DNA of 64,000 nt from an uncultured Ectothiorhodospiraceae bacterium (GTDB lineage: Bacteria; Pseudomonadota; Gammaproteobacteria; SZUA-152), in assembly GCA_964401355.1 (NCBI GenBank), contig CAYNYJ010000002.1, positions 6,116 to 70,115 on the forward strand, written 5' to 3'. Position numbers and translations under genes: made by a program. This document shows, piece after piece, positions 1-64,000 of the stretch. Positions within the stretch are counted from its first letter, which is position 1. The number at the start of each line of letters is the position of its first letter. The notes under the pieces were generated by a model. It was not told the DNA's origin. It saw only the letters and a list, made by a program, of their open reading frames with translations, and made no database searches.

Positions 1-156
1 GTGATATAACATCGACAGAGTCGGGCAAGTGTGAGTGTTGAAAAATCAGATGTTGTGAATCAGTCTTTGCAATGTGTATCGGAACTTGTCGTTAGTATTG
101 TTTGTATTATCGATGATCCGCCTGAATCAAAAAGCTGGGTATTATGATGCAAGGGT

Positions 157-192
157 TCAAAGACAAGACCAGCGTCTTGGTTTTTTCGAATC
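157..192 (+). terminator. Rho-independent terminator-like hairpin (caagac-cagc-gtcttg followed by a T-run) at the end of an upstream gene
   Basis: Perfect 6-bp stem, 4-nt loop, then GTTTTTT read directly from sequence. Confidence 0.45.
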
Positions 193-288
193 CATGAACA
201 AATTAGAGTTTCTTTTGGTCTGTTTGTGAGATCATCCACTTTTTCCTGTTTCTATTATCGTTGCACATACGCGACAGCGAGTATTCCC

Positions 289-945
289 ATGAGTGATTAT
301 CAGCCGCCGGCCGACCAGGGCCTGTCGATCCTTTACTGTGATGATGTGTTATTGGTGGTGGATAAGCCTAGTGGCCTGTTATCGGTGCCGGGGCGAGGTG
401 CGGAAAAGCGGGATTGTCTGGTGTCGCGGCTACAGGTGGAATATGCCGATGCGCTGATCGTGCATCGTTTGGATATGGAAACCTCCGGGGTGATGGTGCT
501 GGCACGGAGCAAGGCGGTGCATCGCCAGTTAAGTTTGCTGTTTCAGCAACGTGAGGTGCAGAAACGTTACATTGCGGTAGTGGATGGCCGAATCCCCGAT
601 GCGTCGGGGCTGATCGATTTACCGTTGATTTGCGATTGGCCCAATCGGCCACGGCAAATCGTGGATCATGATCAGGGCAAACCATCCCGGACGCGCTTCA
701 AGGTGTTGTGGCGCAATGTCGAAGAAAGCACCACCCGGGTCGAACTCGAACCCGAAACTGGCCGTTCACACCAATTACGGGTGCATTTGCAGTCCTTGGG
801 TTACCCGATTTTGGGTGATCGGCTCTACGCGAATAAGCGGCAGCAGTCGAAAGCTCCCCGATTATTGCTGCACGCCCTATCTTTGGGCTTTGTGCATCCG
901 TTGACTGCTGAGCCTCTACGTTTCGTCTGTGATGCCCCGTTTTAA
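289..945 (+). CDS. rluA: RluA-family pseudouridine synthase
   Basis: The ORF contains HRLDMETSGVMVLARS (the catalytic Asp motif of RluA/RsuA pseudouridine synthases). At about 219 aa it fits RluA. Start placed at the internal ATG MSDYQ. Confidence 0.8.
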   Translation: MSDYQPPADQGLSILYCDDVLLVVDKPSGLLSVPGRGAEKRDCLVSRLQVEYADALIVHRLDMETSGVMVLARSKAVHRQLSLLFQQREVQKRYIAVVDGRIPDASGLIDLPLICDWPNRPRQIVDHDQGKPSRTRFKVLWRNVEESTTRVELEPETGRSHQLRVHLQSLGYPILGDRLYANKRQQSKAPRLLLHALSLGFVHPLTAEPLRFVCDAPF

Positions 946-1115
946 AAGGCTGCGGCCGGGAGCAGGCCAGGAAATAGTGGGATATAGCAGTAAATCACAG
1001 GCAAAAAAAAGCCCTGCAATATGCTCGGAGGAGGGGTGAGCAAGGAGTAGCAGGGCAAACAACAAACAATACGTTCTACAGAGGGGTTAGTAGAACTTGG
1101 GAAACAGTTTATCTT

Positions 1116-1149
1116 AGTTATAATATTAATGCCAACTAATATTATAACT
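1116..1149. promoter_or_regulatory. 13-bp perfect inverted repeat (AGTTATAATATTA-N8-TAATATTATAACT), candidate operator upstream of the glycerol cluster
   Basis: The palindrome is read directly from the sequence. It sits about 135 bp upstream of the FGGY kinase start, inside an AT-rich promoter-like region. Confidence 0.5.
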
Positions 1150-1285
1150 TTCTTGTGTGGCTTAAGCGGGACAGATAAGCCCTTTTCTATGTCGGACCGA
1201 AATGCAGCGTGGCTTGCCGCGGGGTTCCAGGGCTATACTTCACGTTAGTCCGCATTTTTTGTTGATCCGTGATTGGGGGAATGGA

Positions 1286-2884
1286 ATGGCAGCAGGGCGT
1301 GAAGAGCAAGGTAACCAGCCGGTGAATGTTGCTTCATCGCCTTTATTTCTTGCGATTGACCAGGGCGGTCATGCCAGTCGGGTGTTGGTGTTTGATCGCT
1401 TTGGCGAAAAGATCGTAGAAGCACGTTGGGTGGTGGCGGTACGGCATCCCCGGTCGGACTGGGTGGAACAGGATGCCGATGCACTGCTGCAGTCGGTGCA
1501 GTCTGCATTGGTCGAAGCCCTGGATCAACTGGGGGAACGGCGCCAGTTTCTGGTGGCGGCGGGGCTGGTCACTCAACGTTCCAACATCGTGTGTTGGGAT
1601 CGCAATACCGGGCGCGCGTTGTCGCCTGCCATCAGCTGGCAAGATCGGCGTGCGCAGCAGTGGATGCAAAACTTCGAGCCACAGCGCGCCACCATACGTC
1701 GTATCACCGGGCTAGTACCGTCTGCGCATTACGGCGTAAGCAAAATTCACTGGTGTCTGGAAAATCTGGCGGAGGTCAAAACCGCGCGTGCCCACGGCAG
1801 TCTGGCTATCGGCCCGCTGGCGAGCTTTTTGTTGTTTCGGCTTTTGCAACAACAACCCTTCGTGGTGGATGCAGTGAATGCCTCGCGCACGTTATTGTGG
1901 GACAGGACATCACGCAGCTGGTCTGCCGAATTGCTGACCCTGTTTTCGCTGGACGCCGATTATCTGCCGCGCAGCGTACCGAACCGGTATGAGTTTGGCA
2001 CCCTCAATGTTGCGGGTTGCATGATTCCGTTAACGGTGTGCAGTGGTGATCAGTCGGCGGCGTTGTTTTCCTTGGGAATACCAAAACCGGGGAGCGCTTA
2101 TCTCAACATGGGAACGGGTGCGTTTATGCAATGTTTGCAGGGGCAACAATCATTGCATAAAAAATTGCCCACACGCTTGTTGCAAAGCGTGGTGTGGGAT
2201 GAGGTCGGCACATCCTTGCAGGTATTGGAAGCCACGGTTAATGGTGCCGGGAGTGCCTTGGCCGTTATCGAAAAAGAAACGGGCATCTCTACGGAACAGT
2301 CTCAGCGCCATTGCGTACAGTGGTTGGCGGGCGCAAAAAATATTCCCTTGTACCTTAATGGTGTGGCCGGATTGGGCTCTCCATTCTGGGTGCCCGAGTT
2401 TGATTCTCATTTTGTGGTGAATGAAACGCTGGCGAGCAAAACCATCACGGCAGACCCGGTCGAAAAATGGGTCGCGGTGCTGGAAAGCATTGTGTTCCTG
2501 CTAAAGGTCAATTTGGAGGAGATGCAAAGCGAGTCGGTGGCCGTACAGTATGTTGTCATCAGTGGCGGCCTGTCGCAACTGGATGGTCTGTGTCAACGCC
2601 TGTCCGATGTCAGTGGCTTGCCGGTGATACGTCCGCAACAATGCGAGGCGACGGCCAAAGGCCTGGCATTTTTGTTGTTAAAAACCTTGTTAAAAACCTT
2701 GGCAAAATCTGCATTGCAGAACGTGGCGTCAGAAAAAGATTCGCCAGAAAAAATAGACCGGGAGTGGGACATGGGTGGTGCGGCCGATCATTTCGCGCCG
2801 GAAAAAAATACCGCGTTACGCGCACGTTACCGACAATGGCGTGTGGCGCTTGATGATGCGCTGCGTGAAAAGATACGTTCGTGA
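1286..2884 (+). CDS. FGGY-family carbohydrate kinase (glycerol-kinase-like) with a C-terminal extension
   Basis: N-terminal LAIDQGGHASRVLVFD matches the FGGY phosphate-1 motif (compare GlpK AIDQGTTSSR). The product is about 530 aa. The stop overlaps the GTG start of the next gene (GTGA). Confidence 0.7.
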   Translation: MAAGREEQGNQPVNVASSPLFLAIDQGGHASRVLVFDRFGEKIVEARWVVAVRHPRSDWVEQDADALLQSVQSALVEALDQLGERRQFLVAAGLVTQRSNIVCWDRNTGRALSPAISWQDRRAQQWMQNFEPQRATIRRITGLVPSAHYGVSKIHWCLENLAEVKTARAHGSLAIGPLASFLLFRLLQQQPFVVDAVNASRTLLWDRTSRSWSAELLTLFSLDADYLPRSVPNRYEFGTLNVAGCMIPLTVCSGDQSAALFSLGIPKPGSAYLNMGTGAFMQCLQGQQSLHKKLPTRLLQSVVWDEVGTSLQVLEATVNGAGSALAVIEKETGISTEQSQRHCVQWLAGAKNIPLYLNGVAGLGSPFWVPEFDSHFVVNETLASKTITADPVEKWVAVLESIVFLLKVNLEEMQSESVAVQYVVISGGLSQLDGLCQRLSDVSGLPVIRPQQCEATAKGLAFLLLKTLLKTLAKSALQNVASEKDSPEKIDREWDMGGAADHFAPEKNTALRARYRQWRVALDDALREKIRS

Positions 2885-3660
2885 AAGTGTCGTTGTCACG
2901 CCCATTGCTGATCGCACACCGCGGCTATAGCGCGTGTTATCCCGAAAATACCCTGGTCGGTTTGGAAGCCGCTTTGCGTGCTGGTACGCAGTATGTTGAA
3001 GTCGATGTGCATTTTACCGCGGACAGTGTGCCGGTGGTGTTTCATGATACGACGTTGACCCGAGTGACGGGCAGTGAAGGGCGTATTCAGGAAATACGTT
3101 TTGCGGCACTGAGCCAGTTGCGTGCCAGTGAGCCAGAACGATTCGGTGAACGTTTTTTTCAGGAGCCCGTGCCCAGTTTACAAGCCATGCTGGCGTTATT
3201 GGAACAATGGCCGGGTGTTACCGCCTTCATTGAAATCAAAACGGACAGCCTAAATTATTTTGGAGTGGATCATGTGGTGCAAGGCTTGATGAGGGCTTTG
3301 GCCGATTTTCAGAAGCAGTGCGTTTTGATTTCCTTTGATCATGGGGTGCTGGAAAGCGCGCGCAAGGCAGGCATGCAACGTATCGGCTGGGTGTTACACG
3401 ATTGGAATGCGGCTTCGTGTGCGCTTGCGCAAACCCTGTCACCTGATTTTCTATTTTGTAACGTGGAGAAAATCGGCGCTGAAGACCGCTTGTGGCCGGG
3501 ACCCTGGCAGTGGGCGTTGTATGACATCGTTGAACCCGATCTGGCTTTACGGTGGTTTGCGCGCGGCGCGGAATTGATTGAGACCTGGGACATCGGTGGC
3601 ATGTTGCGAGATCCACGACTTGCGATCGAAAATGTTGATGACTCATTCCCCGGAGAATAG
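2881..3660 (+). CDS. Glycerophosphodiester phosphodiesterase (GDPD family)
   Basis: LIAHRGYSACYPENTLVGLEAALRAGTQYVEVDVHFTADSVPVVFHD is the GDPD catalytic His-Arg / Glu-Asp-His signature. Confidence 0.8.
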   Translation: MKVSLSRPLLIAHRGYSACYPENTLVGLEAALRAGTQYVEVDVHFTADSVPVVFHDTTLTRVTGSEGRIQEIRFAALSQLRASEPERFGERFFQEPVPSLQAMLALLEQWPGVTAFIEIKTDSLNYFGVDHVVQGLMRALADFQKQCVLISFDHGVLESARKAGMQRIGWVLHDWNAASCALAQTLSPDFLFCNVEKIGAEDRLWPGPWQWALYDIVEPDLALRWFARGAELIETWDIGGMLRDPRLAIENVDDSFPGE

Positions 3661-4915
3661 CCACACGGAGAATAAATTTTATGACGTGCTGGTGATCGGC
3701 GCGGGTATTCACGGTGCCGGTGTTGCTCAGGCCGCGGCGGCGGCGGGCTACTCCGTGTTAGTGCTGGAGCAGGGGGCGGTGGCTAGTGGTACCTCCAGTC
3801 GCTCCAGTAAATTGATTCACGGCGGTTTGCGTTATCTTGAACACGGTCAGTTTTCACTGGTACGCGAGTGTTTGCGCGAGCGAGCGTTGCTGCTAAAACT
3901 GGCGCCGGGACTGGTGCAACTACGGCCTTTCTTCATTCCTGTTTATACGGATTCATCCCGCAACCGCTGGCTGATTCGTGCCGGACTCACACTTTATGCA
4001 CTGCTTGGTGGCGTAGGTCGTGATACCCGCTTCCGCAGCCTGCCACAGCGGGAATGGCAGACTCTGGATGGTTTGAAAACGGACGGGTTACGCACGGTAT
4101 TTCAATATTGGGATGCACAAACAGATGATCGCCAATTGACTCGTGCCGTGATGGCTTCCGCGCAAACATTGGGCGCGGAATTACAGCATCATACAGCATT
4201 TTGTTCTGCAGAACGCGTTGCCGACTCGCAGATCGGAGAGTGCTGGAAAATTCATTATCGCCGAAAAAATGTGACGGTGGCAGAAGATACCGGGCATGAA
4301 CATACCTGTACTGCCCGGGTGATGGTCAATGCCGCGGGCCCCTGGGTGAATAAGGTGCTGAAGAATTTTTCAGCAGCGTTTGTGCCTTTGCCTATCAATT
4401 TGGTGCAGGGCACACATTTGGTGTTAGAGGGTGAAGTTTCACGGGGCATTTATTATCTGGAATCCCCGCAGGATCAGCGGCCAGTGTTTGTGATGCCATG
4501 GCAAGTGGATAATAACACGGGCACCGGAAATGCCATTTTACTGGGTACCACAGAAACACGTTTTCAGGGCGATCCGGCCACGGTGCGATCTCAGTCCGAG
4601 GAGCAAAATTATTTGTTGGAAACCTACAGGCATTATTTTTGTGAAGACGTTAAACTGCTCAATACCTTTGCAGGGGTGAGAGTGTTGCCCGGTAGTGCCG
4701 AAGACACATCGTACGCGACACGCGCTCGAGAGACTGTCTTGCATCCCGACCAAGCGGACACACCCCACTTGATTACCGTGTACGGTGGCAAGTTAACCAC
4801 CTATCGATCGACGTCACAAAAAGTATTAGAAATGTTGGCGAATAGTCTGCCAAAATGCAACCCCGTGGCAGATACTCGCAGCCTTCCATTGGTGAATAAA
4901 TCAGAGATTCCCTAG
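3632..4915 (+). CDS. glpD: FAD-dependent glycerol-3-phosphate dehydrogenase (GlpD/GlpA family)
   Basis: YDVLVIGAGIHGAGVAQAAAAAGYSVLVLEQG...SSRSSKLIHGGLRYLE is the DAO-family FAD-binding pattern plus the GlpD signature. Its 5' end overlaps the GDPD 3' end. Confidence 0.75.
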   Translation: MLMTHSPENSHTENKFYDVLVIGAGIHGAGVAQAAAAAGYSVLVLEQGAVASGTSSRSSKLIHGGLRYLEHGQFSLVRECLRERALLLKLAPGLVQLRPFFIPVYTDSSRNRWLIRAGLTLYALLGGVGRDTRFRSLPQREWQTLDGLKTDGLRTVFQYWDAQTDDRQLTRAVMASAQTLGAELQHHTAFCSAERVADSQIGECWKIHYRRKNVTVAEDTGHEHTCTARVMVNAAGPWVNKVLKNFSAAFVPLPINLVQGTHLVLEGEVSRGIYYLESPQDQRPVFVMPWQVDNNTGTGNAILLGTTETRFQGDPATVRSQSEEQNYLLETYRHYFCEDVKLLNTFAGVRVLPGSAEDTSYATRARETVLHPDQADTPHLITVYGGKLTTYRSTSQKVLEMLANSLPKCNPVADTRSLPLVNKSEIP

Positions 4916-5091
4916 AGAAATACTATTGTTTTTATTTCTCGGTCCGAGATAATATTCAAGGCTCTTTAAAATAGGAATTCTATTTATTGAGTGACGAGTT
5001 TCGTTGCATATGGCGAAGCTACGTATTGGCGAAAGAATTTTAGCGGGATTGTTTATGGACGATTCGTGGAAGTTTTAGCACGCGCACGAGG

Positions 5092-6216
5092 TTATACGGG
5101 GGCGGTTGAGTGAGTGTGAAATAAATGCCAAAATTCAGCATTCGGCCAACGTTGTTCCGCCTGGTAATAATGGTGGCGTATTTTCTGATAATACCGATAA
5201 TCTGTTTTTATCGATTGCTCAGCACGGGGAAATCCGCTGTCGTCTCCCTGCAACTGTGCTTGCACAGCATAAGCTGCCATCATGCCGTTGTTTAGCGATT
5301 TCATAATGCCTGCCGATGTTATCGGATCATAGGTTGATGCCGCGTCACCAATGGCTATCCAGTTTTTTCCGCTAATCTTATCGAGTTGAAAACAGGGCAC
5401 ATTAAAAATTTTAAAGGAGTCGGGTTGGTAGTGTATCTGTAATATTTGTTTTGTTATTAGTATGGTTTTTTGCAATTGCTCAAACCAGGTAGAGATATTC
5501 CGCAGTTGCCGCTGTTTGATGATGGGAGCGGTCGAAGTAAAACTTAGTAACAAACGGTTTTCGGGTAAGCGGGCGGCATACCACCAACCTGTCTCACAAG
5601 CTTCTAAGTGAGTAAGTCGGGATACGGTTTGCTGTTTGTCATCGAGTTGAAATAGGGCGCTGATGCAAATTAACGGATGGTCGTGTTGTTTTTGGCTGTG
5701 TTGGCTGCGGGCAAATAATGCGTGTGATCCACTGGCATCAATGACCGTATCTGCCGTTACCTTTAGCAACGTGCCATCCGCGTGTTCCAAACTGATGTGA
5801 TAACCCTGTGCCGTCTGTTCCGCTTGTTTAAAATGGCATTGGGTTATCAAGTTGGCAGTACGTTGTTGAGTTTTATCGGCGAGTAAATGATTAAATTTTT
5901 GTCGATCGAGATGCCAGCCGTGGCCCAGTGGGCTGATGATACTATCGTTATAACCGCGTTTGTTGCTTCCCCAGTACGATACGCTGCCATAACATGGGTC
6001 ATGGTTTTGTTGCAAAAAGTCTTGATACAATTCCAGTTTCTGTAACAAGGGGCGGCAATTGGGTGGCAGGCTTTCACCTATTTGAAATTTTTTGTAATTG
6101 CCAGCCTCAACCACTAATACATCGGTGATGCCCAATTGCGATAATTTTATCGCGCAGCTACAGCCAGCAGGGCCGCCACCAATGATCACGCAAGCGTAGT
6201 GTTTTTCAGTGGTCAA
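5092..6216 (-). CDS. lodB: LodB/GoxB-like FAD-dependent flavoprotein (CTQ cofactor-maturation partner of LodA-type oxidases)
   Basis: CVIIGGGPAGCSCAIKL is a GxGxxG Rossmann motif. The C-terminal WIAIGDAASTYDPITSAGI is typical of halogenase/geranylgeranyl-reductase-like flavoproteins. At 374 aa and placed immediately downstream of the lodA-like gene, it reproduces the known lodAB arrangement. Confidence 0.7.
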   Translation of the reverse strand: MTTEKHYACVIIGGGPAGCSCAIKLSQLGITDVLVVEAGNYKKFQIGESLPPNCRPLLQKLELYQDFLQQNHDPCYGSVSYWGSNKRGYNDSIISPLGHGWHLDRQKFNHLLADKTQQRTANLITQCHFKQAEQTAQGYHISLEHADGTLLKVTADTVIDASGSHALFARSQHSQKQHDHPLICISALFQLDDKQQTVSRLTHLEACETGWWYAARLPENRLLLSFTSTAPIIKQRQLRNISTWFEQLQKTILITKQILQIHYQPDSFKIFNVPCFQLDKISGKNWIAIGDAASTYDPITSAGIMKSLNNGMMAAYAVQAQLQGDDSGFPRAEQSIKTDYRYYQKIRHHYYQAEQRWPNAEFWHLFHTHSTAPV

Positions 6217-6280
6217 AAATGATGCCGTAATTGATGAATGAATCCGGGTGGATATTGTCGCCTGGAAAACCTGCGGATGA

Positions 6281-8380
6281 TCAATTTTTTGGTGGATAGG
6301 TTTTATCAGTTACCTGATTGGGCCAGGCTTCAACCAGATTGCTTTTATCCTTGAGAAAATTACTGGCGACTTCCAAATAGTAATTCGGGTTGTATTCATT
6401 TTTATAGCCCTTAATTGCCGGCCCCTGAATCACGGTGCCGATGTTTTGCCAGTTATCCAATATATCGCGGCGTTGTTGATAGCGGCCGACGTTCATGGCG
6501 GGTAGGTTAAAGTTGTCACCTTGCTGTTGAATGGCTGCGGTGCCTTCGCCGCGTACAGAATAACGTTGTATGGGTAACTCGCCATTGTTCGCTACAAGAT
6601 CGTCAAATGTGTAAACCGCCACCGGGCGCTGAGCGGGCCAGGACCAAAATAAAGAGGTGTTTACATTGCCACTAAATACATTGTCTTCCGTCACGGCACC
6701 GCCGGGGTTGGGTGCTGGAGTATGAGTGGCACAGGAGTTGTAATCGGTGTGCCAGGGGATTGACATAAATTTGCACAGGTCGCCTGGTTCAACCGCATCG
6801 CTGCGTAATGGCGTATAACCTACGCCAAGAAAAGGGTTGGCGGTGGTGGCCTGACTGTAATCCATTGTTGCCTTGTTGATACGAAATGGGCCCACCGCCG
6901 GATTCGTCCAGTCCTGGTTGTACAGGTTGATATCCCGCACAATAAAGGTGAGGTCGATACCGGGACTAAAGCGTCCACCCAGGCAATTAAATAACACGGT
7001 TTTATCCAATGCCTCACCTGGCCCCAAGGGTAGAGATGAGGCTGCTTCACACAGACCGGCGCTCCATTGTTCCATAAAAAAATATTGGCTGTGGCTAAGG
7101 CTTAGAAAACTCTTGGCGGCATCACCCAATGACAGTGGCATTAATTTGCTGCCGACGGGGGCCGGTGAATTATCATTATTATTGGGGTTGCGAAGGAACG
7201 ACAGAATATCAATATTCGGCTTCTGTTCAGTTAACTGATCAAAATTTAAATGGCTCTTGATGGCTTTTTCCGGCAGATTGGTATTCCACATCTGTAAGGA
7301 CGCGGCACGCAAGGCGGGAAAAACATCATCATTAAAATAGGGTTTAAAACTTTTCTGATAAGCCTTGTTTTGATAGATCGCCGGGTTCAGGTTTAATTGT
7401 TCCAGCCAGGTGGTATACACATCATCCCATAGGCTCACGACATTTAAGGTTTGTGGTGCATAAGCCGGATCTGTGGCAACGACCCAGGCACTGTTTTTCA
7501 GTGTTCTGAAACTGCCGTCAGAAAATTTCAAGGTCGCCGTCACCGGCCCATCGGCGGTGTCATCCAACCAGTTATTATTATCCACATCGGCGTCAAGTTT
7601 GGCATTGGGGTCGGCATTCCCTTCGTTATCAAAACCACAGGCCTTACCAAATCCTCCTAATACCAGCAGTCGGCCAGTGTCTTCGATACGGAGGGAGCCC
7701 AGTGTGGTGATAGCTTCGCTGCCATTGGTGTTGCTCGTGGCATCTCCATCACTGCTAGGAAAACTGATGGGATAATCGGCTGCCACTACTTTTTGTTGAT
7801 CGGCGTCCCAATATGTTGCGGCGCTGGTTTTATCGAAATCAACCTGTTGAATGTCGTTGTGTATTGCGCGCGGTCCTGCATCGATGACCAGTTTTTTCAG
7901 CCGCTCTTTATCAGCAGGATCGGCTGAAGGAGGGAAATTGGGATTGCGTATCGGCGGAAAACCACCATTTTTGTATTGCTGGATGCCGGTGTTAGCGGCT
8001 TCATCTATTTCCCAGCAGTTGGCTTTTTTATTGGCCAGATGCACAGTCCAGATGATATCAACGACCTTTTTTCCATCTACCATGGAGTTAATGGTCACCT
8101 CGGTCCCCGCGTTACAAGGGTAGGTTGTTGCGTTGCTATTGTCGTACTGGTAGATACGAAATCGTGCGGCCTGCCGCTTCAGGCGGCCGTCACTATCACG
8201 TAGATCATCACTGGTGATGGTGGTGGTTTCGGTTCCGGGTTTTATCGGTAAACCACCGGTCAGTGTTGTATCGGTTTGTGGCATGCCAGCGCGAGTTTCC
8301 GGTGCCAAGTAATACTCTTTACTGTTACCGACACGGGCCATGCCGATTGCGGGATGGATGCGTAAGCTTGTGGTGCTCAT
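6281..8380 (-). CDS. lodA: LodA/GoxA-family cysteine-tryptophylquinone (CTQ) quinoprotein amino-acid oxidase (L-lysine-epsilon-oxidase / glycine-oxidase family)
   Basis: N-terminal LRIHPAIGMARVGNS, then IIWTVHLANKKANCWE, LRIEDTGRLLVLGGFG, IPWHTDYNSCATHT and FWSWPAQRP. These match my recollection of Marinomonas LodA (HPSIGVARLGN, EWTVHLANKKAAW, CPWQADFFNC, YWWPPQSPW). The product is 699 aa. Confidence 0.75.
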   Translation of the reverse strand: MSTTSLRIHPAIGMARVGNSKEYYLAPETRAGMPQTDTTLTGGLPIKPGTETTTITSDDLRDSDGRLKRQAARFRIYQYDNSNATTYPCNAGTEVTINSMVDGKKVVDIIWTVHLANKKANCWEIDEAANTGIQQYKNGGFPPIRNPNFPPSADPADKERLKKLVIDAGPRAIHNDIQQVDFDKTSAATYWDADQQKVVAADYPISFPSSDGDATSNTNGSEAITTLGSLRIEDTGRLLVLGGFGKACGFDNEGNADPNAKLDADVDNNNWLDDTADGPVTATLKFSDGSFRTLKNSAWVVATDPAYAPQTLNVVSLWDDVYTTWLEQLNLNPAIYQNKAYQKSFKPYFNDDVFPALRAASLQMWNTNLPEKAIKSHLNFDQLTEQKPNIDILSFLRNPNNNDNSPAPVGSKLMPLSLGDAAKSFLSLSHSQYFFMEQWSAGLCEAASSLPLGPGEALDKTVLFNCLGGRFSPGIDLTFIVRDINLYNQDWTNPAVGPFRINKATMDYSQATTANPFLGVGYTPLRSDAVEPGDLCKFMSIPWHTDYNSCATHTPAPNPGGAVTEDNVFSGNVNTSLFWSWPAQRPVAVYTFDDLVANNGELPIQRYSVRGEGTAAIQQQGDNFNLPAMNVGRYQQRRDILDNWQNIGTVIQGPAIKGYKNEYNPNYYLEVASNFLKDKSNLVEAWPNQVTDKTYPPKN

Positions 8381-8434
8381 AATAAGTCCTTTTTTATGGG
8401 CTGCTCCGTTAATTATGCGATGCTTTGTGAAGCG

Positions 8435-9727
8435 TTAACGTTCAACCGATACCACGTTTAAATAATTTTGCAACAGGATATGGCTGGTGCTGATATTTTT
8501 ACCCGGTAGCATATTGATGCCATCGTTGGTTTCAGTTATTGCCATGCTGTTGTGACAGTCAAAACAATTGTTTTCAGAGGCCACTTGCTGGGTAAAGGTT
8601 TCAATCACGGAATTCGACAGTTTGGTTGAACCGGTCAACAAACTTGAATCAGCTTGTGGATTCCAATTCGGTTTTAGCGCATCAATTTTGTTAAACCAAA
8701 TTGCCCCCACCTCCATATAATTGTGCCATACAGAATTCGCCGGTAACTGGCCTTGTACGCTCATATTAAGGCTGTCAATATTGTTCTGGTTGACGCTGGA
8801 ACCACCCCCTAGACGGTATTGACGACAAACATGGGTCACAGGTTTTAGTTGCTGGCTATTTTCATTAATGCTGATGATATTGGCATTGTTGGCATTACAG
8901 TCCGAGGCAGGACTGTTTGCACCGTAGAAGGTGTAATTTCGTTCCGCGACTTCATCACTGATGCCCAGCCCGCTAATCATATTTGGTGCATTATCCACGT
9001 GCTCAAAGGTGGCCCAGATCGCTTCAGGGTGTCCTGCCACCACTTCGGCAATATGAAAACCGACGAGTGCAACTTTGGCCGTAAAGGTTTTCGCGTCATC
9101 GGTAATGCCAACGCTGTTCCCGACTTTGGAAAGAAGTTTTAGCTCAGCGTTGGTGGTGTAATAACGGCTGGTATCTTCGTCTTCTTTTACAATCATCCAC
9201 GCCGCTTTCAACGACATGGCGCCAACTGTGAAATTCATATTGGCTGGAATTGTTTGCATACCCTGTGCTGTGTAGAGTTTTTCGGTGATGACAAAGTTAC
9301 GGTATTGGTCATTGATCATCATGCTGGTGTAGACCGCCCGGCCATTTTTATCGACCAGCAAACCATGAGAACCGGCCTGGTTGACGCCGCCTAAAATGTG
9401 TTTCTTCGGATTCTTGACTGCGGGGTTAATCGCGGCATCTGAGTAAAGACTCTCAAATCGTGCTTTACCATTGTTATCCAGCGTTGTTAGCCACAGAAAT
9501 TTCTGCCATGAAAACTGATGAAATACACAATTTGATGTGCTTTGAAAATTTTCCGCATCGGGTTTTTTAATGTCGTGTGAAAACCAGGTGGCGGGTGCCA
9601 AACAGGGTGTGTCATTACTGTCTTTTTGCTGGCTCAGCGTGACATCGCTACAGGCTATGGTGAAAGAAGCTAGTGCGCTTACCGCTATTAGCGGTACACC
9701 GGTTAGCCGCTGTGTCGGTTGTTTCAT
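8435..9727 (-). CDS. Secreted/lipoprotein-like protein of unknown function with a single C-terminal CXXCH (CFDCH) motif, first gene of the lodAB-containing gene string
   Basis: Signal peptide MKQPTQRLTGVPLIAVSALASFTIAC followed by SD (lipobox-like). CFDCH lies near the C-terminus. The gene is co-directional with, and 55 bp upstream of, lodA. Confidence 0.5.
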   Translation of the reverse strand: MKQPTQRLTGVPLIAVSALASFTIACSDVTLSQQKDSNDTPCLAPATWFSHDIKKPDAENFQSTSNCVFHQFSWQKFLWLTTLDNNGKARFESLYSDAAINPAVKNPKKHILGGVNQAGSHGLLVDKNGRAVYTSMMINDQYRNFVITEKLYTAQGMQTIPANMNFTVGAMSLKAAWMIVKEDEDTSRYYTTNAELKLLSKVGNSVGITDDAKTFTAKVALVGFHIAEVVAGHPEAIWATFEHVDNAPNMISGLGISDEVAERNYTFYGANSPASDCNANNANIISINENSQQLKPVTHVCRQYRLGGGSSVNQNNIDSLNMSVQGQLPANSVWHNYMEVGAIWFNKIDALKPNWNPQADSSLLTGSTKLSNSVIETFTQQVASENNCFDCHNSMAITETNDGINMLPGKNISTSHILLQNYLNVVSVER

Positions 9728-9780
9728 GGTTCCCTCCCGTGTGCGTATTGCTGCAAACGATGATTTTTTTTGCAGAATAG

Positions 9781-9802
9781 CTGCACTTTTCCTTAAGTGC
9801 AG
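9781..9802. promoter_or_regulatory. 8-bp inverted repeat CTGCACTT-N6-AAGTGCAG in the 5' region of the lod gene string
   Basis: Read directly from sequence. It lies upstream of the MKQPTQ start on the minus strand. Confidence 0.3.
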
Positions 9803-10095
9803 CATCTTTTACATCAAGTGATCACAGTGGTCAATGCTGCCTTGGCTTTTTTGTATATTTTTCCAGTAGGTGCGTTATTTTCGAAACTACTGTCATTATA
9901 AATGATAGCGATAGTTTCAAATTGACAGCCGGTTTGGTGGTAGCGAATGTCAATATCTTCGCCAGGTTTCTGGGTTTTTCACGTTGCTGTTGCGGAACCT
10001 TGGAGGTCGGTTTTCGTATTGTGGCATACGTGCTGAAGGGACGTTTTTGAAGCGTTGTTTTTAGGGAGCCTCCGATCTATTCATGAACTCGTATC

Positions 10096-10260
10096 TTGCG
10101 TCTAAAATATCCAGCTTCATCGTTGCGCTTACTTTTATTGAGAATCTTCGCAATAGCTAGCTATTACGTGCGATTCGCGCTTCGCCTAAAAGCGCCTACT
10201 GTTGGCGAATCTGAACATTTTAGATCGCAATTAGTGTCAGTCCTACTGACATTTATGCAA
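10096..10260. repeat. Intergenic palindromic element containing the core GCAATAGCTAGCTATT, shared with the element at 42222-42392
   Basis: The same 16-17-nt palindromic core occurs at 10142-10158 and 42299-42316, each flanked by imperfect inverted repeats. Confidence 0.45.
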
Positions 10261-10298
10261 CGCTCTACTTCGTCCAGAATAAATCAGAGGTTCCTTAG

Positions 10299-11024
10299 TT
10301 ATTGAGATGCCTGCTTTTTAATAGCGATCACGCGGGGGTCATCGTGTTGCAGGCGTACGGTCTTTGAGGCCCCACTATTCCCTGTTAGATAAGGTGCGGC
10401 GGCAGCAGCCATTATCGGGATGACGCTGCGTAGGTCGTTGCTGGCACTGGTGCTGTTCATCAGGGTTTTCCAGAGAATGGTGGGTTGCTCTTTTTCAGTA
10501 CCATGGTGGTCGATTTTATAAGCTTCGAGCGCCGCGGAGCTGGTGTATAAAGTATAACTGCGGCTTTCTATTGCGGTGCCGAGGTACTGGGTTCGCAGGG
10601 GTACATATAAGGTGCCGCGTGTAGTCGTGGTGACGCCAGAAGAATCTGTTTGGGTTTCGGTGAAGGTGATGGTGTTGCCGCCGAAGGTTTCATAAATGGG
10701 ATGGGCGAAGGTATGAATACCTGAACGGCCATCGGAGACGGTATAACGGAAGAAAATCTCAATGTCTGCAAGTTCCCGTGAGGCGACGCGCTGGTATCCC
10801 TTTTGTGCTAGCAACGGGATGAAATAGGCGCTGAATTCACGGAAAAACAGGTCATTTTCCTGGCCTTCGGCGTTGCCATTGAGTAGCACATAACGAGAAG
10901 AAGCGGTGGTGATTTCCGTATCGGCGATGGCGCTGACCTGCACGATCAGGCGCGAGGCACAGCCAAATAAACTGAACATTAATCCGATGAGAGTCAGCGT
11001 GAGCAGTAAAGGTCGGGTGTTCAT
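10299..11024 (-). CDS. Lipoprotein of unknown function
   Basis: MNTRPLLLTLTLIGLMFSLFGCAS is a signal peptide with a LFGC lipobox. There is no recognisable catalytic motif. Confidence 0.5.
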   Translation of the reverse strand: MNTRPLLLTLTLIGLMFSLFGCASRLIVQVSAIADTEITTASSRYVLLNGNAEGQENDLFFREFSAYFIPLLAQKGYQRVASRELADIEIFFRYTVSDGRSGIHTFAHPIYETFGGNTITFTETQTDSSGVTTTTRGTLYVPLRTQYLGTAIESRSYTLYTSSAALEAYKIDHHGTEKEQPTILWKTLMNSTSASNDLRSVIPIMAAAAAPYLTGNSGASKTVRLQHDDPRVIAIKKQASQ

Positions 11025-11214
11025 GGCAATACGCCTTGCGTTCAAATGGATGTCTTTAGTATAAGCTGTGAGCCGCAATAGCCCAATTTCTATGTTGTAT
11101 TCTAAATATTAGAATTTGCTTATATTTGGAATGCTGCTATGCTTTCGATTCCCGTTTTTTGGCTCACGTCGCCAGCGACGGGTGTATCCGTATCCATTGA
11201 CCAGGAACAGCTTT

Positions 11215-12306
11215 ATGTTTGAAAACCATTTGATTTTTATGCGTCGCGATTGGCATCAAGCCATCCCAGGCTTGGCCTTGTTTATGGGGCTGGTGATTTC
11301 GGCCAGTGGTTTTGCTGAAGCATCATTGGCGGTTGCGGACGTTGAAAAACGGCTGTTACCAAAGGTGTATGTGGCCGACGCAGTGATCGAGGCGGTGCAT
11401 CAAGCGACCTTGGCAGCGGAGACCACTGGGCGTATCAAAAATATCTTTTTTGATGTGGATGACGTGGTGGTCAAGGGCGCCATGCTGCTGCGCTTCACTG
11501 ATAAGGAACAGCAGGCAGATCTGGCACGTGCCGAGGCTCGACTGAAAGAAACCGCTGCACGTTTGCAGCAGGCCGAGGCCGAGCATATTCGGATTCAGTC
11601 GGTGTTTGCGAAAAAGCTGGTGGCAAAATCGGCCGTGGATAATACCCGCGCGGACGTCAAGGCTGCGCGTCAGCGCGTCAAGGCGGCCGAGGCAGCGCAT
11701 AAAAAGGCCGCTGAGCAACTGGAATATACCGTGGTGCGGGCACCTTACGCCGGCATCGTGGTGAAACGTCACGTCAATGTCGGCGAACGGGTGCGCCCAG
11801 GCACGCCGCTGATGACGGGCTTTTCGCTGGCAAAGTTACGCGCTACGGCGAGTGTGCCGCAAACGCTGGTGGAAGCGGTGCGTCATTACAGTGAAGTGAG
11901 TATCGCGACGGGGGCAGCGGATATTGTTGTGGTGAGTAGCACGGACATTATCGTGTATCCCTACGCCGATGCCAAAACGCACGATTTTACCGTGCGCACG
12001 GAACTGGCTTCTGTGCCTACTGGCTTTTATCCCGGCATGTTCGTCAAGGCGCGATTTGTGGTTGGACAGATGTCGCGGTTGTTGGTGCCGGTGGCGGCGG
12101 TAGTACATCGCAGTGAAGTGACGGCCGTTTATGTGGTGGACAAACAGGGCCGCGTGGGATTTCGTGCGGTGCGTGTGGGGAGTGTCATTCAAGATTCCGT
12201 GGGTGATTTCATTGAAGTGCTGGCCGGGTTAAGGATGGGGGAGCAGGTAGCACTTGACCCCGTTAAAGCCGGTGTGGTGTTGAAGTCGCAGCGTGCCCCA
12301 AAATAA
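11215..12306 (+). CDS. Efflux RND transporter periplasmic adaptor (membrane fusion protein, HlyD family)
   Basis: N-terminal signal anchor, an Ala/Glu/Gln-rich coiled-coil region (ARAEARLKETAARLQQAEAEH) and C-terminal beta domains. It is immediately followed by the RND permease gene. Confidence 0.75.
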   Translation: MFENHLIFMRRDWHQAIPGLALFMGLVISASGFAEASLAVADVEKRLLPKVYVADAVIEAVHQATLAAETTGRIKNIFFDVDDVVVKGAMLLRFTDKEQQADLARAEARLKETAARLQQAEAEHIRIQSVFAKKLVAKSAVDNTRADVKAARQRVKAAEAAHKKAAEQLEYTVVRAPYAGIVVKRHVNVGERVRPGTPLMTGFSLAKLRATASVPQTLVEAVRHYSEVSIATGAADIVVVSSTDIIVYPYADAKTHDFTVRTELASVPTGFYPGMFVKARFVVGQMSRLLVPVAAVVHRSEVTAVYVVDKQGRVGFRAVRVGSVIQDSVGDFIEVLAGLRMGEQVALDPVKAGVVLKSQRAPK

Positions 12307-12307
12307 T

Positions 12308-15300
12308 ATGAATACAAAAATGGGTATCTCTGGGCGTATTGCCAAAACATTTTTAGAATCCGAAATCACGCCGCTGTTGGCGTTGATTGGTTTGTTGTTG
12401 GGTGTGTTTGCGGTGCTGGTGACGCCACGCGAAGAAGAGCCGCAGATTAATGTGACCTTCGCCAATGTGTTCGTTGCCTTTCCCGGTGCCAGTGCACAAG
12501 AAGTCGAGCAGTTGGTGAGCAGTCCTGCGGAACAAATTTTGTCGGAAATTTCCGGGGTGGAACACGTTTATTCGGTGTCGCGGCCAGGGCAATCGATGCT
12601 GACCGTGCAGTTTGAAGTGGGCGAAGACCGCACCCAGGCCATCGTGCGTCTTTATAACGCCATTTATTCTAACCAGGATTGGTTGCCCAAAAATCTGGGT
12701 GTGGGTCAACCCATAATTAAACCCAAAGGCATTGACGATGTGCCCATCGTGACGTTAACGCTGTGGGATAAAAATGAATCCATCGGTGCCTACGAACTGC
12801 AACAGGTGGCGCAGGCCATTGAAGTAGAGCTGAAGCGGGTACCGGGCACACGCGACATTTATACCATCGGTGGTGCCGACAAAGTCGTCAAGGTGATGCC
12901 GGATGCGGCCCGCCTGGCAGGTTATGGCATCGCGTTGAATGATTTGCGTCGCGCCTTGCAGCAGGCCAATCAATCGCTACAGGCTGGGCAGTTGGTGGTC
13001 GACAACACTGAAATTCCGGTGCAGGCCGGACAGTTCCTGGCTACTGCCGGTGAGGTGGCGGATTTGGTGGTGGGAGTGAATGCGGGTCGGCCGGTGCGAT
13101 TGTCCGATGTGGCCACGGTGCGTTACGGGGCCGACCAGCCGCACAGCTATGTCTGGTTAGGCGTGGGTGGCAGTGAATATCCAGCGGTGACTATTGCCAT
13201 TGCTAAAAAGGCTGGGGTGAATGCGGTGGATGTCGCCGATCAGGTTATCCAGCGTTTTGAACAATTGAAAGGCACGTTCATTCCCGACGGTATTCAGGCC
13301 ATGGTGACGCGTAACTACGGTGCCACGGCCGATGAAAAGGCCAAAAAGCTCATCGGAAAACTGGCTTTTGCCACTGCGTTTGTGGTGCTGTTGGTGTTGT
13401 TTGCGCTAGGCCTGCGTGAGGCCTTTATCGTCGGCACGGCGGTGGTGATTACCCTCGCGGCTACTTTGTTTGCCTCCTGGGCCTGGGGTTTTACCATTAA
13501 CCGGGTGTCGTTGTTTGCACTGATTTTCTCCATCGGCATTTTGGTGGATGATGCGATAGTGGTGGTGGAAAATATTCATCGCCACATGCGACTGGGGAAC
13601 AAAGATTTGCGTGAAGCGATTCCGCTGGCGGTGGATGAGGTGGGCAGCCCCACCATACTCGCCACCTTTGCGGTGATCGCCGCGTTATTGCCGATGGCCT
13701 TTGTGGGCGGACTAATGGGCCCGTACATGGGGCCGATTCCGATTAACGCGAGCATGGGCATGTTGATCTCCTTGGCGGTGGCTTTTGTGGTGACGCCGTG
13801 GATGGCCTACAAATTTTTGCGGCGTGAAGCCGAGGGCGACGTGCATTTTCCGGTCGCAGCCGACGCCGAGGATGGCAAATTGTTTGCCCTGTTTCAGCGT
13901 TACATGGGGCCGATGTTGCGCGGTGCCGAGGGTCGCGGACGTCGCTGGTCATTACTCGGTGCGATTCTGGCCTTGATTGCATTTTCGGTGGCCCTGCCGA
14001 TGGCCAAGATGGTAGTGCTAAAAATGCTGCCCTTCGACAATAAATCGGAATTTCAGGTGGTGGTAGACATGCCGGAAGGCAGTAGCGTCGAGCAGACCGC
14101 GCGCGTGTTGCGGGAGATTGGCGCGTATCTGTTGAGTGTGCCCGAGGTGGAAAATTATCAGGCCTATGCAGGCACTGCGGCGCCGATCAATTTTAACGGT
14201 TTGCTGCGCCAGTATTATTTGCGCAGTGCGGCGAATATGGGAGATGTACAGGTCAACCTGGTGCCCAAAGAGGCGCGCGATCGCAAGAGCCACGACATCG
14301 CCGCAGCGGTGCGCGGGCCGCTGGCTGAAATGGGGAAACGCTTCGGGGCTAGCGTTAAGGTGGTGGAAGTTCCGCCCGGCCCGCCAGTGCAGGCGCCGTT
14401 AGTCGCCGAAATTTACGGCATCGATTATGCCGGTCAGCGCGCCATCGCCAAACAGGTGCGTGCGGTGTTTGACGCCACGCCGGACGTGGTGGGCGTGGAT
14501 GACAGCGTCGAGTCGCAGGCACCGAGATTGTTGATCCAGGTTGATCGCACCAAAGCCGCGCTGTGGGGGGTGTCGCAGCAGACTATTGTGATGGCGATTG
14601 CCACGCTGTTGGGCGGTGAAGATGTCGGTTATCTGCACGGCGCACAGGTGAAATATCCGGTGCCGATTCGCATTGCCTTTCCGGTCGCGGATCAAGCGGT
14701 AATCGAATCAGTATTGGCGCTGAAATTGCGCGCAGACAGGGGTGAAAACAACGGTGCCCTGGTGTCCATGTCTGAGCTGGTGAGCGTGCAGCGCAGCACA
14801 CGTGAACAGGCGATTTATCACAAGGATTTGTTGCCGGTGGTGTATGTGACCGGCGATTTGGCGGGGAAGCTGGACAGTCCCCTGTACGGTATGTTTGATA
14901 TTGCCGCATGGCTTTCCACGCAGATTGAAACGCTGGAGCAGTATTTCTTCAGCCCCCCCGAAACTCCGTATCAATACAGCCTGAAATGGGACGGTGAATG
15001 GCAGATTACCTTTGAAACCTTCCGCGACATGGGCATTGCCTACGGCGTGGGCATCTTGCTGATCTATCTGTTAGTGGTCGCCCAGTTTCGTTCGTATTTG
15101 GTACCGCTGATTATTATGGCGCCGATCCCGCTCACCATCATTGGGGTGATGCCGGGCCATGCCCTGTTGGGCGAACAATATACGGCGACTTCGATGATCG
15201 GCATGATCGCCCTGGCGGGTATCATTGTGCGTAACTCCATATTGCTGGTCGATTTTGTGCAGCAGCAGGTGGCCGAGGGTGTGGCTCTGGAAACGGCGGT

Positions 15301-15538
15301 GCTGCGTGCCGGGTCGGTGCGTGCCAAACCCATCGTATTGACCGGGCTGGCCGCCATGCTCGGGGCGCTATTTATTATTGATGACCCGATTTTTAGCGGT
15401 TTGGCAATTTCGCTGATCTTCGGCATTCTGGTGTCCACGGTGCTGACGTTGGTGGTGATTCCGGTGATGTACTACGCCTTTCATTACAACCGACAGGACA
15501 AACAGTCTACTGCGAAGCAAGCCGAGTTTGTGTCTTAA
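12308..15538 (+). CDS. Efflux RND transporter permease subunit (AcrB/CzcA superfamily)
   Basis: The product is about 1076 aa with 12-TM architecture and large periplasmic loops. N-terminal IAKTFLESEITPLLALIGLLLGVFAVLVTP is a typical RND start. The start codon overlaps the adaptor stop. Confidence 0.85.
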   Translation: MNTKMGISGRIAKTFLESEITPLLALIGLLLGVFAVLVTPREEEPQINVTFANVFVAFPGASAQEVEQLVSSPAEQILSEISGVEHVYSVSRPGQSMLTVQFEVGEDRTQAIVRLYNAIYSNQDWLPKNLGVGQPIIKPKGIDDVPIVTLTLWDKNESIGAYELQQVAQAIEVELKRVPGTRDIYTIGGADKVVKVMPDAARLAGYGIALNDLRRALQQANQSLQAGQLVVDNTEIPVQAGQFLATAGEVADLVVGVNAGRPVRLSDVATVRYGADQPHSYVWLGVGGSEYPAVTIAIAKKAGVNAVDVADQVIQRFEQLKGTFIPDGIQAMVTRNYGATADEKAKKLIGKLAFATAFVVLLVLFALGLREAFIVGTAVVITLAATLFASWAWGFTINRVSLFALIFSIGILVDDAIVVVENIHRHMRLGNKDLREAIPLAVDEVGSPTILATFAVIAALLPMAFVGGLMGPYMGPIPINASMGMLISLAVAFVVTPWMAYKFLRREAEGDVHFPVAADAEDGKLFALFQRYMGPMLRGAEGRGRRWSLLGAILALIAFSVALPMAKMVVLKMLPFDNKSEFQVVVDMPEGSSVEQTARVLREIGAYLLSVPEVENYQAYAGTAAPINFNGLLRQYYLRSAANMGDVQVNLVPKEARDRKSHDIAAAVRGPLAEMGKRFGASVKVVEVPPGPPVQAPLVAEIYGIDYAGQRAIAKQVRAVFDATPDVVGVDDSVESQAPRLLIQVDRTKAALWGVSQQTIVMAIATLLGGEDVGYLHGAQVKYPVPIRIAFPVADQAVIESVLALKLRADRGENNGALVSMSELVSVQRSTREQAIYHKDLLPVVYVTGDLAGKLDSPLYGMFDIAAWLSTQIETLEQYFFSPPETPYQYSLKWDGEWQITFETFRDMGIAYGVGILLIYLLVVAQFRSYLVPLIIMAPIPLTIIGVMPGHALLGEQYTATSMIGMIALAGIIVRNSILLVDFVQQQVAEGVALETAVLRAGSVRAKPIVLTGLAAMLGALFIIDDPIFSGLAISLIFGILVSTVLTLVVIPVMYYAFHYNRQDKQSTAKQAEFVS

Positions 15539-15656
15539 GTTATCCCTCCACAGAGATATCGCGGTCGTTGATAAAAGATGTGAATATTTGTATTACTTCA
15601 ATTGATTGCTACTATCTGTAGCAATCTCACACGCAGTATGGAGTAATAAAACGACT

Positions 15657-16568
15657 ATGGCTGATCGCAGATTACAGGTATTTCACAGCGTCGCGCGCTT
15701 GTTGAGCTTTACCAAAGCCGCCGAATCGCTGCATATGACTCAACCTGCCGTCACCTTTCAAGTGCGTCAGCTGGAAGAGCATTTCAACACCCGCCTATTT
15801 GATCGCACCCACAACAAGATCAGCCTCACTGAGGCGGGGGAATGCGTGTATGCCCGTGCCGAGAAGATCTTCGAGATCTACGATGATTTGGAAAACAGTG
15901 TGCGCGCCCTCACCGGCGAGATCAGTGGGGTATTGATCCTGGGTGCCAGTACCACCATCGCCGAATACATGTTGCCGGCCCTGTTGGGCGATTTCAAAGA
16001 AAAGTACCCCGACGTCAACATTCGCCTCAAGGTGTCCAATACCGAAGGTATCGTCACCATGGTGGAAAATAATGTGATTGATCTGGGCGTGGTGGAGGCT
16101 CCAGTCACCAATAAAAATCTGGCTGTGGAAGCCTGTCGTACCGACCGTTTGGTCGCTATTACTCCGCCCGGCCATGACCTGGCGAAGGCCGGTAAAATTC
16201 CGGTGCGGGCCATCGCCGATTATCCTTTCATCTTGCGTGAAGAGGGTTCCGGTACTCGTGAAGTGATTGTCGATTATCTTAAAGAAGCCGGTGTCGATCC
16301 GGCCTCACTCAATGTGATTATGGAATTGGGTAGCCTGGAGGCGCTGAAGGGAGCGGTCGAGGCTGGCATCGGTATCAGCATTATTTCCCGGGCAACGTTG
16401 ATAAAGGAAATTAAACTGGGTTCTCTGGAAGTTATAGAGCTGGATCCACCCCTGGAGCGGCCGTTTTCTTTTGTCCACCAGAAACACAAATTCCGTCAAC
16501 GTGCCATGGATGAGTTACTGGAATTTGCGCGTAAATATTGTGAGACTCATCAAGGCATTGAAGAATAG
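15657..16568 (+). CDS. LysR-family transcriptional regulator
   Basis: N-terminal helix-turn-helix LQVFHSVARLLSFTKAAESLHMTQPAVTFQVRQLEE, followed by a LysR substrate-binding fold. Confidence 0.85.
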   Translation: MADRRLQVFHSVARLLSFTKAAESLHMTQPAVTFQVRQLEEHFNTRLFDRTHNKISLTEAGECVYARAEKIFEIYDDLENSVRALTGEISGVLILGASTTIAEYMLPALLGDFKEKYPDVNIRLKVSNTEGIVTMVENNVIDLGVVEAPVTNKNLAVEACRTDRLVAITPPGHDLAKAGKIPVRAIADYPFILREEGSGTREVIVDYLKEAGVDPASLNVIMELGSLEALKGAVEAGIGISIISRATLIKEIKLGSLEVIELDPPLERPFSFVHQKHKFRQRAMDELLEFARKYCETHQGIEE

Positions 16569-16642
16569 ACCTGCCACGGTTTTTATGAAAAAATCAGTGA
16601 GTCACTATTGGTGTGTATAATGGCTGCCTGCGATAACCACCA

Positions 16643-17038
16643 ATGAATTCCGCTGAAAAAAAGATTCTTGCAGTATTCAGAAAGCTGCCAACGGCCGAGC
16701 GTGAGACTTTACAGGCTTTTGCCGAATTTTTGACTGCGCGCCCCAATGAGCGAATACCAGAAATTATCCCTGAACCCCAGCTCATTCCTCGCGGGGAAAA
16801 AGAAAGTGTAGTGGCTGGCATCAAGCGACTTACGGCCAGTTACCCCATGTTAGATGATCCGCGGTTATTGAATGAAACCTCCGCCTTGATGACCCAGCAT
16901 GTGATGCAGGGCAAGGACCTCAACGAGGTGATTGACGAGCTGGAATTACTGTTTGCCCGGTTTTATCAGGAATTGCTTGATGAGCAGGTCGAGGTCGCTA
17001 CTGGGCAGGGGAAAGACCTCAATGGACAGGCCTCGTAA
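16643..17038 (+). CDS. Hypothetical protein (131 aa)
   Basis: ORF with no recognisable motifs. Confidence 0.4.
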   Translation: MNSAEKKILAVFRKLPTAERETLQAFAEFLTARPNERIPEIIPEPQLIPRGEKESVVAGIKRLTASYPMLDDPRLLNETSALMTQHVMQGKDLNEVIDELELLFARFYQELLDEQVEVATGQGKDLNGQAS

Positions 17039-17142
17039 AATTTTTGCAGGAGGGCGTGACCGGTTCCGGCAGAAAAAAATTTGATTTAAGGAAGGATTTG
17101 CCCTCTGATGATTGATATCACTTAAATATTCACTCCCCAGGC

Positions 17143-17170
17143 CTTGAATTTCTTATTTTCATCCTTATCA
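17143..17170 (+). promoter_or_regulatory. Sigma32-like heat-shock promoter (CTTGAAT-N14-CCTTATCA) upstream of groES
   Basis: Compared with the RpoH consensus CTTGAAA-N13-15-CCCCATNT. The -10 element is only a partial match. Confidence 0.35.
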
Positions 17171-17197
17171 TTAGCGCTCACCTACCGCGAGTGCTAA
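17171..17197. promoter_or_regulatory. CIRCE element (HrcA operator) TTAGCGCTC-N9-GAGTGCTAA
   Basis: Matches the CIRCE consensus TTAGCACTC-N9-GAGTGCTAA with one mismatch. It lies about 75 bp upstream of groES. Confidence 0.75.
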
Positions 17198-17271
17198 TCG
17201 CGATACTGTTCCCGACGCCAGAATGTGTCGCCTAAATTTAATAAAAACTATTTAATTCAAGGAGATAGTAA

Positions 17272-17562
17272 ATGAATATTCGTCCTTTGCATGATCGTGT
17301 TGTTGTCCGCCGTATGGAGGAGGAGACCACGAGTGCTGGCGGTATCGTAATTCCAGGTTCAGCTGCTGAAAAACCGGCCCAGGGTGAAGTCATTGCCGTG
17401 GGTAAAGGCAAGATTCTTGACAACGGCGATGTGCGTCCGTTGGACCTGAAAGTTGGCGATAAAGTGCTGTTCAGCAAATACGGTGGCACCGAAGTCAAAG
17501 TGAACGATGAAGAATTGCTGGTGATGCGCGAAGACGACATCACGGCAGTCATCGAAGACTAA
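17272..17562 (+). CDS. groES: Co-chaperonin GroES
   Basis: [14 protein letters not shown]...[13 protein letters not shown]...[31 protein letters not shown] is a canonical GroES sequence of 96 aa. Confidence 0.97.
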
Positions 17563-17621
17563 GTCTATTCCTGACCTGTTTTGCTTAAACCATTCAGGTG
17601 CATATTCAACATATTCAATAA

Positions 17622-19289
<1,668 letters not shown>

Positions 19290-19342
19290 GCTGCGCTCCA
19301 TCTGAGCTTGATACTGTTGTTAACGGTGAATCGTTAGCAACC

Positions 19343-19383
19343 ATGAAAACCCCGTTGACGGTTTCGTCGGCGGGGTTTTTTTT
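19343..19383 (+). terminator. Rho-independent terminator of groESL
   Basis: AAAACCCCGTTGACGGTTTCGTCGGCGGGGTTTTTTTT forms a GC-rich stem followed by a T-run. Confidence 0.8.
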
Positions 19384-19494
19384 GTCCAGGGATGCCGCAT
19401 ATCCGCAGGCTGTGGGTGTTACAGAACACATGGCTGTGTAGGGGAAACGTTTGTTTTGCTAAGGCCGCTGGGCGCACTGTGGTAATCTCGCTCG

Positions 19495-21255
19495 ATGTCG
19501 GAACAATCCACTAAACCCAGTTGGACGGAGCTGCGCCAGCAGTACTGGCAGTTTGTGCAGTACGCATCGCCTGACAGGCGCTATTTTATGTTAGATATCG
19601 TCACTATCGTGATTTCTGTATTTACTAATACGGCGATGATCTGGTTGATGGGACAGCCGCTGAGCCTGATTCAGGCGGGAGAATATGAGGCCCTGATCGG
19701 CGTGTTGGGTTTGTTTCTCGGCGTCCTATTGGTTAATCAGGCTGCACAAATGGGCGGTGGCTGGTTAACTAACTGGTTGAATCTGCGCTTCATCGGGCGG
19801 GTACGAAATGCCATTATGTCGCGATTGTTAAGTTTGTCTTTTCCGGTAGCGGAGCAGTTGCCACGGGGCGATTTGCTGGCGCGCTTGAGTAATGATGTGG
19901 ATCGTATCAGTGCCATTCTGGTGGGGGCGCGTTTGATGCTGATCTCTCATTTACTGACCCTCACCTTGTATATCGGCATGTTGTTTTGGATCGATGTGCG
20001 TCTGGCGTTGATTGCGTTGGCGACGGTGCCTTTGTTTGTATTACATCAACGATTTTTTTCCGAGCGCAAGCGTCGTGCCACTGAGGGTTTTTTGAAAGCT
20101 AACGGGAAGTTGTTGGCCTTTGAAGAGCAGGGGCTGGCCAATCTGCGTGGCGTCAGTGCCAATGTTGCTGAGAGCCAAGTCACGGCCATGCACCAGAACG
20201 TGTTTGCCCGGACTTTCCGTTGGGCAGTGCGCGAAGGGGGGCTGGAGGTGGCCTTTGGGGTGAGTTTCACGGTGTTGATTTATGGGGTGGGGGTAATGAT
20301 TGCGCTGCTGGGTGTGGACGGCGTGCGCGATGGTTCGCTACCCGTGGGCTTGCTGGTGAGTTTCCTGCTGTACCTGGGGTATCTCACTGTGCCGGTGCGT
20401 GGCCTGGCGGAAATCACCTTTCAGTACGTCGGTAATGTACCCGCTACGCAGCGTATTCTGGAAATTATGAATGCCCAGCCTGCGGTGATGGACAACAGTG
20501 CGACAGCATTGGTCGTCAAAAAAGGGCGAATTGACATCGAAGCCCTGTCTTTTGCCTATCCCGGCGGAGAGAGCGTGTTGCACCACGCGCAATTGACGAT
20601 TCAGGGCGGCGAAACTGTGGCCTTGGTTGGGCCCAGTGGTTCGGGTAAATCCACCTTGGTCGCCTTGCTGCTGCGCTTTTATGATCCACAGCAGGGACGT
20701 ATTTTGGTGGATGAACAGGATTTACGCGATGTGAGCATTGCCTCGGTGCGTCAAAACATAGCAGTGGTGTGGCAGCAACCTTTTGTGCTCAACGATACGA
20801 TTCGTGCTCATCTGCGGATGGCCAAACCGGATGCCACCGAGCTGCAGATTATTGAAGCTTGTCAACGTAGCCATGCGTGGGAATTTATTGAGACCTTGCC
20901 GGCAGGGCTGGACTCCGTGCTGGGTGCCGGTGGTACGGAACTGTCTGGTGGCCAAAAACAGCGTCTGGCCATTGCTCAGGCTTTTTTGCGTGATGCGCCG
21001 ATCCTGATTCTGGATGAAGCTTCATCAGCGCTAGACAGCCAGTCTGAGCAGGTTATTGTGCAGGCGTTGGACGCATTACGTGCAGATCGCACGACATTAT
21101 TGATTGCGCATCGCCATTCGTCGATTCGCTCAGCGGATCGGGTGGTTTATTTTGAGGCTGACGGCACGCTCACCGTAGGCCGACACGATGAACTCATGGC
21201 GCAGCATCCGCAGTACCGCGAGGCTGTGCAATGGCAAACGACAGAACACGAGTGA
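19495..21255 (+). CDS. ABC transporter ATP-binding/permease fusion (MsbA-like exporter)
   Basis: An N-terminal 6-TM domain is followed by Walker A GPSGSGKST, the ABC signature LSGGQKQRLAIA and Walker B ILILDEA. Confidence 0.85.
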   Translation: MSEQSTKPSWTELRQQYWQFVQYASPDRRYFMLDIVTIVISVFTNTAMIWLMGQPLSLIQAGEYEALIGVLGLFLGVLLVNQAAQMGGGWLTNWLNLRFIGRVRNAIMSRLLSLSFPVAEQLPRGDLLARLSNDVDRISAILVGARLMLISHLLTLTLYIGMLFWIDVRLALIALATVPLFVLHQRFFSERKRRATEGFLKANGKLLAFEEQGLANLRGVSANVAESQVTAMHQNVFARTFRWAVREGGLEVAFGVSFTVLIYGVGVMIALLGVDGVRDGSLPVGLLVSFLLYLGYLTVPVRGLAEITFQYVGNVPATQRILEIMNAQPAVMDNSATALVVKKGRIDIEALSFAYPGGESVLHHAQLTIQGGETVALVGPSGSGKSTLVALLLRFYDPQQGRILVDEQDLRDVSIASVRQNIAVVWQQPFVLNDTIRAHLRMAKPDATELQIIEACQRSHAWEFIETLPAGLDSVLGAGGTELSGGQKQRLAIAQAFLRDAPILILDEASSALDSQSEQVIVQALDALRADRTTLLIAHRHSSIRSADRVVYFEADGTLTVGRHDELMAQHPQYREAVQWQTTEHE

Positions 21256-21664
21256 GCCGTTGCGGGAAACCGCAGTGATTGCCACTATCCATATTAAATG
21301 TTTGAGTTTTGCTGGTTAGCAGACGCTCCCCCCTCTTTACTATTTGCCCCTTCTTGCCCGGTGACGTCTATGGCAAGTGGTGGTTGCGACAGTTATCATT
21401 ATTGTATATAATTTAATCAGATTCAATGAGAAGGGTCGTAAGCAGTGTCGAAAATCTGACGCCTCGAATCGTGCACCCTAAGATCAAAATCGTACAGTTG
21501 ATGACGTATTGAACAACCGTGCAGGCGATGTGACCGCAGAATTTAATTTCTCTCTCAGTGAGGTTGACTGAAAATACTATCAGCAAGGGCGTTGGCCATG
21601 GGCTTATTCAGAGCCGTGGTGAGTGTGACTTTTTAATCCAGGTATTTTTGGTGCTGTGAGCGTC

Positions 21665-21781
21665 ATGCGCCGCTCGGTTATTAGCTCTTATGTCGACGGT
21701 ATCTCTGCGGGCTTTGCTGCGATAAATTTTTCTACCGGTGGCGTTGCCAACGGAGCTTCTGTCCTGGTCTGTGAAACGTAA
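21665..21781 (+). CDS. Candidate small peptide (38 aa: MRRSVISSYVDGISAGFAAINFSTGGVANGASVLVCET), a possible scaffold/precursor peptide for the downstream island
   Basis: ORF hand-translated from sequence. It lies about 180 bp upstream of the pqqD-like gene, has a Gly/Ala/Ser-rich C-terminal half ending in Cys-Glu-Thr, and only a weak ribosome-binding site. Confidence 0.2.
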   Translation: MRRSVISSYVDGISAGFAAINFSTGGVANGASVLVCET

Positions 21782-21882
21782 TGCCGTGTTTTTAAATGTT
21801 TGTATGTGTCGTGTCTGCGGTGCTCAACAGAGAAAAATCATATTGATATCCTCTTTTTTCAGCGAAAAATAGCGGGACAGTG

Positions 21883-21933
21883 ATGTTTAAATTCTTGCTG
21901 TCATATGGATGCCATATAAAAGTACAAAACTAA
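21883..21933 (+). CDS. Candidate micro-ORF (16 aa: MFKFLLSYGCHIKVQN) immediately upstream of the pqqD-like gene
   Basis: Hand-translated. It ends 30 nt before the PqqD-like start. By position it is analogous to pqqA in pqqA-D operons, but it lacks the PqqA E-x3-Y motif. Confidence 0.15.
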   Translation: MFKFLLSYGCHIKVQN

Positions 21934-21962
21934 ACGACTAAATATTTAAGGAGTATTGAACC

Positions 21963-22259
21963 ATGGAAGTCAATGCCAACACGGCTATTAACAATTTGCC
22001 AATGCAAGCGGCATTTTTGGATAATCGTTATTTGCAACATTTAGCCATTAGTGACAACGGTTTTGTCTTTGATCCCACCACAGGCCAAAGTTTTACCATG
22101 AATGAGATTGGCGTTGAATTGCTTCGCTTGTTTCAACAAGAAAGCAATATCGACACCATTGTGAGCTTGCAATATAAAAAATATAAAGTCGATACACAGG
22201 AAATTGAACGAGACATCGTGGAATTTGCCAGTAGTCTCAATCGACATTTTTATCGATGA
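21963..22259 (+). CDS. PqqD-family protein (RiPP recognition element / peptide chaperone)
   Basis: TMNEIGVELLRLFQQESNIDTIVSLQ...ERDIVEFASSL aligns with Klebsiella PqqD (LNETAAAILELVDGRRDVAAIIAEL...DDDVVEFLQ). The product is 98 aa with a strong AAGGAG ribosome-binding site. Confidence 0.7.
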   Translation: MEVNANTAINNLPMQAAFLDNRYLQHLAISDNGFVFDPTTGQSFTMNEIGVELLRLFQQESNIDTIVSLQYKKYKVDTQEIERDIVEFASSLNRHFYR

Positions 22260-23320
22260 GCAGCGTATTAACGATGAACATAACTGTTGCTATAACGGGG
22301 ATGAATTCTCAACCCGACAACCCCGGGCCTGGGTTGGCTGTTGCCCGGTGTTTAAAGGAGTCTGCGGAATTTAACGGTCGAATTATCGGTCTGGGTTACG
22401 ATGCGTTGGATGCAGGAATTTACCATAGCGAATACTGTGACGCAGGTTATTTATTACCTTACCCATCCAGCGAAAGCTTTGAACATGTTGACCGATTGCA
22501 ATCAATTCACGAAAAGGAACACATTGACGTATTGATTCCCTGTCTGGATTCGGAGATGCCCGGGATGATTCGTTTGCTTCCCTTGTTTGAAAAGATGGGG
22601 ATAAAAACCTGCCTGCCAACGTTGGAACAGCTGACAATGCGTAATAAAAATCGCTTGTCGGAATTGCTTGGCGACGGAGAAATGTCCTATCCCGAATCAA
22701 TTGATATCATCAATGTTGAATTTTTTCAAGGCTGTGAAAAGCAGGGTTGGACATATCCGTTTGTCGTAAAGGGCGTATTTTACGACGCAAAAATTGTTCA
22801 TAACATTGCGCAGGGTATTGCCGCATTTAACGCAATTTCTACTCAATGGGGTTTTCCGATAATTGTTCAGAAGCTCGTGCGTGGGCAGGAATACAACGTC
22901 GTCGCATTAGGTAATGGAGAAGGTGGCCTGGCGGGTATGGTTATGATGAAAAAAATGATACTGACCGAAAAAGGAAAGGCCAGTGCTGGAGTCAGTGTTT
23001 ATGATGAAGGCCTGCATCGGGTCTGCCTTGAAGTCATGAAAACACTGCGTTGGAAAGGGCCGATAGAATTCGAAGTGATGCGTGACAAACTTGGTAAGTA
23101 TCACCTTATCGAGATTAATCCCAGATTTCCGGCTTGGGTATATTTAACTGCTGGGGTGGGACAAAACCTCCCCATCAAATTGTTGAAGCTTATAGCCGGT
23201 GAGTCTATATCTGAGCTTCCTTCAACAAAAGCTGGGGTTTTGTTTATTCGGCACGCAATGGATTTAATAGTGACGATTGCCTCATTTGAGGCGGTCGCTA
23301 TTGAAGGTGGAACATCATAG
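22256..23320 (+). CDS. ATP-grasp family ligase
   Basis: YHLIEINPRFPAWVY is the ATP-grasp Mg/ATP motif (compare IEVNPR). PFVVKGVFYDAKIV is a central-domain lysine motif. The start overlaps the pqqD-like stop (ATGA). Confidence 0.7.
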   Translation: MSSVLTMNITVAITGMNSQPDNPGPGLAVARCLKESAEFNGRIIGLGYDALDAGIYHSEYCDAGYLLPYPSSESFEHVDRLQSIHEKEHIDVLIPCLDSEMPGMIRLLPLFEKMGIKTCLPTLEQLTMRNKNRLSELLGDGEMSYPESIDIINVEFFQGCEKQGWTYPFVVKGVFYDAKIVHNIAQGIAAFNAISTQWGFPIIVQKLVRGQEYNVVALGNGEGGLAGMVMMKKMILTEKGKASAGVSVYDEGLHRVCLEVMKTLRWKGPIEFEVMRDKLGKYHLIEINPRFPAWVYLTAGVGQNLPIKLLKLIAGESISELPSTKAGVLFIRHAMDLIVTIASFEAVAIEGGTS

Positions 23321-23417
23321 TCGTCGTTTTCGTTCTATTTGTCAGTTTGATGCCCGAATCCAGCGAGTTTCGTTAGAGAAAGAAGAATTTAATATTTTAT
23401 TTTTATAGGTGTGTTTA

Positions 23418-24902
23418 ATGAAAAATAATATTTCGCAACAAGAAGGGCAAGGCCAGGCAGAAATCACTTGGAGTAAGCCATCAATACTTCCATTGAAAGA
23501 TGGGACTATTAATAAGTTTGGTTCCAGGCCGTATGCAGAGACGCAGAGCGAGGTCGATGGTGTTGTCATCAATGATCTAATTGAAAAATATGGTTCGCCG
23601 CTTTTCGTCATTTCCGAAAAGAAGCAGCGTGATAATGCGCGCCGAATTCAGCGAGCATTCAGTTCGCGTTATCCCCATGTCCAATTCGGTTGGTCCTACA
23701 AAACAAATTACCTGGATGCTGTCTGTAATGTTTTTCATCAGGAAGGATTGTGGGCAGAAGTTGTTTCTGAATTTGAATACCAAAAAGCAAGAAATCTAGG
23801 GGTTCCCGGGCATAAAATAATCTTTAATGGTCCACATAAATCCAGGGGGATTCTGGAACAGGCCATTGAAGAAGGTGCGCTCATTCATATTGATCATCTG
23901 GATGAACTATTTCTTATCGACACGATTTCAGCTGAAAAGAAAAAAATGGTTTCCGTTGCTATTCGTCTCAATTTCGATACGGGTTATACCGAAAATTGGG
24001 GTCGCTTCGGATTCAATATTGAATCGGGCCAAGCCTTTGATGCCGCAGTGCATATTTCGAATAGCCAACACCTTGAACTGGTTGGGCTGCATAGCCATAT
24101 TGGCACGTTCATTACTGATGGTCGTGCCTATGTCAGTCAAATTAAAATAATGTGCAAGTTTATGGATGAAGTGGAATTAAAAACAAATTGTTCCATTGAT
24201 TACATTGATATTGGCGGGGGCTTGGCTTCGATGAATTCTCTGCAAGGAGCTTATTTACCGCCAGAACAATATATTCCCAGTATTGAACAATATGCGACGT
24301 TAATTTGTGATGCCTTGTTAAAGGAGACGCGGTCACGCAATGCAAATAAAGATAAAGGTTTGTTGTTGATACTGGAAACAGGCCGGGCAATGATTGATGA
24401 TGCTGAAGTATTGATAACTTCCGTCGTTGCCAATAAGCAATTGCCGGATGGTCGTCGTGCTTCAATTATGGATGCTGGTTTAAACCTGTTATTTACCAGT
24501 TTTTGGTATGACCATAAGATAGTGCCGACCCGGGAATTGCCGGGAGTGGCAGAAGAAACCGTGCTTTATGGGCCGCTGTGCATGAACATCGATGTGGTGA
24601 GAAAAAGCATTAAATTGCCACCGATGAAAATAGGAGAGCCCATGGTGATCAAACAGGTCGGTGCTTATAACAATACACAATGGATGCAATTTATTGAATA
24701 TCGTCCGAATGTAGTCATGGTTCATGAAGATAAATCTGTGTCGATTGTCAGAGAGGCCGAAAATTTGCAAACAATGATTGCACAGGATCGGTTACCGGCT
24801 CATTTATCTGACCCTTTCGTAGAGGTTTCCAAAGGTAAGGCAGCGCTTGTCGCTGAGGCGACGTTGACGGAAGTTGTTTTGGTTGAGTCCAATTCTACGT
24901 AA
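23418..24902 (+). CDS. PLP-dependent decarboxylase, Orn/DAP/Arg decarboxylase family (fold type III, diaminopimelate-decarboxylase-like)
   Basis: SPLFVISEKKQRDNARRIQRAF...QFGWSYKTNYLDAVCNVFHQEGLWAEVVSEFEYQKA...IIFNGPHKS contains the PLP-lysine region and the conserved Gly-rich PLP-phosphate-binding motif IDIGGGL. Confidence 0.75.
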   Translation: MKNNISQQEGQGQAEITWSKPSILPLKDGTINKFGSRPYAETQSEVDGVVINDLIEKYGSPLFVISEKKQRDNARRIQRAFSSRYPHVQFGWSYKTNYLDAVCNVFHQEGLWAEVVSEFEYQKARNLGVPGHKIIFNGPHKSRGILEQAIEEGALIHIDHLDELFLIDTISAEKKKMVSVAIRLNFDTGYTENWGRFGFNIESGQAFDAAVHISNSQHLELVGLHSHIGTFITDGRAYVSQIKIMCKFMDEVELKTNCSIDYIDIGGGLASMNSLQGAYLPPEQYIPSIEQYATLICDALLKETRSRNANKDKGLLLILETGRAMIDDAEVLITSVVANKQLPDGRRASIMDAGLNLLFTSFWYDHKIVPTRELPGVAEETVLYGPLCMNIDVVRKSIKLPPMKIGEPMVIKQVGAYNNTQWMQFIEYRPNVVMVHEDKSVSIVREAENLQTMIAQDRLPAHLSDPFVEVSKGKAALVAEATLTEVVLVESNST

Positions 24903-27111
24903 ACCAGGGGCTGTTCCATTGCTAAAGACGAACTGGTGTCATTTTAAGGATATTGCCAAAGCTTATTCCGGCATTTTATTTTTGGAGCACCCCTTGGTTG
25001 GGGTATTGTTCATTGCACTGACTTTTTGGTCGCCGTTAACGGGTATGGCTGGACTGTTGTGCGCGCTGACAAGTATGTTGATATGTGTATTTTTAAAGCT
25101 GCCCCATATTGGTAGCAAAGCACATATTCTGAATAGTGTGTTGACGGGCTTATCACTGGGTGCCTTGTTTCAACTCAGTGGCCAGGCTTGGGCGTTTGTT
25201 ATTGTTGGCGGATTACTCACGACATTTTTGTCTATTCTGATGGCTGATATATTGTGGCGTCGAACAGGGCTGCCAGCCGTGTGTCTTCCCTTTATTGTGA
25301 GTGCTGCAATATTATCCCTGGTGGTCCGGGAATATGTACCGAGCACCGACTTTAGCGCGATTGGCTGGTTGACTGATGTCTGGATTCATCCCTGGGTGGA
25401 TTTATTTTTTAGAACCTTGTCCGCAACCCTATTTTCACCAAATCCTGTGATTGGGTTATTGGTGTTCATCGCTATCATTATTCAATCCCGTTACCTGGGG
25501 TTGCTAGCGATTGCTGGTTTTTCGTTGGGACTTTTTTTACTTAATATACTGTCTGGCAGTCATCCGACAGAATTTTATGTGTGGACGTGTTTTAACTTTG
25601 TTCTTACCGCATTGGCCGTGGGTGGAATTTATACTGTGCCTGATCGGAGCAGTTTTATTTATGCCATGTTTGGCGTATCGGTATCGGTATTCTTTGTTAT
25701 CGTGATACAAGATTTGATGCTGGTATATCATTTACCGGTCATGGCATTACCTTTTGTGGCCGCAACTTTATTGTGCATTGCTGTGCTTCAAAGACGTAGC
25801 AGTATGGAATCGCCGTGGTTGTGTGCCACTCCGGGGCTGCCGGAAAATGATTATGAGCAAAGACGCTTGGCGCGTACGCGATGTGGCGAACCTAACAGCA
25901 TCCCCTTGCTGTTACCTTTTTACGGCACCTGGAATGTGTATCAGGGTTTTGATGGCCGCCACACTCATAAGACGCCCTGGAATCATGCCGTTGATTTTTA
26001 CATTACTGAAAAAGGCTTAAGTTATTGTGCTCAAGGCTTTCGACTTGAGGATTACTATTGTTTTGGATTACCGATTATATCGCCGGTCTATGGTGAAGTG
26101 ATAGCAACCGCGGATTCGGTGTCTGACAATATTCCAGGCGCAGTTAACGTGGATGATAATTGGGGTAATTTTATCCTTATTTATTTGAGCACCGGGCATT
26201 GCATTATGTTGGCGCATCTCAAGCATTTAAGTATTAAAGTTAATGTGGGTGATCAGGTGACACCAAAAACGGAGTTGGCCGCTTGTGGTAATTCGGGGCG
26301 CTCACCGCAACCCCATTTACATATTCATTTGCAGAAAGATGCAGAGATTGGAAGTCCGACACAGTTATTCCACTTTTGCAGTGTTCTGGAAAATGTGGGG
26401 ATACAAAATACACACTATAAGCTGATCAGCAGACCCGTGGATAACGTCAATATTCAGGCCGCAGCTCATGCTCGGGGGTTGTCCAATATTCACCAACACC
26501 TCCCCGTGGGTCGCTATTTCACTTACAAGCTAATAGATCCGGAGACCAACGCCAGCAGCGTACGTCGCCTATTGGTGGAGGTGACGTTAATGGGCCAGTT
26601 CCGTTTGGTAAGTGACTCTGGTGCCAGTTCCGCTTTTGAGGAAGTCAATGGTGTACTTGCCTTTTATGACAGGCAAGGTCCAGCAGATCAATTATTGGAT
26701 ATGTTGTTACTGTCCTATGGTTTGACGCCATTAACAGAACTTGCGCAACAATGGCAGGATTCACCGTCGGTAAAATTGTTGCCGTTGCAGAGTGGGGAAA
26801 AAATATTGCTGGCATTCCGTTTCATTTTGGGTGTTGGGCTTGAGAGCCAATATCAGCGTCAGTGGGATTCTGCAAAGAATATGTGGGTACAACGCAGTAC
26901 TCATACATTGCGAATTGGCCCGCGTACTTTGGTGGCCGAAGCCGTTATAGAATTGGACCGGGCATTTGTCAGTAATGATATGACGTTGTCATTTAACGGT
27001 TGCACCTGGCGTGCACAATTATTGAATAATGGTTTAATAAAAGATCATGGTATACCGGGCTGGCGTAAACAGCATGTTGATGACGCTAGCTCAAACTTGT
27101 CGACGGTTTAG
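24874..27111 (+). CDS. Fusion protein: N-terminal urea-transporter (UT)-like polytopic membrane domain + C-terminal M23 (LytM/lysostaphin-type) metallopeptidase-like domain
   Basis: N-terminal YSGILFLEHPLVGVLFIALTFWSPLTGMAGLLCALTSML follows the UT-family pattern, and there are about 10 predicted TM helices. C-terminal WNHAVDF ... GNSGRSPQPHLHIHL matches the M23 HxxxD / HxH zinc-ligand motifs. Confidence 0.6.
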   Translation: MFWLSPILRKPGAVPLLKTNWCHFKDIAKAYSGILFLEHPLVGVLFIALTFWSPLTGMAGLLCALTSMLICVFLKLPHIGSKAHILNSVLTGLSLGALFQLSGQAWAFVIVGGLLTTFLSILMADILWRRTGLPAVCLPFIVSAAILSLVVREYVPSTDFSAIGWLTDVWIHPWVDLFFRTLSATLFSPNPVIGLLVFIAIIIQSRYLGLLAIAGFSLGLFLLNILSGSHPTEFYVWTCFNFVLTALAVGGIYTVPDRSSFIYAMFGVSVSVFFVIVIQDLMLVYHLPVMALPFVAATLLCIAVLQRRSSMESPWLCATPGLPENDYEQRRLARTRCGEPNSIPLLLPFYGTWNVYQGFDGRHTHKTPWNHAVDFYITEKGLSYCAQGFRLEDYYCFGLPIISPVYGEVIATADSVSDNIPGAVNVDDNWGNFILIYLSTGHCIMLAHLKHLSIKVNVGDQVTPKTELAACGNSGRSPQPHLHIHLQKDAEIGSPTQLFHFCSVLENVGIQNTHYKLISRPVDNVNIQAAAHARGLSNIHQHLPVGRYFTYKLIDPETNASSVRRLLVEVTLMGQFRLVSDSGASSAFEEVNGVLAFYDRQGPADQLLDMLLLSYGLTPLTELAQQWQDSPSVKLLPLQSGEKILLAFRFILGVGLESQYQRQWDSAKNMWVQRSTHTLRIGPRTLVAEAVIELDRAFVSNDMTLSFNGCTWRAQLLNNGLIKDHGIPGWRKQHVDDASSNLSTV

Positions 27112-27144
27112 CGATTGAACGGTTTATTTTTCTGAACAATAAAA

Positions 27145-28524
27145 ATGGAATTGGAGTTCATGTTTTACCCATCGATGACTATAAAAATGTACTGGTCCAT
27201 TTCTTCAGTCGGGTTTACGATAGCGTTATTGTTGCTCACAGTTAATCCAGCTCTGGCAATGGACATAGAAGAGATTTATGAACTGGCGCTGGAAACCGAC
27301 CATGTGATTCGGAAGGCAACAGCGATTCGTGCCGGTTCGCAAGAAGCTGTTCAGCAAAGCAGAGCCAGATTCTGGCCGAAAATGTCCGCCAGTACCCTTT
27401 ATACGCAAAACTCACAAGATCGCACTGTGCATGATTTTACCAATACCGTGCTTCTAAATAGTAAGCCTGAGTTTGCCAGTAGCGGCTACAGCATAAACAT
27501 TACCCAGCCCCTGTTTGATTACGATGCGATTGTTAATAATCAACAAGCGTGGGCGACACATGAATTGGCAGATGTTCAATACAATGAAACGGGTCATTTC
27601 CTGGTGCTGCGGGTTATTACCGCTTACATGGGGGTATTGTCTGCCAAACAAGGAATTCACTATCGCGAACTGGAAGTACAGGCGCTAAAAAAACAACTTG
27701 AGCGAATGGAGTACCGCTTGAATTTGGGTATTAGCGCAAAAATTGATGTCAGTGAGGCACAGGCTGGGTATGACCAGGCGTTGGCGAATCGCACCAGTGC
27801 CAGCATCCGTCTGTCTATTACCAATGAAGCCTTACGTCAAATTACGGGTCAGTTGCACGATAATCTTGATCCGCTCCAAGTTGCAGCATCTTTCAATATG
27901 CCAAATCCCAGTAATCTGACTTTTTGGATTAAAATGGCACATGAAAATAATTATCAACTTCAAATTGCACAATCCCAGCTTAAGCTGGCACAGATCGGGA
28001 TTAAAAAACAGGGTGCCTCACGTTTTCCTTATCTTTCACTGATAGCCACGTATAATTATTACAATAATCTGGCATTAGACTACGCTGGCGTTGAATTGGA
28101 AACGGGTTCCATTACGGCACGTTTGGATTGGGATTTCTATCAAGGCGGGTTGGTCAGTTCCCGCATTCGTCAAGCGAAATATTATAAAGATCAGGTTGAT
28201 ATTTCTCTGCAACAGCAGAAAAGTCTGGTGGAGCGACAAGTCCGTGATGCGTATTACATCCTGGTGGGTGGAGTGAATCGTATCGGTGAGTTGGAACAAT
28301 CCATAAAATCGCAAAAAGTGCTGTTGGAAGCAAACAAGGCTGGCTATGAAACGGGAGCCAGAACCAGTTTTGATGTTTTGAATGCGCGGACAAATCTATA
28401 CACTTTACGGAGAAAGCTGGCGCAAGCTCGACATGACCATGTATTACATCATGCTATTTTGAAATACCGCGCAGGCATGCTTGTGGTTGAGGACTTGGCA
28501 TACATCAACCAAAGCTTGGAATAG
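27145..28524 (+). CDS. TolC-family outer-membrane efflux channel
   Basis: N-terminal signal peptide, two repeated alpha-helical coiled-coil/beta-barrel halves of TolC/OMF topology, and a C-terminal YRAGMLVVEDL characteristic of outer-membrane factors. Confidence 0.7.
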   Translation: MELEFMFYPSMTIKMYWSISSVGFTIALLLLTVNPALAMDIEEIYELALETDHVIRKATAIRAGSQEAVQQSRARFWPKMSASTLYTQNSQDRTVHDFTNTVLLNSKPEFASSGYSINITQPLFDYDAIVNNQQAWATHELADVQYNETGHFLVLRVITAYMGVLSAKQGIHYRELEVQALKKQLERMEYRLNLGISAKIDVSEAQAGYDQALANRTSASIRLSITNEALRQITGQLHDNLDPLQVAASFNMPNPSNLTFWIKMAHENNYQLQIAQSQLKLAQIGIKKQGASRFPYLSLIATYNYYNNLALDYAGVELETGSITARLDWDFYQGGLVSSRIRQAKYYKDQVDISLQQQKSLVERQVRDAYYILVGGVNRIGELEQSIKSQKVLLEANKAGYETGARTSFDVLNARTNLYTLRRKLAQARHDHVLHHAILKYRAGMLVVEDLAYINQSLE

Positions 28525-28671
28525 GGTGCTTCAAATTTAGCCAATATTTCCCTGTGGTCTTGTTCGTGTTGGCGCGGCACGGCGAATTCATGACTCAGTT
28601 TCGGTCTGTTCGAAGACAGCAGGGGCTAATAACAGAAGGGTAGTCAATTCTCGGGTACTACATGACAGCGA

Positions 28672-28860
28672 TTAGATTTGTTCAGAAGCCTGCACCAGCC
28701 TGTTTTTTATTGTATTAAAAAGCTGTACGAACACTTTGTCTAGGTGTTCCTTGTTCATATTTTTCGGCTTGGTGTGCCCCCGTTGACGTAAGGCCATTGT
28801 GTTTTTGAGCTTGGAAATGTGACTGGAGTGCAGAGCCCGTTCACCGGAAGAAAAATACAC
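28672..28860 (-). CDS. Small basic hypothetical protein (62 aa)
   Basis: ORF only; Lys/His-rich. Confidence 0.25.
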   Translation of the reverse strand: MYFSSGERALHSSHISKLKNTMALRQRGHTKPKNMNKEHLDKVFVQLFNTIKNRLVQASEQI

Positions 28861-29341
28861 AGAAATATTTCTTGAGGCATGACGGGCTAGCGAGTTGCGC
28901 GAGTCTTTTTTCAGGATTTTATTATCTATATCCGGGGCTATTCAAGGAATTAAGTCGCTGCAAATACGCTAATTTTGGTGTCTTCGTGGGGAAACTGATT
29001 TATTGCCTGCTTGCTGAAAATAGCGCGGGAAACGGCTGCCGTGGATTCGTGCGGTATACCAAAATGAGGGGCTGCGCGGAGTATAATTGGGTTAACGTTG
29101 AGTTTAAAATCGGTTGTTCAAAAACAGGCATTCCAAAAAAAACAAGAAAGGAACCCTATAAAACTGCTGATAGAGTTCCTTTCCATCTTTTTTACGTGGG
29201 GTTTTAAGCCACATAGGTGTAAAGCTACATGCGAAAAGCAGAATGTAGGTTACACAGGCGTTGCTTTCGCAACAACATCCGTTACCAGATGCAGACTACA
29301 CGAGTGTGTAGCAGTATAGTTTGTTTAGCTTGAGAGTCGGC

Positions 29342-29491
29342 TTACATGCCGCCGCCCATGCCTCCAGCGCCCATACCGGCACCCATGCCGCCGCCCATGC
29401 CGCCGCCCATGCCGCCCATACCCATTCCGCCCATGCCGCCTCTGCCACCCATGCCGCCTCGACCACCACCCATTCCACCCATTCCACCCAT
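29342..29491 (-). CDS. Gly/Met-repeat peptide (49 aa: [49 protein letters not shown]; 59 aa if the upstream ATG at 29521 is used)
   Basis: Hand-translated on the minus strand; it is missing from the ORF track because it is under 60 aa. A strong GGAGG Shine-Dalgarno sits 8 nt upstream of the internal ATG. The peptide is composed almost exclusively of (G)GM repeats. Confidence 0.5.
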   Translation of the reverse strand: MGGMGGMGGGRGGMGGRGGMGGMGMGGMGGGMGGGMGAGMGAGGMGGGM

Positions 29492-30103
29492 GATAGAACC
29501 TCCAAAGTAGTTGTATTGCATTTACATGGTTGGCCAACGTCATGTACAGGATGCCCAGTATTTTGATGCTGACTAAAATACCGTGGTATCAACAGTACGT
29601 GCAGTTAGCACGAAATCAAGCAGAAACAACTCTGGTTGATCCCATTGTCTGCCACAACTGCGGCGGACAACGTCGAAAAAAGTAACAGAGTGATCATTTA
29701 TTGTCAATTTAAAGGATGGAGGTCAGCAGTGAAAATAAGGGTTGTAACTTATTGATTTTTAAAGATGATAAGAATTTTTCTTTGTAGATATCGCTGATGA
29801 TACTGAGTTAAATAGCAATATTACGCATAAGAAATAGTCTGTATAGGTAATTTATTACCGCAAACATGTTTTTTGGTAATTAATAACAATATATTGTAAG
29901 CGTTAATGTTCGCATGTCTGGCGAGTATTTCAGAAAAAGTGATTTATGCATCAACCGGGTGCATTGTGATGTGATTGATGCGGACATTTTTGCAAGCCCG
30001 TGTTATGTGCTTGTTTTATGACATAATCGTTTCGCCGATGTGTTTGTTAACGGACGCTTAACGGTGGCATTGAGCCAAAAAAATAAAAAAAGGATTTTGT
30101 CAT

Positions 30104-33100
30104 ATGTTTATGCTTGCGGCCGCATTTTTACTCTTGTCAGGTATTGCCAGTCTGACTTATCAGGTGGTTTGGGTCAGGTTGCTAGGACTGAGTATGGGGT
30201 CGACCAGCGCTTCGATCAGTACCGTGTTAGCGGCGTTCTTTTTGGGCTTGGCTCTGGGGAGTTACCTGGCTGAGCGTATAACCCGAAATCGTATCAATGA
30301 TCTCAGAGCGTATATTGTGCTGGAACTGATCATTGGTCTGTCGGGTCTGGCCTTGCTTCCCATTTTGTTGAATCTCGATGCAATCATGGCGGCTACCCCG
30401 GCGTTGGGTGCAACCATTCCCATGAAATTTGCGGTGACCACCGTGTTGTTGCTGATTCCCACGGTGTGCATGGGGGCCACTTTCCCTGTTATGGCATCGT
30501 TGCTCATTCGTCGTAAAGATGAAGTGGGTGTCCGTGTCAGCCAACTTTATAGTTTAAACACGGCAGGTGCGGTACTGGGGGCGGCTCTGGCGGGTTTCTT
30601 TTTTGTGCCGAACTGGGGTTTGGATGGCGCGGTTTATATTGCCTTTTCGTTTAATTTATTGATTGTAGTACTGGCTATTTATCTCAACCAAAAAATTTCC
30701 TTGCCGCCAATCGAAGTGTCGACGGTTGAAGCCAAATCGGCTGGTGCTGCTGTCTCAAACTCAATAACGGAAGAAGCCCCTTTGCGTGGACGGGCGCTGA
30801 TAGTGTTGTTTGCCACTGGCCTTGTTGCCATCGCAACGGAAGTCGGCTGGACCAAGTACCTGTCGATTTTTACGGGAACCACTATTTATGGTTTTGCCGC
30901 GATACTGACGATATTTCTCACGGGTATCGCTGCAGGTTCATGGGCGATTAAATCATATATTGAGCGTATGCAACGGCCAGAATTGTGGATGGCCTTCGGG
31001 CTGGTATTGTTGGGTAGCTCGTTATTGTTGACGCGCGCGGGTTTGACCTGGGTCCCCGCCATTTATCAAGCAATGAACCATTTCCCGGTAGAGCCATGGT
31101 TGAAGCACGGGGTGAAATACACTTTTGTGTTTGTGTTGCTGTTTCCTCCGACGTTTTTGTTTGGTGCATTGTTTCCAATAAATCTGAGGCTTTACTGCGG
31201 CAATTTGCAGGGTATACGGGCACGTATTGGCAAGGCTTATGCGGTGAATACGGTCGCCAGTATTTTTGGTTCGATTATGGCGGGTTTTTGGTTGATCCCA
31301 TATTACGGCACCGATGTGTTGCTAACGGTTATGGCGCTGGTGTTATTGGTATTGCCGTTGTTGTTTGTGCCGGTGCTAACGACACCTGTGGCGAAGCTGT
31401 CGATTACCGCATTCGCAGTTCTGGCGCTGTTGAGCAGTGGGTTGTTACCGCATCTGAGTTACAAGGATATGATCACTTCGGTGCAATATGACGGTGAGTC
31501 TTATGCTGGCCAAGAACCCAAATTTTTGTTTTTGAAGGAGGGTAAGGCGGGCGTCATTAGTATGATCACTTATAACGACCGGCACGTGAGGCTGCAAAAC
31601 AATGGTCTGAATGAATCTTTCATTGATCTTGAAGATGAAAATAATGTGTTACTGGTTGAAAGCTTGTTGGGTCTGCTGCCGTACATGCTGCATGACGATC
31701 CCAAGTCGGCTTTTGTGGTGGGTTTTGGGGGTGGCATTACCACCAAAGCATTGACCTTTACAAAATTGGAATCCATTCGTGTGGTCGAGCTGGAACCGGC
31801 GGTGATCGACGCTGGGCGAGCGATCATCGGTGGCCGAGAAATTCTTGCGTTGCAAGACCCGCGAGTGACGCTCACGCTGAATGATGCGCGTAATACCTTG
31901 TTAACCGAAAGCACAAAATACGACATTATTGCCTCGCAGCCTTCACACCCTTGGCTGGCGCGTGCGTCGAATATCTTTACCAAAAACTTTTTTGAGCTGG
32001 TTAAGTCACGGCTCAATGACGGCGGTATTTACGGTCAGTGGGTGAATTTGTTTCATATGGATGCTACTACTCTGAAATCACTGTTACGCGCTTTCTACGA
32101 AGTGTTTCCGCATGGCATGACCTTCGCCAATCTTGAGAGTGGAGATTTCATGATGTATGGCTCTGTTTCGCCGATAATTTTTGATTTTGCAAAAATTGAA
32201 CAACGTTTGAATGAACCCAAAATAAAGACGGCACTGAATTATCACGGTATTTATTATGCCCGGGATTTAATGTGGTACTTTGCGCTCTCGCGTGATCAGG
32301 CGTTGGCGGCATCGATGGATGTGCCGGCTAACACCGATACCAATATTCTTTCTGAAGTACGGTTGTCGGCTATTGATAATAAACCGTCGCCCGAAGAAAG
32401 CCCTTATAAATTCTTAATCGATAATTACACCTTTAATGTGCGCCCTTACTTTGCTACGGATGAGGCTGCGGATCGTATTTACCAGTTGGGTACCTATTTT
32501 CTGGTTGAGAAGAATGAGCAGGACATTGCGCAGTATTCGGCGGATCAATTAAAAGAAATTGATCCGGTCAAGGCGCGTGGCATTGAATATGAAAAACATT
32601 GGCATAATTTTGAATATGATGAAACGGATGCATTGTATATACAGCATGAACAGTGGCCGGATCGCACTCACATGCAACAGGCTTTGGCATTGGTGGATCG
32701 GAATCGTTATGACGAGGCCACGGCCGTGCTACCCCGTGTGGAAGTGGAAGGAATGCGTCGTATTCTGGCAGCACGGCTGTTATTTGATCAGCAGCGTTTT
32801 GATGAGCTTGTGGCCGTGGATACACAATATGATGCCGAAAAACTCTGGCGTTTGTCGGCCTTGGCGAGAAAGGATTTGATCACTGCGGGCAGTGAACTGC
32901 ATGCGTTGGTGCAGCGAGTTTCACCCGGGCTTCCGCAGCTGCGGGTTTTGGCGGGATACTACGGGGTGATTAATGACGATAAACAACTGGACCGGGTGGC
33001 GCGTTTGATTGTTCAGCAGCAAAACAAAGAAATTGAGCGTATTCAGCAGTTATTGACTGATGCAATAGAGGCTGAGCAAGTGCAGTATTCACAAAATTTG

Positions 33101-33268
33101 CTCAAGCGTATTGAGATGCTTAACCCGGAAGAGAACTACAAACTGAAAGAATTGCGAGGCAAAGTCGCGAAGCTTGTTGTTTCTCCGATCCAGGAAAATG
33201 ATACCGGCGATCAAGAGGTCACGATAAATAACGGTGAAAAGCACACGCTCTCACTATACTCAAGTTAG
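30104..33268 (+). CDS. Fused polytopic membrane domain + spermidine-synthase-like (SpeE-fold aminopropyltransferase/methyltransferase-like) domain + C-terminal helical repeat region
   Basis: The N-terminal half (about 460 aa) has many TM helices. VVGFGGGITTKAL...IRVVELEPAVIDAGR...YDIIASQPSHPWLARASNIFTKNFFELVKSRLNDGGIYGQWVNL is a spermidine-synthase-like Rossmann core. The product is 1054 aa. Confidence 0.65.
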   Translation: MFMLAAAFLLLSGIASLTYQVVWVRLLGLSMGSTSASISTVLAAFFLGLALGSYLAERITRNRINDLRAYIVLELIIGLSGLALLPILLNLDAIMAATPALGATIPMKFAVTTVLLLIPTVCMGATFPVMASLLIRRKDEVGVRVSQLYSLNTAGAVLGAALAGFFFVPNWGLDGAVYIAFSFNLLIVVLAIYLNQKISLPPIEVSTVEAKSAGAAVSNSITEEAPLRGRALIVLFATGLVAIATEVGWTKYLSIFTGTTIYGFAAILTIFLTGIAAGSWAIKSYIERMQRPELWMAFGLVLLGSSLLLTRAGLTWVPAIYQAMNHFPVEPWLKHGVKYTFVFVLLFPPTFLFGALFPINLRLYCGNLQGIRARIGKAYAVNTVASIFGSIMAGFWLIPYYGTDVLLTVMALVLLVLPLLFVPVLTTPVAKLSITAFAVLALLSSGLLPHLSYKDMITSVQYDGESYAGQEPKFLFLKEGKAGVISMITYNDRHVRLQNNGLNESFIDLEDENNVLLVESLLGLLPYMLHDDPKSAFVVGFGGGITTKALTFTKLESIRVVELEPAVIDAGRAIIGGREILALQDPRVTLTLNDARNTLLTESTKYDIIASQPSHPWLARASNIFTKNFFELVKSRLNDGGIYGQWVNLFHMDATTLKSLLRAFYEVFPHGMTFANLESGDFMMYGSVSPIIFDFAKIEQRLNEPKIKTALNYHGIYYARDLMWYFALSRDQALAASMDVPANTDTNILSEVRLSAIDNKPSPEESPYKFLIDNYTFNVRPYFATDEAADRIYQLGTYFLVEKNEQDIAQYSADQLKEIDPVKARGIEYEKHWHNFEYDETDALYIQHEQWPDRTHMQQALALVDRNRYDEATAVLPRVEVEGMRRILAARLLFDQQRFDELVAVDTQYDAEKLWRLSALARKDLITAGSELHALVQRVSPGLPQLRVLAGYYGVINDDKQLDRVARLIVQQQNKEIERIQQLLTDAIEAEQVQYSQNLLKRIEMLNPEENYKLKELRGKVAKLVVSPIQENDTGDQEVTINNGEKHTLSLYSS

Positions 33269-33330
33269 GTATTTTTCTGTGTTAATGTCGCGTCGTTTAC
33301 TGATTCGCTTGCGAGCCTAAGGAGGTGGGC

Positions 33331-33768
33331 ATGAGTGATTATCAACATATCCTGTGTGCAGTTGATTTGAGTGAGGAAAATATTGTGGTGGCATCCCGTG
33401 CTGTCGAGCTGGCCAATATTTATCAGGCGCAACTCAGCGTGTTGCATGTGGTGGAATATATTCCTATCGATCTCGCCAATGAGTTGGTGTTACCGCAACA
33501 GCAAGAAATTGAGCAGCAACTTTTGACTCAGGCGAAGCAACATCTTACGGTTTTAACCGAGCGGATTGATGCACCGTCAGTGAAAGAAGTGGTCGTGCAG
33601 GGTTCGACAAAATCAGAAATTATTGAGTATGCGCAAGACCACCACATCGATCTGATTATTCTTGGGCGACATGGTCGTCATGGGCTTTCGCGTTTGTTGG
33701 GTTCTGTGGCAAATTCGGTCTTACATCATGCCCCGTGTGATGTGCTGGCCGTGCGTGTTGGGGCTTAA
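33331..33768 (+). CDS. uspA: Universal stress protein (UspA family)
   Basis: HILCAVDLSEE...LSVLHVVE...DLIILGRHGRHGLSRLLGSVANSVLHHAPCDVLAV is the classic UspA ATP-binding-fold signature. A GGAGG ribosome-binding site precedes the ATG. Confidence 0.85.
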   Translation: MSDYQHILCAVDLSEENIVVASRAVELANIYQAQLSVLHVVEYIPIDLANELVLPQQQEIEQQLLTQAKQHLTVLTERIDAPSVKEVVVQGSTKSEIIEYAQDHHIDLIILGRHGRHGLSRLLGSVANSVLHHAPCDVLAVRVGA

Positions 33769-34580
33769 GGCGTGATTTGTCACGCGAATGGCCCTAGAAA
33801 TACGCTTGATTGTTTCGAAAAAATGCGGTCTATTCGTAGTTTGATGGGGGGGTGGCTACGGTTTTTAGCGTGCTAGAACGGGGGCGTTATGCTGAGTTCG
33901 CATCCCTCTCATATGGGCTATTACACCAATGCAAGGCGGTGATTCTTATGGGAAATTATTCTTGGGTTTTTTTCTTAAAATTGCGTTGACATATCCGACA
34001 GGATTGGTCTAGCATCGACCGCCATAGAGAATATTGATAATATAAGCTTATTAGCTGAATAATAATATTCTGATATACGAGGACGTTTGCTCAGCAATAG
34101 TTAGGCTGGATGCAGATAAGAGAGGATCGTTCATAAAAATATAAGCTTTGATGCAGGGCGAGTCTTTTAGCCTTGGATGTCAATGGCAAATTAGTAAAAG
34201 TTCGTATTAAAATTAAAAAGATACAAGAATAAAATTAGCGTTCAAAACGATAGCGCGAAATTGATGACGCCAGTGGTTTAATGCTGTTGGAGAAGTGTTT
34301 CCACGGGCTGGTTGTCAGAATATAAATAATAGGCGGGCATGACTCGCCAGGAATTGAGGGAGAACAAGCAGCTACTTCAGCGGGCTTGATCTAGCAGAAG
34401 TCAGAAAATTTCCTGTTTGCGGTGAATTAGTCGCAGTGCACACTCGCTGTGTTGTTCAGCGGGCTTGGTATTTTCTGTGTTATTTGGGTGCGACTTGGAT
34501 TTAAGTTGAGCCCGTGACCAACATTCAACAAACCAATTCAACAAACCAGTAGTGGTTAACAACATGTATCGAGGAAGGAA

Positions 34581-35201
34581 ATGGGAGTGAAGAACCGTTT
34601 AATCAATCCGAAAGCACGACGTCGAGGCTTGCTGGGTGTCGCTGGGGCTGGGCTTATGTGTCTGGCAATGTTGCTGATGTCGTCAGTGGCGATGGCAGTT
34701 AAATATGATGTGGTGCCGCCGGTCGGAACGCATCAGGGGGAGGATGTGCCTCAGCCCATCGAGTTTCCTCATAATGTTCACGTTAAAGATAATGACATTA
34801 ACTGCATGTACTGCCATACCTATGCGCGACGCAGCGCAGTGGCCGGTATTCCTCCGACCAGTAAATGCATGGGCTGCCACAAGGTGATTGCGACAGACAA
34901 GCCGCGCATCCAGAAGCTCACCAAATACTGGCAGGACAAAATATCACCCGCTTGGAAGAAAGTGCACGACCTGCCGGACTTTGTGCATTTTACCCACGAG
35001 AAACATTTGAAGACCTTGGTGTTTGATCGGGAGTTTCCGGTTGAAGATGTGAAGGAAGTTTGTGCCTTTTGTCACGGTGATGTGGAAAATATGACGGTAG
35101 CGCACAAAGTGAAACCGTTGAATATGGGCTTTTGCGTTAATTGCCATATTGCGAACAAAGAACTGGGTGCCCCGGGCGACTGCTGGAAGTGCCACAAGTA
35201 A
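34581..35201 (+). CDS. actA: Alternative Complex III subunit ActA (pentaheme cytochrome c)
   Basis: Five CXXCH motifs (CMYCH, CMGCH, CAFCH, CVNCH, CWKCH) in 206 aa with an N-terminal signal anchor. It is the first gene of the act operon. Confidence 0.8.
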   Translation: MGVKNRLINPKARRRGLLGVAGAGLMCLAMLLMSSVAMAVKYDVVPPVGTHQGEDVPQPIEFPHNVHVKDNDINCMYCHTYARRSAVAGIPPTSKCMGCHKVIATDKPRIQKLTKYWQDKISPAWKKVHDLPDFVHFTHEKHLKTLVFDREFPVEDVKEVCAFCHGDVENMTVAHKVKPLNMGFCVNCHIANKELGAPGDCWKCHK

Positions 35202-35264
35202 TCGTCGCGCAAATACAAAGGTGTTAACGATGAGCAAGCGAATTAATAGAGTGGAATTACGACT

Positions 35265-37481
35265 ATGAGCGGAAAGATAAACCGTAGAAGTTTCCTGAAG
35301 GTGATGGGCTGGAGTGGTGCGGGCGCGGCATTAAGCGGTTGCGATTTGCCCTCCACGGTCACGTTGGAAGAGGGTAAGGAGGACGTCGTTTCTTACCTGA
35401 TGCCTGAGGAGTATGTGATCCCAGGTGTTGGTGTGTGGTATGCCTCGACCTGTACACAATGTGAGGCGCGCTGTGGTATTCATGGTCGTGTCCGCGAAGG
35501 TCGTGTACTGAAACTGGAAGGCAATCCTGATGCGGCGGTCAATAACGGCAAGCTCTGCATGATGGGCCAGGCCGGCATTCAGGGTCACTACAACCCGGAT
35601 CGTATTACCACGCCCATGTTGCGCAACGGGGGCAGTTTGGCTCCTGTGAGCTGGGACAGGGCGATGGCGGTTTTGGAAGAAAAGCTGGGTACCCTAAGTG
35701 GCGACCGTTTTGCGTGGTTCACTGGTTCTATGAGTGGTCATCAATCGGTGCTGATCTCCAATCATCTGGAGGCTATGGGTTCCACAAAACATTTTGTGCA
35801 TGAAGTGCTGAACAGCGCGGTGTCGCAAGCGGTGAATCGCGATATGCTCGGTGAGGCAACACCGCGGTTGCGTTTAGACAAGGCCAAGATGATCCTTTCT
35901 TTTGGCTCGGACTTTATGGGTGCCAGTCAATCAACGGTGCAATACGCAGGTCAGTATGCGAAGTTCCGGACCAATAAAGAGCGTGGCGTATTCGTTCAGA
36001 TCGAATCCAAGATGTCGCTCACCGGCGGTAACGCAGATTTATGGCTGGCTATCAAACCGGGCACTGAAGGGGTGTTGGCACTGGGTATCGCCAATTTGCT
36101 GTTGAATCAGCTGAAGCTCAGCGATGCGGGTATCCCTGAGGATGTGCGCACCATGATCGACGGATATGGCATTAGCAAAGTTGCCGAGATCACTAGCGTG
36201 GCAGGTGACCGCATTCAGCGTGTGGCAAAATTGTTGATGCAGCGTTCTCCCAGTTTGGTGCTGGCCGGGCCCTCGGTGGAAGGCCATGCTCATGGTTACG
36301 CTGCTACCGCAGCGGTGATGCTGCTGAATCATATCTTGGGTAATGTGGGTAAAACTATCGAGTCTGCGGGCGATTTCCCCTTCCCTCAGTTGATGGCAAA
36401 GCAAGGTGGCACAGCAGATCTGGTGGCATTTGCCGCTGATGCGAAAGCGCAAAAGTTGGATGCGGTCATTTTCTACGGTAGCAACCCGGTTTATTCCGCG
36501 CCGCAAAGTTTGGGCTTGACGGAAGCACTGTCCAATATTGGCTTCAAGGTTGCAATTTCACAATTTCCGGATGAGACCACAATGGCGGCCGATTTGGTGC
36601 TGCCGGTTGATTCCTACCTCGAAGACTGGGGGACACAGGTACCGGTTCATCAGGCAGAGTCCGCAGCGATTCATGTGCAGCAACCATTGATGGAGAGGCT
36701 CCATGAGCAGACCAAGGGCTTAGGTGACATTCTGTTGTCACTGCTCAAACAGCGCAAAAAAGATGACTACGCACAGTTTGAAGATTATTACGCGTACTTG
36801 CGCAACGCCTTTGCCGCGATGCCGGCGGGTGTGAAAAAGAATGCGCAAAACAACAACGAGTTCTGGAATGCCGCGCTGCAGACAGGCGTGATAGAAATCC
36901 AGTCAGGCGCCAAGAGTCTGCAATCAACAGTGGTTTCATTTGCCGCACCGGTGACAGGAAGTGATTCCGGTGGTTTGACGCTGGTACCATCGGCGCGTTT
37001 GGGCTTGTTTGATGGGCGTCATGCAAACTTGCCATGGTTGCAGGAAGCACCGGATCAAATCAGTAAGGTGGTGTGGGATTCCTGGGCTGAAATGCACCCG
37101 GCTACTGCCGCCAAAATGGGCATCAGTAATTTAGAACTGATCCGTGTTGATTCAGAGCACGGCAGTGTTGAATTGCGTGTTGTGCTGCTCAAGGGTGTAC
37201 ATCGTGATGCCATTGCTATCCCGCTGGGCCAGGGGCATGAGGTCTACGGTCGGTATGCAAAGGGCTTGGGTGTGAATCCGTTGAAAATTTTAAATGCGAC
37301 CGTTGACAGTAAAACGGGCGAATTAGCCATGTACAGCACACAAGTCACGGTAAAACGTATTGGCGAAGCAGATTCATTATCGATTGTGCGTATGGGAACC
37401 GGTAGCGGTGACAGTCAAGCAGGGCGCAAGTTGGTGGCGACCGTGTCAGTTGAGCAGGTTCAACGTACGGAGGGAACATAG
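35265..37481 (+). CDS. actB: Alternative Complex III subunit ActB1 (molybdopterin-oxidoreductase-like domain, Tat-exported)
   Basis: Twin-arginine signal RRSFLKVMGWSGAGAALSGC and a complex-iron-sulfur-molybdoenzyme fold including CTQCEARCG. The product is 738 aa. Confidence 0.8.
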   Translation: MSGKINRRSFLKVMGWSGAGAALSGCDLPSTVTLEEGKEDVVSYLMPEEYVIPGVGVWYASTCTQCEARCGIHGRVREGRVLKLEGNPDAAVNNGKLCMMGQAGIQGHYNPDRITTPMLRNGGSLAPVSWDRAMAVLEEKLGTLSGDRFAWFTGSMSGHQSVLISNHLEAMGSTKHFVHEVLNSAVSQAVNRDMLGEATPRLRLDKAKMILSFGSDFMGASQSTVQYAGQYAKFRTNKERGVFVQIESKMSLTGGNADLWLAIKPGTEGVLALGIANLLLNQLKLSDAGIPEDVRTMIDGYGISKVAEITSVAGDRIQRVAKLLMQRSPSLVLAGPSVEGHAHGYAATAAVMLLNHILGNVGKTIESAGDFPFPQLMAKQGGTADLVAFAADAKAQKLDAVIFYGSNPVYSAPQSLGLTEALSNIGFKVAISQFPDETTMAADLVLPVDSYLEDWGTQVPVHQAESAAIHVQQPLMERLHEQTKGLGDILLSLLKQRKKDDYAQFEDYYAYLRNAFAAMPAGVKKNAQNNNEFWNAALQTGVIEIQSGAKSLQSTVVSFAAPVTGSDSGGLTLVPSARLGLFDGRHANLPWLQEAPDQISKVVWDSWAEMHPATAAKMGISNLELIRVDSEHGSVELRVVLLKGVHRDAIAIPLGQGHEVYGRYAKGLGVNPLKILNATVDSKTGELAMYSTQVTVKRIGEADSLSIVRMGTGSGDSQAGRKLVATVSVEQVQRTEGT

Positions 37482-37483
37482 TT

Positions 37484-38326
37484 ATGTCGTTAGACAATAT
37501 TCTCAATCATTGGTCAGACTACCGTAAGGCTGCTGAAGACGGGGGCCATCACGATTACGAACATCGCTGGGCGATGGCAATTAATCTTGATCTGTGTATT
37601 GGTTGCAACGCCTGTTCGACCGCGTGTTACGCCGAGAACAACCTGGCAGTCGTGGGTAAAGAGCGCTTCGAAAAAGGCCAGGCTATGCACTGGATGCGCA
37701 TCGAACGTTACTGGGATCAGCCCGATAAAGATTACCCGGAGCAGGGTGCTAGTTTCTTGCCGATGATGTGTCAGCAGTGTGGTTCCGCAACCTGTGAGCC
37801 GGTCTGTCCGGTTGCTGCGACCTATCACACCCCGGATGGTTTGAATGCGCAGGTGTACAACCGTTGTATCGGTTCACGTTACTGTTCGAACAACTGCCCA
37901 TTCCGGGTGCGTTACTTTAATTTCTACTCCTATTATGAATCTGCCTGGCCAGAGCCAATGCAGCAACAGCTCAATCCGGATATATCGGTGCGTGACAAAG
38001 GCGTGATGGAGAAGTGCACGTTCTGCGTTCAACGTATACGTACGGTCAAAGATAAAGCCTTTATGGAAGATCGTGTGGTTCAGGATGGTGAAATGATAAC
38101 GGCTTGTGCGCAGGCCTGTCCGACTTCCGCCATTGTCTTTGGTGACACCCTGGATGAGAACAGTATGGTTAACAAACTCTGGATAAAGCATCAGGTGGAA
38201 CGCGGTGCTTACCAGAAGACCCGATATGCGAAGAAGGATGCGGAATTACGGGGTTATCGAATTTTCGAAGAACTTAACGTTGACCCGTCAGTGATGTATC
38301 TCGAGCGGGTGCGTGAAGATGTATAA
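37484..38326 (+). CDS. actB: Alternative Complex III subunit ActB2 (4Fe-4S ferredoxin-type, PsrB/NrfC-like)
   Basis: Multiple Cys clusters: CIGCNACSTAC, CQQCGSATCEPVCP, CIGSRYCSNNCP, CTFC...CAQACP. Confidence 0.8.
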   Translation: MSLDNILNHWSDYRKAAEDGGHHDYEHRWAMAINLDLCIGCNACSTACYAENNLAVVGKERFEKGQAMHWMRIERYWDQPDKDYPEQGASFLPMMCQQCGSATCEPVCPVAATYHTPDGLNAQVYNRCIGSRYCSNNCPFRVRYFNFYSYYESAWPEPMQQQLNPDISVRDKGVMEKCTFCVQRIRTVKDKAFMEDRVVQDGEMITACAQACPTSAIVFGDTLDENSMVNKLWIKHQVERGAYQKTRYAKKDAELRGYRIFEELNVDPSVMYLERVREDV

Positions 38327-38395
38327 GGCTTTTTATCTCTCGATTTCACGTTCGGTTACAACCAGAGCCGTCAAAAAGATTAAGGTGATATAACA

Positions 38396-39811
38396 ATGAC
38401 GATGGTGACAGAAAAAGATATTAACGAGCAGATTGCTTGGGCTCAGATAAACAGGGATGTGCTGAAAAGCATGGAGAATCCACGCCCGGCTTTTTGGGTG
38501 ACTTTAGCCGTGTGTGTTGCAATGGTGGCTTGTGCGGTTTTGGCGGAATACATTCAGTACACCGAGGGTATGGGAACGGCCAATCTGAATAATCCCCATA
38601 TGTGGGACATGTACATTTCTGCTTTTGTGTTCTGGATTGGCATGAGTCACTCCGGGACATTATTGTCAGCAATTCTGCATCTCATTCATGCTGATTGGCG
38701 TAAGCCGATTTATCGGTTTGCCGAAGCGATGACGACGTTTTCGTTGATGACAGCCGGACTGTTCCCGATGATCCATCTGGGCCGTGTCTGGAATCTGTAC
38801 TGGGTGCTTCCGTATGTTAGTGACCGTGGTATTTGGCCGAACTTCCGTTCGCCACTGGTGTGGGACGCTTTCGCCATCAGTACCTACCTTACGGCATCCA
38901 TGTTGTTTCTGTTTGTCGGTATGATCCCGGATTTGGCGATCTGTCGTGATAACGCCACCGGTTGGCGCAAAAAGCTTTACGGCATGTTGTCGCTGGGCTG
39001 GGTCGGCAGTGACCGTCAGTGGCGTCACTTCCGCAAAACCTACTTGCTCATGGCTTGCTTTTTGATTCCTTTGGCGGTATCCGTGCATTCCATCGTGTCC
39101 TCCGATTTTGCCATGGCCATTATGCCAGGCTGGCACGTGACATCTTTCCCTCCTTACTTTGTGGCGGGTGCTTTGTACTCCGGTTGTGCAGCCATCATTA
39201 CCTTGTTTATTCTGTTGCGTTACTTCTTTCGTTTCGAAGCATACATGACGCTGCCGATTATGGAAAAGACTGCCAAGCTGACTTTTGCTATCGCCATGGT
39301 CTGGACTTACCTTAACGCGGTGGAGTTTGCATCTGTCTGGTACGGGCACAACATATATGACAAGGAGCTGCTGATTGCCAAGGCCACGGGAGCATATGCA
39401 CCTATCTTCTGGAGCATGTTGTTTTTAGGTTCTGTGATGCCCTTTGCCCTGGCGTTCCGTAAGCTACGACGTCATATGCCGACCATGTTTGTGGTCTCAT
39501 TGTTTCTTAATCTGGGCATGTTCCTGGAACGCTGGATGATCGTGGCGCCGACTCTGTCAATGTCGCAGCAGCCACATCAGTGGGACATCATGTATGGCAG
39601 TATCGTTGAATGGGCCATCGTATTTGGTAGCTTTGGCTGGTTTGGTATGTTGTTCCTGATTTTTGTGAAGGTATTCCCATCTGTCTCAATGTACGAAGTG
39701 AAAGAGATGGTGTTCCATCGAAAACGGAGCGCAGGTGAAGAAGATGTGTCACGCATGACGGATCACGCACAACTTGCAACCGAAGCTGCTGGTGGGGAGG
39801 ATGTGAAATGA
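38396..39811 (+). CDS. actC: Alternative Complex III subunit ActC (NrfD/PsrC-like quinol-interacting membrane subunit)
   Basis: Polytopic membrane protein of 471 aa positioned after the Fe-S subunit. Its topology is NrfD-like. Confidence 0.8.
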   Translation: MTMVTEKDINEQIAWAQINRDVLKSMENPRPAFWVTLAVCVAMVACAVLAEYIQYTEGMGTANLNNPHMWDMYISAFVFWIGMSHSGTLLSAILHLIHADWRKPIYRFAEAMTTFSLMTAGLFPMIHLGRVWNLYWVLPYVSDRGIWPNFRSPLVWDAFAISTYLTASMLFLFVGMIPDLAICRDNATGWRKKLYGMLSLGWVGSDRQWRHFRKTYLLMACFLIPLAVSVHSIVSSDFAMAIMPGWHVTSFPPYFVAGALYSGCAAIITLFILLRYFFRFEAYMTLPIMEKTAKLTFAIAMVWTYLNAVEFASVWYGHNIYDKELLIAKATGAYAPIFWSMLFLGSVMPFALAFRKLRRHMPTMFVVSLFLNLGMFLERWMIVAPTLSMSQQPHQWDIMYGSIVEWAIVFGSFGWFGMLFLIFVKVFPSVSMYEVKEMVFHRKRSAGEEDVSRMTDHAQLATEAAGGEDVK

Positions 39812-40335
39812 GCAAGCGACGTATGTTGGCCTTATTCAGCGATTTCGACGAAGCGCATGCCGCGATCGCTGATATACGCCGTAATGAAATTCCGGGAGTC
39901 ACGGTTGATGATGTGACCATGATATCGCCCATCGAACATCCTGAAGTGGAAGATGTGTTGGGTGAGCGTCCCGTGCATATTCAGAAGTTCACCTTGTTTG
40001 GCGCATCATTCGGGCTGATTTTTGGCTTCTTCTTTCTGTCCGCTGCGCAGGCGGCATTTATGGTGCAGCCGCAGGGCGGCAAGGCGGTTATTTCGTTGCC
40101 GTCGAATTTCGTTTTAATGTATGAAATGTTGATTTTCTTTGCGGTGTGGTCAACGGTTATTTCGTTTATTTTCTTATCGGGTCTGTTGCGGAAACGCAGT
40201 TCTCTTTATTCCGAGAAAGTCAGTTTGGATCAAATTGCCATTATTGTAGAATTTGATGAAAAAAATACTGAACCGATGAAGACTTTGTTTCAAAAGCATA
40301 AGACCTTGGAAATACGTGAAGAGGTAGTTAAATGA
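39808..40335 (+). CDS. actD: Alternative Complex III subunit ActD
   Basis: 175 aa with a C-terminal membrane anchor. The gene is translationally coupled to actC and actE. Confidence 0.65.
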   Translation: MSKRRMLALFSDFDEAHAAIADIRRNEIPGVTVDDVTMISPIEHPEVEDVLGERPVHIQKFTLFGASFGLIFGFFFLSAAQAAFMVQPQGGKAVISLPSNFVLMYEMLIFFAVWSTVISFIFLSGLLRKRSSLYSEKVSLDQIAIIVEFDEKNTEPMKTLFQKHKTLEIREEVVK

Positions 40336-40907
40336 AGCATTTATTGAACGGTTCGACAAAATGCTTGCCGGGTCGCGTTATGAAAAGCTTGGGTATTATG
40401 GTGTTCGCTTTGGCACTGCCAACGACGGTGCTGGCATGGCCGTGGTCACAGGACATGATGAATCAGCCGAGCATCAAACCGCAGGAAGGCATGATGACGC
40501 CTTTCCCATCGCGTTCGGTGCCGGTTATGGGAATTCCAACCAAAGTGGCCAATCGAGACGAAGCCAAAGACCTGGTGAATCCGGTGGCCTTAACGGATGC
40601 CTCTTTGAGAGAGGGTCGGAATTTATACATCATTTATTGTGCCGCTTGTCACGGACGGTCAGGCAAAGCTGACTCTCCGGTGAGCGGCAAGATTGGTGCC
40701 ATTGACCTTACCGATGATTATGTGCAAAAAAATCTCACCGAGGGCTGGATTTGGGGCACGATTACTTTTGGTAGTTATGTAATGCCGGCCTACGGTATAC
40801 CCAATGAACAAGGTGGCTCCAATGACTTGTCGGTTGAAGAGCGCTGGCATGTAGTGAATTACCTCAGAAATGGTCTGTTAAAAGAAACCACGGTTGCTGC
40901 AAAATAA
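40332..40907 (+). CDS. actE: Alternative Complex III subunit ActE (monoheme cytochrome c)
   Basis: Signal peptide, a single CAACH motif and a conserved Met ligand region, 191 aa. Confidence 0.75.
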   Translation: MKHLLNGSTKCLPGRVMKSLGIMVFALALPTTVLAWPWSQDMMNQPSIKPQEGMMTPFPSRSVPVMGIPTKVANRDEAKDLVNPVALTDASLREGRNLYIIYCAACHGRSGKADSPVSGKIGAIDLTDDYVQKNLTEGWIWGTITFGSYVMPAYGIPNEQGGSNDLSVEERWHVVNYLRNGLLKETTVAAK

Positions 40908-40945
40908 CTGACATGACAAGAAAAGATAAAAGGGGTAACGGGTAA

Positions 40946-41980
40946 ATGGAGAACTTTGGTAGCTGGTCAGTATTGACCACTAATTTCCTGGTTGTGTTGT
41001 ATATGGCACTGGCGGGCGTAACGTTTGCGGCTATCCTGCATTTGGTTAATGGTAAATGGCGCTTTCAGGTGCGTTATTTTGCAGTGTCAATGGCAGGTTT
41101 GTTCCCGTTGGCTGGGGTTCTACTGTTGATTCTGCTGTACGGTGGTGAGAATACCTTTCAATGGTTGGCGCACGCACATGATGAAGGTACCCACCTGAAC
41201 GGCTGGCATAACTATAGTTTTCTGGTTATTCGACAGATCGTGGGTTTCCTGGTTGTTGCCGGTTTTTTTGGCCTATTTATCAAATATCAGCATATGACCG
41301 CGATCAGTGATGATCCGAAGGTGCACAGGACCTTTCGCAATATTGCACTGGTAATTCCCGGTGTGTATGTGCTGTATGGCACCATGATAGCCTGGGATTT
41401 TGAAATGACCATGATGCCTGGCTGGCACAGTGCGGTATACGGTGTATACCAGTTTGTGAGTATGTTCCAGTGCTTCCTGGCTCTCTTTGCGGTGGTGCTA
41501 ATTATGTTGTATCGCTCCGGAAAACTGACACAGCCTTACAAACCGTTTGTGTTTAATTATCTGGCGCAGATGATGTTGGCTTTTACTATTCTGTGGACTT
41601 ACTTCTATTTCACCCAGTACCTCATTATGTGGTATGGGCGTTTGACAGAAGAAATGGATCGTTTCGACAACATGATGCACAACGATCTTGCTCCAATCTG
41701 GTGGACCTTTTTGGCGCTGAAATTTATTGTGCCGTTGGTGACCTTCGCGGTGTGGACGCCGAATCGTCATAGCCCTAATGTGATCATGGCTGTCGCTGCC
41801 TGTATCATGGTGGGCACTTGGCTGGAGCGGTATACGTGGATATCTGGTTCTGTTTCACCCGAGTTTTACCATATTCCGATGACGTCGATATTCGATATTG
41901 TGGTGACCTTGGTGGTCGCAGCACTTGCCTGGCTCTCGGTTCGCACAGTAATGACCAAGTACGGGTTAGTTCGTAGCTAA
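40946..41980 (+). CDS. actF: Alternative Complex III subunit ActF (NrfD-like membrane subunit)
   Basis: Polytopic membrane protein of 344 aa. It is a paralog-type partner of ActC and the last gene of the operon. Confidence 0.75.
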   Translation: MENFGSWSVLTTNFLVVLYMALAGVTFAAILHLVNGKWRFQVRYFAVSMAGLFPLAGVLLLILLYGGENTFQWLAHAHDEGTHLNGWHNYSFLVIRQIVGFLVVAGFFGLFIKYQHMTAISDDPKVHRTFRNIALVIPGVYVLYGTMIAWDFEMTMMPGWHSAVYGVYQFVSMFQCFLALFAVVLIMLYRSGKLTQPYKPFVFNYLAQMMLAFTILWTYFYFTQYLIMWYGRLTEEMDRFDNMMHNDLAPIWWTFLALKFIVPLVTFAVWTPNRHSPNVIMAVAACIMVGTWLERYTWISGSVSPEFYHIPMTSIFDIVVTLVVAALAWLSVRTVMTKYGLVRS

Positions 41981-42004
41981 ATAGAGTCGCTTATGTGTAG
42001 TGTG

Positions 42005-42037
42005 AAAAGAGGACTCTTCGGAGTCCTCTTTTTTTGT
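42005..42037 (+). terminator. Rho-independent terminator of the act operon
   Basis: AAGAGGACTC-TTCG-GAGTCCTCTT followed by TTTTTTT. Confidence 0.85.
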
Positions 42038-42221
42038 GTCATAGAAACCACAAGGAATTGAGCGGATATGAATTAATTTTGGGGGCATATGCATTAGTTT
42101 ATAATAATATTAAAATAAACAATGTTATTGGTGGAGAATTCTCTGCTATTCTCGTTAGCCATCTGATGCCCTTTTCGATGAAATCCGTCGGCGTCCATCG
42201 ATCAGGCTGAATTCCCGAATG

Positions 42222-42392
42222 TTTTTAAGGGCACCTCTAATAATTCTGGATGTGTCAGCTTGGGATTCAAAATTCGTCGATTCAAGGCGTGAAACGCAGG
42301 CAATAGCTAGCTATTGGCAAGTTTCACAACGCAGAAGCGGCGGATTTTGGGTTCAAGATGCGCATTCACGAATTATTAGAGGTGCCCTTAAG
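42222..42392. repeat. MITE/REP-like palindromic element: 20-bp terminal inverted repeats (GGGCACCTCTAATAATTC ... GAATTATTAGAGGTGCCC) enclosing nested palindromes, including GCAATAGCTAGCTATTG
   Basis: Read directly from sequence. The core palindrome is shared with the element at about 10142. The element sits in the act-pet intergenic region. Confidence 0.55.
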
Positions 42393-43015
42393 TGATAGTT
42401 AGAAATGAGGGTTTGTGCGTGAGTTCGAATGAAATTGATTATGGTCGGCGACGAATGTTGCTGGCAGCAACAGCGGCAGTGGGTGGCATCGGCGCTATAT
42501 ATGTGGCGACGCCGTTTGTACTGTCGATGGATCCCAGCGCGAAGGCCAAGGCCGCAGGTGCGCCTATTGATATTGATATCAGTAAGTTACAGCCTGGGCA
42601 GTTAATGACAGTGGAATGGCGCGGTAAACCCGTTTGGGTTTTGCGTCGGAATGAGGCCATGTTGAAGGGTATGGCGTCAATATCGAGTCAGTTACGTGAT
42701 GCTGGGTCGGATGAGCTGTCGCAACAGCCGCATTACGCTAAAAACAAGCACCGATCGATCAATCCAGAATATATGGTCATGGTCGGAATTTGTACTCACT
42801 TGGGCTGTTCACCGACCTATCGCCCCGAGTTTGCTCCACCCGATCTGGGACCTGAGTGGAAGGGTGGGTTCTTTTGCCCTTGTCATGGTTCTCGTTACGA
42901 TCTTGCCGGGCGAGTTTTTGCGGGGATGCCCGCGCCATCGAATCTGGTCGTCCCTCCTTATCATTATGTATCAACGACCCGCTTGTTGGTGGGCATTGAT
43001 CCTGAGGCCATCTGA
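42392..43015 (+). CDS. petA: Ubiquinol-cytochrome c reductase Rieske iron-sulfur subunit
   Basis: Tat-like [14 protein letters not shown]. Rieske boxes CTHLGC and CPCHGS. The true start may be the GTG at 42419. Confidence 0.9.
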
Positions 43016-44247
43016 TGTTTGATAAATTGACACATCGTGTCGAGGCCCTACGTGACTGGGCGGACGAACGCTTCCCGGTGACGGCCTTTTGGCGTGACCA
43101 CATGGTTAAGTATTACGCGCCTAAAAACCTGGATTTTTGGTATTATTTTGGGTCTCTGGCATTGTTGATGCTGGTGATGCAATTGATCACCGGTATCTTT
43201 CTGACCATGAACTACAAGCCCACGGCGGATACCGCTTTTGCCTCGGTGGAATACATCATGCGTGATGTGAACTGGGGTTGGCTGATTCGCTACATGCATT
43301 CTACCGGTGCATCATTCTTTTTTATCGTGATTTATCTGCACATGTTCCGTGCTTTATTGTACGGATCATATCGTGCGCCACGTGAACTTCTGTGGTTGTT
43401 CGGGATGTTGATTTTTACGGTATTAATGGCCGAGGCTTTCATGGGTTACCTGTTACCTTGGGGACAAATGTCCTTTTGGGGCGCGCAGGTTATCATTTCT
43501 CTGTTTGGTGCTATTCCTTACATTGGAGATGAGTTGGCATTGTGGATACGCGGTGACTTCGTAGTGGCCGATGCCACTCTCAATCGCTTTTTTGCTTTTC
43601 ATGTCATTGCCTTTCCGTTGTTGCTGATTGGCTTGGTGATGTTCCACATGATCTCCTTACATTCGGTGGGATCAAATAATCCCGATGGTATAGAAATCAA
43701 GAAGCACAAAGATGAAAATGGCGTGCCATTAGATGGTATTCCGTTTCACCCTTATTACACGCTCAAGGACATGATCGGCGTCGTCGTATTCTTAATCATC
43801 TTTTCTGCGGTGTTGTTTTATGCGCCTGAATTGGGTGGCTGGTTCCTGGAGAAAGACAATTTTGTACCGGCAAACCCGTTAAAAACACCGGAGCATATTG
43901 CCCCTCTTTGGTATTTCACGCCTTTCTACGCCATCTTGCGCGCAGTGCCGGATAAGTTCCTGGGCGTGGTTGCCATGGGCGCATCTATTGTTATGCTGTT
44001 TTTGCTGCCGTGGCTGGATCGCAGTCCCGTTAAGTCGATTCGGCAGAGGGGAGCGGTGTTTAAATTTGCCTTGACGACCTTTGTCATCAGTTTCATCGCT
44101 CTGGCTTATTTGGGCACCGTTGCGGCAACACCGACTGCGACACTGTTTTCACGTATTTTCAGTGTTCTTTATTTCGCCTTCTTTTTATTGATGCCGATTT
44201 ATTCCAGATATGATAAAACCAAGCCGGTTCCGGAGCGGGTGACATGA
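43015..44247 (+). CDS. petB: Cytochrome b of the bc1 complex
   Basis: WNFGSLA-type N-terminal region ([21 protein letters not shown]). Conserved heme-ligand histidines sit in predicted helices ([21 protein letters not shown]). The product is 410 aa. Confidence 0.9.
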
Positions 44248-44993
44248 ATATGAAATGTCACTATCCGCTGCTGTTATTGATGTTGATGCCAATGTCCTGG
44301 ACTTTGGCAGCGGGTAAAGGTGTTGTTTTGGATGAAGCCAATATCCAGTTGGAAGATCGGCAGTCCATCAAACGTGGGGCAAATTTGTTTGTCGATTATT
44401 GCCTTAATTGCCACTCCGCTTCGCTGATGCGTTACAGTCGCATCGGGCAGGATCTGGGTATGAGTGATGATGAAGTCAGAAGTCAGCTCATCACCACGGG
44501 TGCCAAGGTGGGCGGTGTCATGGACGTGGCGATTGATGAAGGCGATGCCAAACGTTGGTTTGGCACTGTCCCGCCTGATTTATCGGTGATATCGCGCGCC
44601 CGTGGTGTGGACTGGTTGTACACGTATTTGCGTTCTTTTTATCGCGATGAATCCCGCCCTTGGGGAGTGAATAATACCGTGTTTAAAGATGTCGGTATGC
44701 CGCATGTGTTGTGGGAATTACAGGGGCTGCAAGCACCGCTGATTGAATCTTTTGTTGACGAAAATGGCACGACACAAACACATATCACCGGCTTTACGAT
44801 TGTTGAAACGGGCCAGCTGAATGCACAAGAGTACAATGAAGTGGTGCGGGATCTGGTGACTTTTCTGGCTTACTTGGGGGAGCCCAGCAAGTTGCAAAGA
44901 CTGGCGCTAGGAAAGTGGGTTTTGCTGTTTCTTTTTGTCTTGCTGATTTTGGTGGTGTTATTGAAAAAAGAATACTGGAAAGATATCCACTAG
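44244..44993 (+). CDS. petC: Cytochrome c1
   Basis: Signal peptide, CLNCHS heme-binding motif and a C-terminal membrane anchor, 249 aa. Confidence 0.85.
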
Positions 44994-45123
44994 TTTGTGT
45001 ACACCGAAAACGAGTGGTGGGGGCGGGTAATCTCAAATGACAAAAATCCACTGAAAGCGCTAAATAGAGCGGGTAGTACTGTTTTTAAAAAATATCAAAT
45101 CTATTATCATCAATAACTTGTGA

Positions 45124-45151
45124 CGAATTCTGAGTTTTTTCTCAGAATTCG
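45124..45151. promoter_or_regulatory. Perfect 11-bp inverted repeat CGAATTCTGAG-TTTTTTC-TCAGAATTCG between petC and sspA
   Basis: Read directly from sequence. It could be a terminator hairpin or an operator. Confidence 0.35.
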
Positions 45152-45212
45152 GTTACAATCCCTTCCTCGGTTATTCCCTCTTTATAAAATATGAGTTGTT
45201 GGAGAAAGTAAA

Positions 45213-45836
45213 ATGGCAGTCGTGGCCAATAGAAAATCCGTAATGAATCTTTTTACCGGTGCAACCGATATTCACAGTCATCGTGTACGCATCGTTTTGG
45301 CCGAAAAGGGCATTAATTTTGAATTTATTATTGTCGATCTTGCCCATCCTCCCGAGGATTTGATGGAACTCAATCCTTACGGTTCGGTGCCCACTCTGGT
45401 GGACCGTGATCTGGTGCTCTACAATGCGCAAGTGATTATGGAATACTTAGATGAGCGTTTTCCACATCCGCCATTGATGCCGGTTGATCCCGTTTCCCGG
45501 GCGCAAAGTCGCATGACCCTGCATCGCATTCAGCGTGATTGGGATACTCTGGTTGAGAGCTTTCAGAAGGGTCGCGACAAGGAAAAGGCCGCGAAAGAAT
45601 TGTCTGACAGCATCACAGTTATTGCCCCTATCTTCGAACAAAAAAACTATTTCATGAGCGATGAGTTCTCGCTGCTGGACTGCGCGATTGCCCCTATTTT
45701 ATGGCGCCTGCCGGTGTATGGCATCAGCTTGCCTGCCAGCGCCAAAGCCGTTGAAGTCTACACTGAACGTCTGTTTGCGATGGAGTCGTTTCAGTCCAGT
45801 CTCACCGAGAAAGAGCGGGAAATGCGCGAAGACTAA
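45213..45836 (+). CDS. sspA: Stringent starvation protein A (GST-fold RNAP-associated protein)
   Basis: Thioredoxin-like GST N-domain (TLFTGATDIHSHRVRIVLAEKGINFE) followed by a C-terminal GST helical domain, 207 aa. It is followed by sspB, the conserved pairing. Confidence 0.85.
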   Translation: MAVVANRKSVMNLFTGATDIHSHRVRIVLAEKGINFEFIIVDLAHPPEDLMELNPYGSVPTLVDRDLVLYNAQVIMEYLDERFPHPPLMPVDPVSRAQSRMTLHRIQRDWDTLVESFQKGRDKEKAAKELSDSITVIAPIFEQKNYFMSDEFSLLDCAIAPILWRLPVYGISLPASAKAVEVYTERLFAMESFQSSLTEKEREMRED

Positions 45837-45849
45837 CGTGTTGAATAAG

Positions 45850-46260
45850 ATGAATGAAATGACCTCCAGTCGGCCCTATTTGATGCGTGCTGTTTACGAG
45901 TGGATTGTTGATAACAATATGACGCCGTACTTGTTGGTGAATGCCCAGTTGGCTGATGTGAATGTCCCACGGGAACATGTCAGTAACGGCAAAATTATTC
46001 TCAATATCGCGCCAGAGGCGGTGCAGCATCTGGATATGATGGGCGATGAGGTGGATTTTCATGCCCGCTTCGGCGGCAAGCCCATGCATGTGCGGGTGCC
46101 TATTGTGGCAGCCATGGCGATTTACGCGCGTGAAAACGGTCGTGGCATGGTGTTCAATGATGATGAAGACCTGACGCCGGAGCCTGATGACGGCAAGCCC
46201 AGTAACGGCGGTTCGAAGAATAGCAAGTCCAGTGGGCCGCAACTGCGGGTCGTAAAATAA
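45850..46260 (+). CDS. sspB: ClpXP adaptor protein SspB
   Basis: SSRPYLMRAVYEWIVDNNMTPYLLVN matches the E. coli SspB N-terminus (RRPYLLRAFYEWLLDNQLTPHLVVD). The acidic C-terminal tail ends in LRVVK (an XB-like ClpX-binding motif). Confidence 0.85.
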   Translation: MNEMTSSRPYLMRAVYEWIVDNNMTPYLLVNAQLADVNVPREHVSNGKIILNIAPEAVQHLDMMGDEVDFHARFGGKPMHVRVPIVAAMAIYARENGRGMVFNDDEDLTPEPDDGKPSNGGSKNSKSSGPQLRVVK

Positions 46261-46589
46261 TAGCCACAGCCGGTGCTGGAAGATGCGCCGGGTATGTGGG
46301 AGAACTCAGTCCCGGTTTTTGAGGTCACCACAGGCCTTTAGGCCAAGTTCCGCAAAGCCCATCATAAGAATAGCGGCGATGATCATCAGTCCCGACTATC
46401 ATCCTGGATTCCGGCAGTGGTTCCACCCTCCACTTTACGTGCAAGCAGCCGATAAGCGCTGCGTAATACAGCGCCACCGATCAGTGCATGGAAGGTTTAA
46501 ATCGTCATACTTTAGTGATAAAGACAATGCTCGACTAGTGCTACTATTCATATTATTGAAAATGATGATCACAATGGGCAGTGTAAAGA

Positions 46590-47048
46590 GTGGAGATAAA
46601 TGTGCGAACACGTTCAGTTAAATTTCTGTCGGCAAGGCAGGCCGGTTTCACTCTGATTGAAGTCATGGTGGTGGTGGTTATTCTCGGTATTTTGGCGGCC
46701 ATCGTGGTGCCTCGTGTCATGGATCGGCCGGATGCCGCGCGGATCATCAAGGCACGCGCAGATATTCGCGCCATGGAAAGTGCCTTGAATCTCTACAAAC
46801 TCGACAACTTTGTGTATCCCAATACCGATCAGGGCCTGGTCGCGCTGGTCAGCAAACCCGCTGGCACACCCGAACCCCGTAACTGGAAACAGTACATGGA
46901 TCGCCTGCCCAAAGATCCCTGGGGGAATGATTACCAATATCTCGCGCCGGGTGTGCAGGGCAACATTGATATCTTTTCGCTGGGTGCCGATGGACAACTT
47001 GGCGGTGATGAGAGCAGTGCCGATGTGGGTAACTGGGATCTGCAATAG
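46590..47048 (+). CDS. gspG: Type II secretion major pseudopilin GspG
   Basis: Prepilin-peptidase site G-FTLIEVMVVVVILGILAAIVVP. The rest of the sequence is GspG-like (RAMESALNLYKLDN...GNDYQYL...DIFSLGADGQ). The exact start is uncertain. Confidence 0.85.
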   Translation: MEINVRTRSVKFLSARQAGFTLIEVMVVVVILGILAAIVVPRVMDRPDAARIIKARADIRAMESALNLYKLDNFVYPNTDQGLVALVSKPAGTPEPRNWKQYMDRLPKDPWGNDYQYLAPGVQGNIDIFSLGADGQLGGDESSADVGNWDLQ

Positions 47049-47084
47049 TTTTCCGCAAGCGGTAAACGCAATTCGCGTCGTCGA

Positions 47085-47687
47085 ATGAGGCGGGTCATGG
47101 CCCCATTTTTTTCACGGCTAACGTCATTGCCACCAGCACTGCCGCAAGTGCTCCTTTCAACGTCTACCACTAAAAAGTGCTACGTCGGCATCCGCAGAGA
47201 GTCAGGCTTCACCCTGCTCGAATTGCTGGCGGTGATGGTGGTTATTGGCATCATCATCAGTTTTGCCACGCTGTCCATCGGTCGGAATACCAGTCAAGTC
47301 GTGCAGGAAGAGGTTGAGCGCCTGCACGGTCTGATACGGCTGGCCGGTGAAGAGGCCGTGTTGCAGGGGCGTGAACTGGCATTGGAGTTTGATCGGGATC
47401 GCTATCAGTTTTTGGAATTGGGCAGTGACGGATGGCAGCCACTGGCGGGAGATCAAATGCTGCGCGAACGCCCTCTGCCCGAAACGGTTGAGCTGGAACT
47501 GGTGCTGGAAGGGGCCGAAACCGACTTTGGGGACAAGAAAAACTTGCCGCGTATTTTTATTTTGTCCAGCGGAGAACTCACGCCCTTCAAGATGACATTG
47601 AGTATTGATGACGACGAAGAATATTCATTGCAAGGATTGTTCAACGGCAAGCTGATCCTGACTCGGGCGGAAAACGATGAAAGCTAA
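47085..47687 (+). CDS. gspH: Type II secretion minor pseudopilin GspH
   Basis: G-FTLLELLAVMVVIGIIISFATLSIG prepilin-type N-terminus. The start codon is uncertain; it is probably an internal GTG, which would give a leader of about 20 aa. Confidence 0.7.
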   Translation: MRRVMAPFFSRLTSLPPALPQVLLSTSTTKKCYVGIRRESGFTLLELLAVMVVIGIIISFATLSIGRNTSQVVQEEVERLHGLIRLAGEEAVLQGRELALEFDRDRYQFLELGSDGWQPLAGDQMLRERPLPETVELELVLEGAETDFGDKKNLPRIFILSSGELTPFKMTLSIDDDEEYSLQGLFNGKLILTRAENDES

Positions 47688-47698
47688 ATCGACTTATT

Positions 47699-47774
47699 TT
47701 CCGTCATTCCGGCGACGACCGGAATCCAGGAGCCCTCTAACGTCACTGGATTCCGGCATTCGCCGGAATGACGG
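47699..47774. repeat. REP-like nested palindromic element (CCGTCATTCCGGCG ... CGCCGGAATGACGG with an inner ACCGGAATCCAGG / CTGGATTCCGG) in the gspH-gspI junction
   Basis: 14-bp perfect outer inverted repeat plus an inner inverted repeat, read directly from sequence. Confidence 0.55.
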
Positions 47775-47796
47775 CAAAAGAACCAATCAGCATTTT

Positions 47797-48177
47797 TTGA
47801 ATGGTAAAAAAAATAAAAACTGCAAAGGCTTCACCCTGCTGGAAGTCCTCGTGGCCCTGGCGGTGATTGCCTTTGCGTTGGCCGCTGCCGCCAGCGCCGT
47901 TTCCGGTAACGCCCGTACCGCCTCCGGTCTTCAACAGCGCACTTACGCCCATTGGGTGGCGATGAATAAAATGACCGAGCTGCATGTTGCCAAGAAATGG
48001 CCTTCCATCACAACCACCAAAGGCAGCTCGTTGATGGCGCGCCATGAATGGTATTGGTCGATGAAGGTTAGCAAGACGCCGAATTTGTTAATTCGCCGCG
48101 TGGACGTGAGAGTGCGCTCGGAACAGAATGACGAATCACCACTGGTGACTCTAACTGGATTTATAGGTAGGCCATGA
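47797..48177 (+). CDS. gspI: Type II secretion minor pseudopilin GspI
   Basis: A TTG start gives the classic leader MNGKKNKNCKG-FTLLEVLVALAVIAF. The track ORF starting at 47677 would read through the REP element. Confidence 0.75.
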   Translation: MNGKKNKNCKGFTLLEVLVALAVIAFALAAAASAVSGNARTASGLQQRTYAHWVAMNKMTELHVAKKWPSITTTKGSSLMARHEWYWSMKVSKTPNLLIRRVDVRVRSEQNDESPLVTLTGFIGRP

Positions 48178-48806
48178 TGATGCGTCGCTGCTTTAATAAA
48201 CAAAACAGGAAGCAAGGCGGTTTTACCCTGCTGGAATTATTAATAGCGTTGGGAATTTTTGCCTTGCTGGCGGCAATGGGTTACAGCGGTCTTAGCAACG
48301 TGATGACGGCTCGCCAGATAACCAGCCAGCACGCCGAACGTTTAGCGCAATTGCAGATGGCCTTTTTATGGTTAGGTCGGGACATTGAGCAGGCTATTGA
48401 TCGTCCGATTCGTGATGAGTACGGTGATACCCGCCACGCCATGTTGGGAGTGGAGACCGGGCGCTATCAACTGGAACTGACCCGTAATGGCTGGCGCAAC
48501 CCGGCGGGGCGTGCGCGCAGCAGTCTGCAACGCGTGGCCTACGGATTGCGTGATGGCGAGTTGATTCGTGTTTACTGGAACGTGTTGGATCGCGCCCAGG
48601 ACAGCCAGCCATTGGAGAGCGTGCTGCTGGTGGGAATTGAAAAGCTGGAACTGCGTTTTCTCAATGATAAAAACCAGTGGCAGGCCTCTTGGCCAAGCAG
48701 GCAATTGGGTGGCCGGGCGAGTACCACGCCGCCCAGAGCGGTGGAGGTGACGCTGGAGACCGTGGCTGAGGGGCGTATCACCCGTTTGTTTCGGGTGCCC
48801 GGTTAA
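48174..48806 (+). CDS. gspJ: Type II secretion minor pseudopilin GspJ
   Basis: QGG-FTLLELLIALGIFALLAA prepilin-type N-terminus, 210 aa. Confidence 0.8.
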   Translation: MMMRRCFNKQNRKQGGFTLLELLIALGIFALLAAMGYSGLSNVMTARQITSQHAERLAQLQMAFLWLGRDIEQAIDRPIRDEYGDTRHAMLGVETGRYQLELTRNGWRNPAGRARSSLQRVAYGLRDGELIRVYWNVLDRAQDSQPLESVLLVGIEKLELRFLNDKNQWQASWPSRQLGGRASTTPPRAVEVTLETVAEGRITRLFRVPG

Positions 48807-49894
48807 TGATGTCTTTTTCTAAAAACACGCTGAAGGCTCCTTATAACAACACGCTGAAGGCTTCTTGTAACAACGCGCTGAAGGCTCCGTGCGGAAAACA
48901 ACAGGGCGTGGCGCTGATCACGGCGTTGCTGATCGCGGCGCTGGTGACGGTGGTGGCGGTGGCCATGGCCTCACGTCAGCAGTTGGATATTCGACGCACC
49001 GGCAACATGCTGGAAGCGGATCAGGCCTACCTTTACGCCCTCGCCGCAGAAACCTGGGCGATGCAGATGTTAAAAGAGGACCAACAAAAAACTTCGATTG
49101 ATGCTCTGGACGAAGATTGGGCAATCAAGCTGCCGCCGATTCCCGTCGAAGGCGGCATGATTAGCGGCAGTATCGAAGATTTGCAGGGCCGCTTTAATCT
49201 TAATAATCTCGTTAATGCAAATACGGGCAACAATACGGGCAACAATACGGGCAACAATGCTGGCAACAACGCAGGCAATAACGATGCTCCGGATCAGGTG
49301 CAGGTTAAAATTTTTCAGTCGTTGTTGGTGCAGGTCAGCCGGGCGAAAGAGGAGATGCAGCTTTCGCCCTTCGTGGCCAACCGGGTGGCTGACTGGATCG
49401 ACTCCAACCTCAACTCTTTGGCCGATGGTGCCGAAGATCTGGTGTATCTCGGTCTAGATAAGCTGCCGTATCGGACGGCGAATCGATTTATGGCCAGCCC
49501 CAGCGAGTTGGCAGCGGTGGCAAGCCTGTCACTGAGGGATGTGGCTGCCTTGTTGCCGTTAGTGGCCGCGTTGCCCGAAAGGACACCGGTCAATGTGAAT
49601 ACCGCGCGGGAGGAGGTGTTGCTGAGTTTGCATGAGGATATCAGCCTGTTGATTGCCAAGGAGCTGGTGGCATATCGTGTCGACAGCGCATTTGAGAATG
49701 TGACGGATTTTGTGAAAAAAATGAAGGATGATTACGACATTGCTCTGAACCCAACATTAGTCAGTGTCAGCAGTGAATACTTTCTGGTTTCCAGCGACGC
49801 GGCTATTGGCCGCACCACGCTACGCCTGTACAGTCTGTTAGCAAGAAAAAGCACGGGCATCCGTGTCGTGAGCCGAGGAATCGGGACGTATTAA
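48806..49894 (+). CDS. gspK: Type II secretion minor pseudopilin GspK (with two internal tandem-repeat tracts)
   Basis: QQGVALITALLIAALVTVVAVAMAS is a GspK-type N-terminal helix, and the product is 362 aa. The gene is start-stop coupled to gspJ (TAATG). Confidence 0.8.
   Translation: MMSFSKNTLKAPYNNTLKASCNNALKAPCGKQQGVALITALLIAALVTVVAVAMASRQQLDIRRTGNMLEADQAYLYALAAETWAMQMLKEDQQKTSIDALDEDWAIKLPPIPVEGGMISGSIEDLQGRFNLNNLVNANTGNNTGNNTGNNAGNNAGNNDAPDQVQVKIFQSLLVQVSRAKEEMQLSPFVANRVADWIDSNLNSLADGAEDLVYLGLDKLPYRTANRFMASPSELAAVASLSLRDVAALLPLVAALPERTPVNVNTAREEVLLSLHEDISLLIAKELVAYRVDSAFENVTDFVKKMKDDYDIALNPTLVSVSSEYFLVSSDAAIGRTTLRLYSLLARKSTGIRVVSRGIGTY
48827..48902 (+). repeat. 3 x 24-nt tandem repeat (ACGCTGAAGGCTCCTTATAACAAC) encoding NTLKAPYN / NTLKASCN / NALKAPCG at the 5' end of gspK
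   Basis: Read directly from sequence. Confidence 0.8.
49220..49279 (+). repeat. 5 x 12-nt tandem repeat (AATACGGGCAAC and variants) encoding (NTGN)3(NAGN)2 inside gspK
   Basis: Read directly from sequence. Confidence 0.85.
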
Positions 49895-49937
49895 TGGACG
49901 TCTTTACATACACAGGCGTTTCTAAACAAACATAAAT

Positions 49938-51272
49938 ATGCGCAAACAACTTTTCATTCAACTGCCTGTGGCGACGGTCGAATCGCTGGGCACCGACAGC
50001 GAAGCCGCCATGGACCTGCCGGCCAGTTGGGTGCTGCGCGACGTAGATCGTCCTGCGGGCGCTCTGTTTCACGGCAGGCTTAAGGACGCCGTTACCCAGG
50101 CTGTGGGAGCGCGGGTTAGCGTGCTGGTGCCAGGAGCGGATGTATTACTGGCACAGGTTGAACTGCCGACGATGAAGGCGCAGCGGCTGGCCAAGGCCGT
50201 GCCTTTTGCCCTGGAAGAACAGTTGACCGAGGACGTTGATGAGCTGCACGTGGCCATCGGCCAGCGTGATGCGCGGGGCCGGATAGCCAACGCGGTGGTG
50301 TCTCGCCGTCGGCTGGAAGCGTGGCTGGCGCAGCTCAAGGCCGCTGGCTTGCAAGCGGACGTGATGACTCCTGAAATATTTGGCGTGCATTGGGACGCGG
50401 ATGATACGTCCGGGCAGGCGAGCTGGTCGATGATGATCGACGATCAAAACGGTCTGTTGCGCACCGGGGCCCAAACCGGCCTGGCCTTTGATATGCGCAA
50501 TCTGATGCCAGTGTTGAAGGCCTGTATCGATGAAGCGGGTGACACGCCTCCGGCGTCCTTGCAATTGATTTTTTGTACGGATGCCAGCAGCGATGCGGGT
50601 AACGGCAGACGCTTTAGCGATTCCGATCAACACCGTGCCCTGGTGGAACTGTGTGCCGAACAGAACATCGATTTATCGTTACGCAGTGAGAGCGAAACAC
50701 GTAGCGTGATGCTGGCGCAGGGTTTTAATGAACAACACGCCATTAATCTGTTGCAGGGCGATTACAGTCGTAAACAGCAATTGGAAAAGTTGCTGCGCCC
50801 GTGGCGACCCGCGCTAATCCTGGCCGGACTGTGGTTGCTGTTACAGGTGGGCATGTTCACCCTGGAATACAGTCGTTTGTCGAGCCAGGACAGTGAGCTG
50901 AAAAAACAGATCGAAACCGTGTATAGCGAGGCCTTTCCGCAGTCGCGTAATATCGTGAATCCCAAGGTGCAGATGCAACGGGGTTTGGAAAAATTGCGCG
51001 GTGGCGGTGCTGAAAACGATGGCCTGTTATCGTTGTTGGCGCGCACTGGTGCGGTGCTCAAAGACACTCCGGGCGCACGTCTGCGCACCCTGCGATTTAA
51101 AAATAACAAACTGGATCTGGATGTGGAAATGCCGGACTTGCAGAGTCTGGACAAACTCAAACAGCGTTTGAGTGACGAGGCCAAGCTCAAGGTTGAGATC
51201 GTTTCGGCCTCTTCCCGCGAAGGTAAAGTTGAAAGTCGTTTGTCGTTGCAGGCTGCGGGAGGTGGACAATGA
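49938..51272 (+). CDS. gspL: Type II secretion protein GspL
   Basis: 444 aa with a cytoplasmic actin-like domain, a single TM helix (LILAGLWLLLQVGMF) and a periplasmic domain. Its position follows gspK. Confidence 0.75.
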   Translation: MRKQLFIQLPVATVESLGTDSEAAMDLPASWVLRDVDRPAGALFHGRLKDAVTQAVGARVSVLVPGADVLLAQVELPTMKAQRLAKAVPFALEEQLTEDVDELHVAIGQRDARGRIANAVVSRRRLEAWLAQLKAAGLQADVMTPEIFGVHWDADDTSGQASWSMMIDDQNGLLRTGAQTGLAFDMRNLMPVLKACIDEAGDTPPASLQLIFCTDASSDAGNGRRFSDSDQHRALVELCAEQNIDLSLRSESETRSVMLAQGFNEQHAINLLQGDYSRKQQLEKLLRPWRPALILAGLWLLLQVGMFTLEYSRLSSQDSELKKQIETVYSEAFPQSRNIVNPKVQMQRGLEKLRGGGAENDGLLSLLARTGAVLKDTPGARLRTLRFKNNKLDLDVEMPDLQSLDKLKQRLSDEAKLKVEIVSASSREGKVESRLSLQAAGGGQ

Positions 51273-51757
51273 AGACCTGGTTTAACGGTCTCGAAGCTAA
51301 CGAGCGTCGCATGTTGATGGTTGCTGCCCCGTTATTGCTGGCAATGTTATTTTATGTGGGTGCCTGGGAACCGTTGAACGATACCGTGGACTCCCTGCGG
51401 GTGAGCACCGCCGAGCAACAATCTTTGCTGGCCTGGATGCACAGTGCGGCACGGGAGGTTAAACAACTGCGTGCTCGCAGTACTCAACGCGCCAAGCCGG
51501 CCAGTGGCGGGTCATTGCTGAGTCTGGTGGATCGTACGGCTAAGTCTGGCCGCCTGGGCCCGGCGCTGAAACGGGTGCAGCCCGATGGCGATGATAAAGT
51601 CCGGGTGTGGCTGGAGTCCGCGAGTTTTGATGATATGGTGCGTTGGCTGATTGTGCTGCAAAATCGTCATGGGGTGCGCGTGGTCAGCAGTGTGTTCCAG
51701 GCGCTGGAAGAGACCGGGCGTGTGGATGCGCGTCTGGTGTTTGAGACGGACAGTTGA
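51269..51757 (+). CDS. gspM: Type II secretion protein GspM
   Basis: 162 aa with an N-terminal TM helix (MLMVAAPLLLAMLFYVGAW). The gene is translationally coupled to gspL. Confidence 0.7.
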   Translation: MKTWFNGLEANERRMLMVAAPLLLAMLFYVGAWEPLNDTVDSLRVSTAEQQSLLAWMHSAAREVKQLRARSTQRAKPASGGSLLSLVDRTAKSGRLGPALKRVQPDGDDKVRVWLESASFDDMVRWLIVLQNRHGVRVVSSVFQALEETGRVDARLVFETDS

Positions 51758-51873
51758 GGCTGGTGATTGAGCCCCGGTTTTGGTAAACGTTATTTTTCCA
51801 GCCAAGCTGCGCCTAGCCCTACCAGCACAGAATCTAAAACCGATTTTTTAATACTGACGACGATATTCCTGTT

Positions 51874-52680
51874 ATGAAATTTATTCCCCGTTTCCGTCAT
51901 CTGCCGCTACTGGTGTTTGGCCTGTTGGTCTATCTAGTGGCGCTGGTGATCACCTTTCCCGCCGATCGTGCCTATGCCCACTGGCAGGCCAGCGAGCAGG
52001 CGTCACCGGCATTTCGCCTGTCGAACATTAGTGGCAGTGTGTGGTCGGGCAAGGCCGGTGTGGCGATGGTCCAGAGCCAGCCGTTGGAACATGTGGAATG
52101 GAATCTGCGGCCCTGGACGTTATTGTTCGGCCAAGTGGGGCTGAGTTGGCGCTTTCAACTGCCTGCTGGAAATGAAAAAAAGGTGCAAGGCTACGGGCAG
52201 GGCACGACGGCTTTGGGGCTGGATGGCAGCGTGGCCTTTTCCAACCTGGAGGCACGTCTGCCGGCTGCCATGATTGCCGACATTGCCAAGGCCGGTGCCT
52301 TGCGTCCCATCGGTTCAGTGAGTCTGAACTTGCACGATGTGGTGTGGGATGGGCAAAGCCTGGTGACGGTGACGGGGCGGGTCGTTTGGCACGGCGCCGG
52401 GATTAGCCTGCTCAAACCGATAGCCCTGGGCGATCAATCGCTGACCTTTGAGACCGCCGATGGGATCGTAAAGGGTGTGCTCAGTGACGGTGGCGGGCCC
52501 TTGTCGCTGGATGGCCTGTTGACGCTGACGCCCAAGGGACAGTACGCATTCAATGGCAGCCTTGCCGCGCGTAATGCCCCGGATCTCGAACGTGCGTTGC
52601 ATTCATTGGGGCGTGCCGGGGTGGATGGCCGGATTACACTCAAGCGCTCGGGCAGTTTGGCGGGTTTGGGGCTGATTTAG
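51874..52680 (+). CDS. gspN: Type II secretion protein GspN
   Basis: 268 aa with an N-terminal TM anchor. It is the last gene of the gspG-N block. Confidence 0.6.
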   Translation: MKFIPRFRHLPLLVFGLLVYLVALVITFPADRAYAHWQASEQASPAFRLSNISGSVWSGKAGVAMVQSQPLEHVEWNLRPWTLLFGQVGLSWRFQLPAGNEKKVQGYGQGTTALGLDGSVAFSNLEARLPAAMIADIAKAGALRPIGSVSLNLHDVVWDGQSLVTVTGRVVWHGAGISLLKPIALGDQSLTFETADGIVKGVLSDGGGPLSLDGLLTLTPKGQYAFNGSLAARNAPDLERALHSLGRAGVDGRITLKRSGSLAGLGLI

Positions 52681-53236
52681 TGTGGCGTTAGTAGCCTGTC
52701 GGGCGAGGGCTACAAGGTGTATCTCGACAACAGCCTTCGTGCGTCACCTACCATCAAGGCTTGGGTAGAGTGCGCGATGGACAATGTCTATCCTGCACCC
52801 AGGAAGCTGAAACTATAATTAAGAGGCGCAATATTTGTTTCTGTGGGTTTAATCGTTCAGGGTAAATTCCCCGTCGCCCGCCCTAAGCGCCTACTTGTTG
52901 GTGGCGTTGCGAAAAGCGTAGGTCAGGTTGCACCAACTATTAACCCGGCTTCAAAATAGATCATCCTGATCCATTGTTGAGTCGCCCGCAAAACACCGGC
53001 GCAAATATGTGAATTTGCTTGTGTTTTGCGGGCTCGCGTTGGCTATCGCCAACGGCGGTGCGTCCCTGCACCGCACTATTAATCCAGCCTATAAAGCGGT
53101 CGGATTAATACCTGACAGCAAGTTGTCACGTAGCCTTCGGCAACGTGACCTACAGAAGTCTAATACCCCCGTAGCAGTAGCTTGCTGCGGGGTAGTCTAT
53201 TGCTACGGTATACTTCGTCCCTTGGGGTGGGGATGG

Positions 53237-53854
53237 TTAATGCAGCGGTTCCATTTCGATAAACTCGCCGGTATCCTGCACCACGCCATCGGCCTGCGCA
53301 TCCATGTAGCTTACATAGGCCTGCGGGTCATCGGCGTCAACAGGCACACCCGTGTCCTGGTGCGCAGCATTGCCATCCACATACATTTGCGGATTATCAA
53401 CATCGATAAATTCGCCCGTGTCTTGAATATCGCCCTGAGTGACGGCGCTGTTTGCTTGGGCATTCAGATAAACGACATAAGCCTGCGGGTCATCGGCGTC
53501 GATAAATTCTCCCGTATCTTGCACCAAGCCATCGTCAGCGGCATAGACCCCAGCATCGGGCCATGCCTCGTCCATCGGCAAGAGCGCGGGGAGTTCCGAC
53601 TGTGGGCTGGCAGTCACCGAATCCGACGGTGGCCCGCCGAAGGCGTTCCCGGATTCGACCGGCGCTACGGCAGGCGGAAAAATACTGGCCACCGTTTCCT
53701 CACCGGCTGCCTGAGGTAGCACAACATGCGGCGCATCGCCATGTCTTTGGTCATCAGCTTGGTCATTAGTGATGAAATACCACGACCCGGCCCCCGACAC
53801 CCAGCCGACCAACAGCGCAACAATAATTGGCCGTATTTTATTCATGGGCTGCAT
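53237..53854 (-). CDS. Membrane-anchored acidic repeat protein (QDTGEFIDADDPQAYV repeats)
   Basis: N-terminal TM helix IIVALLVGWVSGAGSWYF, then four copies of a (Q)DTG(E/V)(F/P)(I/V)D(A/V)D(D/N)PQ(A/M)YV motif. The start overlaps the upstream gene's stop by 1 nt. Confidence 0.55.
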   Translation of the reverse strand: MQPMNKIRPIIVALLVGWVSGAGSWYFITNDQADDQRHGDAPHVVLPQAAGEETVASIFPPAVAPVESGNAFGGPPSDSVTASPQSELPALLPMDEAWPDAGVYAADDGLVQDTGEFIDADDPQAYVVYLNAQANSAVTQGDIQDTGEFIDVDNPQMYVDGNAAHQDTGVPVDADDPQAYVSYMDAQADGVVQDTGEFIEMEPLH

Positions 53855-55959
53855 TAATTCACCCTGTCACTGGAAAGCAGACGAATCACCGCCGCTTCGT
53901 TGACCGTCGGGTTCCTGCCCGCGCTCACCTCGTTGCCATCCGTCACGCCATCGGCATCGCTGTCCGCCTTTTTGGGATCACTGCCCCATTGAGATTCCTG
54001 GAGATTGCTCAATCCATCGCCATCGGCATCCAGCGCCGCATCGGCCGGATTGTTGGGGTTAAACCCATAGCGCGCCTCAAAACCATCCGACAGGCCGTCG
54101 CCATCCGTGTCCGCCCTGTCCGGGCGCGTGCCGCGACGGTATTCGTCGATATTGCTCAGGCCGTCGCCATCGGCGTCCGCATCGGCATCGTCCACGTTGA
54201 CATCCAGGCCATAGGCATTTTCAAAACTGTCCGGCAGACCATCGTTGTCCGTGTCACCCATGCCGTCGCCCATCAACACCACCGCAAACACCGCCGCCTC
54301 GCTCACGCTTGGGTTCCGTCCCTGCTGATACTCCGCCAGATTGCTTACGCCATCGCTGTCTTTATCCAGACCTGCATCGGCGGGATCGAGGTGGTCCAGG
54401 CCATGCACTATTTCAAAACCATCGGGCATGCCGTCGCCGTCGCTGTCCGCAGAAGACGAGCGTGGATCGGTGCCGTTTTGGTATTCCCGCAAATTGCTCA
54501 GGCCATCGCCATCGGCATCCAGATTGGCGTCACCAGCGGACATGGGATTAAACCCCTGCTGCAACTCCCACACACTGGGCATGCCGTCGCCATCTGTATC
54601 TACGCCGGTTTCGCTCAGCGCCAGCACCCGAATCTGCCCCGGCACAATCACGCTGCTTTTTGTTGCATCGGTCGCCGCATCGGTAATGAAAATACTAAGA
54701 GGAAAGGCCCCGGCCACCGAGGGTGTGCCCGCCAGCCGCCCCGTTGCCTCATTGAGTGTTATGCCCGGCGGCAACTGCCCGCCTGCCAGCCCCCAGACGT
54801 ATGGCGTCTGGCCACCGCTCGCCACGGGCGTAAAACCAAAGCTGCGGTTGAGCAGCGTCTCCCTGACGAAAGACAGGCCCCGGAGGCTATCGGGGCCATC
54901 CTGGTTTAGCGTCCAGCCATCGGCCACAGCGGCATCGGTGCCCAACAAAGGCTCGACGGCATCGGGAATCCCGTCGCCGTCCCCGTCCGCCAGTGTTGTT
55001 GGCGGCAGGGCGCGCAGGGCCAGCGCGGTTTGCAGGGCATCCCCGCCCCAACTGCCGTTGCTGGAATTCTGGCTGGCGGCCAGAAAATCACGCGCCAAAT
55101 TCATCGCCGTCGCGGCGTTAATCGCCTCAGCAATGCCCACCTCCGTGGCCGCATCCAGCGCAATCAGCGCCAGCGCCGTTTGTTGGGCGCTCCCTGTAAC
55201 TACGTCGTCTGTATCAAGAAAAGCGTTATCGACCTGTTGTCGACTCAGCAACCAGTTGACGCCCCGGCTGATGTTGGAACTGACGTCCCAACCGATAGCG
55301 GAATAGTGGCTAAGCATCACCAGCGCATGACTGGTAGGAAGAATATGGCCCGAAAAAGAAGAACTCCTGGCGGAGAATGTCCAGCCAGCGTCACCGGCAT
55401 ATTGTAACCCGCTGATAATGCTGAGGGAAATACCCGCATCTGGATAGTCGACGCCGGAAACACGCAACGCCTCCATCGCCAGCGCCGTATCCAGCGCCCC
55501 CACCTGGTAACCGTCGAAGCTGCCCCAGCCTTTTTGCGTATTGCGCAACGCCACCAGGGCCGAGGGCAGACCGGCGGCCCGGGTATCCATGCCTGCGGCC
55601 TCCAGGGCGATAATCTTGCGCGCCAGGGCATCGACGCTGTTGGTGTGGGCATTGGCCAGCCAGGAAACCCCTCTCGAATACACCGCCCCGTGGCCAACGC
55701 CAACGTGGCGCAGGGCCGCCAGGGCCTCAGCGGTGGCCGCGACCGTTGCGCCGCCTTCGCCCGCTGTTGTTCCACGCACTGTTCCCCGCACTGTTCCCCA
55801 ACTACCGTCCTGGTGCTGCTCTGCCAACAGCCAGGCAAGGCCTCGCTCCCGGGCCGTATCAACCGTGGCGGTCACCGCCAAACCGACAGTGGCCCCCAGG
55901 CAAAGCACCGTGGCTATTAACACCGACCCGAAAACCCGGCGACCAGTTTCTTTTCTCAT
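53854..55959 (-). CDS. Secreted protein with prenyltransferase/terpene-cyclase-like alpha-alpha toroid repeats and C-terminal thrombospondin type-3-like Ca-binding repeats
   Basis: Signal peptide MRKETGRRVFGSVLIATVLCLGATVGLA. Multiple DxDxDGxxDxxE repeats (DTDGDGMPSVWE, DADGDGLSNLREY, DSDGDGMPDGFE, DKDSDGVSNLAEY, DTDNDGLPDSFE, DADGDGLSNIDEY, DTDGDGLSDGFE, DADGDGLSNLQES, DSDADGVTDGNE). Confidence 0.6.
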   Translation of the reverse strand: MRKETGRRVFGSVLIATVLCLGATVGLAVTATVDTARERGLAWLLAEQHQDGSWGTVRGTVRGTTAGEGGATVAATAEALAALRHVGVGHGAVYSRGVSWLANAHTNSVDALARKIIALEAAGMDTRAAGLPSALVALRNTQKGWGSFDGYQVGALDTALAMEALRVSGVDYPDAGISLSIISGLQYAGDAGWTFSARSSSFSGHILPTSHALVMLSHYSAIGWDVSSNISRGVNWLLSRQQVDNAFLDTDDVVTGSAQQTALALIALDAATEVGIAEAINAATAMNLARDFLAASQNSSNGSWGGDALQTALALRALPPTTLADGDGDGIPDAVEPLLGTDAAVADGWTLNQDGPDSLRGLSFVRETLLNRSFGFTPVASGGQTPYVWGLAGGQLPPGITLNEATGRLAGTPSVAGAFPLSIFITDAATDATKSSVIVPGQIRVLALSETGVDTDGDGMPSVWELQQGFNPMSAGDANLDADGDGLSNLREYQNGTDPRSSSADSDGDGMPDGFEIVHGLDHLDPADAGLDKDSDGVSNLAEYQQGRNPSVSEAAVFAVVLMGDGMGDTDNDGLPDSFENAYGLDVNVDDADADADGDGLSNIDEYRRGTRPDRADTDGDGLSDGFEARYGFNPNNPADAALDADGDGLSNLQESQWGSDPKKADSDADGVTDGNEVSAGRNPTVNEAAVIRLLSSDRVN

Positions 55960-56008
55960 ATCGCGTCCCTTCAGGAAACAGGCCCGACCACTACTTCAGG
56001 CCTAATCG

Positions 56009-56386
56009 CTACTTGTAGATATCTATCCGTCGCGCATAGCAATAACCATTGTGTTTTTTGGTGTTATCCACGTAGAGGGTGACTCGATAACCCAGCGCCA
56101 GCGCCAGTTGCGCCGACTCGAACTTGCGTTGGCCGGCATCCTTGTTGTTGTAAGTGCCATCGCAACTGAAGGTCAGCCAACGGCTGGGGCAGTTGGCGAT
56201 ATAGTCGCTTAGCGGTTTGTCGATCAGGATCATGCAGTCACCAAGAGACCCCGCATCACTGAGCGTTTGAGTCACTTTGACCCCGCTAAACCACACCACT
56301 TCAGCACTCGCCACCCCGGAACCCAGCACCGCCAGACCTGCCACCGCACCCAGAAACACCTGCTTCCACCGGTTCCACTTCAACAT
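56009..56386 (-). CDS. Small secreted cysteine-containing protein (about 125 aa), possibly a lectin/toxin-B-subunit-like protein
   Basis: Signal peptide MLKWNRWKQVFLGAVAGLAVLGSGVASA. Four Cys in the mature part. AAGGAGG ribosome-binding site 6 nt upstream of the ATG. It is the first gene of a three-gene minus-strand operon. Confidence 0.5.
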   Translation of the reverse strand: MLKWNRWKQVFLGAVAGLAVLGSGVASAEVVWFSGVKVTQTLSDAGSLGDCMILIDKPLSDYIANCPSRWLTFSCDGTYNNKDAGQRKFESAQLALALGYRVTLYVDNTKKHNGYCYARRIDIYK

Positions 56387-56883
56387 CGCTAACCTCCTTA
56401 TCTGTCTGTCATGGCCTGCTATCGGCCAAAAAATTCTATTGGTTTGATTGCTCACTGTATTTCACAAACTGTATTTCACAATAAGAACCCAATATCGGCA
56501 AGCCAAACCAAGTTCCTCGTTTGGTAGGTTGGTGGTGAGCCTGCGAACCCCAACACGACCGGTTCCGTTGGGGTTCGCAGGCTCACCACCAACCTACCCG
56601 CAAACACCATTTTATTCACTATGCCAGCATTGGTCTAGCGCCCTTTTTAAAGCAAGGCTTGTGACGCTCTTCACATGGCGCCCAGGCGGCACAACCCACA
56701 CGATGTCCATGAAAATACGGTAATCCCCCACCCAGGAGAAGTGTAAATATTACCATAAATTAATTGTGGCTTATGTGATATGTTTCGGCCAATGCCCGAT
56801 GCCGTGGCTGTTCCTGTTCCTTAAAGCAGGCAACGCACCAGGGCTGAGCAGTAGGGGCTAAACACAGGAGTAACAGGGACGAA

Positions 56884-59800
56884 ATGATCATGCGGACAAA
56901 GGCAAAGCGTGGGTTTCAGGTCACTCCGGTAACGACGGCAATTGTTGCCGTTGTGGCCATCACCCTGGTGGTTATCGCGACCGGGCCGGTATGGCGTGCG
57001 GACGATACCGCGCCCGCTCATGAATCACCTGTCGCCACGGCCCCCGGTGCAAATTCTGGCGGAAAGAATGCCCGAACCCCGGCGACTGCTGAAACAAAGG
57101 CGGCCATGCTCGACGCGGATACGCTGCGCCAACGGGTCGCCGGGGCCTGGCTGGCCACCGGTAAACCAGACAGAGCCAGTGAGCTAAGCTCCACGCTCGA
57201 CCATCATCTGGCGGATACTCGGCAACTGTTGACGCGACTGGTGTTGCAACGGGAAAGCGCCAGCGGACAATCGTCCCGGCACATCCTGCAACAGATCGCC
57301 TCCAAACAGGCCGAGTTCCTGACCCTGCGCGAGGAGGCCGAACGCTGGCTGGCCGACCACGACATGCAGGGTTCCGACCGGGCTTTGCAAATCACGCAGC
57401 GTTTCGAGCAGGTGAAAAGCGTACTCGCAGCCGTCATCAACACCACAGGCAACACTCCTCGCGACGCTCCTCACGACGCTCCTCACGACACCCAGACCCA
57501 AGCCATTGCGGCGGCGCAACAAACCCTGCAACGGCTGCATCCACCCCGCATCGGCATGCGCGGCGAACCCCAGCCAACGGTGACCCAGGGCGAACCCACC
57601 CAACTGACCCCGGACGATTTTCCCAATGCGCCTCCGCCCGCCTATGCCGCGCCTTCCGCGCCATCGGCAGCGATAAAGCAATCCACCACAGCCCCTATAG
57701 CGGGAACCCGCGTTGATTCCTTTGCTAACAGGTTTGGAGAGGAACTGTTCGGGGTCTTGAGCCGGTCGGTCGGCATCTCCACCGCCCACGCCGATGTGCT
57801 ACCTGCCACTCCGGCAGAGGCCGCCAGTTGCGGTTATGTCACCGCCGATGTCGCTTCGGCCCTGCCGGAGGTCGATGTCACCAATCTCGAAATCCAGGCC
57901 CTGGCCGAGCAACTGCAACACTCACCCCTGAAAATCTACGCCTGGATCAAGAACAACATCGAATTCCAGCCCTATTTCGGTTCCCTGAAAGGCGCTCTTG
58001 CTACCTTGAAAAGCGGTTCCGGCAATGCTACGGATCAGGCCTCACTGTTAATCGCGCTGATGCGCGTGTCCGGGTATCCAGCGCGGTATGTGTTGGGGGA
58101 AATTCGGTTGCCCGAGGATGATCGCTTGCTTAACTGGATTGGCACCACGGCGGGCAAAGGAGCGGCCGCCAGATTGTTCGCGAATCAAATCCCGACAACG
58201 TACTACACAAATACCGGTGGGGTAGCGTTCACCCATGTCTGGACAGAAGTCTGCGTGCCTTACGACAATTACCGGGGCAGCGGCAATGATAACAGCGGTT
58301 TTCACTGGATTCCGTTGGATCCCAGTTTCAAGGAGATGGCTTACACCGACGGCACCACAGTGGCCGGTATCCCCGGTTTTGAATTCGATTATGCCGATTA
58401 CCTCAGCACCCGCACCACGGTGATGCCCCACGAGGCCCTGCGGGACCAGATGGAAGCGGCGCTGGGCAAATCGCTGAAGCACGGCGGCGGTTACCGGGGC
58501 GCGATAGTGCAACGGGATATCGACATCCTGCCCAGCACGTTGCCTTACATAGTCAATAATTTTAAGGCCTGGGCTGGCAGCACGGCATCCGATACGGCGG
58601 CGCTGCCCGCGGCCCACCGGATTCAGGCGGAGTTTGTGCTCAAAAATGCCTCCAACGGGCCATTGGCGTCTGTGCTTACTCTCGATATGCCCACACTCGC
58701 CACCCGGCGTCTTACCCTGTCTTTCGAGGGCGTGACATCCACCGACCAAAGCTGGATTGATAACACTTGGGATGGCGAAACAACGCCCTGTGGCAACAGT
58801 AACGTACAAGCGCTCTTCAAGTTGGAAGGAATCGATGTCACCCCGGCAGGCACCCGCGATGCGGTCGATTTTTGCACCAGGAATAATCGGCTCGGCATCA
58901 CCATCCGCCGTAATAGCGTGGTCTACAACAGAGTCAACTACCAAAACATCGGCGGTCACAACTATCATGCCCTGCAAGCTTATGCCTTTCATGCCTCCGA
59001 CCGTCTGCTGGAGGAGCGTGCCGCCAAGTTGTTGACTACCGTCGGTACCACGCCAAACCCCAACGCCTTGCAGGACGAAACATTGGGGGAATACCTGCAT
59101 ATTGTGGGTCTGAAATACATGGGCTACATCACTAATGCCTTCAAAACCGTCGGGGAACTTCATGAGGCAACCGGCGACAGCGGTCACCACATCGGTTTGA
59201 CCTCCACTGCCATGAAGGTGAGCTACTTGTTTGATCTACCCTTTGCGGTCTCCCGAGGGGGGTTATTGGTGGATGTGCCGGGCGGACAATCCCGTAGCAC
59301 CAGTATCAACGACGGCACACCGAACTTCGCCACCTTCTTGCTCAGTGGTTATGCCGCTTCCGCCTACGAATCCTACATTTGGCAGGAACACGCTTACCTG
59401 GATGCCGTGAGTACCGTGCGGGGTATTCAATACGCCAATGATCAGAGTGTTCCGGTGGTCACCCTGGTCAGCGCAGCGGATGTAGACAATAAATTAAACC
59501 AGTCCTGTTCCACAACGCCTCGAAGTCTTATTTATTCTGAATCACTCAAAGCTCCCCTCAAACAACTGTTTAGCAGTGGCTATTTCAGGGTCACGTTGCC
59601 TGGTTGTCTGATTCATTATGATGACTGGCTCGGAGCTGTATGGGTTGCGGAATACAATGTAGACAATGTATTTAAAGCAAGTTACAAAATCTCCGGCAAT
59701 TATGTCCTCGCTGACGGCGGTTACACCCTCTCCACCCCCGTCCCTTTGTTCTATGAAGGCGCACGTGACACCGGTTATCAGAATTACATGCTGCCATCGA

Positions 59801-62800
59801 TATCCAACGAACTTTTCCGCGCTCCCACCGGCAATACGACATTTAGCATCGTCAGCGCAGGCAATGGTTCCGGCACCGGCCTAACGCCTAGCACCAGCTT
59901 CGGCGGTGACCCCGTTAATTTGGTTTCCGGTAACATGTACACGCAGGAGCGGGACATCGACCTCAAGGGCCGCGGTGGCCTGAACATCGTCTTCGAGCGT
60001 TTTTACAATTCCCACGTTCGCAAAGACGGCCCGCTGGGCTACGGTTGGACCCACAGCTTCAACCATTACCTGAAATTCTTCGACGATAATAATGACGGTA
60101 ATGGCGACGGCAACATCAACCGCGTCATCTGGGTGGACGGCACCGCCAGCACTAACAGCTTTTCCGTGGCGGGTACGGCCAGTGGCGTGCCGCTCGACAC
60201 CACACTGACCAACCCCAAGGGCATTTACGTGACCGCCCGGCGTGAGGCCAACGGCGAATATCGTATTCGCGAAAAAGGTGGGTTGACGCTGTATTTTGAA
60301 AATATGCCCGGCAGGGCAGGGGACACCGCCCGCCTGCTACGTCTCGTCGACCGCAACGGCAACACCCTGCGTATGAACTATGGCAATAACAACAGCGGCA
60401 CCAATCTCACCTCGGTACAGGACGACATCAATCGTCGTCTGACGTTTTATTACGATAACGGCGATCAGCACATCACCCGCGTTACCGACTGGAGCGGCCG
60501 CACCTTTCGTTACGCCTATGCCAATAACAACCTGGTGGGTTTTGATTCGCCGCTGGCGGTGGAGGGCCAGATCGGCTCGACGGTTTACCATTATTACACC
60601 GCCGCCGATGGCACCAATCTCGACCACGCCATGGCGTCCTTCACCCGCCCGACGGGTTATTCGATGAGCTTCGAGTATTACACCAACGGCAAAACCTTCC
60701 GCCACACCGACAGCCTGGGCCAGAGTTTTACCTTTCGGTACAACACCTTCCGCCGCGAGACCACCACGGTGGATGAGCGCGGCATTAGCCAGACTTATTT
60801 GTTCAACGAGTGGGGCCAGCAGCTTCAGCATGTGCGTGGCGACGATTCGCGGGCGCGGTACGAATACACCGACGACGCTCATCCACTGAAAGAAACCCGG
60901 CGCATTCATGCCCTGGGCTATGTGACGCAAAACCGCTATGACGCAACGGGCAATCTGACCCAATCCACCTTGCCCGATGGCAGTACGCAGGCATATTTGG
61001 GCTATAACGCCTTCGGTTTGCCCACCCAAATCACCGACGCTAACGGTAACGTGACGCTGCATCGTTTTGACGCCAACGGCAATCGCACCGATACCATTAC
61101 GCTGAAAAAGGGCCGCACGGTGGCGACCCCGGCCACCACTCCGGCCTCCGGTGATGTCCTCGCCTGGACCATCAATACTTACGATAGCAGTGGCAATCTG
61201 AAAACCACCCAACAAGTGCGTGATTTTACGACCGTGGCCGGGCCGACGATTGAATACAGCTACGACGGCTCTCAGCTAAACCCGACCACTATTAAGCGCT
61301 GCGGCCTGCAACACGACGTTTCTTCATTGCCTGATGGCGCCCTCACCAACCGCTGCGTGAGCGTGGCGCAGAGCTTCGACACCCTGGGCAGACCCACAAA
61401 AATCGCCACCAATAATTTCTACACCCGGCTACGAAACTACGACGCCAATGGCCGCGTTACACGCGCTACCGACGCTACAAACCGCTGGCGTGACTATAGC
61501 TACAATGCCAATGGCCAGCCCGCGGGCCAAAGCCTGGCCGGGGTCGATGCGGATGGCAATGTCGCTCTGCTCGATCACGGCAGTACCGCGTTTGATGACC
61601 TGGGTCGCCCCGTCAGCCGTTTTGACAGCGCCGGTTTCGGCACTCACACGGCATACGACGAAACCGGTAACGTCACCGCCATCACCAATCCCGATGGTTA
61701 CACCGTGCGCTTTGAATACGATGGCATGAACCGACCCACCCGCGCCTTTGATGAGCACGGCCACGCGGTCAGCACCGATTACGACATCGGTGGCCGACCT
61801 ATCAAAGTCACCGATCCCAACGACAACAGCACGGTGTATGATTATTACGAGGCCGCAGAAAATGGCCGCCTCAAACGCCTCATCCAGGCCGATGGCCAGT
61901 GGCGGGAGTATTTTTACGACCGCAACGGTAACGTGATCAAAACCCGCGACAACGCCAACCGCGAAACCCGCACCGATTTCGATGCCTTGAACCGGCCCAT
62001 CCGCAGCGTCGGCCCGGTGCATAACAGCCACAATCTGAACAATATCCGCCAGGTGACCGTCACCGATTACAGCGAACTCGGCACTGTGAAAAACATCAGG
62101 GCAGGGTACACCGCCAACACCAGCGGCAGTTCTGGTGGCACCCCAGGCAACGATGTGCTCAGCACCCAGGCCACTTTTGCCTACGACGACTTCGGTCGCC
62201 GCATCCGCCAGCTTGATGCCAACGGCAAGGCCACCCAAACCCTCTACGACGATTACGGCAACCCCGTGCGCAAAACCTCCCCCAACGGCCACATCGTCGA
62301 ATGGGCCTACGACCATGCCCGCAACGGCTTATTGACCAAACAGACCGCCAAAACCTCCGCCACCGACGCCAGCCCCCACGTCACCACCACCGCCTACAAT
62401 GCCCTCGGTCAGGTGAGCAAAGTCACCAGCCCCGAGGTCATTTACACGTATCGTTATGGCCCGGACAACCGCCTCAAAACCGTCACCGACAGCCGCGGCA
62501 ACAAGACCCTAAAATACACCCGCAGCCCCGGCGGCCAACTCACCGCCATCGCCGACAGCGATGCCAGTGGCAACCCCAACGGCCACCGCAGCGATTTTCT
62601 CTACGACGCCGCCCGACGTCTCACCGCCATTACCACGACCCCTAAATCCGGCAACAGCGAGCAGATCAACTTCCTGCTTGACGCCGGTGGCCGCCTGCAA
62701 GAAACCAACCTCCCCAACGGCGTCAGCGCCCGGTATCAATATGACGCCGGCAACAAACTCACCCAACTGGTTAACCGCACCCGCCAGGGCGTCATCAGCC

Positions 62801-64000
62801 GACATAACTACGATTATGATGGCGTCGGTCGCAGAACCACCCACACCGAAACCATCGCCAACAAGACCACCCATTATGGTTATGCCTACGACAACCTTGA
62901 TCGTCTCACAAAAGTCCTCAACGGCAGCACAAGCATCGAAACCAGCACCTACGATCAATACAACAACCGTCGCAGCCGCGCCTTCGCCACCACCAGCGGC
63001 AACATCACCCACTACTACCAGCATGACGCCGCCCAGCAGCTCAACCAAATCCTCACTGGCTCCGACACCGGCAGCGAAGCCGCCCGCTTCCAATACGACA
63101 ACAACGGCAACCTGACCTATAAAAACGAAAACGGCGTAACACGCAGCTACACCTACAACGCCCTCGAACGGCTGAAAAAAGTCGAAAGCAGCGACATCAA
63201 CACCGAAAGTTACCGTTACGACCCGCAGGGGCGACGCATCGAAAAAACCGTTGCAGGCACAACAAATACCACCACCCGCTACCACTACAGCGGCCAAAGC
63301 CTCTGGGCCGAGTACCAAAGCTGGGGAGAAGCGCTGGCCCACTACACCTACAGCGGCCTCGACCGGCCCATCGCCCGAACCACCCCCACCGCCGCCGACA
63401 CCCGCTACTACCACCACGACGGCCTAGGCTCCCCCATCGCCGTCAGCGACACCAACGGCAACATCACCGCCGCCACTCGTTTCGACGCCTGGGGCAACAA
63501 AATAGCTGCCCTCGGTGGCACCACGCCCCACTTCGGTTACACTGGCCAAGTCCCCGACGCCAATGGGCTGATACATTATCGGGCAAGGTATTACGATCCG
63601 AGCATAGGGCGCTTCACCCAGCGTGATCCGGCGGGGTTTTCCGATGGGATTAATTTGTATGCGTACGTGGGTAATTCGCCGACGAACTTTACTGATCCGT
63701 TGGGGTTGGGGAGGTTGGCGGTGGGGGCTACGGGCGGGTTGGGGTCTTCGTTTCCGGGGGATAGGGGTGGTAGTTCAGCGATAGATAATTCAAATAATTA
63801 TCTAGTTGGTCGGCCTCTAAGTTTTTCAGATAGTGCTGGTCATTTGTTTGTTGTAACAGGCGCAAACCATATAGGTGACCCTAATGCATTAATCTATTCT
63901 TTTGGTGATTCTGGTGGTGATACTTTGTCCATTGTGACGAATGAAACATCAGGTTTCTCTGAGGGGGCGCATCAAAGCGACATTAACTATTGGCAATCAC
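56884..64000 (+). CDS. Giant Rhs/YD-repeat polymorphic toxin, 3'-partial (more than 2372 aa). Domain order: N-terminal TM anchor, Pro-rich linker, transglutaminase-like domain with the catalytic Cys replaced, beta-rich region, dozens of YD/RHS repeats, RHS core (DPLGL) and the start of a low-GC C-terminal toxin module
   Basis: Hand-translated continuous frame-1 ORF with no stop up to the window end; it is absent from the ORF track because it has no stop. Transglutaminase-like motifs: GSGNATDQASLLIALMRVSGYPARYV and HVWTEVCVPY...GFHWIPLDPS. Repeated YxYDxxGR(L/V) motifs run throughout. RHS core YYDPSIGRFTQRDPAGFSDGINLYAYVGNSPTNFTDPLGLG is at about 63590-63715. Confidence 0.85.
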   Translation, partial: MIMRTKAKRGFQVTPVTTAIVAVVAITLVVIATGPVWRADDTAPAHESPVATAPGANSGGKNARTPATAETKAAMLDADTLRQRVAGAWLATGKPDRASELSSTLDHHLADTRQLLTRLVLQRESASGQSSRHILQQIASKQAEFLTLREEAERWLADHDMQGSDRALQITQRFEQVKSVLAAVINTTGNTPRDAPHDAPHDTQTQAIAAAQQTLQRLHPPRIGMRGEPQPTVTQGEPTQLTPDDFPNAPPPAYAAPSAPSAAIKQSTTAPIAGTRVDSFANRFGEELFGVLSRSVGISTAHADVLPATPAEAASCGYVTADVASALPEVDVTNLEIQALAEQLQHSPLKIYAWIKNNIEFQPYFGSLKGALATLKSGSGNATDQASLLIALMRVSGYPARYVLGEIRLPEDDRLLNWIGTTAGKGAAARLFANQIPTTYYTNTGGVAFTHVWTEVCVPYDNYRGSGNDNSGFHWIPLDPSFKEMAYTDGTTVAGIPGFEFDYADYLSTRTTVMPHEALRDQMEAALGKSLKHGGGYRGAIVQRDIDILPSTLPYIVNNFKAWAGSTASDTAALPAAHRIQAEFVLKNASNGPLASVLTLDMPTLATRRLTLSFEGVTSTDQSWIDNTWDGETTPCGNSNVQALFKLEGIDVTPAGTRDAVDFCTRNNRLGITIRRNSVVYNRVNYQNIGGHNYHALQAYAFHASDRLLEERAAKLLTTVGTTPNPNALQDETLGEYLHIVGLKYMGYITNAFKTVGELHEATGDSGHHIGLTSTAMKVSYLFDLPFAVSRGGLLVDVPGGQSRSTSINDGTPNFATFLLSGYAASAYESYIWQEHAYLDAVSTVRGIQYANDQSVPVVTLVSAADVDNKLNQSCSTTPRSLIYSESLKAPLKQLFSSGYFRVTLPGCLIHYDDWLGAVWVAEYNVDNVFKASYKISGNYVLADGGYTLSTPVPLFYEGARDTGYQNYMLPSISNELFRAPTGNTTFSIVSAGNGSGTGLTPSTSFGGDPVNLVSGNMYTQERDIDLKGRGGLNIVFERFYNSHVRKDGPLGYGWTHSFNHYLKFFDDNNDGNGDGNINRVIWVDGTASTNSFSVAGTASGVPLDTTLTNPKGIYVTARREANGEYRIREKGGLTLYFENMPGRAGDTARLLRLVDRNGNTLRMNYGNNNSGTNLTSVQDDINRRLTFYYDNGDQHITRVTDWSGRTFRYAYANNNLVGFDSPLAVEGQIGSTVYHYYTAADGTNLDHAMASFTRPTGYSMSFEYYTNGKTFRHTDSLGQSFTFRYNTFRRETTTVDERGISQTYLFNEWGQQLQHVRGDDSRARYEYTDDAHPLKETRRIHALGYVTQNRYDATGNLTQSTLPDGSTQAYLGYNAFGLPTQITDANGNVTLHRFDANGNRTDTITLKKGRTVATPATTPASGDVLAWTINTYDSSGNLKTTQQVRDFTTVAGPTIEYSYDGSQLNPTTIKRCGLQHDVSSLPDGALTNRCVSVAQSFDTLGRPTKIATNNFYTRLRNYDANGRVTRATDATNRWRDYSYNANGQPAGQSLAGVDADGNVALLDHGSTAFDDLGRPVSRFDSAGFGTHTAYDETGNVTAITNPDGYTVRFEYDGMNRPTRAFDEHGHAVSTDYDIGGRPIKVTDPNDNSTVYDYYEAAENGRLKRLIQADGQWREYFYDRNGNVIKTRDNANRETRTDFDALNRPIRSVGPVHNSHNLNNIRQVTVTDYSELGTVKNIRAGYTANTSGSSGGTPGNDVLSTQATFAYDDFGRRIRQLDANGKATQTLYDDYGNPVRKTSPNGHIVEWAYDHARNGLLTKQTAKTSATDASPHVTTTAYNALGQVSKVTSPEVIYTYRYGPDNRLKTVTDSRGNKTLKYTRSPGGQLTAIADSDASGNPNGHRSDFLYDAARRLTAITTTPKSGNSEQINFLLDAGGRLQETNLPNGVSARYQYDAGNKLTQLVNRTRQGVISRHNYDYDGVGRRTTHTETIANKTTHYGYAYDNLDRLTKVLNGSTSIETSTYDQYNNRRSRAFATTSGNITHYYQHDAAQQLNQILTGSDTGSEAARFQYDNNGNLTYKNENGVTRSYTYNALERLKKVESSDINTESYRYDPQGRRIEKTVAGTTNTTTRYHYSGQSLWAEYQSWGEALAHYTYSGLDRPIARTTPTAADTRYYHHDGLGSPIAVSDTNGNITAATRFDAWGNKIAALGGTTPHFGYTGQVPDANGLIHYRARYYDPSIGRFTQRDPAGFSDGINLYAYVGNSPTNFTDPLGLGRLAVGATGGLGSSFPGDRGGSSAIDNSNNYLVGRPLSFSDSAGHLFVVTGANHIGDPNALIYSFGDSGGDTLSIVTNETSGFSEGAHQSDINYWQS

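Follow-up and report, generated by a model that had tools for sequence, protein, structure and literature searches.

The 64-kb stretch of DNA analysed here (the window) contains a five-gene operon that we interpret, with a probability of roughly 0.6, as a horizontally acquired, self-contained biosynthesis-and-export cassette lodged in a variable slot of a proteostasis locus. The island extends from 21256 to about 28650 (~7.4 kb; Table 1) and is one copy of a widespread, uncharacterised operon, and its product is probably amine-tagged and exported from the cell. Our literature search found no paper describing the operon, nor any on an RRE-dependent ATP-grasp enzyme paired with a PLP decarboxylase.

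Table 1. Features of the island and its flanks, in positions of the window
Feature	Coordinates	Strand	Remarks
Flank: MsbA-like ABC half-transporter	19495..21255	+	Pfam ABC_membrane, ABC_tran; downstream of groES/groEL
Island left end, non-coding leader, 707 bp	21256..21962	.	5' of PqqD
PqqD-family (RRE-type) protein, 98 aa	21963..22259	+	Pfam PqqD 43.5 bits, cut-off 23.4
ATP-grasp ligase, 354 aa	22256..23320	+	Pfam ATPgrasp_Ter 29.8 bits
PLP-dependent decarboxylase, Orn/DAP/Arg fold, FslC-like, 494 aa	23418..24902	+	Pfam Orn_Arg_deC_N, Orn_DAP_Arg_deC; ATG at 23418
Inner-membrane protein, 730 aa: urea-transporter (UT) fold, M23 metallopeptidase domain, putative C-terminal LolA/lipovitellin-like half-barrel	24919..27111	+	
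TolC-family outer-membrane channel	27145..28524	+	Start 27145 or 27160; NCBIfam TIGR01844 248 bits, cut-off 225
Island right end	28525..28650	.	Junction between 28525 and about 28690
Flank: conserved intergenic DNA	28651..29341	.	84% identical to L126/L127; 73-76% to L123 and L128
Flank: Gly/Met-repeat peptide gene, 49 aa	29342..29491	-	ATG preceded by GGAGG; 59 aa from upstream ATG at 29521
Flank: membrane-fused spermidine-synthase-like protein (SpeE fusion)	30104..33268	+	NCBIfam MFS_SpdSyn 137.6 bits, cut-off 40

The order PqqD, ATP-grasp, decarboxylase and UT-M23 fusion is conserved in all 51 loci that have enough upstream DNA, and the six-gene synteny that includes an outer-membrane exit component is strict. 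Downstream, in the 60 loci with enough DNA on that side, a secreted protein of 300-335 residues is found in 49, a TPR protein in 51 and TolC in three; no other gene family recurs beside the cassette. The secreted protein carries a signal peptide, and its last residue is W or F, as in outer-membrane barrels; it gave no Pfam or PDB sequence match. The clade of the window has TolC where most clades have an outer-membrane barrel and a TPR protein. With a TIGR01844 score above the curated cut-off and two Pfam OEP repeats (158.7 bits), this TolC is a bona fide member of its family; the cassette contains no periplasmic (membrane-fusion) adaptor for it. The barrel and periplasmic TPR protein at the end of most cassettes recall secretion pairs such as AlgE/AlgK, PgaA, BcsC and PelB, and the channel in the window's clade recalls TolC-dependent export; however, glycosyltransferase and polysaccharide synthase genes are absent from the cassette. 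None of the five cassette proteins matched a PADLOC model of known anti-phage defence.

The PqqD-family protein, which provides the cassette with a RiPP recognition element, carries the conserved motif LAxSxxGFVFDPxxGxSFxxN and scores below all NCBIfam subfamily cut-offs. Its stop codon overlaps the start of the ATP-grasp gene (ATGA). In three loci (L088, L091 and L114) it is fused to a TetR DNA-binding domain, an arrangement that would also suit a regulatory function of this PqqD domain. The ATP-grasp protein has no close characterised relative; its best solved relative is 2PN1 (E = 1e-14 with the family profile), followed by the large chain of CPS, PylC and Ddl. The best PDB match of the decarboxylase is the N-citrylornithine decarboxylase FslC (7KH2, E = 2e-58), which acts on amide-conjugated ornithine; diaminopimelate (DAP) decarboxylases follow at 2e-37 and BtrK (7RU7 and 2J66) at about 1e-22. 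However, the protein stays under the NCBIfam cut-offs for both FslC (232 against 500 bits) and LysA (210 against 298 bits). Decarboxylases of this fold act on residues tethered to carriers or peptides in butirosin biosynthesis (BtrJ/BtrK/BtrI) and in that of microcin C (N-terminal domain of MccE).

We infer chemistry, substrate and direction of transport from these components, and the best reading has an amide ligation first and a decarboxylation second, with export through both membranes coupled to them. The PqqD-type protein, translationally coupled to the ATP-grasp enzyme, would present the substrate, most likely a peptide or a carrier encoded elsewhere, and the ligase would join an amino acid to it through an amide bond. 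The FslC-like enzyme would then strip the alpha-carboxylate from the added amino acid, so that the adduct ends in an amine and resembles a polyamine. In the inner-membrane fusion, the M23 domain may process the product and the LolA-like pocket may hold it, and the product would pass through or alongside a re-tooled pore of the urea-transporter fold. TolC would finally take it over the outer membrane, a step performed in other clades by the dedicated barrel and its periplasmic TPR partner. A search of 84 loci up to 3 kb from the ends of the cassette revealed no conserved small ORF that could code for a precursor or carrier, so the step in which a peptide serves as substrate has no direct support; a precursor gene unlinked to the cassette may lie elsewhere.

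This gap leaves some room for a pathway of small molecules with no peptide at all, which we regard as possible but doubtful. Here the ATP-grasp enzyme would replace a non-ribosomal-peptide-synthetase-independent siderophore (NIS) synthetase, coupling a carboxylic acid to an Orn, Lys, Dap or Ser side chain. The conjugate would be decarboxylated by the FslC-like enzyme, and a small polar product would leave through the modified UT-fold pore and TolC, with PqqD as an adaptor or regulator. Decarboxylation of conjugates has precedents in rhizoferrin, staphyloferrin B and vibrioferrin, and UT pores pass small amides. The closeness of the decarboxylase to FslC, the 84 loci devoid of a precursor ORF and the TetR-PqqD fusions all agree with such a pathway. 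However, the PqqD-family proteins so far characterised are peptide binders, it is not obvious what an M23 peptidase and a LolA-like pocket would do for a product that is small and hydrophilic, and neither an IucA/IucC-type synthetase nor a siderophore receptor or TonB-dependent uptake gene occurs among the cassette ORFs and their recurrent neighbours.

Ligation to a peptide or carrier, the reading that we prefer, has partial counterparts in known systems. The butirosin trio BtrI/BtrJ/BtrK (carrier protein, ATP-grasp ligase and PLP decarboxylase) likewise combines an ATP-grasp enzyme and a decarboxylase of the same fold with a small substrate-handling partner. In the cassette, however, this partner is of the PqqD/RRE type instead of a phosphopantetheinyl carrier, the similarity to BtrK is far below that to FslC, and aminoglycoside genes are absent while dedicated trans-envelope export components are present. 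The rhizoferrin system (FslA/FslC) and the NIS decarboxylases SbnH, PvsE and AcsE share the order of events, conjugation before decarboxylation, and FslC is the best solved relative, but the FslC score is under the family cut-off, ATP-grasp and PqqD stand in for the IucA/IucC-type synthetase, and there is no uptake receptor. RRE-dependent RiPP pathways (PqqD/PqqE, lasso B1/B2, the PLP domain of MccE in microcin C) resemble the cassette in the translational coupling of a PqqD protein to a modifying enzyme and in having a peptidase domain and an exporter within one operon; they differ in that the cassette has no precursor gene beside it and in the low subfamily scores of its PqqD protein.

The insertion point is directly 3' of the stop codon of the ABC-exporter gene. 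The first-pass annotation had described the DNA that follows as about 700 bp of non-coding, promoter-rich sequence; the leader is indeed free of any convincing ORF, but it is not enriched in promoter-like sites, since the 20 sigma-70-like sites found compare with 19.2 +/- 4.7 expected. One good site is located at 21384-21412 (10/12 matches). Searches of the leader against all fetched loci with blastn and tblastx gave no match. At the other end, the match of the cassette to that of L002 stops at the TolC stop codon, and homology to the intergenic DNA that follows the ABC gene in L123 restarts at about 28653 (MAFFT), 28687 (tblastx) or 28786 (blastn). The end of the island, previously placed in the 29.6-30.1 kb region, must be moved leftwards, as the homology to the relatives' post-ABC DNA resumes at about 28650-28690. 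The conserved intergenic flank beyond this junction contains three conserved hairpins plus a terminator, a bidirectional hairpin at about 29146-29200, and includes the conserved 3' region of the Gly/Met gene (29138-29320).

With this boundary, five of the six items of gene content given in that annotation stand (PqqD, ATP-grasp, PLP decarboxylase, UT-M23 fusion and TolC); the Gly/Met peptide, also counted as cargo, does not. Its gene, with a Shine-Dalgarno sequence (GGAGG) 7 nt upstream, is on the minus strand and belongs to the flank because it is conserved beside the ABC gene in relatives without the island: homologues adjoin ABC orthologues, with the cassette absent, in seven loci (L123, L124, L126, L127, L128, L129 and L006). 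We nevertheless considered whether the peptide is the substrate, bound by PqqD, modified at its C-terminal GGGM by the ATP-grasp enzyme and the decarboxylase, trimmed by the M23 domain, acting as a glycyl-glycine-type peptidase, and then exported. M23 enzymes such as lysostaphin and LytM do cleave Gly-Gly bonds, and the gene is found 0.5-0.8 kb from the cassette in the window, in L002 and in L046, the last of which has a distant cassette (48% identity) within unrelated flanks. This role is unlikely, however: the gene invariably accompanies the ABC/HSP20 locus in the seven cassette-free loci, synteny of the flank explains its proximity in the window and in L002, and the remaining cassette loci have no such gene in the fetched flank (up to 10 kb where the contig allows).

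With a GC content of 0.44 over ~7.4 kb, the island is the most atypical stretch of the window, in agreement with the earlier description of a block richer in AT than its surroundings. GC is 0.42-0.465 at 21-30 kb, compared with 0.52-0.556 at 18-21 kb; the window averages 0.511. The GC3 values of the five cassette genes (0.39, 0.45, 0.40, 0.46 and 0.45, in gene order) form the lowest contiguous block, against 0.51-0.69 elsewhere (groEL 0.58, ABC gene 0.60, SpeE fusion 0.53). When 114 sliding windows of 7.4 kb were compared, that at 21501-28900 ranked last for GC (0.440) and also for tetranucleotide correlation with the remainder of the window (r = 0.598). The GC of the cassette equals that of the host genome in L003 (0.42) and L004 (0.36), whereas in the window it is well below that of the flanks. 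The window as a whole is compositionally heterogeneous, with a second low-GC block at 5.1-9.8 kb and a GC at 30-35 kb that likewise falls short of the mean.

The island interrupts a conserved proteostasis locus composed of groES, groEL, the ABC exporter, a variable slot, the Gly/Met peptide, the SpeE fusion, Usp and alternative complex III. In relatives, the ABC orthologues (71-85% identity) adjoin groESL, DegP, HSP20 and the Gly/Met gene, and the SpeE fusion is syntenic in L123, L126 and L128. L123 (ABC orthologue with 83% protein identity) and L126/L127 (77%) lack the cassette, and their flanks are colinear on both sides: the ABC exporter is followed by the Gly/Met peptide on the minus strand, the SpeE fusion, Usp, cytochrome c7, Mo-oxidoreductase, FeS protein and NrfD, and the ABC and SpeE genes are only about 1-1.7 kb apart. 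In L124, L128 and L129 the slot after the ABC gene is occupied by DegP-HSP20, and in L128 also by TetR and an OYE-type oxidoreductase (Oxidored_FMN). Conversely, the same cassette is found within unrelated flanks in L002 and L003; in L002 it stands in place of the ABC-DegP-HSP20 genes of the close relative L124, with flanks of 81-92% nucleotide identity. As the block is absent from relatives with the same flanks, insertion is supported, and composition, empty sites, the variability of the slot and the occurrence of the cassette in other flanks together sustain the horizontal acquisition that the first reading of the DNA had proposed.

The alternative of an ancestral block that the relatives have lost from this site by deletion, its low GC being a gene-specific composition, seems quite improbable to us. 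Between the window and L002, the divergence of the cassette proteins (62-86%) resembles that of the ABC protein (77%), and the slot gains and loses other genes as well. However, the cassette is absent in five of the six ABC-orthologue contexts examined, including the closest, the drop in GC3 of 0.13-0.2 is restricted to the five cassette genes, the cassette lies in different flanks in L002 and L003, and the left leader has no counterpart in any relative. The divergence itself would fit either transfer among relatives or an ancient presence followed by relocation and does not separate the two. Like classical genomic islands, the acquired block has an atypical composition, is absent from close relatives and carries a discrete, operon-sized cargo; unlike those, which are linked to a tRNA and bear an integrase, it has no mobility genes. 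We found no tRNA in the whole window, no integrase-like domain among the ORFs, no transposase, and no repeat above chance or target-site duplication flanking the island. At only 7.4 kb, it is more aptly termed an islet or an insertion of an operon into a variable slot.

The fusion protein shares the ten-helix fold of the urea channels dvUT and UT-B: its Pfam UT score is 142.4 bits (cut-off 25), it aligns to dvUT (PDB 3K3F) over 277 residues, and it retains both LPxxxxPF repeats as well as the two phenylalanines of the pore. It differs from these channels at the residues that we take to coordinate urea, namely the two Thr of the LPxxTxPF motifs and the Gln and Glu that precede the pore Phe, and in its fusion to the M23 and LolA-like domains. 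The Thr of LTAPF is C, S, V, N or A in the family and that of LTWPF is A in 30/30 homologues, whereas the Gln of GQVMF is A, T, N, G, S or D and the Glu of GEVMF is A, S or V. With all four dvUT positions checked substituted family-wide, no urease or urea carboxylase gene at any locus, the strict synteny with an outer-membrane exit component, and a decarboxylase and an ATP-grasp protein below every NCBIfam cut-off, it is hardly credible that the names in the source database ('urea transporter', 'murein DD-endopeptidase MepM'), which agree with the Pfam UT and M23 matches, are right and that the operon combines a channel for urea uptake, fused to an endopeptidase of peptidoglycan, with unrelated genes of amino-acid metabolism (lysA-like and carbamoyl-phosphate-synthase-like). 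The combination of UT and M23 has been noted merely as a domain architecture (PMC12998343). Judging only by the established topology of UT proteins and by a linker rich in Arg, we infer that the M23 and LolA-like domains would be cytoplasmic. Peptidase activity of the M23 domain is not assured because its first zinc-ligand motif is non-canonical (HxxD instead of HxxxD), with the Asp present in 30/30 homologues and the His at the HxxD spacing replaced by Tyr in 8/30. The HLHxH motif and the catalytic His upstream of it (in LAHL) are kept in all 30, and an invariant His is located nine residues upstream of the zinc-ligand Asp.

The five genes of the cassette, which encode a PqqD-like protein, an ATP-grasp ligase, a decarboxylase, a UT-M23 fusion and a TolC-family channel, stand apart in composition. 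Mean GC of the window is 51%, and values of 0.42-0.465 were found at 21-30 kb against 0.52-0.556 at 18-21 kb. In gene order, the GC3 of the cassette genes is 0.39, 0.45, 0.40, 0.46 and 0.45, compared with 0.58 for groEL, 0.60 for the neighbouring ABC exporter gene and 0.53 for the SpeE fusion (a membrane-fused spermidine-synthase-like gene); outside the cassette, just three genes of the window fall below 0.50. The low-GC block proposed in the first-pass annotation was confirmed by the sliding-window check suggested there: GC, GC3 and tetranucleotide minima all lie at the cassette, and of 114 sliding 7.4-kb windows the one at 21501-28900 ranks last in GC (0.440) as well as in tetranucleotide correlation with the remainder of the window (r = 0.598). 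The window is itself heterogeneous, with another low-GC block at 5.1-9.8 kb and values of up to 0.55-0.62 at 50-64 kb. Domain searches also recovered the expected gene content, namely PqqD (43.5 bits), ATP-grasp, an Orn/DAP/Arg-type PLP decarboxylase, UT+M23 and TolC.

Coordinates of features in the window and in related contigs or loci (L-numbers)
Locus	Feature	Position	Strand
Window	second low-GC block	5092-9805	-
Window	LodB-like flavoprotein	5092-6216	-
Window	LodA-like L-lysine epsilon-oxidase	6281-8380	-
Window	RND efflux pair	11116-15538	+
Window	ABC exporter (MsbA-like)	19495-21255	
Window	left leader	21256-21962	
Window	PqqD	21963-22259	+
Window	ATP-grasp	22256-23320	+
Window	decarboxylase	23418-24902	+
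Window	UT-M23 fusion	24919-27111	+
Window	TolC	27145-28524	+
Window	hairpin region	29138-29320	-
Window	Gly/Met gene	29342-29491	-
Window	SpeE fusion	30104-33268	
Window	alternative complex III-like operon	34581-41980	+
L002	cassette locus	6574-13703	
L124	ABC-DegP-HSP20 locus	2594-7692	
L004	putative barrel	12162-13169	
L053	putative barrel	10515-11492	
L061	putative barrel	6131-7138	
L088	TetR-PqqD fusion	6635-7453	
L091	TetR-PqqD fusion	6586-7404	
L114	TetR-PqqD fusion	1497-2297	
L123	Gly/Met gene	9908-10054	-
L124	Gly/Met gene	7797-7898	
L126	Gly/Met gene	12115-12282	-
L128	Gly/Met gene, two copies	17006-17164, 16211-16321	
L129	Gly/Met gene	14121-14252	
L006	Gly/Met gene, two copies	7694-7870, 12202-12291	

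By nucleotide alignment, the left junction is the stop codon of the ABC gene, and the leader that follows matched none of the relatives compared. This leader had been described as non-coding and promoter-rich; its 707 bp indeed hold no convincing ORF, but promoter-like sites occur there as often as expected (20 versus 19.2 +/- 4.7). The right end, previously placed at 29600, lies further inwards, as similarity to the DNA 50-250 bp 3' of the ABC gene of the related contig L123 restarts already at about 28650-28690. Similarity to L126 and L128 restarts only at 29117-29138, and the match to the cassette of L002 stops exactly at the TolC stop codon. A tRNA scan, an Rfam scan and a repeat search returned nothing, with no integrase and no significant flanking repeat; CAGYGATT at both junctions is a possible short duplication, too weak to be called a target-site duplication. 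The cassette was absent from a plasmid collection, where the matches were limited to isolated M23 domains and a single, unrelated ATP-grasp from Streptomyces.

Contigs carrying orthologues of the ABC exporter were collected by protein homology and then read. JGI metagenome contig Ga0348266_1000859 (L001) is almost the same sequence as the window, the differences being small indels inside and near the Gly/Met repeat. In L123 (ABC 83% identical in protein), the ABC gene is followed by the Gly/Met gene on the minus strand and the start of the SpeE fusion, with an ABC-SpeE gap of about 1.7 kb and no cassette. The cassette is also absent from L126 and L127 (ABC 77%; MAG labelled Ectothiorhodospiraceae), which run ABC, Gly/Met (minus strand), SpeE fusion, Usp, cytochrome c7, Mo-oxidoreductase, FeS protein and NrfD, an order identical to that of the window at 30.1-39.8 kb. 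Relatives in which the block is missing between the msbA-like and SpeE-fusion genes, for which the first reading suggested looking, do exist. Elsewhere, the slot between the ABC and Gly/Met genes holds DegP-HSP20 (L124 and L129) or TetR, an OYE-type oxidoreductase (Oxidored_FMN), DegP and HSP20 (L128), and in the more distant L006 (ABC 54%, found by a contig scan with the ABC protein) groESL is followed by the ABC gene and a second ABC gene. In L003, the cassette lies between NnrS and unrelated genes. The cassette locus of L002 and the ABC-DegP-HSP20 locus of L124 are the same locus, with flanks of 81-92% nucleotide identity, bounded on one side by the Gly/Met gene and on the other by a type I restriction-modification system; the breakpoints adjoin the Gly/Met gene and HsdS, and the difference looks like a clean segment replacement. 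Cassette GC equals that of the host in L003 (0.42) and L004 (0.36) and is below the flanks in the window and L002, which fits gain from a lower-GC relative. Atypical composition and cassette-free sites in relatives together support the horizontal acquisition first suggested, and we consider it very likely that the block is a ~7.4-kb insertion (21256 to ~28650) into a variable slot; that it was ancestral at the site and lost in the relatives lacking it is quite improbable. As an island the block is ordinary, an operon dropped into a variable slot, and the empty-site comparison provides a clean, datable example of operon insertion without mobility genes.

The Gly/Met peptide gene, earlier assigned to the island, is on the minus strand and belongs to the conserved flank that is present without the cassette. 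An internal ATG with a GGAGG Shine-Dalgarno sequence 7 nt in front of it gives a 49-aa product, MGGMGGMGGGRGG...GGMGGGM. Homologues with similar Shine-Dalgarno contexts and nearly always a GGGM C-terminus adjoin the ABC orthologue, with no cassette, in L123 to L127, L128 (two copies), L129 and L006 (two copies). On this synteny we reject the peptide as island cargo or precursor, a tempting error; its gene emerges instead as a small, conserved member of the groESL/ABC/DegP/HSP20 locus. The gene is near the cassette in three of 84 loci, in the window and L002 because of flank synteny, leaving L046 as the sole independent case. Repeat number differs between near-identical contigs (55 aa in L126, 17 aa in L127). 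The family consists of free-standing genes of 17-56 aa, almost only Gly and Met, with strong Shine-Dalgarno sites, conserved beside the groESL/ABC exporter/DegP/HSP20 locus, and the peptides are similar to the (GGM)n tail of GroEL. Searching with the peptide sequence gave no match, probably owing to its low complexity, and our literature search found nothing on free-standing Gly/Met peptide genes. Just 3' of the Gly/Met stop, a stretch that is 84% identical to L126 (versus 73-79% for neighbouring coding genes) folds into three small conserved hairpins and then a terminator, with one GNRA loop varying among GAAA, GUAA and GCAA; it matched no Rfam family and is a structured 3' UTR or else a small RNA.

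Nine proteins share 71-84% identity with the UT-M23 protein and hundreds more share at most 48%; almost all of them derive from uncultured Gammaproteobacteria. A scan of metagenome contigs yielded 80 further cassette loci. The order PqqD, ATP-grasp, decarboxylase, UT-M23 is present in every one of the 51 loci that extend 3.2 kb or more upstream of UT-M23. Downstream sequence of 1.8 kb or more was available for 60 loci; a 300-335-aa protein follows in 49, a ~200-aa TPR protein in 51, TolC in three and none of these in three, and all-against-all clustering of cassette neighbours revealed no further recurrent family. The cassette is a strictly syntenic operon of four to six genes in at least 84 metagenomic or MAG loci. 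Both the 300-335-aa and the TPR protein have a signal peptide, and of the 17 sequences of the former that were aligned, 16 end in W or F, as is the case for outer-membrane beta-barrels; this putative barrel had no Pfam match, and its profile matched no PDB sequence. TolC replaces the barrel and TPR pair in the window clade (window, L002, L003, L043, L044), a non-orthologous replacement of the outer-membrane exit, and the window channel scores 248 bits with TIGR01844 (cut-off 225). TolC is an exit duct, which argues that the cassette system exports something. In other clades (L004, L053, L061 and others), the barrel carries a variable Gly-rich loop insert, Gly/Met-rich in several (GGGGMGGMG, GAGGMGKSGK) and missing from about half of the sequences. 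Among the annotated ORFs (226-41980), the island TolC is the only TolC-like gene; the RND pair of the window (membrane-fusion protein and AcrB-like pump), followed by a LysR regulator, has no adjoining outer-membrane gene, and the island TolC could also serve this pump. PADLOC matched none of the cassette proteins, and we found no paper on the operon; WgkC is only a tryglysin PqqD homologue.

The best PDB match of the decarboxylase was FslC (7KH2, E = 2e-58), followed by DAP decarboxylases (2e-37) and BtrK (about 1e-22), and it scores under the curated cut-offs of both FslC and LysA. FslC, which in rhizoferrin synthesis decarboxylates N-citrylornithine, has as its substrate an amino acid whose side chain is already joined to an acyl group; with an ATP-grasp gene directly upstream, this fits an order in which ligation precedes decarboxylation. 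A family-profile search with the ATP-grasp protein matched 2PN1 (1e-14), CPS large chain (1e-10), PylC (2e-4) and Ddl (6e-4), with no close characterised relative among the matches. The PqqD gene overlaps the start of the ATP-grasp gene (ATGA), and in L088, L091 and L114 a complete TetR domain and the PqqD domain make up one fused protein of ~270 aa, which hints at a regulatory or ligand-sensing link.

The fusion protein likely starts at TTG 24919, giving 730 aa as in its relatives. Its UT domain aligns with dvUT (3K3F) over 277 residues and keeps both LPxxxxPF repeats and both pore phenylalanines. Across 30 homologues, one motif threonine is replaced by C, S, V, N or A and the other by Ala in all 30, the dvUT Gln position by A, T, N, G, S or D, and the Glu position by A, S or V; these Thr, Gln and Glu positions are urea-coordinating in dvUT. 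Since the polar pore positions are replaced, the pore is, judged from the alignment, probably not urea-selective, and the database name 'urea transporter' is at odds with a replacement seen family-wide. As for the M23 domain, all 30 homologues keep HxH, the LAHL His and the Asp, and the first His, at HxxD spacing, is Tyr in eight. A profile of the signature C-terminal domain recovered 162 cluster representatives among 1.84 billion (~160 clusters at 50% identity), and, short fragment-like entries aside, almost all have 650-790 aa, the UT-M23 architecture. The full-length model has a pTM of 0.55, too low for reading domain packing; from the known UT topology and an Arg-rich linker after the last helix, which suggest a cytoplasmic side, we infer the placement of the M23 and LolA-like domains there. 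UT+M23 was listed merely as a domain combination in a 2026 survey (PMC12998343). Some UT-M23 and ABC homologues (proteins P0027, P0061, P0200 and P0210) carry the label 'Kaarinaea lacus', which NCBI taxonomy places in the cyanobacterial order Nostocales. The sequences most closely related to them are from gammaproteobacterial MAGs, and a heterotroph present in a non-axenic culture assembly may be their source.

We propose that the PqqD protein would present a substrate to the ATP-grasp ligase, which would make an amide bond to an amino acid; the FslC-like enzyme would decarboxylate the attached residue to an amine, and the UT-M23 protein would process, hold and translocate the product for release through TolC. 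Such export-coupled ligation and decarboxylation is plausible and the best-supported reading, with a probability of about 0.5. That the substrate is a peptide is a guess, and a doubtful one; in 50 loci, the 450 bp upstream of PqqD gave no precursor among ORFs that start with ATG and reach 12 aa or more, and clustering of 4881 ORFs of 15-100 aa from 83 loci gave no family common to several clades. The main rival, a small-molecule, NIS-like conjugate pathway without any peptide, is possible, if hardly favoured. The Gly/Met peptide, with its locus conserved in cassette-free relatives, is an unlikely substrate, and literal urea uptake with a murein hydrolase is barely credible for a pore altered in this way. 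Returning to export-coupled ligation and decarboxylation, its fullest version is speculative: a new RRE-guided pathway class, in which a peptide or carrier would receive a decarboxylated amino acid, as a polyamine-like amine, from the ATP-grasp/decarboxylase pair, with exit via a UT fold repurposed as exporter, to which an M23 maturation protease and a LolA-like holding domain of its own are fused, a trans-envelope, previously undescribed system common in marine-sediment Gammaproteobacteria. The nearest functional analogues, BtrI/BtrJ/BtrK, FslA/FslC, RRE-dependent RiPP pathways and barrel/TPR or TolC export, each have one or two features in common with the cassette and are otherwise different from it. 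The cassette unites a peptide chaperone, an amide ligase, a conjugate-type decarboxylase and interchangeable outer-membrane exits. It is a widespread, uncharacterised and unusually built biosynthesis-export system and a good lead as a gene system; if the proposed chemistry were true, both the class of product and the use made of the UT fold would be new.

Two other loci of the window were recorded. The second low-GC block (GC 0.45-0.49), with LodA-like and LodB-like genes and a 456-aa protein without a Pfam match, may be another acquired operon. The alternative complex III-like operon that follows the SpeE fusion and Usp comprises cytochrome c7, Mo-oxidoreductase-like, FeS protein, NrfD, ActD and cytochrome c genes, the first four of which are syntenic in L126/L127 and the first two in L129.

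Follow-up and report, generated by a model that had tools for sequence, protein, structure and literature searches.

Four genes of the window, the 64,000-nt stretch of DNA analysed here, form a conserved operon that is widespread and uncharacterised. They encode a PqqD-family (RRE) protein, an ATP-grasp ligase, a PLP decarboxylase and an inner-membrane protein in which a urea-transporter (UT) fold is joined to an M23 metallopeptidase and a beta-cup domain. Our tentative reading, drawn by analogy and given slightly less than an even chance, is that the operon is a self-contained, horizontally mobile unit that moves between phyla as a whole and serves the biosynthesis of a small amide-linked, decarboxylated compound and its export via the urea-channel-like protein fused to a peptidase. 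The features in the window are as follows.

21963..22259, + strand: PqqD-family / RRE protein, 98 aa (Pfam PF05402)
22256..23320, + strand: ATP-grasp ligase, 354 aa, its start overlapping the PqqD stop (ATGA)
23418..24902, + strand: alanine-racemase-fold (fold-type III) PLP decarboxylase, 494 aa, of an FslC/FigC-like clade (PF02784, PF00278)
23469..23522, + strand: leader-like motif in the N-terminal extension of the decarboxylase, residues 18-35 (W-x-K-P-x-I ... G ... N-K-F-G)
24919..27111, + strand: inner-membrane fusion protein UT + M23 + beta-cup, ~730 aa from TTG 24919
27145..28524, + strand: TolC-family outer-membrane channel (TIGR01844)
21256..30103, no strand: low-G+C island containing the cassette (G+C, GC3)

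The first three genes had been described in a first-pass annotation of this DNA as a translationally coupled triad. All three ORFs lie where they had been placed, with PqqD, ATP-grasp and fold-type-III PLP decarboxylase genes at 21963-24902. The coupling is seen in the sequence as an ATGA overlap of ATG (22256-22258) with TGA (22257-22259). That annotation had closed the unit at 24902, which is too early. It overlooked the fourth core gene, UT-M23 (24919-27111), and those for the outer membrane. Four genes make up the conserved unit, which reaches 27111; an outer-membrane component brings the count to five or six, and with TolC the end is at 28524. With these additions the picture shifts from an enzyme triad towards a biosynthesis-plus-export machine.

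Gene order was compared at 82 loci, 80 of them from species-representative genomes and the other two from Congregibacter and the contig of the window itself. A PqqD gene matching the family profile lies directly 5' of the ATP-grasp gene at every one of them, its ORF ending 0-48 nt ahead of the first conserved ATP-grasp residue (82/82). The decarboxylase is next in order at all 67 loci with enough sequence, and the UT-M23 gene follows it at each of the 62 loci long enough to show the order. This arrangement is kept across at least eight phyla. The association of these genes is far beyond chance.

The operon was found in at least 571 species-representative genomes. It is spread over hundreds of Gram-negative species, with iron oxidisers, methanotrophs, Accumulibacter, Ignavibacteria, Myxococcota and Melainabacteria among the hosts, and its distribution is sporadic and accessory. 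The cassette has a G+C content of 0.44 (GC3 0.39-0.46), compared to 0.51-0.53 (GC3 0.58-0.66) in the flanks. Interphylum transfer as a unit, a low-G+C island and the lack of a cis-encoded precursor suggest that the substrates should be common metabolites or the operon's own proteins. An ABC transporter encoded upstream and an MFS/spermidine synthase encoded downstream were rejected as parts of the system, neither being conserved at other loci. A riboswitch or RNA element was also rejected, the Rfam match being a chance-level group I intron alone; promoter-like and terminator-like sites were at the level of shuffled sequence.

The triad had been placed outside PQQ synthesis and outside any characterised pathway, and both claims are borne out. 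The genes called in the 10 kb to each side include no pqqA, pqqB, pqqC or radical-SAM pqqE, no pqq family occurs among the co-conserved ORF clusters of the 82 loci, and the triad never adjoins pqqABCE. In the literature no paper on this gene combination was found, nor any curated family describing the operon. The stalk-formation (sfz) cluster of iron oxidisers was considered as its identity and rejected, since its genes, sfz1-6, are of BcsB-like and glycosyltransferase type, and PqqD, ATP-grasp and a decarboxylase go unmentioned in the paper on it.

The 98-aa protein scores 43.5 bits against Pfam PqqD (PF05402; cutoff 23.4, E 4e-11), so that the PqqD/RRE assignment passed the HMM check proposed for it. 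The PqqD subfamilies in NCBIfam all remain below cutoff, including the PqqD of PQQ synthesis (TIGR03859, 19.3 vs 46). The family has a core, LAxSDxGFVFDPxTGxSFxxNExG, and a variable C-terminus and N-terminal ~23 aa. In the LysW/LysX system a small protein is likewise paired with an ATP-grasp enzyme, and substrates are borne by LysW at a conserved, acidic C-terminal tail. The C-terminal residues of the window family differ (L, K, A, S, R and others) and show no acidic motif. PqqD was rejected as a LysW-like carrier because its C-terminus is not conserved.

The first-pass annotation had further proposed that PqqD binds a short ribosomal peptide on which a RiPP or scaffolded product is built. In such a pathway the peptide, encoded elsewhere or too short or variable to detect, would receive an amino acid from the ATP-grasp enzyme, the decarboxylase would trim that residue, and M23 would cut off the leader or free the modified residue before export. 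Its basis, a genuine and coupled triad outside known pathways, stands, but a conserved short carrier or precursor gene in or near the operon was found by neither of two methods at 81 loci. In its favour, all characterised PF05402 proteins to our knowledge bind peptides, and in the operon an RRE occurs at every locus, coupled to the ligase; the export channel itself carries an intact peptidase domain, and TolC or OMP components are present. The 21-22-aa scaffold peptides of the fosfazinomycin cluster were long overlooked (PMC13622209). No conserved short ORF (of at least 10-12 aa) was seen upstream of PqqD, however, and no short-ORF family crosses phyla; none of the small ORFs in the window is conserved. 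Short ORFs with [YWF]xxPx[LIVMF] show no positional enrichment anywhere in the 81 loci. The 707-bp gap upstream of PqqD lacks nucleotide conservation even in relatives of 75% identity, and many loci have a neighbouring gene so close to PqqD that no room is left for a precursor gene there. A precursor peptide 5' of PqqD was rejected on these grounds. Transfer of the cassette between phyla without its substrate gene would also be hard to explain, the ATP-grasp enzyme is structurally further from peptide-modifying ligases, and the UT pore is narrow. Taken together, we regard a peptide-based pathway as unlikely, although far from negligible.

RRE-dependent RiPP systems (PqqD/PqqE, lasso B1 proteins, StsC) and scaffold-peptide pathways (TglA/pearlins, fosfazinomycin FzmZ) share with the operon a discrete PF05402 domain of ~90-100 aa and a W/YxxP-type recognition sequence (PMC12710340, PMC13622209). 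The window operon, in contrast, lacks a precursor gene, and its conserved gene set includes none of the maturases that define a class (rSAM, YcaO, lasso cyclase, LanB/C, MNIO). Its recognition-like motif is on the decarboxylase enzyme and not on a short peptide.

Structural comparison of the ATP-grasp model places it nearest to small-molecule ligases, namely PylC and the L-amino-acid ligases (BL00235, BacD, RizA), with peptide-modifying ligases further off. Sequence similarity to them is marginal, the PylC-like_N match being below cutoff. We know of no RRE partner working with PylC, BL00235, BacD or RizA. The enzyme is not of the graspetide MdnC/PsnB/CdnC type, nor is it close to RimK or cyanophycin-type enzymes.

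The decarboxylase matches Orn_Arg_deC_N (104.8 bits) and Orn_DAP_Arg_deC (46.6 bits) in Pfam. Translation from ATG 23418 (494 aa, AGGTG 8 nt upstream) is likelier than from GTG 23409. Its best match is the FslC profile NF041039 (232.5 bits, cutoff 500), to which it is not an equivalog, and it is also below the LysA cutoff (TIGR01048, 210.4 vs 297.9). The closest solved relative is the N-citrylornithine decarboxylase FslC/FigC (PDB 7kh2, 201.5 bits). The segments SYKTN (with the PLP-binding Lys), HSHIGT, DIGGGL, ETGRA and GPLCMNID align with FslC and LysA motifs. The PLP Lys, His stack, Gly loop and catalytic Cys are present and conserved in 69 homologues, and the motifs NW(G/S)RFGF and C-M-x-x-D are common to the decarboxylase and FslC/FigC. 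In the substrate loop the window enzyme has C-M-N-I-D vs C-E-S-S-D in the aligned M. jannaschii LysA. Enzymes of the FslC/FigC clade act on amino acids conjugated via the side chain, FslC itself on side-chain-acylated ornithine (PMC7857480).

The Francisella rhizoferrin pathway (FslA/FigA with FslC/FigC) is thus similar to the window operon in having the closest solved decarboxylase relative, with all PLP and catalytic motifs in common. In that pathway the side-chain amine of a diamino acid is acylated first and the conjugate decarboxylated next (PMC7857480). The same order, in which an amide bond is made first and the conjugate then decarboxylated, is proposed for the window operon by analogy, and the ligation-then-decarboxylation logic of the earlier annotation fits this relative. 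The two systems differ in that the rhizoferrin ligase is an NIS synthetase (IucA/IucC type), a family absent from window-type neighbourhoods, which have ATP-grasp instead. The rhizoferrin pathway has neither RRE nor M23 and exports through an MFS protein; the window decarboxylase lies below the FslC family cutoff and carries an extra N-terminal extension of ~35 aa. Butirosin BtrI/BtrJ/BtrK offers another likeness, an ATP-grasp ligase combined with a DAP-decarboxylase-like enzyme, although BtrK is the more distant decarboxylase relative (83 bits). The butirosin decarboxylase acts on glutamate tethered by a thioester to an acyl carrier protein. In contrast, no ACP or further conserved small gene is present in the window operon, and neither a radical-SAM enzyme nor an ACP nor an NIS synthetase accompanies it in the neighbourhoods or the conserved gene set.

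The N-terminal extension of the decarboxylase precedes the start of the FslC and LysA profile alignments. It carries (W/Y)xxPx(I/L), with W/Y, P and I/L/M/V each at its position in 69/69 homologues, and a nearly invariant NKFG. RREs commonly recognise W/YxxP (PMC12710340, PMC13622209), and the recognition sequence in StsA is KPxWxxP (PMC12710340). From these sequence features, the PqqD protein may dock on the decarboxylase itself via the tail motif. Because the same proteins also contain this pattern within their folded cores, the pattern alone is weak evidence for docking, and the tail might act instead as a lid in substrate binding.

The fourth protein consists of UT (~27-304), M23 (~345-495) and LolA/lipovitellin-like beta-cup (~500-730) domains, in the numbering of the 745-aa ORF; the beta-cup is essentially restricted to this fusion. 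A urea-transporter survey published in 2026 (PMC12998343) recorded the UT-then-M23 architecture alone, without operon context, function or the third domain. The fusion has a urea-transporter fold and is annotated as a urea transporter in source databases. On this annotation the operon could be an uptake or nitrogen-metabolism module, in which UT would import urea or a small amide for the cytoplasmic enzymes. The protein scores far under the urea-transporter equivalog cutoff, however (TIGR03441, 74.7 vs 274.6). The UT signature is LPxxTxPF in two copies, each with a conserved Thr, and among 61 homologues the two Thr positions hold S/G/C (46/11/3) and A/V/T/S (30/12/9/9), respectively. No urease or urea carboxylase is linked in the neighbourhoods, and ATP-grasp ligases and RREs are biosynthetic parts. 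The chances of an uptake module therefore appear very slim.

The M23 domain is recognised by its profile and contains HxH and the catalytic His; its His/Asp catalytic candidates are all invariant. The first zinc motif has invariant H365 and D374 with a spacing of H-x8-D vs the canonical HxxxD, and Pfam leaves this segment unaligned; H371 is only H or Y across homologues. There are no transmembrane segments past ~residue 308, and positive charge is found at both termini, from which the M23 and beta-cup domains are predicted to be cytoplasmic. A Gly/Met-repeat ORF of 59 aa (29342-29521, - strand) was rejected as an M23 substrate, as it is not conserved at other loci. M23 enzymes are typically peptidoglycan endopeptidases, and the domain also gives weak matches to MepM, ShyA and DipM. 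These matches, and the relation of the decarboxylase to LysA, would suit recycling or modification of cell-wall peptides, in which M23 would cut meso-DAP stem peptides, the decarboxylase convert DAP, a Ddl-like ATP-grasp enzyme re-ligate and PqqD hold the stem peptide. Such a role is quite improbable, given a decarboxylase under the LysA cutoff and without the C-E-S motif, a predicted cytoplasmic M23 domain, no co-occurring Mur, Mpl or Amp genes in the neighbourhood or conserved ORF clusters, and a sporadic accessory distribution on a low-G+C island.

Outer-membrane components adjoin the core at 43 of 55 loci. In the window this is TolC (TIGR01844, 248 bits; cutoff 225.15), which also lies directly 3' in the close relatives L003 and L004 and in this lineage replaces the OMP + TPR pair of most other loci. 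Other loci, 42 of 55, have an OMP of ~300 aa, a TPR protein of ~210 aa or both. The OMP has no Pfam or PDB match; a Slam-like identity, which would rest on weak TPR_Slam matches, was rejected. A periplasmic TPR protein and outer-membrane barrel after the core in most loci could also point to a secreted amide polymer or matrix. The ATP-grasp enzyme would then polymerise amino-acid-derived units iteratively, like cyanophycin synthetase or RimK, the decarboxylase would supply or trim the monomer, and the inner-membrane protein would trim and thread the chain, with TPR and beta-barrel forming the outer section, an arrangement like that of synthase-dependent exopolymer secretion (AlgK/AlgE, PgaA, BcsC). 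The TPR protein has weak matches to PgaA, BcsC and PEP-CTERM TPR proteins, and the hosts are largely mat- or floc-forming environmental bacteria. Nevertheless, a pore of the UT fold is much too narrow to pass a polymer, the ligase lacks close kinship with the polymerising enzymes, 12/55 loci are without any outer-membrane partner and the window has TolC. We consider a polymer improbable.

Under the biosynthesis-export reading, each chemical step of which is proposed by analogy, the cytoplasmic ATP-grasp enzyme would join a carboxylate to an amine using ATP. The most plausible amine would be the one on the side chain of a diamino acid, the group that PylC uses. The FslC-like decarboxylase would then strip the alpha-carboxyl from the amino-acid part of the conjugate, yielding a terminal amine. 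PqqD, made in fixed ratio with the ligase, would be a docking subunit; its best binding candidate is the (W/Y)xxPx(I/L) tail, which would tie ligase and decarboxylase together, though an unlinked peptide is possible. The UT-M23 protein would take the product at the inner membrane, where the M23 domain, presumably cytoplasmic, would cut an amide bond (release or unmasking) and the beta-cup hold a hydrophobic part. The altered UT-type pore would let the small product out, transport being presumably outward, and passage of the outer membrane would be via TolC in the window or the OMP + TPR pair elsewhere. Against this reading, a passive UT-type pore would be an odd exporter for a cationic amine. 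Were M23 simply to undo the ligation, the net result would be a decarboxylation at the cost of ATP, for which a rationale would be required. It is also unusual for an M23 domain to be cytoplasmic, and the first zinc motif of this one is atypical.

It is possible, though doubtful, that the operon represents a new class of secreted-metabolite system, with an RRE repurposed from presenting substrate peptides to docking enzymes in a ligase-RRE-decarboxylase complex that delivers its product to an undescribed kind of exporter (UT, cytoplasmic M23 and LolA-like cup, with an outer-membrane barrel and TPR protein or TolC). Class-independent RiPP mining relies chiefly on RRE/PqqD domains. It would be misled by a large, conserved orphan RRE family without a precursor, more so if the motif is on a partner enzyme, and RRE docking on an enzyme, if true, would broaden the roles of RREs. 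The operon context gives a testable function to the UT-M23-beta-cup fusion, catalogued only so far. Given its occurrence in at least 571 species-representative genomes, the product could be a secreted amine, amide or peptide of wide ecological occurrence.

Reading frames and domain matches in the window bore out the triad described at 21963–24902 in the first-pass annotation, a PqqD-like protein followed by an ATP-grasp ligase and a PLP decarboxylase. The 98-aa protein belongs to the PqqD family by its Pfam HMM score, and the proposed ATGA overlap is present in the sequence, where the ATG of the ATP-grasp gene (22256–22258) lies on the TGA of the PqqD gene (22257–22259). A fourth gene (24919–27111) and a TolC gene had been left out of that description.

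21963–22259, + strand: PqqD gene, 98 aa (Pfam PqqD, PF05402, 43.5 bits; gathering score 23.4)
22256–23320, + strand: ATP-grasp gene, 354 aa (ATPgrasp_Ter match barely over cutoff)
24919–27111, + strand: fourth gene, a urea-transporter (UT) and Peptidase_M23 fusion, beginning 16 bases past the decarboxylase stop
27145–28524, + strand: TolC-family gene downstream of the fourth gene, above family cutoff

In Pfam, the ATP-grasp ORF also matched ATP-grasp_3 and PylC-like_N more weakly than ATPgrasp_Ter, and the decarboxylase ORF contained two Orn/DAP/Arg decarboxylase family domains (104.8 and 46.6 bits). The likelier decarboxylase start is ATG 23418, which has AGGTG upstream and is also called on the public contig. 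For the fourth gene the best start is TTG 24919, with AGGGG 8 nt upstream, giving 730 aa, as in the closest homologues; Pfam assigned it a UT domain (142.4 bits) and a Peptidase_M23 domain (38.6 bits), with about 250 residues more.

The cassette (G+C 0.44, GC3 0.39–0.46) lies in a low-G+C island (21256–30103), whereas G+C is 0.51–0.54 and GC3 0.58–0.66 in the groEL, ABC-transporter and RND-pump genes that flank it. This composition suggests horizontal acquisition of the island. A 59-aa ORF (29342–29521, − strand) made almost entirely of Gly/Met repeats (MGGMGG...), like the GroEL C-terminal tail, sits in tandem repeats (29345–29491); the window and the matching public JGI contig have tracts of unequal length, and other loci show no conserved counterpart of the ORF next to the cassette. 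The weak group I intron hit at 29643–29861 (+ strand; 20.1 bits, gathering score 50, E 0.13) is probably due to chance. At the island edge, a 1054-aa MFS/spermidine-synthase fusion (30104–33268, + strand; NF037959, 137.6 bits), much extended at its C-terminus, does not adjoin the cassette in other loci. The run at 34581–44993 (+ strand) encodes a multihaem cytochrome, molybdopterin oxidoreductase, 4Fe-4S protein, NrfD and ActD (alternative complex III), then a Rieske protein, cytochrome b and cytochrome c1 (bc1 complex); the cassette therefore sits among housekeeping genes. A 454-aa ORF (17937–19301, − strand) antisense to groEL (17640–19289) is almost certainly a shadow ORF and not a gene. 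Window and JGI contig are just 98% identical in the TolC gene, the rest of the match being 100% identical; the organism is represented in public data by two assemblies or strains that differ slightly.

Searches with the ATP-grasp protein retrieved thousands of relatives, annotated at the fullest as "ATP-grasp domain-containing protein" or "carbamoyl-phosphate synthase large subunit". With one genome scanned for each species, at least 571 loci were confirmed. Hosts among the matches listed include Gammaproteobacteria (Ectothiorhodospiraceae-like MAGs, Halieaceae, Methylococcales, Piscirickettsiaceae), Gallionella, Hydrogenophilales, Rhodocyclales including Accumulibacter, Zetaproteobacteria, Magnetococcales, Rhodospirillaceae, Reyranella, Desulfobulbaceae, Myxococcota, Nitrospirota, Solibacteraceae, Ignavibacteria, Bacteroidota and Obscuribacterales. 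The best 80 of the at least 571 loci were fetched and compared together with those of Congregibacter and the window's own contig, and in every one the genes keep one order on one strand. A PqqD ORF, recognised by family profile, lies directly upstream of the ATP-grasp gene in 82/82, with 0–48 nt from its stop to the first conserved ATP-grasp residue. The decarboxylase comes next in 67/67 and the UT-M23 gene after it in 62/62 loci with enough sequence. Genes upstream of PqqD vary between loci, which puts the start of the operon at PqqD. The conserved gene set of the 82 neighbourhoods contained no pqq genes, radical-SAM enzymes, ACPs or NIS synthetases. Family and literature searches found no curated family and no published description matching the four-gene core.

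Downstream, a candidate outer-membrane protein (OMP) of ~300 aa and/or a secreted TPR protein of ~210 aa is encoded in 42 of the 55 sufficiently long loci. The former has a signal peptide, an aromatic final residue and no match in Pfam or PDB, and we take it to be a putative outer-membrane barrel. In the window and its closest relatives (L003, L004), TolC occupies that place. The core of RRE, ATP-grasp, FslC-like decarboxylase and UT-M23-beta-cup protein, with frequent outer-membrane partners, is strictly syntenic across phyla, with catalytic motifs intact. Polymer secretion is a less likely role. A histidine kinase and/or OmpR-type regulator is added in 19 loci. Three Myxococcota loci (L071 8209–9693, L076 849–2093, L077 8366–9727) have, directly upstream of PqqD, a 414–494-aa TPR protein in place of the short downstream one; it has weak TPR_Slam matches and may be a TPR-barrel fusion. 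In Ignavibacteria (L061, L064, L065, L069, L074, L075, L078–L080), that upstream position is taken by a ~280-aa protein with a type IX secretion C-terminal sorting domain and a FlgD-Ig-like domain, kept in that lineage only. In the Congregibacter variabilis genome alone, a 'thermostable hemolysin' family protein (PF12261; L002 9072–9593) abuts PqqD upstream.

Among the invariant residues of the ATP-grasp protein are those that usually bind ATP and magnesium (K172, E273, E286-x-N288-x-R290). When its predicted model was compared with known structures, the top match was PylC (23.3); the L-amino-acid ligases BL00235, BacD and RizA scored 22.9, 21.3 and 19.0, and PurD, PurK and PurT about 21. Modifiers of carrier proteins or peptides ranked below (LysX/ArgX 16.7, RimK 16.5, PGM1 15.5), and the graspetide ligases CdnC, AMdnB, PsnB and MdnC scored 12.9–13.8. 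Since PylC and the L-amino-acid ligases stand above the carrier and peptide modifiers, the ranking, although suggestive only, favours a ligase of small molecules. The closest characterised model is PylC, an enzyme that attaches the carboxylate of an amino acid to the epsilon-amine of lysine.

The best curated family for the decarboxylase is FslC (232.5 bits), the N-citrylornithine decarboxylase of rhizoferrin synthesis, but the window enzyme is far under its cutoff of 500; LysA is second (210.4 bits, cutoff 297.9). Its nearest solved relative is FslC/FigC (PDB 7kh2, 201.5 bits), against 132 for M. jannaschii LysA and 83 for BtrK. The PLP-binding lysine, stacking histidine, glycine loop, E-x-G-R motif and catalytic cysteine all align. 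In the cysteine loop the window enzyme has C-M-N-I-D where FslC has C-M-Q-H-D and the aligned M. jannaschii LysA C-E-S-S-D; an NW(G/S)RFGF motif is common to the window enzyme and FslC. The FigC paper groups FigC with SbnH, AcsE, MccE and BtrK, all of them decarboxylases of amino acids whose side chain is joined to a larger moiety (PMC7857480). By analogy, a conjugate and not a free amino acid would be the substrate of the window enzyme.

Compared with the FslC and LysA profiles, the decarboxylase has ~35 extra N-terminal residues. The motif (W/Y)-x-(K/R)-P-x-(I/L) is found in this tail in 69/69 full-length homologues, the W or Y, the P and the aliphatic residue each being present in 69/69; the consensus is K-K-(T/P)-W-E-K-P-T-I, with a conserved Gly and an almost unvarying N-K-F-G after it. 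RREs commonly recognise W/YxxP, and K-P-x-W-V-K-P occurs in the StsA leader, which has been validated (PMC12710340). The simplest reading is that PqqD would bind this tail and tether the decarboxylase to the co-translated ligase. The tail could instead be an active-site lid, and the decarboxylase, the ligase and the UT-M23 protein each also have the loose (W/Y)xxPx(I/L) pattern within their folded cores. In ~17 loci (L014 9177–9998, L016 5342–6139 and ~15 more) from Zetaproteobacteria, Magnetococcales, Desulfobulbaceae and some Gammaproteobacteria, PqqD carries a fused N-terminal domain, ~180 aa long, that weakly matches TetR-type HTH proteins (SlmA, FabR). This extension is a probable DNA-binding domain, and it would connect the docking subunit with regulation.

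The first-pass annotation had proposed a short carrier peptide bound by PqqD. The RRE-family protein it called for is present in 82/82 loci, but no conserved peptide gene was found. The 707-bp gap upstream of PqqD showed no nucleotide similarity to close relatives (L003–L005), and in many loci the upstream gene abuts PqqD. For 81 loci, all ORFs of 12–90 aa in the 1.2 kb before PqqD were clustered by short-query BLAST; this gave only lineage-restricted groups of at most five loci each, and the window's own small ORFs had no counterparts in other loci. As the 21–22-aa scaffold peptides of the fosfazinomycin cluster, which carry a YxxP motif, were noticed just recently (PMC13622209), all ORFs of 10–70 aa with [YWF]xxPx[LIVMF] were enumerated; no position was enriched on the operon strand compared with the opposite strand. 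PqqD itself was ruled out as a LysW-like carrier, its C-terminus being unconserved. No precursor travels with the operon; one may be encoded elsewhere. The scaffold-peptide version is the main rival to the scheme proposed below, and we consider it rather improbable.

The predicted model of the fourth protein (pLDDT 83.7, pTM 0.75) has three parts: UT, M23 and a C-terminal beta-cup domain, the last nearly confined to the C-terminus of 700–760-aa proteins of the same architecture (126 representatives at 50% identity). Because H365, D374, H448, H481 and H483 (745-aa ORF numbering) are invariant in 61 homologues, the M23 domain looks catalytically competent, despite a first motif of H-x8-D compared with the canonical HxxxD. 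The urea-transporter signature LPxxTxPF carries a threonine. In the 61 homologues both signature motifs retain L-P and P-F, and the threonine position holds S, G or C in the first and A, V, T or S in the second. With this replacement, and a score well under the urea-transporter equivalog cutoff, the pore is probably not tuned for urea; uptake of urea or an amide is a less likely function. No hydrophobic segment was found after residue ~308, the N-terminus and the juxtamembrane C-terminal stretch are Lys/Arg-rich, and UT termini are cytoplasmic in known structures, from which we infer that the M23 and beta-cup domains lie in the cytoplasm. Cell-wall peptide processing is likewise less likely. 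A 2026 urea-transporter survey catalogued bacterial UT-M23 fusions and did not mention a function (PMC12998343).

We propose, with somewhat less than even confidence, that the ATP-grasp enzyme would carry out an ATP-dependent amide ligation, the decarboxylase would act on the ligated conjugate, the M23 domain would cut an amide bond at the channel mouth, the modified UT pore would let the product out, and TolC or the OMP and TPR pair would pass it onward. Each component is a member of a known superfamily, and the Fsl and Btr systems are precedents for the ligate-then-decarboxylate logic; by membership tests the operon falls outside PQQ, the RiPP classes, graspetides, LysW systems, the butirosin pathway and NIS siderophores. 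This is a widespread, uncharacterised operon with clear limits and open to direct test, and its function is a predicted one. A UT-M23-beta-cup exporter and a possible enzyme-docking RRE, doubtful as they are at present, would be new if confirmed.

Follow-up and report, generated by a model that had tools for sequence, protein, structure and literature searches.

Much is known about UT channels and M23 peptidases, yet each family has a single recognised role: the former conduct urea, and the latter cleave peptidoglycan or peptides on the extracytoplasmic side. UT channels conduct in both directions, with uptake as their usual task in bacteria, and all M23 and LytM domains that have been characterised act, to our knowledge, outside the cytoplasm. 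UTs recognise urea through a relay of four polar side chains, Q(Pa), T(5a), Q(Pb) and T(5b); the Pa helix of mammalian UTs is located in the urea pocket on the cytoplasmic side (PMC11589576). The two domains have already been listed together as a bacterial domain combination, with no function given, in a 2026 survey of domain architectures (PMC12998343), beyond which our literature search found nothing on this gene combination. Here we analyse one such fusion, encoded in a 64-kb stretch of bacterial DNA (the window), and what is new is the operon context in which it stands. The fusion belongs to a large, conserved family that departs from both known roles, in that its channel has lost the urea-recognition residues and its M23 domain, judged by the conserved residues, is apparently active and is predicted to be cytoplasmic.

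Domain architecture of the fusion protein

The longest open reading frame of the fusion gene spans 24874 to 27111 on the forward strand (745 codons). The product is probably 730 residues long, because the starts of close homologues align at about residue 16–19 of this frame and AGGGG stands 5' of a TTG codon at 24919, the probable true start. The initial annotation described the gene as co-oriented with, and overlapping, that of a fold-III PLP-dependent decarboxylase (23409 to 24902, forward strand; start codon uncertain, homologues of about 470–480 residues). The shared orientation stands, while the 29-nt overlap is probably an artefact of taking the longest frame, the genes being tightly packed all the same.

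The protein consists of a urea-channel-like membrane domain, an M23 zinc peptidase domain and a third, conserved beta-rich domain. Pfam finds both UT and Peptidase_M23 above cut-off, and an AlphaFold2 model built from a 50-sequence alignment has a mean pLDDT of 83.6. What had been read as a single C-terminal half of 400 residues does hold the peptidase, but is really two modules, the M23 domain at residues ~343–505 and the beta-rich domain at ~540–722.

The UT-fold domain (24952 to 25791, forward strand; residues 27–306) has ten transmembrane helices in two inverted halves. Its early assignment as UT-like is borne out by Pfam UT (PF03253), which matches residues 27–304 over profile positions 4–290 of 292 (E = 2.1e-41, 142 bits against a cut-off of 25), and by a Foldseek search of the PDB with the AlphaFold2 model, in which the ten-helix inverted-repeat fold is matched by dvUT (3k3f, target TM 0.83) and the human UTs (0.75–0.85 for dvUT and human UTs together); a profile search, moreover, matches all solved UTs (E = 1e-19 to 1e-44). 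The equivalents of the urea relay in the window protein are G33, C137, A184 and A291. Across the 50 aligned family members Q(Pa) has given way to A, N, T, G or S, T(5a) to S, C or V, Q(Pb) to A or S and T(5b) to A (49 sequences), and Q is never found at either of its two positions. The scaffold residues around the lost relay are invariant and the LPxx[T]xPF scaffolds are kept, a pattern that suggests a pore under a strong constraint of its own. Since the residues of urea recognition are gone, the role of a channel for small polar solutes, first assigned to this domain, cannot simply be carried over. The pore is narrow and would give passage to a slender molecule only, and the direction of flux is not readable from the sequence.

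The M23 domain (25900 to 26388, forward strand) was correctly recognised at the outset: it is genuine, and its catalytic set is conserved. Peptidase_M23 (PF01551) matches residues 400–490 (E = 1.3e-9, 38.6 bits against a cut-off of 28.7), and in the PDB Foldseek matches the M23 domains of StM23, EnpA and DipM at a target TM of about 0.7. Invariant in all 50 aligned sequences are H365 (25966–25968), D374 (25993–25995), H448 (26215–26217), H481 (26314–26316) and H483 (26320–26322), all on the forward strand, and with them the HxH motif (H481-x-H483) and the upstream catalytic His (H448, in AHL). C396 and C471 are likewise invariant and could form a disulfide. Of the segments originally put forward as zinc-ligand motifs, GNSGRSPQPHLH is correct, whereas the His of WNHAVDF (H371) is His in 36 sequences and Tyr in 14, and is therefore not a conserved ligand. 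The residue four before the invariant D374, where an HxxxD motif would have its His, is Q, R or N, and the invariant His is H365; the putative first zinc-ligand His would thus sit in a non-canonical H-x8-D motif.

One could regard the protein as an ordinary channel for urea or a small amide, in which the cytoplasmic M23 and C-terminal domains only gate, anchor or oligomerise and the neighbouring genes are unrelated. The UT fold and scaffold motifs are indeed intact, and database records name the family 'urea transporter'. We nevertheless consider this very improbable, given that all four polar residues of the relay (as defined in PMC11589576) are replaced and that the bacterial urea-transporter equivalog model TIGR03441 (Yut) scores 74.7 bits, well under its cut-off of 274.6. 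Furthermore, the catalytic residues of the M23 domain are invariant, unlike those of degenerate regulatory LytM domains, and the gene neighbourhood described below is conserved across phyla, with no urease genes among the conserved neighbours.

The third domain (26389 to 27039, forward strand; structured core at residues ~540–722) has no Pfam match. Its alignment holds 38 invariant columns (25 sequences), and its AlphaFold2 model (pLDDT 78) gives a best Foldseek E of 2e-4 against the PDB, with TM values of 0.3–0.4 to LolA-type open barrels, which points to a weak resemblance of the modelled domain to the LolA/LolB/LprG-like fold. Our searches returned no clear standalone protein made of the M23 and C-terminal domains: the few short matches are probably truncated gene calls, because they start within TM10 or lack a start Met, with P0175 being ambiguous.

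Although the fusion was initially called unusual, it is not rare. A database search for further UT–M23 architectures and their neighbourhoods returned, besides a conserved operon, a large family of ~453 clusters at 50% identity, found in 250 species genomes, and the combination had, as mentioned, already been listed. In nearly all of the ~453 clusters the M23 part starts near residue 325 of a protein of 700–750 residues. The fusion is a family trait, obligatory across these clusters, and neither a chance event nor a one-off.

Membrane topology

The repeat architecture of UTs places both termini on the same side of the membrane. In the 50 sequences the loops on this side carry a mean of 9.3 Lys and Arg against 1.5 on the opposite side, and an invariant R308 directly follows the last UT helix. 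From UT homology and this positive-inside bias, the M23 and C-terminal domains are predicted to be cytoplasmic; the M23 domain follows TM10 on the K/R-rich side, which argues against an extracytoplasmic location. Two longer relatives fit a cytoplasmic C-terminal domain with periplasmic partners, in that a hydrophobic segment separates the C-terminal domain from a further domain, which in P0262 resembles TPR200 (see below) and in P0150 a beta-lactamase.

Against this prediction stands the fact that M23 and LolA-like domains are normally extracytoplasmic. Were the C-terminus periplasmic, the M23 domain could cut the cross-links of peptidoglycan or some other peptide in the periplasm, the LolA-like domain could bind a lipid or lipoprotein, and the UT domain could serve as anchor or regulator. 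Such envelope remodelling would suit the habitual location of characterised M23 and LytM domains, the mostly periplasmic LolA/LolB/LprG-like folds, the exported proteins encoded by the partner genes and the invariant cysteine pair. It is difficult to reconcile with termini that share the K/R-rich side, R308 included, with the added hydrophobic segment that P0262 and P0150 need in order to reach their periplasmic-type domains, and with the strict co-inheritance of three cytoplasmic enzymes with the fusion, and we hold it to be improbable.

A conserved operon

In most of the 84 loci long enough for comparison, and in at least six phylum- or class-level groups, six genes are co-linear in the order PqqD-like protein (RRE), ATP-grasp ligase, FslC/LysA-like PLP decarboxylase, UT–M23 fusion, OMP324 and TPR200. 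The hosts are Gamma- and Zetaproteobacteria, Magnetococcales, Nitrospirota, Geothrix, Desulfobulbaceae and Melainabacteria, and the operon is widespread among iron oxidisers, methanotrophs, sulfur oxidisers, magnetotactic bacteria and Melainabacteria. The cytoplasmic enzymes encoded by the first three genes are strictly co-inherited with the fusion, and the tight co-directional cluster with biosynthetic-type enzymes that had been claimed for the window holds up.

In essentially all complete loci the operon is headed by the gene of the small PqqD-like protein, of the RiPP-recognition-element type (21963 to 22259, forward strand; 98 residues; Pfam PqqD PF05402, E = 4e-11; no NCBIfam model at cut-off). 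This family has an invariant LAxSxxGFxFDPxxG motif, and its members from Zetaproteobacteria, Magnetococcales and Desulfobulbaceae carry a fused TetR-like domain at the N-terminus. Its stop overlaps by 4 nt the start of the ATP-grasp gene (22256 to 23320, forward strand; 354 residues), which is conserved in the operon across loci. The ligase matches Pfam ATPgrasp_Ter (E = 5.6e-7) and, below cut-off, NCBIfam PRK12767 ('CPS-like'); in the PDB its family profile finds 2pn1 (1e-15), the CPS large subunit (3e-11), VanA/Ddl (2e-5) and PylC (1e-3). The decarboxylase matches Pfam Orn_Arg_deC_N and Orn_DAP_Arg_deC, its best NCBIfam model is FslC (232 bits, below cut-off), and among solved structures its nearest relative is FslC, which decarboxylates N-citrylornithine (7kh2, E = 2e-58), with DAP decarboxylases (LysA) at 2e-37 and BtrK also matched.

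Genes for a sensor kinase and a response regulator often lie 3' of the operon, and no urease, allophanate hydrolase or other ammonia- or urea-assimilating enzyme is conserved near the loci. Promoter and terminator scans of 21200–30200 gave background levels. A link to polyamines was considered and rejected, as neither the fused MFS/spermidine synthase gene at 30104–33268 nor the SpeD/SpeE genes near locus L001 recur across loci. The Zetaproteobacterial stalk (sfz) cluster, also considered, is a different gene set, in whose description urea, ATP-grasp, M23, PqqD and decarboxylase do not occur.

The envelope partners differ between clades. In the window the fusion gene is followed, as initially noted, by that of a TolC-family outer-membrane channel (27145 to 28524, forward strand; TIGR01844, 248 bits against a cut-off of 225). 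This neighbour is not general: TolC adjoins the fusion only in the window and in L006–L008, a clade of 78–81% identity, and the other clades have OMP324 and TPR200. The link of TolC to the operon is doubtful because the adjacency is limited to the window's own clade, and we rejected TolC as a general part of the system; no membrane-fusion protein gene was found in the operon either, which together with the single-clade linkage argues against a TolC-type tripartite assembly. An RND pump is encoded elsewhere in the window (MFP at 11116–12306, AcrB at 12293–15538) and could be the real partner of TolC.

OMP324 and TPR200 both carry signal peptides. OMP324, whose last residue is aromatic, is an orphan protein that resembles an outer-membrane barrel, with no Pfam or PDB match even when its family profile is used, and TPR200 is a periplasmic TPR protein. 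By tblastn neither was found in the window, and the window's clade lacks both within 64 kb.

Our search for a precursor or scaffold peptide found no small ORF conserved across clades, either in the 600 bp upstream of the PqqD gene or in the 1.5 kb 3' of the operon (84 loci), and the region 5' of the PqqD gene is unalignable even inside the window's own clade; a peptide could still be encoded away from the operon. A recurrent upstream 'ORF' (LVKVNTLIF...) occurs in Zetaproteobacteria only, just before or overlapping the TetR–PqqD start, and is more likely an operator than an ORF. We identified no product or substrate of the operon.

Proposed role

A protein that both processes and exports, as the initial annotation had it, is still the best reading, backed by the predicted cytoplasmic location of the M23 domain and by the outer-membrane and periplasmic partners found in most other loci. 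We put the probability at roughly 0.4 that the fusion is the inner-membrane part of a module that releases and exports a small amine or amide. The ATP-grasp ligase and the PqqD-like adaptor, whose genes are translationally coupled, would join a carboxylate and an amino acid in the cytoplasm, the amide being formed via the side chain, and the FslC-like decarboxylase would then strip the free alpha-carboxyl from the pendant amino acid to give an N-acyl amine. The M23 domain, placed under the channel at the cytoplasmic face, would, as a zinc amidase, trim the product or set it free, the UT-fold pore would hand it to the periplasm, and the orphan outer-membrane barrel and the periplasmic TPR protein would complete the route in most lineages. 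From these components we infer the sequence of the reactions, which way transport runs and what kind of compound the product is.

The same anatomy would also fit uptake and catabolism, whereby a small amide or ureido compound from outside enters through the barrel with its TPR partner and the UT-like pore and is hydrolysed at the channel exit by the cytoplasmic M23 domain, the pieces then being processed by the decarboxylase and the ATP-grasp enzyme. This would agree with the normal direction of bacterial UT channels, with an ATP-grasp ligase nearest to CPS-type modules, and with the sensor kinase and response regulator genes that often follow the operon. However, an ATP-consuming ligase with an RRE-type adaptor is typical of biosynthesis rather than catabolism, the nearest relatives of the decarboxylase, FslC and BtrK, are biosynthetic, and neither urease nor allophanate hydrolase is conserved nearby, all of which leads us to judge uptake rather unlikely.

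Release and export can be stated more broadly, if only as a tentative and somewhat doubtful proposal: across phyla, the UT-fold channel would have been repurposed as the conduit of an undescribed envelope-spanning pathway, with an M23 amidase releasing, at the channel mouth, an amine or amide built by the RRE protein, the ATP-grasp ligase and the decarboxylase. If true, this would be the first cytoplasmic catalytic role of an M23 domain and the first non-urea function in the UT family. Finding the product of the operon would correct a systematic misannotation as 'urea transporter', might uncover, in environmental bacteria, a secreted metabolite or an envelope modification that is new, and would provide a natural case of an enzyme coupled directly to a channel.

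Comparison with known systems

An aromatic-ended signal-peptide protein with a periplasmic TPR protein encoded directly downstream recalls AlgE/AlgK, PgaA, BcsC and Slam. The TPR_Slam match is weak (E = 1e-3), and the operon differs from synthase-dependent polymer secretion (AlgE/AlgK, PgaA, BcsC) in that OMP324 has only ~300 residues and no detectable sequence relative, no glycosyltransferase or polymerase is present, and the OMP324/TPR200 pair is missing in the window. That a zinc peptidase whose active site resembles that of lysostaphin can work in the cytoplasm beside an ATP-grasp ligase has a precedent in VanX and VanA, and VanA and Ddl are weak matches of our ATP-grasp profile; VanX, however, is a soluble protein of family M15, and the locus has no resistance context.

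With RRE-dependent pathways (PQQ, mycofactocin, pearlins, fosfazinomycin) the operon shares a standalone PqqD-type RRE, here beside a non-ribosomal-type enzyme, and a peptidase that could excise a small product. The logic of an RRE and a scaffold peptide serving a small molecule has been described for fosfazinomycin (PMC13622209). The operon differs from these pathways in that our search found no gene for a precursor or scaffold peptide in it or beside it, and in that it has no radical-SAM or LanB-like enzyme.

The rhizoferrin (FslA/FslC, Francisella) and butirosin (BtrI/BtrJ/BtrK/BtrG) pathways offer a further comparison: the decarboxylase is closest to FslC and also matches BtrK. Both of these act on conjugated amino acids, N-citrylornithine for FslC and carrier-bound glutamate for BtrK. 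In the Btr pathway an ATP-grasp ligase and a small carrier are followed by a PLP decarboxylase whose substrate is the tethered amino acid, and then by hydrolytic release, a logic which by analogy would match our gene set. In contrast to both pathways, the operon has no NIS synthetase or ACP and no aminoglycoside or siderophore genes, its small protein resembles PqqD and is not a carrier whose attachment site is known, and the release enzyme would be the M23 domain.

The fold, HxH motif, AHL His and Asp ligand of the M23 domain are shared with LytM/lysostaphin-type peptidases and with the M23A enzymes LasA and beta-lytic protease. The fusion has H-x8-D for the canonical HxxxD, a long spacing between first His and Asp that LasA also shows, and carries an extra ~22-residue loop behind this Asp; sequence searches detect the second half of the domain only. 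Unlike these peptidases, it has no signal peptide, is predicted to be cytoplasmic and is tethered to a channel. With the UT/SLC14 channels (dvUT 3k3f, UT-B, UT-A), finally, the fusion family shares the ten-helix inverted-repeat fold, the LPxx-x-PF and NxxLxG scaffolds and the aromatic pore residues F36 and F240; it differs from them in the loss of the Q(Pa)-T(5a)-T(5b)-Q(Pb) hydrogen-bond relay and in the ~440 additional residues, predicted to be cytoplasmic, that follow the UT domain.

The fused protein

The 745-codon open reading frame at 24874-27111 on the plus strand matches two Pfam families above their gathering scores, the urea transporter (UT) family PF03253 at residues 27-304 (E 2.1e-41) and Peptidase_M23, PF01551, at residues 400-490 (E 1.3e-9). 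The same picture emerges from an AlphaFold2 model computed from 50 homologues (mean pLDDT 83.6): when compared with the PDB by Foldseek, its N-terminal part resembles the Desulfovibrio vulgaris urea channel and the human, bovine and zebrafish UTs (target TM 0.75-0.85), and its middle part M23 domains, among them StM23, EnpA, DipM, lysostaphin and ShyA (target TM about 0.7). The fusion of a UT-like and an M23 domain, as proposed in the initial annotation, is therefore real. The reported overlap with the preceding PLP decarboxylase gene (23409-24902) is a result of choosing the longest reading frame: homologues start at about query residue 16-19, and a TTG at 24919 is preceded by AGGGG. The product is probably 730 residues long. 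The histidine of the motif WNHAVDF, H371, is not conserved: of the 50 sequences in the alignment, 36 have His at this position and 14 have Tyr. Invariant throughout are H365, D374, H448, H481 and H483, a pattern that points to H365...D374 (H-x8-D) as the likely first ligand pair instead of the canonical HxxxD. The M23 domain is followed by a separate, strongly conserved beta-rich C-terminal domain (CTD; core at about residues 540-722), which has no match in Pfam and weakly resembles LolA-type folds (best E 2e-4, TM 0.3-0.4).

A widespread family

By word-indexed search, we retrieved more than 120 full-length proteins with UT and M23 domains, 700-760 residues long and at 43-84% identity; most are unnamed or labelled 'urea transporter'. 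In an exhaustive HMMER search, for which the query was restricted to the M23 and C-terminal part, 453 clusters (50% identity) matched at E ≤ 1e-30; nearly all have a length of 700-750 residues and a match that starts near residue 325. Being fused is the norm in this family. Scanning one genome per species, we found relatives in 250 species. The gammaproteobacterial carriers include Halieaceae (including the cultured Congregibacter variabilis), Methylomonas, Crenothrix, Thiotrichaceae and Ectothiorhodospiraceae; further carriers include Zetaproteobacteria (including the cultured Mariprofundus sp. EBB-1), Magnetococcales, Nitrospirota, Geothrix, Desulfobulbaceae, Sideroxydans and Melainabacteria. 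The architecture has also been catalogued: in a survey of UT evolution from 2026, M23 appears among the domains that bacterial UT modules carry on their C-terminal side, with function and context not analysed there (PMC12998343). The fusion thus cannot be called unusual in the sense of rare, and the protein belongs to a family that already exists but is uncharacterised and mis-labelled.

A conserved operon

The most informative result is the gene neighbourhood, which we assembled from gene calls around three distant homologues and an ORF/BLAST survey of 84 loci. Almost everywhere, the same genes are found in co-linear order: a PqqD-like protein (21963-22259 in the window), an ATP-grasp protein (Pfam ATPgrasp_Ter; 22256-23320), a fold-III PLP decarboxylase, UT-M23, and two proteins with signal peptides that we call OMP324 (about 320 residues, C-terminal ...xW) and TPR200 (a TPR protein of about 200 residues). 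The first four are present in every sufficiently long locus, Melainabacteria included, while OMP324 and TPR200 occur downstream of UT-M23 in 60 and 54 of the surveyed loci, respectively. Neither Pfam nor the PDB yielded a relative of OMP324, even by family-profile search; TPR200 gives ordinary TPR matches and a weak match to TPR_Slam. A literature search returned no paper on this gene combination, and the Zetaproteobacterial sfz stalk cluster, considered as the same system, was rejected for its different gene set. Around the operon, no small ORF conserved across clades was found that could represent a precursor or scaffold peptide. Immediately 3' of the operon, sensor histidine kinase and response regulator genes are frequent in Melainabacteria (L079-L084, at about 12100-14400), and in Zetaproteobacteria a hybrid kinase of about 900 residues often directly follows TPR200 (L022, L030, L038, L042).

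The decarboxylase is far nearer to FslC (7kh2, E 2e-58) than to diaminopimelate decarboxylases (E 2e-37), and also matches BtrK. FslC is an N-citrylornithine decarboxylase and BtrK decarboxylates carrier-bound glutamate; both enzymes act on an amino acid that enters the reaction conjugated through its side chain, by an amide or a thioester bond. By family profile, the ATP-grasp protein is nearest to the uncharacterised CPS-like 2pn1 and to CPS modules, with weaker matches to VanA/Ddl and PylC. Its start is overlapped by the stop of the PqqD-like gene, the product of which carries the invariant motif LAxSxxGFxFDPxxG. In Zetaproteobacteria, Magnetococcales and Desulfobulbaceae, the PqqD-like domain is preceded by a fused TetR-like domain, giving proteins of about 265-277 residues with a TetR_N helix-turn-helix, a TetR-like middle region and then PqqD (L030:6625-7458, L042:1857-2648, L076:6523-7329 and L050:5342-6139). 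The fusion may point to an additional role of the PqqD module, in ligand sensing or in regulation of the operon. Immediately ahead of the TetR-PqqD start, or overlapping it, is a short conserved stretch (L037:6579-6635, L038:6588-6635, L042:1794-1850 and nine other Zetaproteobacterial loci); one of its reading frames gives '...LVKVNTLIF.SPHG', and an operator or promoter element is more probable here than a coding sequence for a peptide.

Other genes in the window

The association with the following TolC gene (27145-28524), noted in the initial annotation, is lineage-specific, since TolC directly follows UT-M23 only in the window's own clade (L005-L008, 78-81% identity). Neither OMP324 nor TPR200 was found anywhere in the 64-kb window. 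An RND efflux pump with adaptor (MFP, AcrB) and a LysR regulator lies 10 kb upstream (11116-16568), and could be the real partner of TolC; at L001:14764-20269, AcrB, OEP and LysR genes are found just downstream of the operon, in partial synteny with the window. The operon, TolC and the next 1.5 kb (22001-30000) have a G+C content of 0.43-0.45, against 0.51-0.55 upstream and about 0.49 downstream, which is compatible with an acquired island.

After TolC, a 111-residue ORF (28872-29207, plus strand) has no Pfam or NCBIfam match, and the rest of 28525-30100 is seemingly non-coding. It is followed by a 1054-residue MFS/spermidine-synthase-like fusion (30104-33268, plus strand; NF037959, 138 bits with the cut-off at 40) and a universal stress protein (33325-33768). 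An association with polyamine genes was discarded: SpeD and SpeE lie about 9 kb from the L001 operon, and this does not recur across loci. The genes at 34581-39811 (plus strand) encode a cytochrome c7-like protein, a molybdopterin oxidoreductase (738 residues), a 4Fe-4S protein and an NrfD-type membrane subunit, and resemble a Psr/Phs-type or alternative-complex-III-type module. On the minus strand, a LodA-like L-lysine epsilon-oxidase (6281-8380; LodA_N E 7e-55, LodA_C E 1e-36) adjoins a 456-residue protein with no Pfam match (8435-9805), which may be its LodB-type partner.

The pore and its orientation

Across its full length, the family can be aligned to every solved UT, and it keeps the UT scaffold, with LPxx-x-PF and NxxLxG each occurring twice and F36 and F240 invariant. 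The published urea recognition motif, a hydrogen-bond relay Q(Pb)-T(5b)-T(5a)-Q(Pa) (PMC11589576), is however not kept in the 50 sequences: Gln occurs at neither of its two positions, which are occupied by A/N/T/G/S and by A/S/V, 49 of the 50 have Ala at T(5b), and T(5a) is replaced by S, C, V or A. The score against the bacterial urea-transporter equivalog is 75 bits, where the cut-off is 275. The pore is thus strongly constrained, with a different, less polar lining; we do not regard it as an established urea channel, and consider an ordinary urea channel with an added accessory domain very improbable.

UTs consist of two inverted five-crossing halves, which places both termini on one side of the membrane. 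In the UT-M23 family, loops on the side of the termini carry on average 9.3 Lys+Arg, compared to 1.5 on the other side, where no sequence exceeds 3, and an invariant R308 follows the last helix. In mammalian UTs, the first half-helix (Pa) forms a cytoplasmic pocket (PMC11589576). Two longer relatives continue beyond UT-M23-CTD with a hydrophobic segment, followed by two TPR200-like modules (P0262, 1073 residues) or by a beta-lactamase/PBP-like domain (P0150, 1112 residues). These are either real fusions or read-through of neighbouring genes. Their layout would be expected for a cytoplasmic CTD with periplasmic added domains. Taken together, these features lead us to predict that the M23 domain and the CTD are cytoplasmic. 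This is contrary to the usual place of M23 domains and LolA-type folds, and an alternative in which a periplasmic M23 domain acts on the envelope would respect that habit; it requires the opposite topology, and we judge it unlikely. VioE is a LolA-fold protein in the cytoplasm, so a LolA-like fold alone does not settle the location of the CTD.

A possible build, release and export system

The most coherent reading, to which we assign a tentative probability of about 0.4, is a system that builds, releases and exports a product. An RRE-assisted ATP-grasp ligase and the FslC-like decarboxylase would make an intermediate of the N-acyl amine type in the cytoplasm, the tethered M23 domain would act as an amidase that trims or releases it beneath the pore, and the modified UT pore would conduct the product to the periplasm. 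In most lineages, OMP324 together with TPR200 would then provide the outer membrane step. An uptake and catabolic system would have identical anatomy, and we hold it to be somewhat unlikely; the remaining probability falls to explanations beyond these four readings. 'Process and export', as the initial annotation put it, has partial support and is still the preferred reading, without the rarity and the TolC link, which are unsupported. New findings are the conservation of the operon, the loss of urea-recognition residues, an M23 site that is invariant though non-canonical, and the predicted location in the cytoplasm. The logic of building, releasing and exporting resembles the synthesis of the butirosin side chain, which employs an ATP-grasp enzyme, a carrier, a PLP decarboxylase and a final hydrolase, as well as LysW-type carrier pathways and RRE-dependent small-molecule routes such as that of fosfazinomycin.
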